The position numbers were made by a program, and so were the translations under genes. A stretch of 64,000 nucleotides of DNA from Octopus vulgaris (lineage: Eukaryota), in the NCBI GenBank assembly GCA_951406725.2, contig CATOCA020000001.1:1116001-1180000 (forward strand), given 5' to 3'. The notes beneath the pieces are model-generated. The model did no database searches and was not told the DNA's origin. It worked only from the letters and a program-made list of their open reading frames with translations. Of the stretch, positions 1 through 64,000 are shown piece after piece (position 1 is the stretch's first letter; the number at the start of each line of letters is the position of its first letter).

Positions 1-203
1 TTTAGATCTACGAGCCTCTGAAACTTTTCGTCCTGTAGTAAAACGAATTTGATATCCGAAATCCGATTCCCAAGGTAAACATCGTCCATAAAATATAATA
101 AATATCATAATCCTCCACGTGAAATAACCCAACTTTGAGATCTCAACCTCCCACTCTATATCTTTCACTACCCATGTATCTTATATTTGCCATACTATTT
201 GAT

Positions 204-204
<1 letters not shown>

Positions 205-258
<54 letters not shown>
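205..258. repeat. (CT)n microsatellite
   Basis: Perfect dinucleotide run. One of dozens of (TA)n/(CA)n/(CT)n tracts that generate the spurious YIYI/HTHT ORFs. Confidence 0.95.
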
Positions 259-262
<4 letters not shown>

Positions 263-730
263 GTGAATTAAAAATCAATCATTGCTTTCATTTTGTTTAA
301 AATCTCTCCTACTTCTGTTTTATGATACAAGTGTTCAAACACAAACAGCTTAGCTTCCAAATCTTGTTTTCCAATGGGGTAAAAATGATAAAACTTTGAA
401 CCTCTGATGTGTTTTCTAAACTTTGTCTCGAATACATCAAAAATTTCCAAATTTCCACATACTTTTCAAATTTCAAATTCTGTGACACAAAGCGAAAAGT
501 TCGCTCTCTAATTGCTTATTTCTTTCCTTTTCTCATAGTAAACCTTCCCACACTTTATGAAAGTATACCGCTCACACTATCGTGTTCCCAATGTGTGTCG
601 TGTTCCTAATATATATATAGGTGTGTCTGTGTGTGTGCCATTGTGTCTGCGTGTGTGGATGTAAGAATGTGTTCGTATTTTTGTGCGTTATTGTGTGTAT
701 ACGTATGTGCAGAAGAATTATACGCATAAA

Positions 731-779
<49 letters not shown>

Positions 780-1106
780 GCATACGTATACCCATGCATA
801 CCAGTATATATCACATATACACACTCACACACATACACTCACACATACATATATATAGAAAGAATATTATCTTCCAATTATTCAAGTCATTAATCAGCAA
901 CCATCCTGGCAACCCTCCTAGAAAGTATTTTATTCGAATATATTTTCCACGGTATTTAAATTTTGAAAGTCTGTTACTTATTATATCGGTTTCTTTTGAG
1001 GAACTGTTAAGTTACGGGGATGGAATATCTCCAGAGACTAATACAACCACTATAATCAAAGCTCACACACACACATACACCCATGTATATATGTATATAC
1101 ATAAGA

Positions 1107-1248
1107 CAGGCCTCTTTCAGTTTCTGACAACAAAATCTATTCACGACACGAGGATATGGAATTGGACACTTGGTGAAGGCAGCTCGTATTAACAATGACC
1201 CCTACACCATGTGGTTGGAAATCAAGCTTCTTATTACGCGGACACGCC
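1107..1248 (-). mobile_element. Degenerate tRNA-derived SINE (5' part)
   Basis: Reverse complement resembles the SINE copies at 8631 and 23751 (aagcttg..ccaaccacatggt..aagtgtc..gaaactgaaaga). Confidence 0.65.
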
Positions 1249-1288
1249 ATTGACTTTATACACACATACACTTATATAGATATATATA

Positions 1289-1350
<62 letters not shown>

Positions 1351-1355
<5 letters not shown>

Positions 1356-1571
1356 TAAAGCAGCAGAAAATTCAACAAAACCTGTTACTCTGAGTTTCCC
1401 GTTGCCGTTCATCGGACAGTTTTTGCTAGACACTGTCTGATGTACGGCAACGGGAACTCTGAGTAACAGGTTTTGTTGAATTTTCTGCTGCTTTAAATAA
1501 AGCATATTACTCTACCAATGGTATTTGAGTACTCTTTTTTCCACCTTGTTTCACATTAATGTGTTTACTCC

Positions 1572-1575
<4 letters not shown>
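1351..1575. mobile_element. Penelope-type inverted repeat fragment with a hammerhead motif in each arm
   Basis: 1351-1420 is an inverted repeat of 1432-1500. Arm consensus: ctgt-CTGATGA-acggcaacgg-GAAA-ctcagag-TA-acag. Confidence 0.7.
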
Positions 1576-1632
<57 letters not shown>

Positions 1633-1649
1633 GTATATATGTATGTATT

Positions 1650-1990
1650 GTACGCTCAAGTGGTCACACCTGTTTTATCCTGTTTTAAACACCTACATAT
1701 TGGACTCACTACTGCCTGAACTTTCTGCACCTCTCCGATTCTACACCTCTCCGATTGCCACTGGATATAATTATGGATCTCACGGGACACATCTGTTAAT
1801 GAAAAGTCCCTCCAATACACTACAACTTTTAATCCTTTTTCAACTTCTGTGATTTCCTCATTTTCTTTACTTTTGAAGATCGTAGGGCCGAAACATAAAG
1901 CCCTTTCTCACTTTTCGGAATGTCAAACTAATACACACCTTGTTCATATATCTGTGTTCGTCTTTTGTTTTTCTGCAAATTTCAACTATG
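1650..1990 (+). mobile_element. Penelope-like 3' end with degenerate minimal HHR
   Basis: tTGAAGA-tcgtagggcc-GAAA-ca-TA at 1872-1897. Downstream sequence is similar to the reverse complement of 29920-30055. Confidence 0.5.
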
Positions 1991-2036
1991 TATATATATA
2001 TATATATGTCTATAGATAGATATATATATATAAATA

Positions 2037-2376
2037 CAGTGTACATTTAAACACATAAGAGGTATCCGTTATAGGATTCATTGCACGCTAGAAGGAACAG
2101 CTAAAATCCAAACCGCTATTAGGGATAATCATCGAAGGGAATGAAAATTATAAAACATTTACCTCTGTCTCCTAGACAACGGATTGAGACATTTTTTTAG
2201 CAAATATACTTATTTGCTAGGCGAAGTCTTCACCAGCAGGTACGCCTATATTAAAACACATAAGCATGAGGCAATCCAACATTGCCTCTTATGTGATACC
2301 TCTTATGTGTTTAATTATGTTTAAATGTGTTTAAACACATACGACGAATACCTCTTATGAGTTTGAATGTACACTG
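2037..2376 (-). mobile_element. Inverted-repeat element containing a decayed HHR (2171-2240)
   Basis: ~30-bp inverted ends (cagtgtacatttaaacacataagaggtat / atacctcttatgagtttgaatgtacactg). Minus strand reads cctg-CTGGTGA-agac..gtct-caat..gTC-tagg. Confidence 0.5.
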
Positions 2377-2477
2377 CATTTATATGATTAATATATAGGC
2401 TATTGACAATATTTTTACACATTAGGCCACTGGTAGTACATATTCTAAGCTTTTTTATTACCCTGTTATTGTTAATT

Positions 2478-2540
<63 letters not shown>

Positions 2541-2579
2541 TATAGATAGATAGATAGATAGACAGATTGATAGATAGAC
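2478..2579. repeat. (TAGA)n microsatellite
   Basis: Direct observation. Confidence 0.95.
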
Positions 2580-2639
2580 ATGTTTCTTTACAAGCCACAA
2601 AGAGCTGCACACAGACGGGAAAGATTACAATGTAGAGCT

Positions 2640-3632
2640 TTTCTTTTTTTAGGAAATAAAAGGTGGGGTAGGTATTCGATAAAAAGAGATCGTAAAAGGT
2701 AAAGAAGAAGTTGAAAAAGGAAAAGAAACAAAAGAAAAAAAACGAGTCGGGATCGTGTATCACAGTGTCATGATGTATGGTGTAAAGGGGGAAGCAGATA
2801 AGGTTTAACCGTGGGAAGAAACGCCCACGGAAAGACCACGGTAACCTCGGTCAATATTGTTACATGTTACCACATTTGTTTTCAAGTAACCCTCTGTTTT
2901 AAATATCCGGTTTCATAGGATTATGCTCAAGCTGGCTTCGTCATTCTTTCGTGCCATCCTTGCTACATTCACCCATCTTTTTTAAAACATTCGCTAGACA
3001 AAACTTGCCTCTCTGCTCTCACTTCCTTTTCAAGTGATACTTGAAAATGTTGATGAGAGATTGACCAGAGAGGAAAGTGTTTGTCTCTAATCCTTTCAGA
3101 CGCGTCCACCAGATACATTCTTTCGCCATATGATGAAAATAGCTCTTTCTTCCTGTTTGAAGGACGGAGGCGTGACAATATTGACAATAGACTCGGCTGT
3201 TAAACCGACTCGTCCCACACGGGACAGCAGTTGTTCGACATAAGCCAGGCCAAAGATCTCTGGATGTTGTCAATGGGCCCTGGCCCGAAAGTCGTCCTGA
3301 ACATGCGGATCAGGTATTCCTCGTCGATGTCCAGGTTGGCCCCGAGCTCGTCGTCGTACCTCACCTCCACTAATCCCCTATAGAATGCTTGGGTTGTGTT
3401 GAAGTCCCTCGTGTTCGATCCGGGACGGCAGAGTTGCTTGAGAGCAACGTGACACGCGCGGTGCCATTCGCCCTTCCTCGGCCTCTTTTTGATCCACGAC
3501 TACATCTGTTCACCGTCGTCAACGTAGAGCCTGAGATATATCAGTCTCAGCGCGTGTCTGCGCATCATCGTCCATCGTCCATGGTGGAGAAAGTGTCAGC
3601 AGAGGTTCACCATTACCTTTGGCCGGAGCCAC
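2640..3632 (-). mobile_element. Tx1/L1-like LINE, 5'-truncated degenerate 3' end
   Basis: Peptides (LINIFKYHLKRK, WTRLKGL) match the ORF2 C-terminus at 13897-14200. Nucleotide homology to 61455-62330. Confidence 0.85.
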
Positions 3633-3679
3633 GTTGAGCTGAGGTGTTCAGCTCATAAACAAACATCTCATAATCTGAG

Positions 3680-3731
3680 ATTCGAAACCGCGATCCCTCG
3701 AGCGCGAGACTGCTGCTCTAACCACTATAAC
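3680..3731 (-). mobile_element. tRNA-derived SINE head
   Basis: Minus strand tagtggttagagc (A box-like) and ggtttcgaatc (B box-like), with no full cloverleaf. Confidence 0.6.
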
Positions 3732-3769
3732 TTGTGCCTCTCTCTCTATATATATATGCTCGTGTGCCT

Positions 3770-3832
<63 letters not shown>

Positions 3833-4039
3833 TTGCTCGTGTTTTCCGTGTTGAAGTTAAACCCACCTCTGGCCTTGTATTGAAATCTTCTATATTCCCT
3901 CTACCAACTGTTACTAATTAAGATGTTATATCTGATTCGGCAGGGATTTTATCCGCTTAATGCTTTCGACATATTCCTCCATACCGGACCGTCTGAAATC
4001 GCAGTGAAACGTTTGGGTGTACTTCGACACATTGAGAGT

Positions 4040-5202
4040 GATGTCTGTTTATTTCTTTCCACTTAATGTCTCTCTCGAACAAAATTGATCAGCGTGTCCA
4101 CTCTCAGCAAAATCCGAAGAAAAGTGGTAAGGTTATGTCATAAAATAGAATCCATTTGACCATTTACATGAAAATATTCCATTGCCATTTAAATCTCAAT
4201 ACATCTTATAAATAATCGACGTTTTATATGTCGAAGTGCTTAATTTTACTCACTGTTCAATTTTCTTCAAAATCAGTTCATTATTTTATTGTGAATGATT
4301 TTGACGATTGCTGCCTTTCATCATTTTAATTTTAATTCTACTTCATGACTCCGGCCATAAATTTTACCTAAAAGTCAAAGTTTATCAAAATCGGATGAAT
4401 TGTGTAAAAGTTACAGCATAATATACTAATCCTATGGGTAACTGCATACAAAAAGCCTATTGATATTTTAAAAGTCTCTCTCTCACACGCAGTTATCGAT
4501 TTTTGTCAACTCTTAATGCTGATATCAACTAATGGACATGAACTGTAATCACGTGTAAAATTCCTACAAAATCGTTAAGAATGTCTGTAAAGAAATGCTT
4601 ATGTACATTTGTACCCTTTTCAAGCTCTTTTGAATTAAATACATACATTTCCCATATCCCCCACCAATCATTTACCTACACTTCATATTTCATTAAAAGC
4701 GGATGAAAAATATGTAATTTACGGCCAAAAATAAAACCCCTATGGGTATTTGGACGCAAAACGTCTATCGATTCTATAAAACCACTGCTCCGGCGCAATT
4801 ACCATTTTTTTCTCAACGTCATATACTGAAATCAACTCACTGCCATGAGCCTTGCTCACTCATCGATTTTCATTAAAATTGGACAAAAAAATGCAAAAGC
4901 TGCTGGGAAAATAACATCGTTATAGGAATATGAGAGGTTAATGAACACAATTTTAAAATGTCGCCATTGTTTTCAAATTACGTTTCACATTTTGTTTGAA
5001 AAAAAGTGTGGATTATAATGGTGATCACCGATTTCCAAAATTTTTCATTCAAAACTTTTGTTAATGCCTCGTTCAAAAGCATTGACCAAAATCGTTACCG
5101 ATTGGGATTGGGGATTTGAAAAAAATGAAAACACATTCAAACAATTTTTAAAGAGCTTCCTGCCATCATTTCAAACGTTGAGGTGAAAAAAAATTGAAAA
5201 TC
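4040..5202 (+). repeat. ~1.15-kb non-coding dispersed element, copy 1
   Basis: Colinear with 26266-27379. Internal sub-repeats contain tttcattaaaatcgga and cctatgggta motifs. Confidence 0.85.
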
Positions 5203-5619
5203 ATCATCAGAACGAGTGCAGGAGTGGCTCTGTGGTAAGTAGCTTGCTTACCTCATTGAGAATGTGCGAAGCTGTAAAGACGTATTTTTGAAGCCGTCTT
5301 AAATTGAATATTTTTGAAACTCAGCTGTAAGGTAAGACATCTTTGGGGGTCTAGTGGGGGCCTGTTGTCTGCCACAATTATTGTTTACAAACAAGAAGTC
5401 CTCACTGGATTCTAGTCTACCTGTAGCTGACTGAATATTTTTTCACTTAACTGTGAAAATTATTGTTTTTGTGGGCGTATCCTACCGCAAAATTTTGTTT
5501 GAGAATCGTGTTTGTCCAGGAATAACTCTGCGAATTTTTAGAAAAGATTTCAACAATAGTGTTCCTGTTAAGGATTACCTATGAGAAGAAAATTGGAATG
5601 ATTTGCGTTAAAATTTTGA

Positions 5620-7265
5620 CCTGGAGTACCGAGTGGCCTTTGCAGTGTTTTGAACTGCTGCCCTCTCTTCACCCCTCTTTTATTTAAAAAACGACTCTTT
5701 ATTAATTTTTTTCTTTTTTGTTTGAACTTTTTTCTCTTCCTTCTTTTTCCTTAATTATTTTGTATTTTATGAGGTGTTTTTTGGACTTTTTTTTAAAAAG
5801 AAACATGGCAAAGAACAATGGAAATTTGGTGGAGTGGGAATTTATACCACCCAAAAGATGATTAAAAGAACTTGAATGTAAGACGGTGGTTTTGAGGACC
5901 TACTCTAGGATCCTCGACGCCATTGCCAATTTCAAAAAATATAATCGAAAGAGAGATGGCAGAATTTCAGCCAGCTATTAAGTTTATCACTCGGAGGGTC
6001 AAATATGCAACCGTGTGGTTGCTGTTTGACTCCCCAGAAATGGATTGGGAATTTGCGAGCCAGCTCCTGGAAGGCAAGGGAATTTTGTTTCTTCCCGCTT
6101 ATTGTGGGAAGAAGTTGACGAGGGCTTGGGTTTGCGGCTTTCCACCCGGAGCTGAGCCCGAGTGGATAGGAGATACTATCCGCCGGGGTCTTCGTGGCGC
6201 TAGCACCAAGCTCTTCAATGTAAATATTCTGCCTGCGGCTGACTGGGAGATGTCAAATGCCGTTTTGACCCTCTAAATCCAGTCAGCCGAAAGTCTGGTA
6301 TTTCCAGACTTTTTAAGAATAGGCGGGTCGAAGAATCCGGTGATGTTTGAAGGAGCCCCCCCCCCCCAAGTGTCATCGGTGCCTGGAGCCTGGCCATATA
6401 AAAAGAACTGTCCTCAACGGCAAAGCAAAGTCCTGGAGCGGTTGACGGAGACCTCTGTAGAAGAAGGAATGAAGGCGGCCGAGGAGACAGAGGATGCCTC
6501 AAAGAAGAGCCGCAAAAGGAAGAAGGTGAGTAATAATGGGTGCTCACCGAAGGATTCTGGGAATGAGGGAAGGGAAGCACATGTCCTGGTCATGGAGGGG
6601 ATGTACCCTCCCACAGTCAAAAGGAAAAAAGAGGAAGAGGAGAAACGGGATATTGCTGACAATCGGAGCCATGGAGCATCATCGGTGGGTGGAGTGGGGG
6701 GTCGTGCCACTGGTGGGGTTGGGTTAGATACAATTGGTAAGAAGTGTGCCGCCAACGGTAGAATTGATTACCTCGGACCCGGAGGAGGAAGAACTGCTGG
6801 CCTTCTGTTATAGAGGGGGAGTGGTGGAAAAGGTAATAGAAGAACACTACAAGGGTTTACCTTTGGCCTACGCACGGTAACCCGAATGGCCTCCGCAGAT
6901 AGCTGTGGAGGTCATAACGTTGCGCATGTTACATAGGCTGGGGGGACTAAAAGAGGAATATCGCTCGTGGCCGGGTGACGCCAACTCGGAGCATACCTTG
7001 ATTTTGAAGCAAGCATGGGCGATGGTGGAGTACACGTGCACAAGCGATGATGAGGATTGACAAGTGGTTGAAAAGCCTCAGTGTTATAATGTGTAAGAAG
7101 CTCAGTGCCTCATTTGTAAATGGACTAGTGTTGATTGTATAGTGAATATTTTATTGTATATTATTGTATGTTATTATTTGTTATGGACTATTAAGTCCAA
7201 TAATTGTAAAAACTGTAGTGAGAGGTTCAATACCTCGTTATTTTTCTGTTGGGAAAAAAAGAAGA
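5620..7265 (+). mobile_element. ORF1-only (half-Tx1/HAL1-like) retroelement, frameshifted
   Basis: Broken ORF from ATG 5805: KTVVLRTY..KYATV..LPAYCGKK..RAWVCGFPP, then a CHRCLEPGHIK(K)NC zinc knuckle (~6372-6412, one frameshift) and a K/E-rich tail. A-rich end ~7254, no EN/RT. Confidence 0.65.
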
Positions 7266-7269
7266 ATGT

Positions 7270-8630
7270 TTTATAATGTTCTTGTTATCTTATTCCGATT
7301 GATAGGTTTATCCGAGTATATTAAGGGTTTTGGAAGGGCATACGGGTGTTGATATCGGCAGGCAGAAACAGGGTTAGTGTCAAGGGTCACCGAGTGGGGA
7401 GATTGTTTGTTAGATCATATACTAATTTAAAATTTGGGAGAGTAGTAGTACGATGGGTTATGCGTGATATTTTTCGTTTCATCTGTAGGAAGGGTGTATC
7501 CTTGGTTCCGTGTTTAGTGATGGGAGGCTTGTCCCACATGGATATATTCGATCAAATTCGTATGATCGTCGCGTTATAGAGCGCAATTATAATATTCAGC
7601 GTATTGTTCGAATATTTCCTTACTGGCGGACGGTGATGAAATCCGTTTTGATACGATATCTACGATAGAGTTTAGGACAACTGGCATTGTGGTTGGAGGA
7701 AAAGTTGACGTAGTTGAGGTTCTCCTCAAGTTCATGGCATGGGTAGAAAATTTGGCTTTGTAGATCTAGGGTGACATCTAGGAAATTAGAAGTTTTAAGG
7801 CTGCTACAAAAAGTGATGCAGAGGCCCACCTTTTTCAAAAGATATCTTAGTCTTCTTCTAATCTGTTCGATTCGGCGCTTGCGAGAATCCCGAATGTCTC
7901 TATTGGCCCAGAAATACCCAGTTTTATCATATGTCGACGGGCGGCCAAGATGATATCAATATCGTCACAAGAGAGGTTAGATCGTATCATTGCAAAAATG
8001 AGGACTTTGTTGAGAAGGATAGGGGATACACTAGAGTAATTTGGTCTATGTCGATCTGGATGAATTTAAAAGTATGTTTTGGGCTTTAGGAATTAAACCA
8101 CTGGACGGCTTGAGTAATTTCAGTCCATAGGTGTAGTGTGTACGTTGGATGCAGTTGGGGGTATAATCCTGCCTGATGAAATCTTGCTAATCTTACCTAT
8201 ATCTGAACTGAAGGGGCAAATGAAGCGAACGGAAGGGTTCTCGGCAAATTTTATTTTATGGTCTTCTACGTTAATATGAAGCGAGCGAGTTAAGGAACGT
8301 CCGGTCCTATCTTCTAATGCGCCTTTAAAAACGAGATCACGATTCTTGATGTAAATGTCTGTCAGAACGGAGACCGGTACAATACGGTATCATTTATGTA
8401 GTTATTTGTGTATTAGCTCTCCGTATTTATCTTGAGGAGCATTATAAAGTTGCCGGGTTTGACGGCTTGGAAGAGAATTTCAGAGTATTTTTGAAGACTC
8501 TTGAGGATATTATTGATTTTAGTTAGGTGGGGTTTGATTGTTATTTTTCTAGGTTGAAAATTGATGTTCTAAATCAGATTGGTAAGATGTTGCTCGAAAT
8601 TATCTAGGTCACGCTTAGGAGGTGCATTGT
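7270..8630 (-). mobile_element. Penelope-like element, degenerate RT region
   Basis: NFLDVTLDL..FYP.H....YVNFSSNH (7620-7838) is the typical PLE RT C-terminal motif. Homologous to 28525-28700. Confidence 0.75.
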
Positions 8631-8759
8631 TTACCAACCACCTGGTTCCGGGTTTAGTCCCACTGCGTGCCACCTTGGGCAAGTGTCTTCTACTATAGCC
8701 TCGGGCCGAGCAAAGCCTTGTGAGTGGATTTGGTAGACGGAAACTGAAAGAAGCCCTTC

Positions 8760-8801
<42 letters not shown>

Positions 8802-9030
8802 GCGTTTGTGTTTGTGTGTCTGTGTTTGTCCCCCTAGCATTGCTTGACAACCGATGCTGGTGTTTTTATGTCCCCGTAACCTAGCGGTTCGGCAAAAGAA
8901 ACCGTTAGAATAAGTACTGGGCTTACAAAAGAATAAGTCCCGGGGTCGAGTTGCTCGATCAAAGGCGGTGCTCCAGCATGGCCGCAGTCAAATGACTGAA
9001 ACAAGTAAAAGAGTAAAAGAGAAAAGAGTA
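8631..9030 (+). mobile_element. Octopus-type tRNA SINE, near full length, with internal (TA)n
   Basis: ggttccgggtttagtccc B-box region, conserved core, and tail ggtgctccagcatggccgcagtc...gaaacaagtaaaaga. Multiple copies in the window. Confidence 0.9.
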
Positions 9031-10409
9031 TAACAAAAGAGGCGTTGTATTTCCATGCAGAAAAGTATATAAGAAAGTTTTTTGTTGAAAATGCCCCTAA
9101 ATTTGAAAAAACATGTAATTGTTTTTAAATAAATATATTTATATAAAATGGCGGCGCCCCAGCATGGCCACAGCTCATGAGCTGAAACTAGATAATATAA
9201 AATAAAACAAATAAAAACAATATACCTACCAAACTAGTTTCAACAATATTTTTTGTTTATCAATAGTAAAAATTTTAAATTATGAATTAGAAAAACATGT
9301 TTTTATGTTTATAAGTTTCGGTAAAATGAAGTATGATTTTAAATGTTCATACATTTCAATAATATATAAAAAATGTGAATCATTTTGCTGAAATGCACAA
9401 CATTCAATAGTGTTAGTAGTGATCGATAAGAAATGCGGATCATCAAAGTTTCGGCCATACTGAGTTAAGAGTGAGAAAAACAAGGGAGAAATGAAGATAG
9501 TGAAAAAAGGGTTTTTGTTTACAGTTTCTGTGATTCTCTTACCGACGTGTACAGGTCTTTTGCTTGTAAAGGCGTTTTTTAGAATCCGGTGTATTTACGA
9601 TTTTTTCCGTGAACGGATCTGATATTTGTTGATGTCTTATTTTTCTGGTGGTCAAGATTTTCATTCTGCCTGGTTCGCTTACCTGTGGGGAACGGTCATC
9701 AGCCATTCCAGGTGGTTGATTCTCATAAAGGGTAATTTCGTTGTATTTGCTGAAGTTCGATTTTGATTGTAAGTCAAATTTCATTGTTCTAGAGTTAGGT
9801 GACGTCAGCAACTGGTATGTGTATGGTGATATTGTGTGTCGATTCGGATTTGCGATTTCGAAACCCGCGTGGAAATCTGTTACTAAAGCGTTTTGAATAT
9901 CTGTTGTATCTCGTTTTTTTTTCTTTGTGGAGAAATTGTGTCTCTTTCATTTTTCGCTTTCGTGTTTAAACAGAGGTGAATAAGAGGGAATGAATTAAAC
10001 GATATTCTTTATTCCATAATACTACAATTGTTACTACATGATTTCACAACCATTGTACATGGTTCAGATGATATAATTAATAAATTGCGTAATCCTTACC
10101 ATCTATCAGAGGTGTAAAACAGGCTTTTCAGGTGAGTATTTCAATAAGTCCTACGTTCCACCTTTAAGGAACTGTAGTGATGACACACGATGTAAATTAT
10201 ATGATCTCATCAAGAACTACGGATGTGATGTGTAGACACAATTGCATTGATATAGAATAAAGAAAGTCGCTGAAACCATTCTCTTATACTTCATTAGGTA
10301 TATACGTATATATGCAAGTATGTATGTATGTATGTACCAATCCTCTCTTTTTACTTGTGTTGTGTGGACGCCCCCAGACGATGAAGTAGGCTAGCTCAAT
10401 ACGTAGATA

Positions 10410-12026
10410 TAGAGGGAGAAGTCTAGACGTCGAAGTAGAGTCGAGTTGAGTAGAGAAGTTTGTAGTTGATAGGTGTTGTTTTTGAGGTCGAGTTGTTGAA
10501 GTTGAGTTGTATTTGTGAGTGGAACGTGAATTTATTGTTGGTTGTTGCTGTTGTTGATACCGTTGTTAATATCGTTAAAGTTTTGTTGAGTTGATATTTC
10601 CCATTGAGGAAAATGGAGAAGGCGCCAGCGGGGGCTACTGGAGGAGAAGCGGGGAGAGAAGCATTGGAGACTTTTAAAGTAGAGGTCGAGGCCAGGAGGA
10701 TGAAGGCTGGCGAGAGGCTGCTGAGTGGGGAAGGCGAGATGAAATTGACACCACCCGAGGAGCTGGTGAACAGCGTTATGAGGAAGACAGTGACATACAG
10801 GACTGTGAGGGTCGCTACAGGAAGGATCGAGATAGTAACTGTGGAGGGGATCGAGAGGATGTTGGAAGGCATGAAAGGATGATAACCTTCGGAACAGGAT
10901 GCAGGGAGTATGCAACTGTGGATGTGCGTTTCACATCAGAGGAGGAAGCGATGAGGCATGCTACAGAGGCGGTCCGCTCAGAAGAATGGATTTCATCTGC
11001 CATCCTGTTGCGGCGATCGTGTGGCGAGGGTTTGGGTGAGCCAGGTGCCCCCTGAGCTGGAGGAGGCATGTCTGGTGACGGCCATTGTGTACAACATGGA
11101 GGACGAGGCTGGAATATTGAGGGCCACCAGAGCAAACAAGCTGCTGGGGCTGTGGGTTGGAACTAACAATCCAGGCTAAAGTGGAGGACTTGAACGGAAT
11201 GGCAAAGGAGATAGTGTTGCACTGGGAGTGAAGGTGGAAGGCAGGCCGCTTGTGTGTTTCGAGTGTGGCAAGGAGGGACACATGAAGGCGAGATGTCCAC
11301 CGAGGGAGCAGAGAGAGACTGAAGAGGGTGTCGAGCAGGCATTGACAGTAGAGAATAATGAGAAAACAGCGGAAGAATATTCCAAGCTAGTGGAAAGAAA
11401 AAGGAGGAGCGGTAGGGTAAGCCTGCCACAGACTAACCAGAAAAAGAAGAAAGAAGAGGTGGGAAAGAAAGAGATAACGAGAAAGAAAGATGATAAAAGT
11501 GAGGCGGAAAAGGAAAGTGAAAAAATAATTAAGAAGGTGTGTGACAATGAGTCAGAGAAGGAGGAAGCAAGTATGAAGATGAGAGGTGAATTGACGGAAG
11601 ATTCAAGAACTCAACTACAAGAGAGTGAGATGGAGAAACTGAAGACAGAGAAAGAGAAGGTCTCAGATTCAGGGAAGAGTATAGAGGGACCTGTAATAAG
11701 AAAAGTAGTAAAAGAAGAAAGGAGAAGACCGAAAGGGGGTAAGAACAAATGGAATTTTGTGATGTATTCTAAGAACAAGGAAGTGGAGAAACAAATCGTA
11801 AAGTTCATAAGGGTAAAGTTGTCCAATGACGTGAACCAAGAGAGTGTGAAGGTCATTGTGGTCGATAGGGAAACCTATAATAAACTTAGAGATATGTGCG
11901 GGGATTGAATTGACCCGGCCAGAGCGTTGATGGAGTACAACGTGCTGCCCCCAGAAATTGATCTGTTAGAACTGGAGCCGTATATGTGACGTTAATGGTG
12001 AAAAAAAGGAAAAAAAGAAAGGAAAA
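10410..12026 (+). mobile_element. ORF1-only (half-Tx1/HAL1-like) retroelement, frameshifted
   Basis: Broken ORF from ATG 10613: RKTVTYRT..EYATVDV..ARVWVSQVPP, then a CFECGKEGHMKARC knuckle and K/E-rich region. A-rich tail 12001-12026, no ORF2. Confidence 0.7.
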
Positions 12027-12742
12027 CGTTTCATATTTGTGTCTTATTTCGCAAGGCGACTTTTCCGAAGGAAATGAAGTTATAACTAAGGTAGTATAAG
12101 TTACTTTTATTAAACGTAACTCGGCCGGGAACTTTATGATACCACTTCGTATATATACGACATGTTTCTAAGTTACCCTGTAACCAATTAACTAACATAC
12201 ACGGGTTTGTTCGGTTGAAGACCAGAGTACACGCAGAGGGACAGAATACAGAAACAAAATTGCTATCACACAGCCATACCAACATCTAAGCGTATACTCA
12301 CACATACACACACACATACTCACACATGAGGGAAATGGAAAATTGATTTTACAAGATTCGTCAATCACTACGGCCGTTTCAGCCCGTCTTCAATCGGCCA
12401 CTCACGGATGAGATAATGGTCCATTGTCCGCGGTGCATCTTTCTGTGCAGATGTTTCTCGTCAGTTGACGTTTCAAAAAGCGCCTCGCTCAATAAACTCG
12501 GTTTCACTAGGTTCGATTATAATGTATTTCGTTATGTTAAGAAGAACAACAACAATAACACCAACAACAACAATAACAACAAAATCAGTAACAACGAGGA
12601 AGTCGATGATGAAGAAAAGATAGTAGCAAGAAAACAGACAAGATGGACAAGCAAAACAATTTGACAATTGCGAATGAGGATAGAAATGACAATAAAAATA
12701 TATCAACGTAAGTAATATCATTACACATACACACAAAAGTAC

Positions 12743-12872
12743 GAGGGACACAACAAACATTGTCTTATATTGTGGACGACTGACTACTCTAACATCCTTC
12801 CTAAAGAAATTGAAACGGCATAAGCAGCCATCACAATGGACAGTTTGACCAAATTGCCCCAGCTGTAGCTCA
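12743..12872 (-). CDS. Possible 130-nt exon (LRR-CT-like? ELQLGQFGQTVHCDGCLCRF...)
   Basis: Good acceptor ttttctatttgtacag, phase compatible with the LRR exon, same length and open frame in the paralog 49033-49162. Donor is weak (gtactt). Confidence 0.3.
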
Positions 12873-13304
12873 CTGTACAAATAGAAAATGACGACTACCA
12901 ACTTCAGCCCCTCTTGTAATTGTAGAGTTTAAAATAATTCATATCAATGAAGCAGAATCTCAAAAAAATTGAGAATGAATATATTTCTATACGTTCTTTT
13001 CTTTTCTTGAAGTGTATATAGATTTTTCAAACGGACTCTGCATAAATATGTATTTCATAATATACCCAGCTATAGACACGAATACAAACATACATATTCT
13101 CATTCAATCGTACACTCATACACAAAATATTAGATATCGATGCTGACGCATACAGACACCAACAGTTGCAGATACTTTCATACACACGAATATGGTAGCG
13201 GAATATGCGTTAGAGATAAAGAGAGAAAAAGAAAGATGAAAAGACATGGAATCCCTAGAAAAATTTCGTAAATAAAATAATATCAAAAAACTTAAGCAAC
13301 TTAC

Positions 13305-13376
13305 ATTTTCTGTAAACTTGGAAGATTTCGAAAGGATCCTTTTTGGATGGTTGTGATTATATTGTTACTGAGAGAT
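13305..13376 (-). CDS. LRR protein exon (72 nt, phase 2-2): SLSNNIITTIQKGSFRNLPSLQKI
   Basis: Acceptor gttttatgtttcag, donor gtaagt, exactly 72 nt. Matches the typical-class LRR xLxxNxIxxIxxgxFxxLxxLxxL. Confidence 0.85.
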
Positions 13377-13662
13377 CTGAAACATAAAACACAGTTCAAA
13401 AGAAAGAGTATTAAAAAGATTTCTGATAAAATATTAAATCTTGTATCTTTAGAATCATATTAATAAAAAGAGGACGGTGAAGGAGAAAATGGCCGAGATG
13501 ATGTTGATGATGATGATGAGGGGGAGGAGGATGGCGATGTTGATGGTAAATGTTGTAATAAGGACGGTGAGGAGGATTCGGGGGATAATGATGATGATGA
13601 TTATCGAGAACGACGAGAAAGGCTTCGATGAATTGGTGATGACGACGTTGATTTTGCGATGA

Positions 13663-16600
13663 TTTCTTTATTACCCACCAGGGGGCGACATAGAACATAC
13701 AACACAATGACGAATGATTTACAACAATAAATGCGTTTTGGGGTCAATTAAAATACATGGTGAATATCGAGTTCGAATGATGGGACAATTACAAGAACAA
13801 ATTTTTTTTTTTTTTACAAACTGAAGTGGGGCGGGTCTACGGACCCCTCGATCCCCGCCACGGCACTTAACCTTCTGTTTTTTTCTTTTTTACAACCTAT
13901 CTCGTATTTGCGAGGGACCTTTTACTCACCACATTTTTCCACCTTTCGTCAAAAACTTTCTTGCTCAGGCTCCTCCTCTCTAGTTCTATATGTCTTTTCA
14001 GGTGGAATTTAAAATATTCCACCAGACCTGAACCAGAGATGAAGTCGCCTGTTATTAACCCTTTCATCCTTGTCTTCCATACTGCCTGTTTCGCAGTTGC
14101 AACCACAGCGAGAAAACAAAACTTACCTTCTTTCGTTAAGAAATCTGGTGGGCTGATTTTTACAATAGATTCGGCTGATAGCTGTACTCTCCGTTCACCT
14201 GACATCAGTTGTTCGGCACAAACCCACATCCCTGCCACCTCCGAACACTGCATGATCGCGTGCGAGACGGTTTCCCGTTCTCGCCCACCCCTCGCACAGG
14301 TCGGGCTGACTTGGCAACCGTGCCTTGCAAGCTTGTCCCGAACAGGTAAGGCTCCTCGGTAGCACTGCCATGCCAAAGACTTCTGGAAATTATCCAGGGT
14401 CTTCGGCCCGAATGTACGTTGGAACAGACTGGCCAGCTGATTATCGTCGAAACCTAGGGTTTCCCCTAGCGTATCATCGTTACCGGCCTCTACAAACCCT
14501 CTATAAAACACAGCGGTAGAACCACTGCCGCAGGCATTGCCCGAGCGACGGAATAGTCGGAGTACCTTGCGACACTCCGTATACCACGTACCCAACTTTG
14601 ATCTGTGATTATACCAGCCCTCCCGGCCACCGAAACTGGTGAACCTGGGGAACATCTGTTTCGACAGCGGAGACCACACCCGTTCACTACCCAGATGGAG
14701 CCACAGGTGCCTTAGCCTCAGCGCATTTCTGCGCATCATTAGCCACGGCATCCCTAGTCCACACTGTAACGGTTTTTGACAACAGACAGAGCGTCTCACA
14801 AGCGGTTTCGACCCCTTCCACAAGAAGCGAAAGAGCTGTCTCTCCAACTTGCTCAACCACGAATCCGGGCAAGGCACGACGGCAAGGCGGTAGGTGATCA
14901 CCGATGCGATAAACACATTGGCTACCTCCGCCCTACCTTTCAAGGATAGCCACCGCCAAGACCAAGTCTTGGCTATTGCAGCCACCTTGCTCGATACCCC
15001 GCTCCAGTTCTTCTCTATTTGGAGGTCTGGACCGAACCAAACCCCGAGCAACTTAATCGGGCCCTCCGTCCAACGTCCCACGACGCTGTCTGGAGGCATC
15101 GACGTGCCTCTCCAGGTGCCGAGTTGCAAGCCGACCGACTTTTCACGATTAACCTTTCCTCCTGTCACCGTCTCGTACACCTCTATGGCCATGTCTACTT
15201 TACGTAGGTGGTCCACTTCAGTCACGATGATAGTGATGTCATCCGCGTACGCCGAAACCGACATATCACATTCTGGTTGCCTCGGGATGCCGCTCAGTTT
15301 TCGCAGCAGCGGCTCAAGAGCCACTACATACAAAAGCGGGGAGAGCGGACATCCCTGGCGGACCGAGAGCTTGACTTTGAACGGCTTAGAAAGAAAGCCG
15401 TTCACCTGAACTACCGAGTCGACGTTGTCATACATTTCGATGATCCACCTGAGGAAGCCAAGACCCAGGCCGAACTGAGCCAGAACAGGCACCAGGTAGT
15501 GATGGTCGACCCTATCGAAAGCTTTTGACTGGTCTAAATGGACCACTGCCCCTCTTTTGCCGGGATCATTATTTATTCCCTCTAACGTGTATCTAATAAG
15601 ATGGAGATTATCCTGAATGGCTCTGCCTGGTACGGTGCACGTTTGCGCTTTCCCAATCAGTCCATTCGCGACACGCGCCAATCTGTTCGATAACACTTTG
15701 GCCAAAATCTTCAGCTCTGCGTTCAGCAGAGTGATGGGCCTGAAATTATCTATTACGTCCCCCTTGCTCTGGTCCTTCCTGATTAGCGTCACCACTCCCC
15801 GGCGCACAGATCTGGGAATGAACCCATTCTCCTGCCAGTTTGCGTAGACGCCCGTCAGTAAGTCCCCGAACAACTCCGGCATACTTTTATAAAGCTCGTA
15901 GGGTAGACCATCCAGTCCCGGCGCCTTACCCGCACCGCAGTCCGCCATGGCCTCCATTACCTCCCCAAGTGTGATCGGCTCCTCACTACACTTCGCGTCC
16001 TGCAACGAGAGGCGCGGCAGCCCGTCGAGGAGGTCCGTAAGGCCCCTCCTCCTATCCGGTCCGCGGCTCCCCCCAAAATGCTGGGCGAAGTGATCCTGAA
16101 AAGCTTGACACATCTCCTCGGGCTCGTCTGTCAACTTACCCTGTTGGTTCGCCAGAGATCGAATTGTAGCATCATTGCCACGTGGGGCTTCAACCACTCG
16201 GGCCCATCCTGCAGCCTTGATTCCTTCGCTCCCCATTGTGCGTTGTCTAGCCCTGACAATGCAACCCATGTGATTGGCTTCAACGTGCTGGTTAAGAACC
16301 AGTCTCTTGACCTTCACCTGGTCTGCATTGCCAGTTCGCATTGCTTCCTCTAAGTCCTTAACTAGTGTATTCGCCTTCCTAGCCTCTCTAGCTACGAGAT
16401 TTGTACTCTACCTAATGGACTCGTATTTTATGGCTCGCTTGAGGGCATACCACCATTTGTTGTTAACAATGGAACCGGTCAAAGCCCTCTGGATCATTAA
16501 CCTGATCTTGTCCCCGTACTCCTTAATCGCCAAAAGGGACGTATAAAGTTTCCAGTAACCAGGACCTCTATTTATCTTATCTACGTCTAGCCTACAGGTG

Positions 16601-17625
16601 ACCATCTTGTGGTCACTGTAGCTGACCATGTGGAGTTGCGGACTCTTAACTAGGTTCTTATCTACCTTCCTAATTAATATCCTGTCTATGTATGACCTTA
16701 ACGATCCGTCGCTTGTTGACCACGTCCACAGTGGAGCGTCCGGACGTTCCAGTCTATATGGGTCTACCAGCTCAAAACGTCTTAGTAGACTCAGGAAGCA
16801 AGCATTTCCTTTTCTATTTCTGTCTGTTTGCGAGCCTTCACAGTCTACCCGCACATCGCAGATTGTGTTGAAGTCACCTAACATTACTACAGGGTACGAT
16901 GTACTCAGAAACTTTTCCAGATTCCGAAAATAATCACTTTTCCCGTTTCTGGCGGGTGCGTAAACCGCAACCAGCCTGATTGTCTTACGACTGCTGAACG
17001 TCAACTCAACGACGACCAGCCTACCTTCCGGATCTGCAAAAATCAACTTTTTATCAGAAACCCGGTTCTTTTTAACCAGGACCAACACCCCGCTTCCGCC
17101 GCTCGACGGGTTCGGAGAGATAATACTCTCGTAACCGTTGAACAGCGGGAGCAGATCTCTTGGCCCCTTTAACCGGGTTTCTGTGGCAACAACAACATCT
17201 AAATCCCGTGACCTGATGTCGTTTAGGAGGCGCCCTTGCCTCCAGCTCGTCATCAGGCCACGCACATTTATGCATCCTACACAAATACGAGACATTGCTT
17301 CCCTTTTGCCGTGTTTCTTATTTTCCTGTTGCACCTGTGGGGAAGTCCGCCTTAAACAGTGTCTCGTCTAAGTCGTGTCGCGGACCGACTATGTCCCCTG
17401 GGTATTGGCTCTTTAGAATGTTTGAGTTCATTACGTCTATTTTGAATACCTCTGTATTTTTTGATAATATCCGGTACGTCTCCATTCTTTCTGCGTTCGG
17501 TATTTTCATTAAGTCACTCATAAGACTGTCGTTTTTTTTGTTAATTGAGATGAAAACATCCTCTATAATTCTTTTTTGGGGGCTTGTTGTGGAGGATGGG
17601 GAGGCAAAGGAGGACTGAGGGGAGT
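13663..17625 (-). mobile_element. Tx1/L1-clade LINE, 5'-truncated within ORF1, near-intact ORF2
   Basis: APE endonuclease, RT and C-terminal knuckle. A-rich 3' region (poly-T on + at 13802-13815, aataaa near 13665). Confidence 0.93.
13897..17295 (-). pseudogene. Tx1 ORF2 (APE-RT) with a single in-frame stop at 16408-16410
   Basis: INVRGL, VAVYAP, LGDFN, IDRILI, SDH; APGLDGLP, FRPITLLN, DQSKAFD, RQGCPLSP, AYADD. The two ORFs are in frame (66 nt apart). Confidence 0.92.
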
Positions 17626-18214
<589 letters not shown>

Positions 18215-18215
<1 letters not shown>

Positions 18216-18628
18216 TACCAGGAGTGTAAATGTACAATTGCGAAAGAGTGAACTACACTTCAGAAGAAGGGATTATATAAGGCGTTACAATTTTTCCACA
18301 AGCAATGAAATAGCTGCACCGTGAAAATAGAGACATTCTTGTCTATCCATGGAATTCACTTGCGGAGTGAATCGCGTAGACATTGTGCCATCTAGTCTCA
18401 ATGAGTTATCCACTTCTATTCCCTCATGGAAAGTCCGGATGGCACTGTGGGATTCTACATGTGGCGAAACGCAGAACATCCGCTCGCAGACGACTCACGA
18501 TGTAATTTAGGGTTGCTGATTGCAGTACCTTGGGGACCATCAGGCCCAGCTGCTTGTAGAGCAGTACAATGGACTTATGGACTACCTGCAGAGAGGAGCT
18601 GATGAGAATGTTGAGCCAGGAGCTCAAA
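18215..18628 (+). mobile_element. Helitron Rep N-terminal fragment
   Basis: RRYNFSTSNEIAA, YPLL.PHGKSGW and QYLGDHQAQLLVEQYNGLMDYL. 18215-18328 matches 59598-59710. Confidence 0.75.
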
Positions 18629-19126
18629 ATGAATAACGTATAGTCTACTGACTAATTCGTCTTTTGTGCTAGGTCACTGGTAATAAGAATTTATTTTTAT
18701 TACCCTATTTACTATGTTATAAATGTTGCTCGATAAATTTGCTAGTAATTTTTTACCGGCATACCCTCTGTTCGCCGGGTATAGGTTGCGTCTGCGCACT
18801 GGTCTGAAAAGTTAGAGTATACATATCGCTAGATTTGTACGTGCTTCTAGCGATATGTACAGCTTGGTTTCTAAAGGCTTTCTGCTGACGAGTCTGGCCT
18901 TAGCAGATGAATTCTATTCATTTGCTAAAAAGAAGATGAAACTGCAGTACAGGATTAGCTGAGATGGTTAACGTTTTTGATTTTCATTCCATTTCATGAA
19001 TTTATCCCCCCCCCCTGTGTATTTAGTACTTGCTTCTTTATTTGGAAGCCTTTTAATGTACTTATATATGAATAACGTATAGTCTAATGACTAATTCGTC
19101 TTTTGTGCTAGGTCTCTGGTGATAAA

Positions 19127-19130
<4 letters not shown>
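18629..19130 (+). mobile_element. Retrozyme/PLE-derived non-coding element, 439-nt unit with ~60-nt direct terminal repeat
   Basis: 18629-18690 is repeated at 19068-19130. Contains an HHR and extra hairpins; abuts (TA)n. Confidence 0.7.
18880..18954 (+). ncRNA. Type I hammerhead ribozyme
   Basis: ttctg-CTGACGA-gtct[long hairpin]agat-GAAA-ctgcag-TA-cagga. Stems I/II pair and stem III is the palindrome ACTGCAGT. Confidence 0.8.
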
Positions 19131-19178
<48 letters not shown>

Positions 19179-19456
19179 TAAGAGGAGGGATATAATATCA
19201 AAGCACATAGCGAATGGCAAGGCTGGATCCTTCAGATGGTAGGTTTTACGCTAAAAGTCCTTTAGGTCCCAACCGATGTAACAGTTTATTTTTTGTTGAC
19301 GTAGATATACAGTCTAATAATGATAATAATGGGATTGAGTTTGTATATTCAAATTCTTAATTCTCTCTGTCTCTCTGTCTCTCTCACTCTTTCTTTATTT
19401 CATTCTTTCTTTCTTTCATTCTTTCTTTCTTTCTTTCTTTCTTTCTCTCTTTCGCT

Positions 19457-19499
<43 letters not shown>

Positions 19500-21419
19500 T
19501 TATAAATTGAAGATATACTCGTTAAAATGTTATTTGTTATAAACACTTATATATGTATATGTTAGGGTGTGTATGTGTGTGTATGTACATTTATATATAT
19601 TCAAATACATGCTCTCTCTCTCTGATCCACAGATCCGATTCACAGATCCTTGGTGATCCTACTAATGGGCAGAAAAGACACACGAAACGTAGAAAAAAAA
19701 CCTCTAAGAATAAACTATGTAAATGTCCCGCCCTCTGCTGAAGAAGTTGAAGGAGACTGTAACAAGGGTCCTGGAGACACTTCCTTTCAGATGAGATTTC
19801 AGCTTAGGTCTGTAGATTATTTTTCGAAAGCTGCGCCGTAAGAGGTTCCACAGTTTAATGTGCCCCTTGGTTATCCAAACGATAATCGATACGAGATTAT
19901 TTAGTATAACTGATTTTAGTATAAGTCATTTACGCAATTCGGTAGCTTAATAACACCTAAGTTTGCTAGGTCCGCAGACGTCAGCAGTAATACTGTTTGG
20001 AAACATGGTGGTTCTGTCCACTGACATGACACAGGTTCTTCATTCAAGCATCATGTCTATCTTACCGTTGGTGAATGAATGAGGTTCAAACGAAGACTAC
20101 GGCAGTCATATTGTTTCCTATGGCTTCATCTCTATGCGTAAAGTGAATGAAGTATGGGTGCTATGCCTTGCCAAAGTGCAATCCATGTTCGGTCCAGTGC
20201 AATGTGTTATCCATATTCACCATACCCAAACCCTAACCCTATATTTGGAGGTTGTTCGCCACTTTACCGCGTACAGTATACTCTCTCAAAGCACACACAT
20301 TCATAGCTGGACATAATTCGCTATGGAATACGAGTTCATAACATGCACCTTAATTTTACTAAGTGTTTTAGCTATCGAAGTAGTCGCGAGTTGACATTGA
20401 CATCCTTTCGTATTGCCCACCCTTGTATCTAACTATCACAACCAACTCTCGGTTGATACTTTATTTAAAGTTCAGTAGACTGATGCAACGTGCAATGAAA
20501 TGACTTGATCTAAGTAATAACGTCACTCATTTCAGGAATTGATCCCGGGATATTATGATCATCAGCTGAACTTCCAAAACAAGTATGCCATATAACTTCA
20601 TACATGCTCCACCACACAATCTTCTTGAGATACTCCGAGCAGAAATTGAAATCAAGTCCTCATATGCAACAACAAGCTATAGAAGAGTACCTCTCTATTA
20701 AATAATTTTGCTGAATTCAAATGTGGAATCTATTTTTTAGCATCAAGTCTAGATTTCAAGATACCCAAACCCTCAATTTTCACTATTTTCCTGATATTTC
20801 AGGGAAATATATTGGGAAATGTAGTACGAATGTCTATTATGGCTTATCGATTATTTTATTAAAGGTCTGGTGTAAAGATCGGGTAATGAAATAATGGCCG
20901 CAGCGAGCATTAGTCCCAGGGTATTTTAATGTGAATAAACAGATTTTAGTTCAGCCGGAGAAAATCATCCAACATCCACTTCTTATCAAGGCAGATTGCA
21001 ATTAAATACGATGCTGGGCTATTGAGGTTCAGCACTAAAGAAAACCATTCAAACACAAATTCATGAAAAAATAGACATGAACAATAATGTAAACTGTCTG
21101 TAGAAATTTAGAGATATTTGCTAGCTTTTCAGTAGAATTTCAAAATATCCTAGTTTTGAAGACAATGCAATTTCTATGTATATTAGTACGTTCTTCATAA
21201 GCTGGTTTATTCGAAAACAAATCAAAGACATTCTCTGGATCCAGTATTTTAAAATTCTCATGTGATCATATTAAATTGATGTCCGTTTCGGATTCTGTTC
21301 GTCTCCAGTTATTTCGTTCGCCTGACGATATTTCCAAAGTATTGTCTTGAATAAAGTTCAAATTGTTTATACACCAAGAATGGGGATTTATATTTTCCTA
21401 CCGTTGAAATCTGACAGGT

Positions 21420-22220
21420 TTCATATTTTCTTTCGAATAGGTGTTAAGCAGGCTTGAAACCGATTCACAGGATGATCAAGTCTAGAGGGAAGGAGAAAAG
21501 ATGGTATTCTTCAACTGAAGAATGTTTAAGAGAATATGGACTTCACTAACGGCACTCAAAGAAATAGATGGTGGTTTTGAACAGAGATGTGCTTTAAGAC
21601 TACCACTGAAATAGACCAGTAGAGACAGAGAAAGGATACAGCATAGCCGTGGACATGGTGTTGAAACACGGCCATTTGTAATGGGCTGAAGATTAGGCAA
21701 GTGTCCCTCACAATGTTACTTGAAAACGTAACCTTCGCTGGGCATTATTAGCAGTGAAGATCTTTCTTGGCGAAAGTAGATCCTTTGCATAGATAGTACG
21801 GTATCTTAAAGTCCAATCCTTCTCTTTGCAGCCAAAACTTCAGACCATTTACAATGCTCAAGTGAAGCACACAATGAAGAAATCTTTCTACATCTGGAAC
21901 GGTGATACACATCCGGGATTGCATCGAAATAAGGGTGACGTGGCTAAATTTTACTCTATCCCTAACAGACATAATCTAACAGCTATCTCGCAGGCAGGAT
22001 ATCTCTTCTCTTTGTTTTGCCACTGTCACTGTCATGCTACAGATTCTTGTTGGAGTTTGCTGAGCTCTTGACCCCACCAAGCAGGTACTACCGACTCACT
22101 CGTCTATTCCTTTGCTCCTCGATCTTAAACATCAGTCTGTTTTCAGTATGAACCACTGTGCTAAACACTTCAACCCATTCATCATTCCTGTAAATGTTGG
22201 CCTGTAGCAGCTTAAACGGA
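21420..22220 (-). mobile_element. Highly degenerate CR1/Jockey-like LINE 3' region
   Basis: Only faint peptide resemblance to LINE RT C-termini. Confidence 0.3.
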
Positions 22221-22547
22221 ACGTTCATGGTATCTATCTCAGATTTCATTCAATTCGCGCTTAAATTATGAAAGATGAAAATATCTAACTTATTAAACAG
22301 AACATTGACTTTGCCATTCCACATCTTCAGATTTACGAGGTTTAAAGAATAACATTAACAAAACATTGCTATTTGCTTTACATTAGGATTTCTCAAATGG
22401 TGAAAACGTTGTTGACAAATGGGACTGATCGAATGAATCGATCCACTTTAGTATTTGAATTTTTGATTAAAACTTGAAGTGATGCAAGCCATTTAATTGG
22501 AAATAATCGCCTAGAACATAAATTAGTTCTTATGATTTTCATGAGCA

Positions 22548-23323
22548 TCTAATAATAATTCGGCTTATTCCTCCGTCAGTAGGAATCAGCAGAATTCTTA
22601 TTAGATAATAATAGCGCATCTGTAACACTTTTACAAGATGAATTGAAGGGAAATGCGAAGAGCGAGAGAAAAGAGGGAGTAGAGGGAAAAAGCGGGTAAG
22701 GTGAAGAGCGAGAGAAAAACAGGCAGAGAGTAAAGGAGGGAGAGAAAAAGAGGGTAAGAGAAGCGTCTATGACGTGTGGTAGGGGGAACGTAATAGTTAT
22801 TACGTGGTTAAAAATGTTAGTTGAAGGTAGTGATATAGAGGAGAGTGAGAAACAGAATTGTAGCAGAGGATCGATGTTCTGATGGTGAGATTAAAGATAG
22901 GCAGAGAAAGAGAGAAAGAGAGAGAGATGATGATGATGATGAATGTGTTGGTGGTGTTAGTGGTGGTGGTGGTGTTTGTGTTGGTGAGTGTATGTGAAGA
23001 GTGTAATGTTTTTAATTGATATATTTTTTTAATACCACCTATTCCTTAAAGCATGCGCATAAGTGCAATCGTCTGCTCGCTTGAAAAATGTTATTTGTTT
23101 TAAACCAAAGATAAGAGACGAACAACAGAAAGAATGAAACCAAATGGGCAATGGCACCAAGAGAAGCAGAGGGTCTTATCCAGAAGGACTGAAGGTGTTT
23201 TAAAACGACAATTATGTAGAATATACAATTTATAAAGGAGCGCTAATTTTTATGTCTCCACATAAACTTACAACCATCTAAAAACTTTCGCATTTGCCGC
23301 GGAATTGCTACGGGTGCGGCTAG
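22548..23323 (+). mobile_element. Candidate non-autonomous Helitron containing a third copy of part of the duplicated block
   Basis: A|TCTAATAATAA start, GC-rich hairpin then CTAG|T at 23320-23324. 22700-23075 is homologous to 17760-18133 and 52600-52970. Confidence 0.45.
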
Positions 23324-23700
23324 TGTATTAAAGAATTACTCTGTTTATACTGCTCCATCTCTCCAGACGTGAAATCTTTTAAAACCATTAAAAATTACAT
23401 AAGTTTTCAGGTGAATCGAGACATATTCATCAGCAGAAACTTCACCTGAACTTGCATAATTTTTTAGCACTAAAAATTGATATGTGTTTATTGTTTGTGA
23501 TGGCGTAAATTTCACTTATGACATTCTATTACAAATACAATTTTCATAAGTTGCTCATACAACACTTTTTCGCATTCTTCATTTACGTATTTTAAGAATT
23601 TGACAGTTTGAGCGCATCTCTTTATTATCTGCACTTTAAACCGTCTGCATAACTTTTAATTGCATAAATAATTATTTCTTCTCTCTCTTTTTGTCTCTCT

Positions 23701-23750
<50 letters not shown>

Positions 23751-23753
<3 letters not shown>

Positions 23754-23917
23754 CGTAGGAATGGCTGTGTGGTAAGTAGCTTGCTTACGAACCACATGGT
23801 TCCGGGTTCAGTCCCACTGTGTGGCACCTTAGGCAAGTGTCTTCTGCTATAGCCTCGGGCCGCCCAAAGACTTGTGAGTAGATTTGGTAGACGGAAACAG
23901 AAAAAAGCCCGTCGTAT
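23751..23917 (+). mobile_element. tRNA SINE 5' half
   Basis: aggcgtaggaatggctgtgtggtaagtagcttgc..ggttccgggttcagtccc; same family as 8631. Confidence 0.9.
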
Positions 23918-23989
23918 AGAAGTATATATATCGATATAATGATAACGATATAATGATAACATTATTTTAGATAGCAGCACCAATAATAA

Positions 23990-25300
23990 TAATAATAATA
24001 ATGAAAGTAGGACTTTAGAACCAAATGAAAATGTAGGAATACCTATAAAGGATAATACTGTTTTAGATAATAATATTAACTACAATAATGATAGAGTTTT
24101 TTTAGATAATAACAATAATCAAAATCATGATAAATTTACCCGCTCTGCTTCGAGCAACAGTAATATAAGACTTCTATCCTCAAGGTATTCCACCTCTAAT
24201 TATAATGCCCCTAGATGTAACTGCAGAATTAAATCAAAATGCCCGGCCCCTGATTTATGCGGGTTAATTAACATAATCTATAAGTGCTCCGTAACCACAG
24301 ATAATAATAAGTTCTCTTATGTTGGATGCACTGTAAATTTTAAACAGAGATTGAATAACCATCTCTCATCTTTTAAATTACGTCATAAGGCTGATAGCAC
24401 TACTCTTTCTAGTAAAATTTGGGAACTAAAAAACAATAATATCAAATATAACCTTAATTGGGAATTAGTCAGAAGAGCAAAACCCTATAAAAATAGCAGA
24501 GTAGGCTGCCAACTTTGCTCCATGGAAGCATTTGAAATACTAATGTATAAAAATAATGGAGATATTCAATTCAACAGCAGAATTGAACTTGGAAAATCTT
24601 GTATACATGCTCGGTTTAAGACTCTTAAATATTTTAAATGATATTTTATATCATATCTCAATTGATAACTGTATACTGAAATCATTTTACATAAAATTCA
24701 TTTTGACTTACATATCACTCCTACATAGTATATTATATATTTAACTGGAAAGATAAGTTCTAACTAGCTATGATTATAATTTTTTCTCTCTCTGATGGTA
24801 CTATTAAATACTTATTGACTTAAATTATTTGATTTATTTCTATTGGACCATATTATTAATAAATTAAATCTTGCTCTATTTATATCTCCATTTCTTAGTC
24901 TATTTGTTATCCCTTTACAAATATTAGTTAGTTAATTCTCTTAATTTCTTTTAAATTTTTAAAAATTAATTCTGCTAATACCAGACCTATCGTAGTGTAT
25001 TGTGATGTGATATAATATATCAAAATAATATAATATAATATAGTGTAGTATATTATAGTTTAGTATAATAATAATATAATTGTTTAATTTCATTTAAAAA
25101 CATTATGTATGTATTATAGTTTAGTATATTAATAATATAATAGTTTAATTTCATTTTAAAACAACCCCATTTTTCTTTCCTTTCTAATGACCTCTTTGTA
25201 ACCTGACAATCTATTAATAGTAACATTTATAAATAAAGAAATAAATTGTTGACCTCAGTTCGAATTTGTTCCAAACAAACTTAGACTTTTTGTTAGTATC
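23990..25300 (+). mobile_element. Penelope-like element 3' part with GIY-YIG endonuclease
   Basis: CNCRIKSKCP..C..NIIYKC..SYVGCT.NFKQRLNNH..WELV..CQLC..E (~24215-24641). Degenerate HHR-like motif at 25200-25250. Confidence 0.85.
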
Positions 25301-26045
25301 AAATTGTGCCCATCCCCTTAGCTTCCCCTTTCCTTTCTCTTTGACAGCGTAAATAGCAGTAACTGATTAAATTCCTACCCCCTTCCTCCTCTTTCTGTGA
25401 TTCTTTGAAAATTTCATTAACAACCTGAACCACTACAATATAAGACTGTCATTTGTGCTTCTCATTCGGACTCCCTGATATTTTCGCATGATTGTACCCT
25501 AAATCTCTCCACAAAACTGGATTACGAACTATAAGGACATACACAAATTTTGTACGTTCAAGACTTTTTCATCGGATCTCAAAAAAATCGAACTTATCAG
25601 CGATTCTTGCAAATTTCAATAACAATCTGTTCCTCTACACGATATGACAGTCACTATGTTTTTACTCAGACTTTCCTATACATGATGTGGCAGTCACTTT
25701 GCCTCTTACTCGGATTTTCAGAAATTTTGCATGACTGTATCCGAAAATTTCTTCATACAACTTGATCAAATATTCAATATGAGCTATCTGTAGACATGCA
25801 TGAATTCTATAGGTTTAAAATCTTTCATCGGATCTCCATGAATCGAACTTTCTTCAATGCAGCTAATCTTACAACCTCTTTTGTATCTACCCCTTTTGAT
25901 GTTTGGGAATTCTCCGATATTTTTTCGGCTGACGAGTACGAGCCATCTGTATTCACTGCATTTTTTGTAGCTTATTAAAGATGTCCTCGTACGAAACGAT
26001 CGTACCGAGATTTTAATCCATTCTTGTTGCTTTTTCCTATTTTTT

Positions 26046-26104
<59 letters not shown>

Positions 26105-26110
<6 letters not shown>

Positions 26111-26266
26111 GTGTGTATATGTTTGTGTGTCTGTGTTTGTCTCCCCAACATCGCCTCACAACCAGTGCTGGTGTGTTACGTACACGTCACTTTGCGGTTC
26201 GGCAAAAGAAACCGATAGAATAAGTACTAGGCTTACAAAGAGTAAGTCCTGGGGTTGATTTGCTCG
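26105..26266 (+). mobile_element. tRNA SINE 3' half (interrupted)
   Basis: Matches 8810-8958. Confidence 0.85.
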
Positions 26267-27379
26267 ATGTTTCTTTATTTCTCTCCCCTTAATGTCACTC
26301 TCTTTATAAAATTGATCAGTGTGTCCAATCTCAGCAAAATCCGAAGAAAAATGATAAGGTAATATCATAAAACAGAATCCATGTGACCATTTACACGAAA
26401 ATATCCCATTGACACTTAAATCTCAGTACATTATATGAATAACAGATGTTTCATATGTTTTATTGTGAATGATTTGAGGATTTCCGCCTCTCAATAGTTT
26501 ACTTTTAATTCTTCTACATGTCTCCGACATTAAACTTTACCTAAAAGTCAAAGTTCATCAAAATCGGTTGAATTCTGTAAAAGTTACTGTATAAAATATT
26601 AATCCTATGGGTGATTGCATGCAAGAAGCCTATTGATTTCTTAAAATCTCCCGCTCAGGCGCAGCTATCGATTATTTGTCAACTCTTCATGCTGGCATCA
26701 ACTAATACACATGAACTATAATCACATGTAAAATTTCTACAAAATCGATAAGAATGTGTGTAAGAAAATGCTTATTTGCATTTATGTCTATTTCAAGCCA
26801 TTTTGAATTAAATAAATACCTTTACCCTCTCCCCCACCAAACATTTACCTATATCTCAAATTTCATTAAAATCGGATAAAAAACATGAAATTTACGGCCA
26901 AAAATAAAGCCCCTACGGGTATTTGCACGCTAAACACCTATTAATTTTAGAAAACCACTGCTCTGGCGCAATTAGCGATTTTTTTCAACGTCATATACTG
27001 AGATCAACTTACTGCCGTCAGCCACGATCACTCATCGATTTTCATTAAAATCGGACAAAAAATGCAAAAGCTGCAGAGAAATAACATCAGTATAGGAAAA
27101 AGCGAGGACATTGAACAAACTATTTAAGATGTCGCCATTGTTCTCAAATTACGTTTCACTTCGTTTGAAAAGAAAGAAAGTATGGATTATAATGGTGGTC
27201 GCCGATTTCCCAAATTTTTCATCTAAAAGTGTTTTTAAATGCGTCGTTCAAAAGCATTGGCCAAAATCGGTACCGGTTGGGATAGGGGATTTGAAAAAAA
27301 GATCAACACACATTAAGACAATTTAAAGAGCTTCCTGTCATCATCTGCAACGTTGAGGTGAAAAAAAAATGGAAAATCC
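26266..27379 (+). repeat. ~1.1-kb non-coding dispersed element, copy 2
   Basis: Colinear with 4040-5202. Confidence 0.85.
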
Positions 27380-27479
27380 TGTCCATAACGTAGAAAAGGT
27401 AGCTTATGTGGGAATGCTGTACCAAAAGTCTAACAAAATATTCTGTTGTGGGATTCGCTCGGCAACGAAGGGATATTTA

Positions 27480-28700
27480 TCTAGAGTATATACATATATG
27501 CGTATGTATGTGTAGGGAATTGCGTAGATACAATCCAGGCTACATAAGCTTCATAGCTAAGAGAACCACAAAAGTAGCATATTATCCTAACATGGGGTAT
27601 ACCACAAGCTACTCTTCAGTCAAAGGATATCTTGATTTTGTGAAGTTTACATTCTCGTTAGAATCCCCGTGTAAACTCGTTGGGAATTTTATCAAAATGC
27701 AAAGAAAGAACAGTTCGGGAGGAAAACAGTTGAGCAGAAGGAAAATGCAAATAAAATACCAGAAATCCTATGTATATGAATGAGAACGTTTGTTACTGAT
27801 TAAGGAGTGTACGAAGACAAGTTGCTGGCGAGATGCTTTATGCACGTATTCCGGGGTCATTCACGGGTCCGTTGTAGGATAGATAAGTAAACATATTGTA
27901 GCCTTATATATAGCCATTTAAAACAGAATTAAAGGATGAAAATATAGGTGTAGTATTTGAAATGGATAGAGTGGTGTTTGAAGGAGGGGAAGGCGGGAGA
28001 TAGTGTATTTACGTTGTAAAATAGTAGACCACGGTTTACTCGTCGAGTTGGTAGAATTAATTTTGCTTTAAAATCTAAGGACAGCGACTGAAGTGTGAGA
28101 TAGTAGTAGTAGTAGTAGCTTTCATCTGAGATTATTATGTGAGTGCGTATTAGTTCACACGCGCGTATATGGCGTGCGTCTGTAGAATCTAGTAGTTGTG
28201 TACGCGTGCCTGGGTCCTTGTATATTATCATATACTGAGGGATGTGTGTAGAGAGAGAAGAGTTGAGAAAATTTATGACGTATAAACGATAAGGAAAACA
28301 GGTTGGGAATTAAAATATGAAACAATAAAATGTTTAGGAAATGTAAAGGTAGATAAAAAGTTGTTTACTGCATCGATATATGGAGCAGGATATCAGTTGG
28401 GGTGCAAGGGAGTTAGTTAGGGGATGACACAGGGGTGGGTGGGGGATTGTTGTTATTTGGACTTAGAAAATGAATTGCATAATTTGTGTCAAGAAGTAAA
28501 TATTATTCTATCCCGTTCATTTCAAATATTTCCTTACTGCGGACAGTGAGGAAACCCCTTTGGATACGATATCTACGATAGAGTTTAGGAGAACTGGCGT
28601 TGTGGTTGGGGGAAAAGTTGGCGTAGTTGAGGTTCTCCTTAAGTTTATGGCATGGGTAGAAAATTTGGCTTTGTAGATCTAGGGTGACATCTAGGAAATT
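27480..28700 (-). mobile_element. Penelope-like element, degenerate (RT C-terminus to 3' repeat)
   Basis: 28525-28700 is homologous to 7610-7788. IYKATI-like GIY remnant near 27900; HHR-like motif at 27533-27628. Confidence 0.7.
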
Positions 28701-28975
28701 ACGGCAATAGATTGGAGTTCAAGTGCCCACAACTATTTAATGCCTTGCCAACACATCTGAGGTATCTCCATGTAATGGATGTAGATGTTTCAAGATACAA
28801 CATGATCCCTTGCAATCCAAGATACCAAATGAACCAATATCGGGGCAGGAAACTCAAACGAGGGCATCGAAAGCGAATTCCGTTCTTCAGCAAAGGCCAA
28901 TCCCATAAAATTGGCCAGTCGAAAGGTGCTTACACTGGTGGGACCCCATCATCGACACAGCCTCAGGGTTAAAAC
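28700..28975 (+). mobile_element. CR1/L2-type LINE 3' fragment
   Basis: FKCPQLFNALPTHLR is a LINE C-terminal LxNxLP motif. Confidence 0.55.
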
Positions 28976-29813
28976 ATATAAAAGAATAAAAGAACATAAA
29001 TATATATGTATATCAATTTAATAAATAAAATATATGCATACGTATATATATATATATATATATATATGAGTACAGGTACCACAAATAAGCGTAGAACACA
29101 ACGAGAAACGAAAACATAAAATCAAACAAGGAAACGGACTTTCTTTAACAACGAAAAAACAGGGTTCAAGACAAACAATACAAGAAAAATTCCCCTTCAT
29201 CAGTTGCCGCTGTTTCAACTCAATGCGTGTTTCGAATGTAAGGGCAGAACACGATCCGGCTGAAACAGTCATTCCTGCAAAATGAATTAAATAAAATTCT
29301 TTTGCAGAGGGGTAAAACAATTGACAAGAACAGGACGTAAAAGCAATACAAATGAAGAAAAAACGGTACAAATAAAGAATAACAGGACAAGGAAACCAAC
29401 TATAAGGGCTTTTTTAAGCCTAGACGGTGGAAAAATTCGATAGAACGCATGCTGAAGATCGGCTTGCGGAAGACAGAAGAAGTCGATATTGACTTGTTGA
29501 AAGCAGCGGGCAGAAAGAAAGTTAGTAGTCGCCCGTTCAGAGACGAGAGATAAGAGGAGGAGTGAGGAGGAGGAGTGAGAGTTAGAGAGAGAGAGAGGAA
29601 AAGAAACTAGAAAGGGTGAAAAATAAGAAGGAGAGAGACAGGTAGAGAGGAAGACAGACAGGCGGGGAGGAAAGTTCAGGTAAAGAGTTAAGAGTGCGCG
29701 TCATAATTATTGAAATAAAAACTTACTTGCAGAAGAAAAAGAAAACAACGCGTTGCGTTCAATCATATAATAACAATTTGATAAATAAAACATATGCATA
29801 CATACATACATAA

Positions 29814-29847
<34 letters not shown>

Positions 29848-29864
29848 ATGTATATATGTATATA

Positions 29865-29919
<55 letters not shown>

Positions 29920-29921
<2 letters not shown>

Positions 29922-30060
29922 CTGGAAGCTTTACGAAAATAAACAAAAGACGAAGGCAGGTGGAGTACAAACAAACAATTGTATTAGTATGGCGCTCAGG
30001 AATAGAAATAAAACAAGTCTTTTACGTTTCGAGCCTACGCTCTTCAACAGAAAGATACAC
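29920..30060 (-). mobile_element. Penelope-type repeat with minimal HHR (30018-30055)
   Basis: tTGAAGA-gcgtaggctc-GAAA-cg-TA-aaaga, with palindromic ACGT stem III. Confidence 0.6.
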
Positions 30061-30536
30061 AGAAAAGAAACACGGAGAGAAACAAGGAGAGAAAAAAATG
30101 CGTGCAGGAGTTAACGATTCAACATGGCGGTCTGATTTCAGCCAGAAGTCAGAGATCAGACGTTAGACGCTAGAGGGACAGTAGGGGAGATAACAGGGCA
30201 AGTGACCTCGCCCCAACATAAGGGTGCGTGTGTGTATAAGAGAGTATGTATGTGCGTATGAAAGGTCTGGACGTGTGTATGTATGTATGATGTGATGTGT
30301 AATGTCGTATGGTGTGGAGAAAGCCCATGAGGGGTGTGGGTTCGGATGGGGTTGGGGTAGAGGGGGGTTGGGGTAGAGTGGGGTTTTGGGGAGAGTGAAA
30401 GGGGGAGAGAAGAGAGAGGAGGGGAGGAGGGAAGAGAGATGAGGGGGGGAGAGAGGGAAAGGGAGGGGAAGAAGGGAGGAGGAGGGAGGATAGATGAGGG
30501 GGGAGTGGGAGAAGGAAGGAGAGGAGAAGACGAGGG

Positions 30537-30568
<32 letters not shown>

Positions 30569-30569
30569 G

Positions 30570-30603
<34 letters not shown>

Positions 30604-30604
30604 C

Positions 30605-30700
<96 letters not shown>

Positions 30701-30721
30701 TAGAAATATTAAAATTACTAA

Positions 30722-31286
30722 GTCTCTCAAAAGGAGATTACGGCAGCGTTACTGGAAATTAATAGTTATCGCCATACTAATATGGCAGTCTAAATATAAG
30801 ACTAAAACTGTCGCTGATTAGCTCCAAGAGGCCACCGCCTCTTGCTAGCTATATGACACACGAACCTACGTCCATTACAACCTTCGAACAGTGGCCTCTT
30901 GGAGCTAATCAGCGACAGCTTTAGTCTTATATTTAGACTGCCATATTAGTATGGCGATAACTATTAATATCCAGTAACGCTGCCGTAATCTCCTTTGGAG
31001 AGACAAGGGGATGTATTCCACTGTAACTAGGAAAATAAAATCTTCGAACAGACTGTCAGTAGCGACACCTGCTGGTTCTGACTACGCTGCATTGATAAAT
31101 GGCAACACGCTGAAACATGTCTGCAGATGTCTGACTAGCAAGGTGAAGCGGCTGACCTCCCCTGTTCGAAGGTTGTAATGGACGCAGGTTCGTGTGTCAT
31201 ATAGCTAGCTAGAGGTGGTGGCCTCTTGGAACTAATCAAGGGCAGCTTTAGTCTTATATTTAGACTGCCATATTAGTATGGCGATA

Positions 31287-31290
<4 letters not shown>
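30722..31290 (+). mobile_element. Retrozyme/PLE-derived element: 327-nt unit, partial tandem plus inverted segment
   Basis: 30891 is repeated at 31218. 30722-30890 is the reverse complement of 31163-31217 joined to 30891-31005. Confidence 0.8.
31087..31126 (+). ncRNA. Minimal type I hammerhead, U3-A8 variant
   Basis: ctgca-TTGATAA-atggcaacacgct-GAAA-catg-TC-tgcag. Confidence 0.6.
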
Positions 31291-31317
<27 letters not shown>

Positions 31318-31786
31318 AGATCACTAACAATTTAGATTCAAATAAATATGGTACTTAATTTAGATGCACCAGAATTTTGTATGGTGTTACCCATAAAAAT
31401 TCGTGGGGTGATTATAATCAAAATAAGCAACAAGAATGACTCCGCTGATTTGGTACAATAGTTTCGTACTACAACATTTTATTAAAAGCTGTAAGTATTA
31501 CAGCAGATTTAAGATGCTGAGTACATTTCAGCCAATTTATATAGGTTTTCCAATAATATAAAAGCTTTCAAATCAAGTAGTAACATTTTAGAGAAGGTAA
31601 ATATACAGATAAAGATGGGGATATAAATTTTAGGAACATATGAGGTTGTGAAGTTCAGCTGCTAACTGACCAAAACTCTGCTTGTATCTGACTGCTATAA
31701 GAATTTTTTAGTTTTAGGAATGAGGGTAAGGGAAGGTTTCAGAATACCATAAAGGAAATTCAGGCTGTCACTAAACAAAAAGCCAA

Positions 31787-31827
<41 letters not shown>

Positions 31828-32443
31828 ATATATATATATATAAAAATTGGACATGGGCGATCGTTGTATTCTTTCTTGTCTTGAGGTTCACAGCCAAACG
31901 GCTGGGTGGATTCGCATGACATATAGCACACATGTGGAGACGGGTGTACAGATTGGAATGCAGTTTGTATGTTTTCCTATCCCCCATAGTTACCGAGAAA
32001 ATCGATTAAAACATTTTTTAATGGAATTCCCCCGCCAACATACATAACCTCTCTCTACTTTTCTGTTACTCACTCCGCACACCCCATCCAACACACACAC
32101 ACGCACACACACACACACTCTCTCTCTCTGTCTCTCACGCACGCGCTCTATCTCTGTCTCTCTCTCACACACACAAACTCTCATACACACACAGCACGCA
32201 CATCAATTCTTCCGCTTCACGCCAACTTCAAAGGACGTTCACTCATGCAATCATCCTGTATCTTATTTCTTTTTTGCTCACAAGGTGCTAAACATAGAGG
32301 TCCTGTATCTGCCTCTTTCGCTTTCACAAGGACTTCAAAAGATCCCCTTTCTAAATCTCCAGATATAAACACAACCGCCCCACCCTGCTGACTGCAAAAA
32401 TCCTGCCAAATTCGCCGGAAAAACACACACATACACACGTCAA

Positions 32444-35400
32444 TCTCTCTATATATAAAACTGAGAATGTGTGTCTGTCTGTCTGTGTGTTTCCCTAAAA
32501 CTTGTGAACTGCACAACAATTTCATTCAAATTTTCCACATGCCTTACTTAAGGTCCAGGGAGTGTCATGGTAAAAAAAAATCAACTTTTTCCCTAGGGCG
32601 AGCTCACAGCAATATCATATCTTCTCCACTATTTCAGTCTTACGTGTTAAAAGTGAAGCAAAAACATATCTTTATTGTAATGCAGGTACTTTCACTTTAA
32701 TACTGAAACTATGAAAGTGAAAGTATTATATAATAGGGATCAACCATTAACAGTGGTCATCCATTTTGCTAGAAGAAGATCCACTATGTTCTTATGTGCT
32801 ACACCACTGGTTTTCAATACATATTAATCAAATTAATATTCAATTTTTCACCCTTATTATATGTGTCTGTGTGTGTATTAGCAATTCGTATAAAATTGCA
32901 TCAATGACTTGAAATTGAATAAGTGGTTTCACATAAATGGGGATAAATTAAAAAGGTTTGTTGTTATTATTATTACTGTTTGACTATTGTAATCACGTTT
33001 GTTGGTTCCTCGTCAGGGAAACGTTGTTGTGTTGCATTTGTTATATAATTGTAAACCGTAAGCCTTCCCCTTTCTGAGAAGGGCTTTGGTTATTGTTTAA
33101 AAATTGAATTGTGTCCCTGTTTGGGGAAATTGACAATACTTTCACCGTCTTTACGGAATCATTTTTGTTAAAATGCCTTCGATAGAAGAAAGTCCAAAAA
33201 TGAATTTCGCTGCAGCTGTACACTTCTATACAAGAGGGAGGACAAGATCCAATTGATCAAAATTGCAAGAGACGGGCCTACAATTCCAGTCTGTTATATA
33301 TTATGAGTATTGTTATCACTTGCGATATCAAGATATAACTTTGTATTTTGTATTTTATGTGTAGATGTATATATATAAATGTACATGTAATATGTACACA
33401 TATATATACTCATATGTACATGCATAATATATCTACCCATACACACATACGCACACACACACATGCATAGGGGCAGGTGTGGCTGTGTGGTAACAAACTA
33501 CGTTCCAAACACATGGTCCTGGGTTCAGTCCCACTGTGTGGTGACTTGGCATGTGTCTTCTGCTGTAGCCTGAGACCAACAAAAGCCTTCTCGGTGGATT
33601 TTGTACATATATACAGGCATACATATATATATATATACATGCATACGTACATATTCGGCATAAACACTCTACCACTACAACTAATAACTGTTGGTAACAC
33701 TTTCAAACCTGCCTTACATTCGAACCGGAATCTCAAAAACACTGTCCCCTTCAGCGCCATGCTCAACTGCTCTATCCTGACATGGAGGGTATCAGCAATG
33801 AAATCTATAACAAAACACTCATTGACATTGAAAACAGAATTGCTAAACTGGGTGGAAAGGAATTGTCGACGTATAGCCTGCCACAAGCATTCAGGTGAGG
33901 GTCAAATAGCCTTCCCACTGCTGTCATTCGTGAAACAACTTACGACACTCAAGCGCTTTCAAAGTACATTGTTGAAAATGAGCCTAAATTACTTCCGGAC
34001 TAGCTGCAGGCCTACAGAACTATTCTTAACAGTGTACGCCAACGCGATGGACGAATCTTCCTCGATGCTCCTGGAGGGACAGGAAAACATTTATTACAAA
34101 GCTTCTCCTTGCAGAAGTTAGGCAGCATCAGGACATTGCAGTAGATGTAGCCTCCTCTGGCATTGCAGCTAATTTGTAACCCGGTGGCAGGACAGCACAC
34201 TCAACTTTTAAACTCCCTCTCAATTTAGCAGCATCCGAAATGCCTTCATGCAACATCAACAAAAGCTCAGATCAGGGACAAGAACTTAAAATGTGTTATC
34301 TAATTGTCTGGGATGAGTGCACTATGGCTCACAAGGGAGCTTTGGAAGCATGAGATAGAGCCCTGAAAGACATCCGCGACTGTCAGGCTCCGATGGGAGG
34401 TGTAACGCTTCTGTAGTCAGGTGATTTCAGACAAACTCTTCCTGTCATTCCGAAAGGCACTAGAGCAGATTAAGTCCAAGCATGCCTAAAGTCCTCTAAC
34501 CTGTGGCATCATGTTACAATCCTCAGTCTCACCACTAACATGAGAGCTCAGCTACACGGCGACAAAATGTCCGCAAAGTTTGCACATGACATTTTGACAT
34601 TTGGTGAAGGTAAGATGCCTCTCGATGCTGCAGGACAAATAGAAGTGTGGTCATTTTCCTGTGTTGTTAATTCTGTAGATGACCTAAAAAACAAAGTCTT
34701 TCCCAGCTTCACACAAAACTACCAAAATCACAATTGGCTGTGTGAAAGAGCAATATTAGCTCCAAAAAACGTCGCTGTTAACAAAATCAATCAACAGCTA
34801 ATGCATTCTCTTCCCGATAGTATACACACTTACAAGTCTGTTGATACAATTCCACATATAAATGAAGTTGTGAACTATCCTCCTGAATTTCTCAATTCAC
34901 CGGAGCCTCCTGGTCTACCTCCACACATATTAGCACTTAAAGTTGGAACTCCTGTAACGCTACTCCGCAATCTGGAACCACCAAGACTTTGCAATGGAAC
35001 ACGACTGGTGATAAAGAAAATCATGTCACACGTTATCGAGGCAATCATTCTTTCTGGATGTGGAAAAGCTGATGACGTCTTTATTCCAAGATTTCCTCTT
35101 ACTCCATCAGGAGCAGAAATTCCATTTACATTCAGAAGATTGTAATTTCCCCTTCGTGTCAGCTTTGCCATGTCCATTAACAAATCTCAGGGTCAAACCC
35201 TCTCTGTAGCTGGTCTTCGCTTGGAAGAGCCCTGCTTCTCGCATGGGCAACTGTATGTTGGCTGCTCAAGAGTAGGAACCAAAAGAAACCTTTTTGTATA
35301 TGCTCCACAAGGGAAAACAAGGAACATTGTTTACAACGAGGTGTTATAATCTCAACAGCCAGGAGGTATATACATGATAACCTTTTTTTAACAAACTTCA

Positions 35401-35533
35401 TGTACTTTCATGTATTTATATTAATATACATATATATAGGTGTGTGTGTGTATCCATATATATATATATATATAACAGAAAAGTCTAATTCTTCAATTGA
35501 ATGTACCCGGGCAACGCCAGGTATCTCTGCTAG
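32444..35533 (+). mobile_element. Nested, internally deleted Helitron with Pif1 helicase remnant
   Basis: A|TCTCTCTATATATAAAA start; acccgggcaacgccaggt hairpin plus CTAG|T end. Helicase motifs IVWDE, GDFRQTLP, RAILAPKN, LCNGTRL, INKSQGQTL, FSHGQLYV (34190-35350). Confidence 0.92.
33469..33605 (+). mobile_element. tRNA SINE 5' half inside the nested Helitron
   Basis: Same family as 23751. Confidence 0.85.
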
Positions 35534-36808
35534 TTTCATATATTTTCTTTCACTTTCTGCTCTCTTGATTACACAGACGTCCAATACAATAGCTACATTT
35601 TCGTTCTCTAAAAAAGGTACGTGTCTATTTTTCTTATAAGTGTATACCAATGACTTCTTCCATAATTTTCCACTTAGCTTTTATCTTCACTTTTCTTAAA
35701 TTGGATACGTCTGCTACTAAGTTGCAGAACTTTGGCAGTATAGTTAAAAATCCTTTCTGCTTTATTTCTTACATACAATTTGCCTGTAAATTCTTACAGC
35801 TTCAATTTTTGGTGATGATTGAAATGTCAAACATTTTCTAACTGTTAAATCAATTCTTAACGTCAACTTCTTACTGCCTCTTCTATTTTTTTCATAGCAC
35901 CCATACTTACCGTGAAACTCGATAAAAACTTCTTCCCCACTTCGTTCTTCCATTAAAACAACCAGTTGTTCACACAGCCACCATATACTTTTCCGCGAGC
36001 AACAAGGGGACTACAGGATGAGTTAGCTAAAACTTTCCCTATGCTGTCTCTCTTCTTTCACCTCTTCGTGGGGTTAATTATCTTCAACGTTAGTTACCTT
36101 TTCTCCTTGAAACTACATATTACGCACAATTGTTGGATTAATACAGTGGGGTGTTTTGGGGGAGATTTGGCTGCTATTTCTACTAGGTCTACCTACCATG
36201 TAGACGTCTGAACTTAATTTTCATTCACAGATTTGCATTTCAAAAATTTAACATAATCTTTTCCATAAATCAACTATCGAAAAATTTTCTACCATCACCT
36301 CACATTTTCTATGTATGTGTGTGTACCTTAAAAGACGTGATTAGACGGAGGTCCAACAGAATAGTTCTCACAAACAGACGTCGTACAAGTTCTTTCTTCA
36401 CAACTCCTGAAGCTGTTTTTGCGAAGATATTTTCACTTGTCCGTGCATTGCTATTACAGACAAATTAACAACAATTCCACTCCAGAGATAAACACAAACC
36501 ACCTCTTGCAGACTGCAAAAGTCCTGCCAAATTAGCCGGAAAACACACACACACACGTCCATTTCATATATCTTCTTCAAAGCTGCATGCTTTTTTTGAA
36601 ACATTTCACTATTTTTTTCTTATTTATCGTTATACGTTTCCAACTATAATAACAGATAAAGATTAATACTTTGTTCAACAACATTAACGTTTCACTTTCA
36701 GACACAGGTTCAAGTTGCAAAAAAAAACTCAACTTTCGTTACAATTATTTTTTGCTTCTTCAAAAAATTTCATGACGTTTGCCTCAGTAAAAACCATCTT
36801 TACAGATA

Positions 36809-39800
36809 ATGCCTAACCGAAAACAATCAATGCTCTGTACCAAAAGGAATGCCCTCCTAAAACAGCGAAAAAAGGAGTTGCGTTCACAGGTACGTTTTTC
36901 AACATTCATATCATTTCGATTTTGCTTCTACACATTCTCCTCCTGTATCCCATTTCAATATTGCACTTTCATATGTTTTCTACTATTCCTTTCAGGAAAC
37001 ACAAGAAGCAAGAGAGGCCCGTCTTGCTGATCAGCGTAGTCGTGATCAACGCTCACTATGTGACGAACCTGTTGAAGCAAGGCAGGCCCGTCTTGCTTTC
37101 ATGCGTATTCGAAATCGGCGCTCACTCCTTGTGGTGTCAGAAGAAGCAAGGCAAGCTCGTCTTGCCGCCCAGCGTAGTCATAATCAATGCTCACTCCTTC
37201 AGGAGCCTGCTGAAGCAAGAGAGGCCCGCCCCGCTGCCCAACATAGTCAACGCCAGATATCAAGTCTTCAGGAATCATCGGAGGCTATGGAAAACAGGTT
37301 GGCAGGTCGACGTCAAAAAAATATTGCTGCTGCAAGGGGCGCATTTTGGGTGAGAGCTGGATTCAGATACAGTCCTGCTGATGATTTCTCCAATCACCTG
37401 GACGTGACTCTTGGTAAAATGGACAGGGAATGCCGATTTTGTCAAGCTAAGTAGTGGGCTGGTGAGGCAGCTGGTCTTTGTTGTTCTGGAGGCAAGGTTC
37501 GATTTCAGCCGCTCGCAGATCCACCTGAAGTTCTGAAAATCTCCTCCTCAATAGCTCCGACTACGCCAAGAAATTCCGAAAAGGCATTTGGAGTTATAAC
37601 TCCTGCTTCCCTATGAACTCTTTTGCCGTAAAGAACATCCACGACAAACATAACATCAACAACGTCAATATTGATGGAAATTGGGCGGTTAATCCTGCAA
37701 ACAAAAAGAAGGAGTTGCATTACACCTTCAAGATTCAAGGTCAATGTTATCATCGCATGGGAAGTCTTTATCCTCAGCCTACCAAGGAACCCAAGTTCTT
37801 TCAGATTTTCTTCATGGGTTGTTCAAACGCAGAAGGTATCCAACGGTGCAACAGAAATTCAGATGTTGACGCAGCAATTGTTGCTGAACTCCAACATATG
37901 CTTCATGCAACACACCCTTATGTCAACGAATTGAAGAATGCGTTGCAGATTTTGGAAGCCCAACCTGAGCTAAAATTTATAATTAAAGCCTAGAGGCGAC
38001 CTGCTGGTGAGCACCCGCGACCTTTCAATGCTCCAACCACCAACAAGGTTGCAGCAATCATAGTCGGCGAAGAAAATGGCAAGCGTGATATTGTCTTCCA
38101 GCACCGCGATAGCCGACTGTCTTTTGTTTCGAAACCTATCGGTCTTACGACTGCCTGCAGTACTCCCTACTGTTTCCCCTTTGGAGAGGATGGCTACAGC
38201 TTTCACCAACGCCATGTTGATCCAATCACGGGTGCTGAATTAACCAAGGCTGTTTCCTGCAAGGAATTCTATGCCTTCCGTCTTATGGTCAGAGAAGGTC
38301 AGTTCAACCAACTACTACGGTACAAGTAAGTCACAAATCAATTCTTGGTTGACATGTTTGCCAAGGTTGAAGGTGAAAGGTTTCTTTGTATTCGTTAAAA
38401 TCAAAAGAAATTGCGTGTGGATCGATATCTTACCGTTCATGTCCAGCTGTATGTTAATGCAAGAAACATTGGCCTTCCGGTGATACGTCCTTCCAGCCAT
38501 ACCGGGTCTCGACGGTATATGCATCAGCGGACACAGGATGCCATGGCATATGTCCGTAAATTTAGCGGACATGACCTCTTAATCACCTTTACGTGCAACT
38601 CAACTTGGCAAGAGATAAAGGAAAACTTATTCGAGGGCCAGGCTGCATGCGACAGGCACGACTTAGTGGCCAGAGTTTTCCACGGAAAATTGCAGAAATT
38701 TATGTGGTTATTGAAAATTGATGCTGTCTACAGAAAACTTAACGCGTGGATGTACACTGTAGAATGGCAAAAGCGGGGTCTTCCACACACCCATATACTG
38801 ATTTGGTGCCAAGAAATAATCAGACCTGCGGACATCGATCAAATTAAATGTGCAGAGTTGCCCAAACCTAATGTCAACTTGCAGCTATTCCAAATCGTGT
38901 CGGCGCATATGATACACGGGCCCTGTGGTGTCTTGGATCCTAATTCTCCATGTATGGAAAAAAATAGATGTTCAAAGAACTATCCCAGGGCTTTCAACAA
39001 GGTTACATTTACTAGTATTTGCGGCTACCCAATTTACTAACGACGTGCCCCTCACTTTGGAGGAATTTCGGCGAAAAAAAGGATAAGGAGCAAGGAAATT
39101 GCCATCAACAACAGTATGGTTGTTCCCTACAGCCCTTTCCTCCTTAAAACTTTCAACGCCCACATCAACGTTGAATCTTGCACTTCGATTAAAGGCATCA
39201 AGTACATATGCAAACATGTAAAGAGGGGCAGCGACATGGCTGTTTTGGGTGTGCATGATGAAGAAACAGCCAACGATAAAATCCTTCAATACGTTATGGG
39301 CAGGTATATTTCGTTCAATATGGCGGCATGGCGCATTCTAGATTTTGATATTCACCAGTCCTCTGCAGCTGTTTTTGGCCTAGATGTACACTTAGAAAAT
39401 AGGCAACGTGTTTACTTCACTGAGAACACCGCCGCAAATGTACTCAAAAAGCCACCGGAAACAACGCTTACAGCATTCTTTAAGTCGTGTACTTCCGATT
39501 CCTTTGCGCAAACTCTACTTTATGACGATGTACCGTCCTACTTCACTTGGACTAACAAAAAATGGCAAAGGTGGCGGCAGGGTGTGCGAATCGACAATGA
39601 GGTTGGCGAGGTAATCTACAAAGGAAACATGATCGATCGTGTCCACACTGTACACCCAAATCATCAGGAGTGATTTTTTGGGGATGATTCTGTTTCATAT
39701 GAAAGGCCCAACATCATTTGCCCACGTCAGATCATTCGATGGACAAATGTGTTGCACTTACAGGGAAGCTTGCTTGCGACGGGGACTGCTCGAGGATGAG

Positions 39801-41545
39801 GGTCTCTGGAACACGGCATTGCAAGAGGTCTCTGAATGCAGGACACCAGAAGTAATGCGCTGAATATTTTGTCTCGTCTTGCTATTCAGTAATGTGTCTG
39901 ACCCTCTTCATTTGTGGGACACATTTAAAGATAGTTTTTCCGAAGACTATCTCCGACGACTTCAAGCCGAAGATCCAACGGCTGGATTCGACTTCAATGA
40001 CGTCATCTACAACACAGCCCTCCTCGATTTGCAATCGCGACTGCAAGCTATGGGAGGAGTTGGAGTACTCAGATTTCAGTCTGCCGTCTCCGCGGGACAT
40101 TTCAAATGCTTTAGCTGCTGAGTACATGTGAGAGTTGAGCTACAACACGCAGGAAATGGTGGCGCAGGTTGCTCAGGATGTGCCTAGACTTTTGGAAGTA
40201 CAGAGAATTGAATACAACAGGTTCCTCGCAAGTATTAATTCCAACGAAAGACATTTTTTTTTTGGATGCTCCCGGCAGAACCGGAAAAAACGTTTCTCAT
40301 GAACCTCCCACTCGCCAATATTCTCCAGGAAAATGGGATTGCCATAGCGGTTGCATCCAGCGGCATCGCAGCAACTTTACTGCATGACGGTCGTACGGCA
40401 CACTCAGCATTCAAATTACCACTAGACTTGACCAAACAGGGAAATCCAACTTGCAATGTTAGTCGCGGCTCAGCCATGGGGAATCTTCTCACTGAGTGCA
40501 GCCTTATCATTTGGGATGAGGAAGCCATGTGTTATAAGGCAGCATTTGAGGCGCTCGAGCGGTCTCTTCAAGTTCTGAGACGGAATATGAGAGTGGAGAG
40601 TGGAGTGATTGTTCTGCTTGCTGGCAACTTCCGACAAACTCTACCTGTCATTCCCTGGGGGAAAAGAGCTAACGAAGTAAATGCTTCCATAAAATCATCC
40701 TAGTTATGGCACCACAGCGAGAAACTTCACCTGACTACGAACATGAGAGTTCAAATGTTTGGCGACGAAAATGCGGCCACATTCTCGGCGCAGCTTCTCG
40801 ATGTTAGTAATGGAACTGTAGCTGGCGATACTGATGGTTTCATCCATTTACCATTTGGTAACATCGTGCCTACCAAAGATGATTTGATTTCTGCAGTTTT
40901 TCCTGACATTGCAAGCCAAAGCCTTCACACAACTTGCCTACAAGGAATAGCAATTTTGGCGCCTCACAATAAAACAGTCGACGCTATCAATAATAAACCT
41001 TTTGATCTGCTTCCTGGAGAAAAACTCTCCTTCAAGTCCATTGACACGCATGAAAACCTGGATGATATGACCGTTTTCGCAACAGCATTTCTTAATTCCC
41101 AAACGCCCACAGGACTTCAGCCTCTGGAACTCCATCTCAAGGATGGCGTGCCCATCATGCCGCTGCGGAATTTGGATGCTGAAATAATGTGTAACGGCAC
41201 GCGAATGATAATAAAATATATATACTCCCGAGTTCTGCAGGCAAACATCTTGAATGGACCAGCCACTGGTGAAGATGTTCTTATAACCCCAATATCCCTC
41301 ACTCCCTCCGGCACGATCTACAAATTTAAGCGGCTTCAATTTCCTATCAAACTCTACTTTGCTTTGAAAATATATAAGGTACAAGGTCAATCATTGCAAA
41401 TGGTTGGTTTAAATCTCACAGAACAAGTGTTCTCCCACGGTCAACTCACCGTTTGATGCTCCCATGTTGGCGGCACACGAAGTCTAGACATTTGTGCATC
41501 AGAAGGGAAAACGAGAAATGTGGCCTACAAAGAAGCGCTCCTCTG
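36809..41545 (+). pseudogene. Helitron Rep/Helicase (STPR repeats, HUH endonuclease, Pif1), many stops/frameshifts; intron 36890-36995
   Basis: EAREARL repeats, CRFCQAK..CCSGGKV, ITFTCN, EWQKRGLPHTHIL (HUH), IKYICK, DAPGRTGK, IIWDE, MCNGTR, FSHGQL. Confidence 0.92.
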
Positions 41546-42244
41546 AAAAGATGGCATTTCTTCACATCTTTCAAAACACCCCAGTCATCTGCCGCCTCAA
41601 AAGCTTCGTAGCCGCCGTTCCAGCCAATGTAACTCAATGACACACACCATCACTCACTCACACTATCTCTCTTTCTCATCCTCTTTCTCTCTCACATACA
41701 CATGCGCAAGTAAGCTCACACACAGACACACACACACACACATGTCCATTTCACATATCTTTCAATTTCCTGTCTCTGTAAAGAAAGTTTTTATGGATAC
41801 AACTGCTTAGAAAAATAGTGATTAATGTATAATTTCTTTCTATCTTCATAATTAAATAAATGTTTTAATGATTAGACAGTGGTCCAATGCAATAGCTCTC
41901 AGAAACAGACTACGTACAAATTCTTTCTTCACATCTCCTGAAGATGTTTTCTTACAGCGGGCTGGGTTGTGATGGAAAGAAGTGTTCATATAGCTGGAGG
42001 CTCCAATCGAAACAGGAGACCCGAAATGATAAGGTTGAGAAACGCTGTTATAGATTATGCCTAACCGAAAACGATCACACCCACATCATCCAAACAGACC
42101 GGGTGAAACCGGGCTTAGCTGCTAGTATACCTATATTTACATATGTACGTATATGCAAACTTCCTGTTAACAAATGTCGGGATGCGTGACGTTCAGTTAT
42201 TCCATAAATGTAAAATGTATTAAATACTACAAAACATACAAAAG

Positions 42245-42335
42245 AAACTTGCCCAAGGTGTCATGCAGTGGGACTTAACCTGGAATCATGTGGTTCGGTG
42301 GCATACTTCTTAGCGCACATCTACTCCTACGCCTA
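42245..42335 (-). mobile_element. tRNA SINE head
   Basis: Reverse complement of the 23751-type SINE 5' end. Confidence 0.75.
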
Positions 42336-42527
42336 CACACAGACGCACACACACACACACACGCACACACACAAAAACACACACACAGTCACATACACAC
42401 ACTCTCATACACACAGAAGAAAGCACTACAGACACACGCACACACACATATATGTACGTAACTATAGTTATGTGTTTATGTGGATAATTTGATGTGGATA
42501 ATATTAATACATACACGCATATATATC

Positions 42528-42587
<60 letters not shown>

Positions 42588-43157
42588 ATATATTTAGCCT
42601 CTTTAAAGTGATCATGGGCAATATTTTTGCTTCTTATACTGCTTCTTTCATGAACAGAGATTTTCTAACATTTTAGTGTCCTAGTCACACAATCAATGAC
42701 ACTATTTTCTATATATTGCAATCGAAGTAAATCCTGACATGCCTGGCCACGACTACCCACCTCTAAGGAGATCAAATACAGATCGAAACCTGTGGGCTAG
42801 AGTCTTTAAGCTAGTGAAGCAGGTGTTATCTCCCGATTGAACTAAATGTCGAGTGTGAGAAGCGAACTGAATAAATCGACTGATGTGTTCCTGTGGTTAA
42901 ATGGCAGTATAGTCGTATCGTAGACGACAGATAGATAGATAGATAAATAGAAAGAGAGAGAGAGAGAGATAATATAGATATAGATATATATTTACAAATA
43001 TATATATATATAAATACACAAATACAAGCAGATATATGTATATGAGATAGATGTATGCATGCATAAATATTTATTTAGTATCTCTAATGATTTTCTCTGC
43101 CTCCCAAACCGTTCGTTTTTTATACAATTCTACAATATAGAATTTCTTCAACTGCTA

Positions 43158-43202
<45 letters not shown>

Positions 43203-43203
43203 A

Positions 43204-43236
<33 letters not shown>

Positions 43237-43258
43237 TGAAATACTTACATAACTATAA

Positions 43259-43301
<43 letters not shown>

Positions 43302-43315
43302 CATATATATGCATG

Positions 43316-44055
43316 TACGAGGTCGTTTCGAGATTTCACGAACGCGTTCTATAGCACGCAAACGATTTTATGCGATGTGATAGCTAGCAGTGACCTTCAT
43401 GAGGCAGCCTTCTGAGTGACATCGCTGTATATACTTCGCAAGATGTGGAATTTGCATTTCGGTGATAATGTCATCTGCGATTCTTGTCATGAAGAGGAAA
43501 TTGGAAGAAATGAAGAAAGTGTAATTTTACGTTAAAATTGGGAAGTCTGCTACAGAGAGATTGAGCATGCTTTGGAAAACTTATGGCGGCGATACAGTGG
43601 GTCGTATGTAATGTTTCGACTGTATGGGCGCACGAAAAAATCACAGCTTAATCATCATTTTTTCCGACATCCTCGGTATTGTGCATTGGGAGCTTTTTCG
43701 GAAAGGACGTTCGGCGAAAATGACCGGTTCTGTGATTCGCGATGTATTGAATTTTTCACGACAACAATGCACCTATCACCTCACTCGTAAGTTTCTTGCC
43801 AAAAGCAACATGCTATCGCTTCTGCACCTACCCTATTCGCCAGATTTACCACCTGCTGACTTGCATGTGTTCCTCAAGATGAAAAATCAGCTCAGAGGTC
43901 GAGATCAAGAGCGAATTTAACACCTTCATCGAGTTCAAGAGGTCCTCGACTCGCCTATGGAAAACTACGTCCAGGTCGTAGATTCCAAAAGTGTCAGAAA
44001 AGCCGGGGCAGTTGTATTATTGCTCAGGTAACATGAGTTACTTTTATCAAACATA
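43316..44055 (+). mobile_element. Mariner (Tc1/mariner) transposon remnant
   Basis: KIGKSATE..TYG helix-turn-helix region, HDN and PYSPDLPPAD motifs; starts TA-cgagg. Confidence 0.85.
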
Positions 44056-44519
44056 GCTCGTTCAGGAACTTTATATATACGACGGGTTTCCTTCAGTTAC
44101 CGTGTACCCAATTAACTAACATACACGGGTTTGTTCGGTTGGAGACCAGAGTACACGCAGAAGGACTAGATACACAAGCAAATTCTTATCACACATCCAT
44201 GCCAACGCCTAAGCGTATGCACACACACTCTCACACACACACACAGACACACACTCACTCACACACAAACACACACACACTCACTCACACACACAATACA
44301 CACACTCACGTTTGACGGAAATGGAAAATGGATTTTACGAGATTCGTTAATCATTACTGCCGTTTCAACCCGTCTGCAATCGGCCCCTCACGGATGAGAT
44401 AATGGTCGATTGGCCGCGGTGCATCTTTCTTTGCAGATGTTTCTCATCAGTTGACATTTCAAAAAGTACTCTGCTCAATAAACTCGGTTTCACTTGGTTC
44501 GATTATAATGTATTTCGTT

Positions 44520-44595
<76 letters not shown>

Positions 44596-44622
44596 TATGA
44601 AAATAATAATAATAATAATATA

Positions 44623-47600
44623 AAGGAGGAGGAGGAGAACACCGGTGACGTTTAACATGTGAGAACGATAAAACAGGGCTCCGAAATCTATCCACAAACA
44701 TCGAAAACAAAGACATCGTATGGAGCCAAAAATTAACTGACCAAGGACTATATCCGAGTAAGTAATACTCATTGAAATTTATTACTATTTTCCAAACGAA
44801 ATTACGTATTTTAACTCGATATCATCTCCACCTCTAACACAACACATGTAAACATGCTCGATACATTACGGTCGATCAACACCAGATCATCTCCGGCCCC
44901 AAACACCATGTACAAAAAGCTACGAAGAAATTAAATAACACCGATATTATTCAACCCAAGAATAACAATCGGGAAGTACGTACTTTAAACTTACAACATA
45001 AAATGTACGAAAGACTACACGTGCAAAACAATGTGACGACATAAATGAACGGACCGGTACCCTACGAAAATGACGACCGTCAAAATATTAGGCCGGACGT
45101 TGTTACTTATGTCCCGCAAATAAAACCCAAAAGACATAAATGGACATTTGAGGAATACATTTCTATCCTACACGCTCCGTTTACAGCAGTGCTCTACCCA
45201 GAGAATGAAAACACAACAACACATACATATAAAATATGGAAGAAAAATAACATAAATATAGACTTGGATACAGCAATGAACCCTAATAAACTAGCTAACG
45301 TACAAAGATATATTCTCAACGCAAAATAAAATATAAGAAATAGAAATAGAACATTTAAAAGAAAAAATACATCAGTAAAATGTAGATAGAAGCCACACAA
45401 CAATGCCCAATAATATAAACACTGAAACAGTAAAACACGAAGACAAACGTAACATTTCCAACAAAAAACGATGTAAACAAAAAAACAACAAACCCAGACC
45501 GTAAGGATGCATAATAATACACGACAAACAGCAAGCCAAAACACAACAGACAAACATACGAACGTGAAAAAAAGCGACACAAATGTAAAACCTGGAAACA
45601 ACGAAGGGGAGCCTAATGATTATGATACTATAAAAAGTAGAATAATCAAAGAACTGAAAAACACAGATCTCAAGATGGACCACCGACCATACCTCCCAAA
45701 AATCAAAATAGACAAAACAACAACATCAATTATAAACAGCATAAACCTAGCCATCACAGAACTAATAGCCACTGAAACAAGTAGCGATATCACTGAGCTA
45801 AATGACTTAGTATATGCAGCAGCCACTGCAGCCACAAAAGAAGCTGGATACTCCCTCAAACCCATCCAAACAGGAGTACCACCACCCAAACAAACCCTGT
45901 GGATAAATAACATCCAAAAGAAAATACAAAAAATGAGAACAGATCTGTCGGTTCTTAATGAAATCAGCAAACAGTCAACGCTACTGAGCAACAAAAAGAA
46001 AACAAAAATACTGAGCAAATACAACATCATAGAAAAAGATTTACCTGAGATAAAAGAAAAACTAAAGCAAGATATCCTTGCCAAAGCACAAAGGACCCGC
46101 CGGTATGAGAAACGCCAACGTTTCTTTGAACAAAACAAAGAGTTCAACTCCAACCCCAAAAAGTTCTACCAAGAACTTGGCGAAATTAAAATAGACATCA
46201 CTGCAGCGCCAACGGCAGAAGTAGTGGAATAATTCTGGAAAGGAATATGGTCGGCGAATGAACAACCAAAAAAAACAAGGAGTATTAAAACAACAAACAT
46301 AGTATCTGAGCAACTTTGGACCCCCAAAACAACTGAAGATTCACCCAGGCACTGCAAAGAATATGCAACTGGAAGGCACCTGGGCATGACAAGATCCCCA
46401 ACTTCTGGTTGAAATATCTACCAGGAACATACAAAACGCTGGCTGAAATCTCTAACAACATACTGGCAGAGCCAGAGACAATGCCTGAATGGCTCACGAA
46501 GGGGAAAACCATCTTAATTCCCAAATCCAATGAGACAGCAAAACCAGAAAACTACAGACCTATAACATATCTCCCTACAATTTACAAAGCATTTACTGCA
46601 GTAATATCAGAGATTAAACAAGCACCTGGACGAAAACAACCTGTTTCCAGAAGAGCGGAAAGGATGCTGCAAAGGCTCATACTGCTGTAAAGATAAACTA
46701 ATGATCAATAAAGTCATAACTGAAGACAGCCACAGAAAGAAGAAAGACCTCAGTATCTCATGGATCGACTACAGAAAGGCGTTTGATAGCATCCCCCACA
46801 CATGGATCCTCGAAACACTAGCCATTAACAAAGTAGCACCAACAATTATAAAATTCATAGAACACTCTATGAATAAATGGCAAACAGTGCTACAGCTCCA
46901 AACAAAAGAGGGACTCATGAAAACCAAAGCCATCCCCATTAGGATAGGAATATTCCAAGGAAACACGCTCTCTCCACTCCTTTTCTGCTTAGCACTGTCA
47001 CCTCTATCTGATATGCTAAAAAGAACTGGATGCAGATATAAATGTTACAGCAAAACGATCAGCCACCTTTTATATATGGATGAGCTAAAACTATACGCTG
47101 CAAATGACAAACAGCTGGAAACACTATAAAAGACAGTTCATGGATTTACCAAGGAAATAGATCTGAAATTTGAATTAGAAAAATGCACCAAAGTAACCCT
47201 GAAAAGAGGAAAACTAGTTAAGAGTAGCAACATCACACTAGATAAAACCAATGAAATGAAAGAATTAGACCAAAGCCAAACTTACAAATACTTAGGAATC
47301 CATGAACTAGATAAGACACAACACACACAAATGAAAGAGAAAATAAAAAAAAGAATATTATAGACGAGTTAGATCAATACTAAAAACAGAGCTCAATGCT
47401 AAAAACAAGATAATAGGCATTAACACTTTAGCCGTTCCAGTTGTAAGTTACAGCTACAGCATCCTTAACTGGACACTAAATGAACTGACCAAAATAGATA
47501 GGAAAACAAGAAAAATAATGACAGGATCTAGGATGCATCATCCAAAATCTGACATAGAAAGACTATATATACAACGTATAAAAGGTGGTAGAGGCCTTAT

Positions 47601-48654
47601 ACAACTGGAAAACTACTATAAAATAACCACCATAGGACTGCAAAAATATCTACTTCAGAAGGAAGGAAATCTGATACAAATAGCGGCAAAACACGAGCAA
47701 AACAAAAAACAGTTCTCAGTATCTAAGGAAGCTGACAAATACAAACAAGAAATCATACCACCTAATAAATATGAAGAAGAAGAAGAAGAAGAAGAAGAAG
47801 AAGAAGAAGAAGAAGAAGAAGAAGAAGAAGAAGAAGAAACAATAAAAAGCTATAAAACAAATGAAATCCAAATTAAAAATAGAACAGCAACGAACCATGT
47901 TAAAACGATGGCAAGAAAAGCCCCTTCATGGTAAATACTGCACTAAACTAAATGCAAAAGAAATAGACAAAGAAAAATCCCAGCAATGGTTGAGAAATAT
48001 TACAAGTAACTGCAGAATATGTGGAGATGGACAAGAAACAATAAATCATATTATCTCTGGCTGTCCAGTCCTGGCTAAGAAGGAATATATTCAGAGACAC
48101 GATAGAGTTGGGACCTACATACACTGGAAGCTATGCCAACATTATGGAATAACAACAGAAAAAGATGGCTTAAGCACACACCAGAAAAGGGCACAGAAAA
48201 CGAGAAAGCAACCATAATCTGGGATATGCCGATAAACACAGATGGAGAAATTAAGGCCAACAGACCAGATATAGTTGTCAGAGATCATGAGGGAAAAATG
48301 CTTTCTAATTGATGTATCAGCAGATGACAACGTGTATCTAAAAGAAATGGAGAAACTTCCAAAATAGAAATAGAGGTAACCAGAATGTGGAATCTAAAAA
48401 CAGAAACAATTCCTATCATAGTAGGTGCTTTAGGCATGATAAAAAATATTCAGACAAATACATAACAAAAACACCAGGACTTACAAACACATATAACATA
48501 CAGAAAATTGCACTACTAGGCACTGCAAACATCCTACGCAGAACACTTTCCATACAATAACCATCAAAGCATCACAACAAATCACAGCACACACCCAAGG
48601 CACACAGAGCTGCGCTCGGTAGGGAAGTGAAAGCACGATATAAAAATAAAACTA

Positions 48655-48660
<6 letters not shown>
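44623..48660 (+). mobile_element. Dong/R4-clade RLE non-LTR retrotransposon in (TAA)n, degenerate
   Basis: WKAPGHDKIPNFWLK, NYRPIT, WIDYRKAFDSIPH, GIFQGNTLSPLLF, SHLLYMDELKLYA, CRICGDGQETINHIISGC, RHD, RPDIV. Flanked by (AAT)n on both sides. Confidence 0.9.
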
Positions 48661-48707
<47 letters not shown>

Positions 48708-48733
48708 TAATAATAATAGTAATAATAATAATA

Positions 48734-48807
<74 letters not shown>

Positions 48808-49032
48808 CATAATTATAATAATATGAAGAAGAAGACGAAGTAAAACAACAACAACAACAACAATAACAACGAAGAAGTCGGTGATGAATAAAAAGTAATA
48901 TAAGTAGCAAGAAAACAGAAAAGATGGACAAGCAAAACAATAACAAGAAAATTGGGAATGAGGATAGAAATGATAATAAAAATATATCAACATAAGTAAA
49001 ATTATCAGACATACACACAGACACAAACGTAC

Positions 49033-49162
49033 GAGGGACACACCAAACGTTGTTTTATGTTGTGGACGAGTAGCTACATTAACATCCTTCCTAAAGAAAT
49101 TGAAACGGAATATGCAGCCATCACACTGGACAGTTTGACCAAATTGCCCCAGCTGTAGCTCA
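49033..49162 (-). CDS. Possible 130-nt exon, paralog of 12743-12872
   Basis: Acceptor ttttctatttgtacag, donor gtacgt, open frame ELQLGQFGQTVQCDGCIFRFNFFRKD... Confidence 0.3.
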
Positions 49163-49581
49163 CTGTACAAATAGAAAATGACGACTACCAACTTCAGCAC
49201 GTCATGTAATTGTAGAGTTTAAAATAACTCATTATTGAATCAGTATCTCAAAAGAGTGAGGGTGAATATATTTCTATACTTGCTTCTCTTGAAGTGAGTA
49301 TAACTCTGCATAAATATGTATTTCATAATATACCCACCTATAGACACAAATGCAAACATAGATATTCACGTGCAATCGTACACTCATACACAAAAGGTTA
49401 GACAAATATGGAGACACATAGAGTCACAAACATTTCATAGACATCTTCATACACACACTTACATGAAAATAGTAGCAGAACATTAGTTAGAGATAGAGAG
49501 AGGAAAAGGAAGATCAGAAGACATCAAGTTCCTAGAAAAAAATCATAAATAAAATAATATCAAAAAAATTAACCAACTTAC

Positions 49582-49653
49582 ATTTTCTGTAAACTTTGAA
49601 GGTTTTGAAAGGATCCTTGTGGGATGGTTGTGATCTGATTCTGATGGAGATAT
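49582..49653 (-). CDS. LRR protein exon (72 nt, phase 2-2): YLHQNQITTIPQGSFQNLQSLQKI
   Basis: Acceptor gttttatgtttcag, donor gtaagt, 72 nt, canonical typical-class LRR. Confidence 0.87.
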
Positions 49654-50242
49654 CTGAAACATAAAACACAGTCCAAAAGAAAGAGTATTAAAAAGAATTC
49701 TTATAAAATATTAATTCTTGTATCTTTAGAATCATATTAATAAAAAGAGGACGGTGAAGGAGAGAATGGCCGAAATGATGTTGATGATGATGATGAGGAG
49801 GAGGAGGATTGCAATGTTGATTGTAAATGTTGTAATAATGACGGTGAGAAGGAAAAATGATGATGATTATTATCGAAAACGATGACAAACGCTACCGATT
49901 AATTGGTGATGAAGACGTTGATTATTATGATGTTCATAACGAAGGTGATGGTGATTCTGCATGCTAGAAATAGCAGAGTAAATGGGGGAAGGAAATAGTT
50001 ATGATGACATGATAAATTATAACGATTAGTGAATACGAAAATATGATTAGCAGAAGGACTATGAATATGATAGCCCTGAAGATGATACTGATGATGATGA
50101 TGATGATGATGATGATGACGGCGATGATGATGATGACAATGATGACGATGATGATGATGAAAGATGTGATGAAAAATCAGAAATTAATGAGAATAACGAA
50201 GGTGAAGGAAAATAAATCATAGAATTATAGATATAGAAAAAT

Positions 50243-50944
50243 AGAAGAAGACGAAGAAGAAAAAGAAGAAGAAGAAGAAGAAGAAGGAGAAGAAGAAGAA
50301 GCAGAAGAAGAAGAAGAAGAAGAAGAAGAAGAAGAAGAAGAAGAAGAAAAAGAAGAAGAAGAAGAAGAAGAAGAAGAAAAAGAAGAAGAAGAAGAAGAAG
50401 ACGAATAAGAAAAAGAAGAAGACGAAGAAGAAAGAAGAAGAAAGAAGAAGAAGAAGAAGAAGAAGAAGAAGAAAGAAGAAGAAGAAGAAGAAGAAGAAGA
50501 AGAAGAAAAAGAAGAAGAAGAAGAAGAAGACGAAGAAAAAGAAGAAGACGAAGAAGAAAGAAGAAGAAGAAGAAGAAGAAGAAGAAGAAGAAAGAAGAAG
50601 AAGAAGAAGAAGAAAAGAAGAAAGAAGAAGAAGAAGAAGAAGAAGAGAAAAAAAGAAGAAGAAGAAGAAGAAGAAGAAGAAGAAGAAGAAAAAGAAGTAG
50701 AAGAAGAAGAAGAAGAAAAAGAAGAAGAAGAAGGAGAAGAAAAAGAAGAAGAAGAAGAAGAAGAAGAAGAAGAAGAAGAAGAAGAAGAAGAAGAAGAAGA
50801 AGAAGAAGAAGAAGAAGAAGAAGAAGAAGACGAAGAAGAAAGAAGAAGACGAAGAAGAAGAAGAAGAAGAAGAAGAAGAAGAAGAAGAAGAAGAAGAAGA
50901 AGAAGAAGAAGAAGAAGAAGAAGAAGAAAAAGAAGAAGAAGAAG
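50243..50944. repeat. ~700-bp interrupted (GAA)n tract
   Basis: Direct observation. Confidence 0.97.
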
Positions 50945-51170
50945 CAAAAATGATTCATGTAGAGAGGAGAAAGCAGTTGAAAAACTTAAAAGCAGAAGAA
51001 CCAGAAAATGATGAACAAGATGAATGTAGAGAAAAATTGTGAAGAAGACGATAAATGCAGGAAAAGAAGATATATTAAGACAAGAAAAATAACGTGGAAT
51101 ATCAGAATGGGGAAACAAGTGGGAATAAAAGAATATTAATACAAATACTATAGTCACACATCAAACAAGC

Positions 51171-51251
<81 letters not shown>

Positions 51252-51336
51252 TGTGTGTGTGTTTGTGTGTATACACGTTTATGTATTTGTTTTGCAAGAA
51301 TTTTGATGTGAAATCGTGTGTTGAAACAGATATTTG

Positions 51337-51804
51337 TTGTATTTAGGAATGGTCAGTTTGCCAGTTTAGCCAATAAAAAACACACGCACTATATATTTGG
51401 TGTTACTTTGCTTCAGCGTTATTTATTTTTTACATCAATCTTACTCTTATTTCGGCCAGAGATATTTCGTCACGCTCCTGTGACCTCGTCAGTGGTTCCT
51501 TGCTTTCTTCATTTATATTTGTGTGTCTCTTCTTACTAACGGTCAGCCATTTTGTATTTTGTATTTCTATTGTATATGTCTTCATTTGCGTCTGTGTATA
51601 CCTCAATATGTGTCTATATTTAATTAAAGTGTGTGTGTCTGTGGGAGGGAGTGCCTGTAATATTTGTATCTCCTGTTTATATACGTTCGAAAGAAGATTA
51701 AGATTAATGTTAAAAATAAATAAAGATGAATCAAAGTAACACCAAATATATAGTGCGTGAGTTTTTATTGGCTAAACTGGCAAAATGACCATTCCTAAAT
51801 ACAA
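51337..51804 (-). mobile_element. PLE-type element with ~73-bp inverted repeats and an HHR at 51456-51495
   Basis: 51337-51410 is inverted at 51732-51804. Minus strand reads cca-CTGACGA-g-gtcac-aggagc-gtgac-GAAA-tatc-TC-tgg. Confidence 0.7.
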
Positions 51805-51820
51805 GTATATATATATATAA

Positions 51821-51854
<34 letters not shown>

Positions 51855-52232
51855 TTGTGTGTGTGTGTCTGTGTACATACACACATCCACCTATATATAC
51901 CTTATCAAACCCTGATGTATAAACGCACACACTCACTTCCAGGCCACACATATATTCCCACTTTCTTACACACAGGCAAACACAAATTGCAAGACAATAT
52001 GAATTGTAGAAGGATGAGGGTAAATAAAGAAGATAAGAGAGACATTTAGTTTGTGGGAATGACATTGGATGACATATCGAGATCTTATTATGAAGAAGAT
52101 GACTAACATAAGAGAAAGTTGATGATGAAGAATAGGCCGAAGAAGAAAACAACGATGAAGCAGCAGCAGCAGCAGTAGTTGTGTTAGTAGTAGTAGTATT
52201 AGTATTATTATTATTATTATTATTATAATTAA

Positions 52233-52348
<116 letters not shown>

Positions 52349-53011
52349 GTAGTAGTAGTAGTAGTAGTAGAAGAAGAAGAAGAAGAAGAATATGTTAATT
52401 AGTCCATCGGTAAAGCTTTCTCGTGATTAGAGAAAAAAGAGGGTGTACGAAAAAGAGCGAAAGAGTAATGTCTATGACCTGAGGTAGAAAGAACGTGACT
52501 GTAATGCTTTCACGTGATTAGTTGAATGGAATGAGAGACCGAGAGAAAGAAAAAGGAATGAGAAAACGAAAGTAAGTCGAAAAGTGGAGCAGAAAGAGAG
52601 GGAGAGGGAGAGGGAGAAAAGGGGAGAGAAAAAAGACCGGGGGTGAAAAAGTGGGATAGGACATGTGGTAGGGGGAACGTAATATTTATTACGTGATGAA
52701 AAAGTTAGTTGAAGGTAGTGATACTGAGGAGGGTTACGAATATAATTTTAGCAGAGCGGTGATGTTCTGATGGTGAGATTAAAGGAAGGCAGATACGTAG
52801 AAAAAAAGATAGATAGATAAACTGAGAAAATGAGAGAAAGGGGAGTGAGTGACAGTGGTAGTGTTTGTGGTGGAAGTGGTAATTGTAAGTGCATAATGCA
52901 AAGTAACTTTTCAATTGAACAAATTATTTTATACCACCTTTCACTTAACGCATGCTCATAACTGCAATTCTGTTAAATATTCACACTTATTTACAGTGTC
53001 ATATTTTAGGT

Positions 53012-53070
<59 letters not shown>

Positions 53071-53288
53071 ATGAAGTCTTTTACTCTACAGCAAAGGAAT
53101 TCATCAGGAAGCGTGGGCAGTATATTTAAAAAAACCGTTACGGTTGCAATATACATCATATAATTAAGGGCTAAAGAGGGTTATTCTAAAGCCAAATACA
53201 CTGTTTTATCCACTTATAATCCGCTTGTTACAGGAAAATTGAAACTGAAAACGGGCAACTAACCTTTAGAAAATTTAAATTTCGTTAT

Positions 53289-53352
53289 CTCTATATTGAA
53301 TCAATTTCGGACTTAATCTTATAAAAAAAGATATATTCCTTCTTCAGTAGAA
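53289..53352 (-). ncRNA. Type I hammerhead ribozyme (inverted copy)
   Basis: Reverse complement of 53469-53534 apart from T-run length. Confidence 0.8.
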
Positions 53353-53468
53353 CTTTCGATGGGATATAAATAAAATACTCACGCATGATCATGGAAAAAG
53401 CACAAGCTAAAAACATAACTACACTTGAGTACATCACTTATATCTAAAAATAAAAATTCTACTGAAAG

Positions 53469-53534
53469 TTCTACTGAAGAAGGAATATATCTTTTTTTTT
53501 ATAAGATTAAGTCCGAAATTGATTCAATATAGAG
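53469..53534 (+). ncRNA. Type I hammerhead ribozyme
   Basis: ttcta-CTGAAGA-agga..atctt(T)n..aagat..tcc-GAAA-ttga-t-tcaa-TA-tagag. Confidence 0.82.
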
Positions 53535-53967
53535 ATAACGAAATTTAAATTTTCTAAAGGTTAGTTGCCCGTTTTCAGTTTCAATTTTCCTGTAACAAGC
53601 GGATTATAAGTGGATAAAACAGTGTATTTGGCTTTAGAATAACCCTCTTTAGCCCTTAATTATATGATGTATATTGCAACCGTAACGGTTTTTTTTTAAA
53701 TATACTGCCCACGCTTCCTGATGAATTCCTTTGCTGTAGAGTAAGGGACTTCATCCTATATTGCTTAGTAGTAAACTCGATGCTTGCTACAGGAGGACTG
53801 GTAACCATTACAATTTGTAGCGGCGAAAGGTCTAGACGTTGTTTTCTGAGGCTGACCAAAGAATTTTTATTTTTAGATATAAGTGATGTACTCAAGTGTA
53901 GTTATGTTTTTAGCTTGTGCTTTTTCCATGACCATGCGTGAGTATTTTATTTATATTCCATCGAAAG

Positions 53968-54032
53968 TTCTACTGAAGAAGGAATATATCTTTTTTTTAT
54001 AAGATTAAGTCCGAAATTGATTCAATATAGAG
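53968..54032 (+). ncRNA. Type I hammerhead ribozyme (tandem copy)
   Basis: Identical core 499 nt downstream of the first. Confidence 0.82.
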
Positions 54033-54162
54033 ATAACGAAATTTAAATTTTCTAAAGGTTAGTTGCCCGTTTTCAGTTTCAATTTTCCTGTAACAAGCGG
54101 ATTATAAGTGGATAAAACAGTGTATTTGGCTTTAGAATAACCCTCTTTATCCCTTAATTATA

Positions 54163-54199
<37 letters not shown>

Positions 54200-54206
<7 letters not shown>

Positions 54207-57200
54207 CAATTAAGAAATATACCCATTATAATTAAAATATATATATTTCAAATAAAATAAAGGTGGACACAGTAAATTCCATCTCTGCAAGATCCCGGTT
54301 GATGTTGTTACTGCTTCTCATACATTCTGCCGTTGGTTGTGCTTCTGTTACGGTGAGATAGAAATTCGCAGTTTACGGTTATTTGATCCTTGTTCCAAAG
54401 CTGTGCTTATGAAATAAGCAAATTACAAAATTTGACTGAACAATGGATAGTTAAAGAAGATTAGAAGCTACTCGCGAGAGGGTTAGGCACTACAGGCAGC
54501 AGATAAGAGAAGAACAGCGGTAAGAAACCAGAGAAAGGTACCAACAGATGAGAGGATCTGCAATAGATGAAGAGCAACGCAAGGCACAATTGTAGTGAGA
54601 GAGAATGCGAGACCAAGGTAGAAGACAGGATGAAGAAGAACAAACACAGTAGAAGGAACAACAAAGATTGATATTTCTGCGGAGAATGGAAAACATGAAT
54701 GATATGCAGCGTGCGCAGTATCAGGACCAACAGAAAAGCGTAATGTAACAGAGAAGGGAGAATATGGATGATTTGGAAAGGGCTGCTTGTCTCCAAGGTC
54801 AAACAGAGAGACATCAAGATGGAGTTGCAAGTATGAATGCTGAACAGGCGTTACGTTTGCGAGATGAACAGGTGCAACGAAAGCGTGAAGCAAGACATGG
54901 ACTACCACTGAACAGACACAATAATCCTAAACGAACCTATCGTATTGGTGATATGTACTTATATTGCGAGTATTGTGGAGCACTGAACTTTAAATATTAA
55001 GACTTCATGTTCAGTCACAATAATAAAGTGAATTTTCCTCCACTGTAACTAAACCCTCAGACTTTGAAGCGTTTGTCTGAGAAAATTACCAAGAGTCTGC
55101 TTCATTTCGAAAAAAACATCAGCAATTACAACTGCATATCTTCCTTTACGTCATTTGGTGTGAATCTCTCTGTGCCACAAGGAAGAGGTCTACATTGTTT
55201 CTGTATTGTTGTGGAAGGATTCCGACCACTTTCCAATTGACTAAAAGGGAACTGACATATTCCTATTAAATAGACAACTGTCGAGTCTTCATCAATTAAT
55301 TGGTAAATAGTTCACTGTGAGCCATTGACAGAGAGCGTTGGGTAATCGATTCGCGTCGTGTAAACACTTTCTTTCCCCCGATTCCTTAAATCATACGTTC
55401 CAAACCAGGGTATAAAAGTGGCGAAGAGTTCTTCGAAGTTTGCGTTGGACGTTTAAATTTGTTTGGGATGGGTATGAAACCAAAGAAAAATTGTTTAAGA
55501 TAGAAGGCTTATTGGCGTCTGTGGTGCAGTTGCAACAGCAACAATAGTAACAACAACAAGAGCAACTACAACAGCAACAACAAGAAAACCAAGAGTTGCT
55601 GGAATCAATGTTAAAGAAGTCTAAAAATACTTCAGGCGTGAACTTGCCAGACAGCGTAGCAATCTCTATTGAAGAATTCAGTTATAATCCAGAAGATGGG
55701 ATTACCTTCTCTGCATATTTTCGAAGATACGAATAAATTCTCAAAGAAGAATTTAAAAATTGATCTGAGAGGAAAAATAGTACCACTACTTTGTAAGACA
55801 GGTATCCCTTGCCGAATACAAAAAATATAGTAATTATATTCTGCCCATGAAGTCAAGTGAGATTTGTTTCAATAAAAACTAACATTTTATCAAATGATTT
55901 AGAACTGGACGAAAATTAACTCTTCAGACAGAAGCAGAAGAATGCCAGAAAAGACGACGCAGAAAACAATGAAGAAAAAGATTGCTCTCATATTCCAGTG
56001 TCTCCACCGTAACGGATAAGAAATAAGACAAAAAATGTCAAGAAGGAGTCCATGTTGTGGTCTACATTTTAAAAGTAACTGCCCGTTTAAAATCCAAAAT
56101 ACGAAATTTTATCTAAACGTTTCAGTGAAAGAAGTTCTCTGCTAAATACTTGAGGACAGTTTTTACATTTTGTCCAAAAACATGAAGATTTCGTCACCTG
56201 TGCCGAGGATGTTAACGGAAAGTGTAAAAAATTCAAATCATATGAATTAAGATGATGTTCAAATGCATATTTTTGGTTTAAGGCCTAACTGCAAGCAAAG
56301 ATGGCGATATATGTTCACGGATGTCAACAAAATTAGAACTGGACAAAAAGTAACTCTACAGACAGAAGCAGAAGAATGTCAGGAAAGACGACGCAGAAAA
56401 AAATGAAGAAAGTGACGCCCAAAACGAAATTGAAGAAAAAGATTGCTCTCATATTCCAGTGTCTCAACCGTAACGGAGAAGAAATAAGAGAAAAAATGTC
56501 AAGATCGAATCAATGTTATGGGTGCGGTAGTCAACATTTTAAAAGTAATTGCCCGTTTAAAAATATAAAAGGCGTCAAATGTGGCAAGAGAGATCATAAA
56601 AAAATCACACTGTAGAACAAACCTGGAAAACATTTCAACAGAAAGAAAACACGAAAACAGGTTATCGGTGACCAAAAAACGAACAGTCTCAAAGGAAATT
56701 TGTGTACGTAAAGTTGCAACTAGATAAGGGCAGTGATATCTCGATAATTAACACAGATATATAGAAAAAAACAGAAGACCTAGATTAAAAGACATTTCGA
56801 AAATTGTAGGTGGTGTTTCAGGAAAATAATTACATTTTAATGGCGTAATGATAAACCACGTTCCATTTCGTGGGAAAACCTTAAAAACCAAAGGTTTTGT
56901 GTTCAATAATATCCCAAATTTATTCGGAACACTGAATAGAATTGTTTACCTTATGGGAACTCCCCATAAATCTTTTCAGTGAAAATGTGAATGGTTTTCT
57001 TGCCAATACAAATGAATCGTCGGACGATTTGTAGAAATAATTTTAAAAGATTTTTCCTGAAGTTCTCTCTGATAAATTAGATCTCAGCATCACAACGAAA
57101 ACGAAGTTCCAAGTAAAAGTAAATGCCAAACCGGTATTTAAATATAAGCGAACTGTAACTTTTGCATCGTTGGAACAGATATGCTTTTGCGTCGTTAGAA

Positions 57201-60200
57201 ACAAATAAACAAAATCAGAGTGTATGCTGATTTTTTCCACTGGTTTAAATGAGTGTCTTAAAACGTTCCACTATCCGCTACCTACCCTGGGGGATATATT
57301 TGTAAAATTAGACGGTGGCAAGGTATATTCTTAATTGGATATCTCTGATGCGTACCTACATATTAGAGTAGACGATGAATGCTATAAATACATAAAAATT
57401 AACGCACATATATATACAACAGGTTACTGTGTCTTTAATGTAAAACCGGCGATTTGTCAACAGCTTATGGATGCAGTGTTAGCGGATAGTGAATTTGCAT
57501 TTTCATATCCGGATGATATACTCATTAAAAGCGAATCACGGGATCAACATGTAGAGCACATAATATATATGTTCGAAAAAATTAGGGATTACATTGAAAA
57601 AGAAAGCGTGAATTTTCTTCTTAACAAAAATAAAATTGGACAAACAATTGAAAGAAATGGACGAGGACCAGATCCGTTGAAGACAGACGCAATTAAATAC
57701 AGGCTCCCCCCGACAAATATAAGGACCTTACATGATTGCTTTGGAGACAGGCTAATTCTTACCAAACTTATATTCTAAATATGCATAGGGTAAGTGTTAC
57801 GGTAGATCATGTATTTAAAAAATGTCAATTGAAATTGCTCTGAAAAAAAGATGGTAACATGAAGGCGGTGGTTCTTGATATCAGCAGAAAATATTACAGC
57901 CAAATCAAAAAAGAGGCTCTTGTAATTATTTTTGCCGTAGAAAATTGCATAGATTTTTACACGGCAGAAGTTTTTGAATACAGACAGATCATCGTCCGTT
58001 ATTATCAGTATACGAGTAAAAGAAATAAATATCTAGCCGTACTGCTAATAGGCTGCAACGCTGGGGTACGGTATCATTAAACTATGAATTTAAGATAGAG
58101 TATATACCATCTAAATAATTAGGACACGGTAATTGTTTATCAAGACCGATTTCAGAAAATGCTGAACCATTTGAAGATACCGTGATTGCTAATTTGCGAG
58201 CGGAAAATGAAATTAAAAGCAAACTGTATAACTCCATGCGCGAACTGCTATTTACGTTACAGGACATAAAACTACAATTGGGAAACGATATATTCATTAG
58301 AAAATGAAAGAAATGCAGAAGGGTAAAAGAGGTAAAAGATATTCGAGCCTATCACAAGGTGTGACAATGTGCTGATGTATGCACAAAGAGTCGTAGTGCC
58401 AGCCACACTACAAAAGCAATTACTAAAGGAATTTCATATTGAGTCAAAGGGATTTCGATAATGAAATCGTTAATGAGAAGTTAGGTATACTGGCCAACAA
58501 CGGACTGTAACGTTGAAGATATAGTGATAGTATGCAATACGCTGTTCTCTAGCTCATAATACACCCGTCACAAAATGGCACCCGTGGCCAAAATCACTTA
58601 AGGTTTCATATCACTTCATTTTGGGGGAGTGTTTTTCAACGTGGTCTGAAGTGCATTAATATAGAAAGCCGACATCTCTGGTTACAGTGATATTCGATCT
58701 TTGTCAGAAAGATCAGATCCATCTTTGATCAGCCGATACCGAGTGAAAATATAAAAAAAGGAACAATATTTCAAAATTCTTCAAGTTAGGTGACAATGTT
58801 TTTTAAAGACCTATAGATATAGTAAAGAAGGATTGGAGGATGGTACAATTATTAAATAAATTGCAAGAATGATATTCCTGGTAAAAGGTAAAACAAATAT
58901 CGAACATAAAAGACTTATTAAACAACTTAAAACCTGATTCAAGGAAAAATCAGACAAAAGAAGTGAATTTTTGATGAAAGTATTGCACGACACGTTTGAA
59001 GTACCAACACAGAAACAATTTGTAATTACACATTCTTGCACCAGAAAACGAAACGAATGGAAACACAAGAATTGAGCCCTAAGCATAAGAGATATTAAAA
59101 CTCTGAGCGACTTTAATTCTCAAGTGGAGAATTTAGGGGAGACTAATTCTATAAAGGAGAGATGCTGTGGAAAGATTCTGACAACCTTCCAAGTGACTAA
59201 AAGTGGTCTGACACATTTCCCTTACATGGAGAACTGTCTAGTCGTAAGCAACTGATTGTGAACAATTGATTGGTAAGCATTTCTCTATGATCCGTTGGCA
59301 GAGAACGTCGAGTCTCATGTAATAGTAATCGTATTGCGTCGTGTAAACAGCTTCGTTAAATTATATATCCAATACCAGGATATAGAACGTATTCAGGGCC
59401 AAACTTAGCACAACACTACGAACTGTCAATGGTAACCTGCAGTACAGTCAGTTGTATATTATTAATGCATCAAAGAGTGGAAGCAAGTCAGAACTACCAA
59501 AGCTCTTCTGAAAGAATGGGTGTCATGTGCAACAAGTAAATCCTTATGCTGAGTTATAAGGGAACATGCACTTAATTGAACAACAAGAGATTGGAAGTGC
59601 CAGGAGTGAAAATGTACAATTACGAAAGTGTGAAATACATTTCAAAAGAACGGGATATATAAGGCGCTACAATTTTTCCCCTAGCAATGAAATAACTGCA
59701 CCCTGAAAACCCTAATTGCCATGAGAGAGAAAATAATCTGCAGCGAAATAAGACTTTTGAAAACCGATATATCATTGGATTTCTGAAGGATATGGTGGAC
59801 AGACATGTATTTGATGTAAGACTAACTCATGTCCGTGTTATCGAGTTTCAAAAGAGAGGACTTCCACACTCCCGTATGCTCGTAGACAAAGTGAAGATCA
59901 GAGATGATATAGACAGAATGGTACCAGCAGAAATTTCTGATTCAAATGATTTAATCTTACATGATTTAATTTTTAAAAATTCATGAGACTTAGACCTTGT
60001 GGTGTTGATAACCCCTCCTCGCAATACATGGGGAATGGCTCTTGCCAAACAAAGTTTCCCAAGAACTACAGAAATGAGACACTACTAAATATTAATGGAT
60101 ATCCAGAATACAGGAGGCACAATAAAGGGATCATATCACAAGTTGGATGCCATTCTGTTGACAACTGGTATGTCGTTCCATTCTATGCTTACCTATTAAA

Positions 60201-61195
60201 GAAATTCCGAGCTCATATTGATGTAGAAGTTTGCTCATCTGTAAAAATGTCAAGTATATATGCAAGTATGTCTACAACGGTCGCGATAGCGCTTCACTTG
60301 AAGTAAGGAATGATGCAGTTGCAGAAGATGGACAGACTCAGCAACCTCATGGTTAAATCAGAAATTATTTTGCGTGTGGATATGTTTCACCCTCTGAAGC
60401 CTTATGGAGAATGTCTACGTAGAAGCTGCATGACTCGTCCCACACTGTCTACAGATAAGCAGTTCACTTTGAAGACCAGCGGAGACTGAGCTTTCACTGA
60501 GGTAGCACTTAGCAACCTAGTCAAGAACAGAGAGATCGAGACAATACTCTCACTGCATGGTTCAAACTAAATGAGCACGATTAACGGAAGTACTTGTACC
60601 CTAACATTCCTATGCGTTATGTGTTTAATGAACGTACAAAAACCATGAACACTCAGGAGAAAAATCAATACCATCGGCTGCAGAATGAACACAGTGAGTC
60701 CTAAGGACGTAAAAAAAATTTCATTACGATTGCTATTTCGGATGTTCCAGGTGCTAAGCGCTTTGAGAAGTGAGCACTGTAGGATGTGAAATCTATGCAA
60801 CATTTAAATATGCGTACATATGAGTTGGTCTCCTCCAAAATGATGAGGGTTTGGAGCATACTATACTTGAAGCTGCTGCGTATCGGATGTCATTTCAGTT
60901 GCGTATTACGTTTGCTGTCCTCTGCACATATTCAAGTTCTTCCAATGTTCTTCGCCTGTGGAATACTGACAAGAATTCTATGATGGAAGATTATGCTCAC
61001 CGAGGGCTGAATGCAGACTCTACACTTCATAAATTCTGTGTTAATTGAAAATGGCATTAGCTGGTTTAATATTAGCTTGCTTGAACCAATTGGAATGTAA
61101 CGGGTTGAGCAGAAAGATGACATGAAGCACCCACTCATTGCAACCCTTACCAACGAGAAGAAAGGGATCGCCGATGCAGTCATTAAAGACAGTTG
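54200..61195 (+). mobile_element. Degenerate Helitron split by a Gypsy insertion
   Basis: IGDMYLYCEYCGALNF, SFTSFG, CF|RIQGQ, VIEFQKRGLPHSRML (HUH), GYPEYRR, VVPF..YLLKKFRAHIDVEVC. Confidence 0.85.
55207..59387 (+). mobile_element. Full-length degenerate Ty3/Gypsy LTR retrotransposon
   Basis: LTRs 55207-~55416 and 59163-59387, PBS-like tggcgaagag, PPT aaaggagaga, TSD tgtat/cgtat. Gag knuckle CYGCGSQHFKSNC, protease LDKGSDISII, RT LDISDAY..YPDDILI, RNase H YSQIKKEAL, integrase remnant. Confidence 0.9.
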
Positions 61196-61454
61196 GTAAG
61201 AAAAGGTTGAGGTGAGATGCTGGAATCTTTCTATTTCTCTGCTGATTTTCCCGGGGGCTGTAACTTCATAAATTCCAATTCAATCCGTACACTTCTGTAA
61301 ATTTCTTATTTACTTTTGCAACGTTTTGTGTTTTGTGTTTGTTGTTGTTGAAGGAATTACTGATAAATGTAATTTCATAATTTACTGCCAGGAGTAACTT
61401 AAAACATTTCACTTAAACCCGCGCACATAATTAATTTCCCTAAAAATTTCTTAT

Positions 61455-63930
61455 TTACCACATTTGTTTTTAAGTAACCCTCTGTTTTAAATTTCCGGTT
61501 TCATAGGATTATGCTTCGTCATTCATACGTACCATCCTTGCTACATTCACCCATCTTTCTTAAAACATTCGCTAGACAAAACTTGCCTCTCTGCTCTCAC
61601 TTTTTTTTTCAAGTGATACTTGAAGAGATGATACAAAAAGATGTTGAGAGATTGACCAGAGAGGAAAGTGTTTGTCTCCAATCCTTTCATACGCGTCCAC
61701 CAGATACATTATTTCGCCATATGATGAAAATAGCTCTTCCTTTCTGCTTGAAAGAAAGAGGCGTGACAATATTGACGATAGACTCGGCTGTTTAACCGAC
61801 TCGTCCCACACGTGACAGAAGTTGTTCGACATAAGCCCACAGTTCGGAAATGTTTGGACACTGCACGAGTGCGTGCAGAACTGTTTCGTCATTCTGACCG
61901 CATCTCGGGCAGGTCGGGCCCGTGTTCCTCGAGCCGTGTCTGTAGAGCTTATCCCGAAGGAGTAGCGCTTCTCGGTAGCACTGCCAGGTAAAGGATCTCT
62001 GGATGCTGTGAATGGGCGCTGGCCCGAAAGTCGTCCTGAACAGGCGGGTCAGATATTCCTCGTCGACGTCCAGGTTCACCCCGAGCTCGTCGTCGCACCT
62101 CCCCTCCACTAATCCCCTATAGAATGCTTTGGTTGTGTTGATGTCACTCATGGTCGACCCGGGACGGCATAGTTGCTTGACAGCAACGGGACACTCGCGG
62201 TGCCATTCGCCCCTTCTCGGCCTCTTTTTAATCCACGGCTGCAGTTCGGTCATGGAGATGAGTTCACACCTGTTCACCGTCGTCTACGTAGAGCCTGAGA
62301 TTTCGCAGTCTCAGCGCGTGTCTGCGCATCATAAAAAAAGGCATGGCCAGTCCTCCCCTTTAACGGGTGTTGACAGCAAATGGATCGCCTGACCATCGGG
62401 ACGCATCCTTTCCTCAAGACGCGAAAGAGAATGCGTTCTAGTTTGGTGCTGGTAGGGTCGGGACAAGGCACGACGGTCAGGCGGTAGTAGATGACGTACG
62501 CGATGTACGAGTTCGCCACCTCCGCCCGACATTTTAGGGACAGTTTCTCTCGGCCCATTACCAGGTGATAGTGGCCACCCTGCTCATTATCTCGTTCCAC
62601 TTTTTCTCCATTTGGAGGTCTCGCCCAAACCAGACCCCGAGAAACTCGACCGGACCGTCGGTCCAGTGTCCCACGACGGAGGCGCTGGTGGACTGCATGG
62701 GCTTGCTTCTCCAGGTGCCGAGTCGCAAGCCCACTGATTTATCCCGGTTGATTTTTGCTCCTGTCACCGCTACGTAGTATTTCAGTGTCTCGCCGACATG
62801 CTCGATGTGCTCGTGGCTAGACACTATGACGGTGTCGTCGTCCGCGTATGCCGACACGCTCGTCACGAATCCCAATTCTCGTGGGATGACCCTCATAGTT
62901 GGCAGCTTCCGTAATAATGGCTCGAGAGTCAATGCGTTCAGAAGCGACGAGAGGAGGCATCCCTGACGGACATAACGTGCAATGTCTAAAGGTTTCTATA
63001 GAAGTCCATTTACACGAATTACCGTACGGATGCCTGTGTACAAAGCGGCTATCCAGCCACGGAAGACGGGACCGAATCCAGCCGCTCTGAGGACAGCTTC
63101 CAAGTATCGATGGTCTACCCTATCGAAAGCTTTCGATTGATCCAAACTGATCTGCGCTCCACCCGTGCTAGGTTCGTTAACTACCCTGTCTATGATGTAG
63201 CGCATCAGGTGGCGGTCGTCATGGATGCTCCGGCCCGGCACGGCGCACGTTTACGCCTTGTCGACCAGTTTCTCGATGACAAGCGCCAACCTCTTGGCTA
63301 ACACATTGGCCAAAATTTTCAAGTCTGCATTCAGCAGAGTAATGGGCCCAAAGTTATCTATAACATTCCCCTTGTTTAGATCTTTCTTCAGCAGTGTTAC
63401 GGCTCCTCGGATCACAAAACCAGGAATGCTCCAGTTTTGCTGCCAGCTGCAGTACACCGCTGCCAAGACGTCTCCAAACAAGTCTGGCATACAACTGTAA
63501 AGCTCGTGGTGTAGACAAACAAAACCCGTCGATTTGTCTCTCGAGCATTCTGCCATCGCGTCCTGCTCTTCCGCCGCCCTGATGGCACCTTCGCAGCGCG
63601 CTGCCTCTCTTGTCGAGAATCGTGGTAGGCTGTGTAGGTAGGTACCGAAGTCCACCCTAAGTTCTTGCTCGCCACTAGTCCCGAACAGTCGGGCAAAATG
63701 CTGTTGGAAGGCCTCACACATTTTACTTGGCTCGAGCAATTCGCGCCCCTGTTCATCTACCAGAGACTGAATGGTGCCATTGTTGCCCTGTTGCGCCTCT
63801 GCCACCCGGGCTTCTCTCGCGGCTCTAACGCCTTCGATCATTAGAGCACGCATCATAGATCTGACAACACACCCTTCGTGTTTGTCGTTGAAGTGTTGGT
63901 CGAGGGCCAACCTCGCCGCCAAAACGTCGG
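61455..63930 (-). mobile_element. Tx1/L1-like LINE, 5'-truncated and frameshifted
   Basis: PITLLNADLKILA, LDQSKAFDRVDH, SAYADD, CPRCGQNDETVLHALVQC. Same clade as 13663-17625; 3' end matches 2868-3570. Confidence 0.92.
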
Positions 63931-64000
63931 ATAGATAGATAGATAATTTAGATAGAGCGAGAGAGACAGATAGAAACATACAAAGATACATACATACATA

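Follow-up and report, generated by a model that had tools for sequence, protein, structure and literature searches.

A young hammerhead-bearing insert in the Octopus vulgaris genome, probably a non-LTR retrozyme of Penelope type

Layout of the insert and its surroundings

Analysis of the window, the whole stretch of 64,000 nucleotides of Octopus vulgaris DNA, showed an insert at 53066-54163 made of an inverted arm and a forward arm of the same repeated unit. The features of the insert and of its surroundings are shown in Table 1.

Table 1. Coordinates of the insert and of other features in the window
Feature	Position	Strand	Remarks
Left (TA)n tract, target site	53016..53068	.	Shares TATAT microhomology with the 3' end of the inverted copy
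Inverted, 5'-truncated unit copy, 395 nt	53066..53460	-	Unit positions 53860 -> 53761(+498)
Type I hammerhead of the inverted copy	53289..53352	-	Core start 53347; predicted cut between 53294 and 53293
Filler at the inversion junction, 5 nt	53461..53465	.	Repeats neighbouring stem I/core letters; probable microhomology join
Forward array, 698 nt (1.40 x 498-nt unit)	53466..54163	+	
Hammerhead 1	53469..53534	+	Core start 53474; predicted cut after 53529
Predicted excised monomer or circle, 498 nt, 33.5% GC	53530..54027	+	Circular MFE -124.3 kcal/mol, z -4.5
Hammerhead 2	53968..54032	+	Core start 53973; extra A 53980; predicted cut after 54027
Right (TA)n tract	54159..54204	.	Forward copy stops in the TA-rich part of the unit, 96 nt short of the inverted-copy end
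Empty paralogous site, 11-nt TA tract	18140..18210	.	Sequence comparison within the window
LRR exon, 72 nt, AG..GT	49582..49653	-	LRR_8, E 4e-4, below the Pfam cut-off; insert ~3.4 kb 5' of the exon
Paralogous LRR exon, 72 nt	13305..13376	-	Sequence comparison
Second, older hammerhead unit, ~439 nt	18629..19140	+	73-bp direct repeat at 90%; core 18885; predicted cut after 18949
Third type I hammerhead, very clean	25915..26048	+	Stem I 6 bp, stem II 7 bp, palindromic stem III
GIY-YIG endonuclease ORF	23946..24641	+	E 1.4e-4, just under the cut-off; Atlas 0.96; Cys-rich motif before it
LINE with AP endonuclease, RT and zf-RVT frames (319 and 836 aa)	13900..17600	-	Pfam
Fragmented Helitron-like PIF1 helicase and Rep frames	34030..41456 and 59696..61045	+	
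Broken LTR-retrotransposon-like gag/pol remnants, many short frames	55551..59255	+	RVT_1 at 57335-57775

The initial annotation had described a non-coding unit present about 1.4 times head-to-tail, an inverted copy of about 390 nt crossing the unit junction, near identity of the copies, and a paralogous block lacking the insert, and all of this agreed with the layout obtained. The two overlapping forward copies showed 1 substitution in 199 aligned letters and 1 gap (one T), while the inverted copy differed from the forward array at 53932, 53957, 54150 and 53745-53746 and by indels in the T-tract. The longest stop-to-stop frame of the insert was 93 aa, and its two longest frames had no Pfam match. 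The unit length, previously given as 499 nt, was corrected to 498 nt from the distance between the cleavage sites; 499 nt applied only upstream of the T-tract (9 versus 8 T). The paralogous block has visibly diverged from the block with the insert (76-87% over the aligned pieces), and because of this the empty site dates the insert only loosely.

A frame and Pfam scan found no RT or GIY-YIG ORF in the insert, both of which mark autonomous EN+ Penelope-like elements, and it is therefore not an autonomous Penelope element. No LTR pair was evident in the insert, nor did it contain a poly(A), a defined 3' tail or a readable TSD. The unit had no match elsewhere in the 64-kb window.

The LRR exon near the insert lies on the minus strand, which places the inverted copy on the sense strand of the LRR gene, as had been annotated. 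No host exon was found upstream of the insert among the 300 ORFs scanned, and an intronic position is unproven. The LRR exons sit in duplicated blocks (12551-13653 and 48826-49923, 83%), and this pattern suggests a tandem LRR gene duplication or repeated exon blocks.

Two further hammerhead regions were found in the window. The older unit at 18629-19140 has a perfect 8-nt palindromic stem III, ends in (TA)n and has a circular fold with z -4.13; by its sequence features it is probably another retrozyme family. The hammerhead at 25915-26048 has a predicted cut after 26004 and z -3.45, and lies 44 nt before a (TA)n tract. The GIY-YIG ORF is probably the C-terminal part of a Penelope-like element; a descriptor scan found no hammerhead downstream of it, and no full-length relative was present among 65 candidates. 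Local alignment of the unit with the other two hammerhead regions, and with the sequence 3' of the GIY-YIG ORF, yielded nothing beyond gappy AT-rich matches, with no shuffle control. A frame at 7623-7955 (-), which we take to resemble the C-terminal part of a Penelope-type reverse transcriptase, gave no Pfam match; part of it is copied at 28521-28701 (93%).

Among the 120 matches listed for the LINE ORF, 117 of them without a name, the best named relative was from Argonauta hians (60% identity), and the other species-named match was from Caretta caretta (41%); a decayed relative of this LINE lies at 61769-63516. Long inverted repeats at 30762-31296 (133 bp, 93%) and 51337-51804 (118 bp, 92%) could form double-stranded RNA.

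Hammerhead motif and predicted folding

In all three copies the descriptor scan showed stem I with 5 bp, stem III with 4 bp closed by a triloop, the segments CUGAAGA and GAAA, and the AUA cleavage triplet. The type I core was complete in each of them (C3-U4-G5-A6-N7-G8-A9, G12-A13-A14, A15.1-U16.1 and an NUH triplet), which upholds the claim of three intact type I hammerheads. A motif as good was obtained in 0 of 10,000 dinucleotide shuffles of the unit and in 0 of 30 shuffles of the whole window, while any relaxed motif match occurred in 31 of 10,000 unit shuffles. The core, stem I and AUA had been described correctly; two details had been missed, namely an extra A between A9 and G10.1 in all three hammerheads and an interrupted stem II, in which G10.1-C11.1 opens a proximal part of 3 bp that is followed by an internal loop and a distal stem of 5 bp.

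The hammerheads of Penelope-like elements (PLEs) are described as having an extra base at 9/10.1, a G10.1-C11.1 pair, a long stem II, a short stem I and a palindromic stem III, and as cleaving poorly in vitro (PMC4209133). Judged by these traits, the hammerheads of the insert are of the Penelope (pLTR) type and fall in this reportedly weakly active class.

The Hammerhead_1 check proposed in the initial annotation did not recover the motif: the Rfam hammerhead models gave no match at the gathering score in the 64-kb window and none at E <= 10 in 52900-54300 and 53950-54060. The two other clear hammerheads of the window were likewise missed by Rfam at the gathering score. Matches to Rfam miRNA families were rejected, as they were produced by the inverted repeat and the (TA)n tracts. 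A pattern scan of metagenomes returned 89 loci, which were attributed to chance: none of the 89 was similar to the unit in blastn, nor could any of them form stems I and II.

In an 81-nt context, stems I and II were predicted with P >= 0.86 and stem III with P 0.01. The active fold of the monomer reached -6.1 kcal/mol versus -12.0 for an alternative in which the core pairs with stem III, and the single-sequence MFE of the three motifs was no more stable than that of shuffles (z 0.85, -0.93 and 0.68). The same-strand transcript with two ribozymes (53460-54045, 586 nt) gave P 0.77-0.88 for a dimeric stem III at 10 of 11 positions and 0.01 for the monomeric one, which agrees with the earlier proposal that the palindromic stem III favours a dimeric hammerhead; stem I had P 0.09 or less in this transcript. 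Since the dimeric stem III is likely but stem I is at most 0.09, the folding model favours a dimeric over a monomeric hammerhead and high activity is not assured. A primary paper on dimeric hammerhead cleavage is reportedly that of Lunse et al. The subject is summarised in a review (PMC6765202).

The MFE of the sense 498-nt circle was matched by 0 of 100 shuffles; the antisense circle had z -2.15, and all 13 control windows lay between -1.56 and +2.19 (20 shuffles each). Folding of the complete insert predicts helices of 68+195+30 bp for plus-strand RNA and 53+195+29 bp for minus-strand RNA, which cover hammerhead 1 or the inverted hammerhead in full. Because the complementary arm is transcribed first on either strand, read-through RNA should mask one ribozyme, and the predicted hairpin of ~290 bp should block it and attract ADAR whichever strand is read. 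Release of a monomer from 53066-54163 would need a start site inside the insert. Of the suggestion that two same-strand hammerheads excise an exact monomer, the pair itself stands, 498 nt apart; however, whichever strand is read through, the inverted arm would pair over an entire ribozyme, and for this reason the locus is an unlikely source of monomers and the insert is unlikely to cut the LRR pre-mRNA.

The family in public sequencing runs

The unit was present in 20 of the 24 public runs listed; these 20 came from 9 studies and 6 organism labels, and the other four (runs X21-X24) had next to none of its words, which is uninformative. None of the runs is recorded as RNA. Contigs were placed on the unit from 4 of the 20 unit-bearing runs, here called X5, X2, X8 and X14, of which X8 and X14 are only presumed to be RNA. 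A total of 583 contigs was placed from X5 and 694 from X2, with summed depths of 44,000-668,000 and 12,000-370,000, respectively; the 8 long X5 contigs listed had depths of 28-217. The summed contig depth, which is not a copy number, suggests thousands of unit copies, and all 30 bins of the unit were covered at high depth in both large runs (X5 and X2). The proposed recently active retrozyme family is borne out in that the hammerhead family is young, non-coding, tandem and present in high copy.

The depth maximum in X5 fell at 54006-54056. Sister sequences have the 3' half of the ribozyme in common with the unit here: they match over 54003-54040, and at least 255 letters upstream of it are unlike the unit. 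Among the 24 of 149 loose ends listed, three sister ends keep the core and vary at position 7 and the extra base, and two have damaged cores. The upstream stretch of at least 255 letters could belong to autonomous elements. One of the sister hammerhead families seen at 54003-54060 in X8 and X14 reached depth 60.5 in X8, versus 8 for the 498-nt unit.

Variants that keep or add pairs were found at 53967, 53968, 54001, 54002 and 54009 among the 40 of 65 variants listed. With T at 53967, the allele of 45% of depth in X5 and 94% in X2, stem I would reach 7 bp, T at 54009 (55% in X5 and 42% in X2, sister families included) lengthens the proximal stem II, and C at 53968 changes a U-G into a C-G pair; in two contigs, U-A is replaced by C-G in the distal stem II on one molecule. 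The copies in the window carry the mismatched alleles G53967 and G54009, which are the weaker stem I and stem II alleles of the family, and the looped contig of X8 carries the same two alleles as all three copies.

The joint 54163 -> 53666 was found in X8 and X14, which are two studies, and a similar end-to-start joint was found in X5. X8 record 24 and X14 record 1 both cross 53761/53762 and 54163/53666 with at least 31 letters to the left and right. The former, 526 nt long, closes on itself by a 30-nt overlap, giving a cycle of 496 nt at depth 8. Because X5 has a similar joint, the tandem exists as DNA too and the loop is no proof of a circle; a contig of this form would result just as well from a tandem transcript or carried-over DNA. 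The depth of the unit was low in the presumed RNA runs (8 and 16.5). As read from these contigs, the unit is a family-wide closed cycle and not a private stack of 3' ends. We consider it somewhat more likely than not that the family yields circles in vivo, and unlikely that the locus at 53066-54163 does.

A>G changes accounted for 26 of the 34 places listed in X8. In X14, 14 of the 43 listed places were A>G and 12 were T>C, while the large runs had 3 A>G and 4 T>C of 23 (X5) and 2 A>G and 4 T>C of 18 (X2). Twelve candidate sites were taken from three contigs with mostly one kind of change, each of depth below 5, after 53904, 53880 and 53897 had been dropped because they occurred in DNA or in a mixed contig. 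Nine of the 12 had zero depth in both X5 and X2. Positions 53965, 53966 and 53972 were changed in both studies (X8 and X14), and 53972 is the stem I base beside the core; one hyper-edited contig, X8 record 26 (53882-54091), spans the cleavage site. None of the 12 candidate sites was preceded by G, compared with 13 of 60 and 7 of 52 in the background, a difference in the expected direction that was not significant (p ~0.1). The pattern of changes makes ADAR hyper-editing on both strands probable. Exceptional levels of hyper-editing are reported for octopus, with adjacent inverted repeats as their main source (PMC5625713). The changes seen here hint at a point of control by the host, and the literature searched listed no case of retrozyme editing.

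Origin of the insert and relation to known systems

Both outer ends of the insert are 3' ends of the sense unit, each in a TA-rich spot that overlaps (TA)n; within the unit they are separated by 96 nt. Two cleavage sites are passed in the forward arm and one in the inverted arm. Because neither a 5' nor a 3' end sits on a cleavage site, a linear monomer fresh from cleavage is ruled out as the template. At 53936, A makes up 99.6% (X5) and 99.5% (X2) of the depth, but G is present in both arms; this shared rare allele points to one template or source locus. A circle copied for 1.4 turns and primed twice would explain both arms, and an uncleaved multimer of ~1.3 kb would explain them too. A second inversion junction was seen in X2: the sequence of the loose end at 54098 matches the ribozyme 3' half in reverse complement.

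Private substitutions amounted to 6 in 1,093 nt (0.55%), at 53834, 53932, 53957 and 54150 in the forward arm and at 53079-53080 in the inverted arm. If divergence is taken to accumulate at 0.09 per 25 Myr, as applied to Octopus in PMC13282606, these would place the insertion about 1-2 Myr ago (~1.5 Myr), and the age would be younger if RT or assembly errors are among the substitutions.

The preferred explanation, with a probability of about 0.75, is that one recent insertion event placed here a non-autonomous Penelope-like element of high copy number, that is, a non-LTR retrozyme with a unit of ~496-498 nt. Tandem source loci would be transcribed, which the runs support for the family, and folding together with the literature suggests that two hammerheads would pair through the near-palindromic stem III, cut after AUA and free a monomer. 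The monomer may then be ligated, probably by the host RtcB, into a highly self-paired circle. The presumed enzymes, which would nick both strands of (TA)n, are the RT and GIY-YIG endonuclease supplied by an autonomous Penelope-like element, and a GIY-YIG ORF is present in the window. Each DNA end would prime on a TA-rich spot of the template and be extended through cleavage sites for 698 nt and 395 nt, the two lengths that make up the architecture of the insert, and the two cDNAs would be joined head-to-head by microhomology. Such joining of cDNA ends is known.

The insert itself is, on the folding model, most likely a tolerated dead end, with a hairpin that would mask the ribozyme and serve as an ADAR substrate. 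A wider scheme is speculative and rather doubtful: Penelope machinery, priming twice, would copy the circle beyond a single turn, and the inverted arms so created would form double-stranded RNA that ADAR edits across the ribozyme, A-to-I editing and antisense arms thereby braking ribozyme cleavage and circle supply in a heavily editing animal; if true, the two-armed insert would be direct genomic evidence for circle-templated retrotransposition.

Three other explanations were weighed. In the first, a longer autonomous Penelope-like element would have left its 3' ends (pseudo-LTRs) stacked as a partial tandem specific to this locus, and there would be no free 498-nt RNA cycle. The insertion geometry and the ribozyme type are those of PLE pseudo-LTRs, and the sister sequences with at least 255 unlike upstream letters, where the depth peaks, could be ORF-bearing. 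Such a stack predicts a private junction, but X8 record 24 and X14 record 1 both cross it; the high coverage of all 30 bins in both large runs and the lack of a coding remnant in the unit also argue against it, which leaves this explanation improbable. The idea that the unit is a mobile satellite with a vestigial or too slow ribozyme, moving via uncleaved linear multimeric RNA or DNA amplification without meaningful circular RNA, is of equally low probability. It would account for the weak predicted folding, the low depth in the presumed RNA runs and the edited contig that spans the cleavage site, and the cDNAs pass cleavage sites as an uncleaved multimer of ~1.3 kb would allow; in Xenopus, 8 of 9 predicted dimers were inactive (10.64898/2026.07.22.740005). 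It sits poorly, however, with the core kept in the three sister loose ends while other positions vary (two others being damaged, among the 24 of 149 listed), with stem variants that keep pairing, with the unusually well-folded sense circle, a property shared by the second hammerhead unit of the window, and with 3' ends at different internal TA-rich spots, as expected of a template without a fixed end.

It is very improbable that a LINE of L1-Tx1 or RTE type, and not Penelope machinery, moved a SINE-like unit by twin priming. Twin priming also yields 5' inversions, and LINE remnants with long ORFs are present in the window (13900-17367 and 45477-47934). LINEs are left open as mobilisers in PMC7229834. 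Against this, the insert has neither a poly(A) or defined 3' tail nor a TSD, and the inverted arm duplicates forward-arm sequence instead of continuing it; the ribozyme is also of Penelope type, and Xenopus retrozymes match PLE pseudo-LTRs (10.64898/2026.07.22.740005). The non-LTR retrozyme of Penelope type remains the preferred reading. Penelope-like elements are named a strong candidate mobiliser (PMC7229834), while the precise mobilisation mechanism is described as still to be elucidated (10.64898/2026.07.22.740005). The shared rare allele, the two outward 3' ends primed in (TA)n and the read-through of cleavage sites fit Penelope priming on circular or multimeric RNA.

The insertion form had been called typical of Penelope insertion on account of its inverted 5' segment, and the comparison with EN+ Penelope-like elements agreed with this. 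These elements are described with partial tandems, an adjacent inverted 5'-truncated copy and microsatellite targets without a readable TSD (PMC4209133; Craig et al. 2021, 10.1101/2021.04.23.441226), all of which have their counterpart in the insert, as do the nucleotide between 9 and 10.1 and the palindromic stem III of their hammerheads (PMC4209133). The octopus unit differs in having 0.5 kb and no RT or GIY-YIG ORF, compared with ~3 kb in EN+ elements, and its stem III (4 bp with a triloop, or 10 bp as a dimer) is longer than in minimal hammerheads (PMC4209133). A 30-40 bp tail as described for Penelope-type insertions was not found at the insert, whose 3' ends are offset by 96 nt versus 30-40 nt in Penelope-like elements (10.1101/2021.04.23.441226).

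The metazoan non-LTR retrozymes of coral, mussel and axolotl (Cervera and De la Pena 2020, PMC7229834) are likewise non-coding AT-rich tandems with one type I hammerhead per unit, high copy number and a highly self-paired predicted circle, and cleavage as a dimer, reported for axolotl, is predicted here. The insert shows the features by which metazoan retrozymes are recognised: a non-coding unit of a few hundred bp with GC under 45-50%, two consecutive complete hammerheads, multiple copies and a self-paired predicted circle. Only 1.40 units are present at the octopus locus, though with two complete hammerheads 498 nt apart. The unit of 498 nt exceeds the 150-450 bp given in PMC7229834, and its Penelope-type hammerhead, which has one additional base and a long stem II broken by an internal loop, sets it apart from the retrozymes of that paper. 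The octopus insert also has an inverted arm, whereas the main text of PMC7229834 does not mention 'inverted' and names no cephalopod.

Type I hammerheads have been counted in another cephalopod, the giant squid, with 235 Hammerhead_1 loci in its genome (PMC6962438); this is a model-scan count, the accessible text describes no element, unit or mechanism, and the octopus motif escapes Rfam. In Octopus vulgaris, 190 Penelope-like families make up 6.83% of the genome and 31 of them are recently active (PMC13282606); that paper and its supplement do not mention 'ribozyme', 'hammerhead' or 'retrozyme'. The literature search found no cephalopod retrozyme, though supplements of retrozyme papers may list a cephalopod family. 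This is probably the first retrozyme described for a cephalopod; it would extend retrozymes to octopods and offers a young, clean locus at which to test how animal retrozymes are mobilised.

Both the retrozyme class and its derivation from Penelope have been published. Li, Clavereau and Pollet 2026 (bioRxiv 10.64898/2026.07.22.740005) derive non-LTR retrozymes from Penelope pseudo-LTRs and report cleavage of 1 of 9 predicted Xenopus dimers; they cover 35 species, with no mollusc mentioned in the accessible text. The octopus unit fits their definition of two consecutive hammerheads and their range of 51-972 bp, and the Penelope origin and mobiliser that they propose are the same as here. Their argument is drawn from co-occurrence and pseudo-LTR homology, to which the octopus locus adds insertion-site evidence in the form of a tandem and an inverted arm, both from one template, in a (TA)n target.
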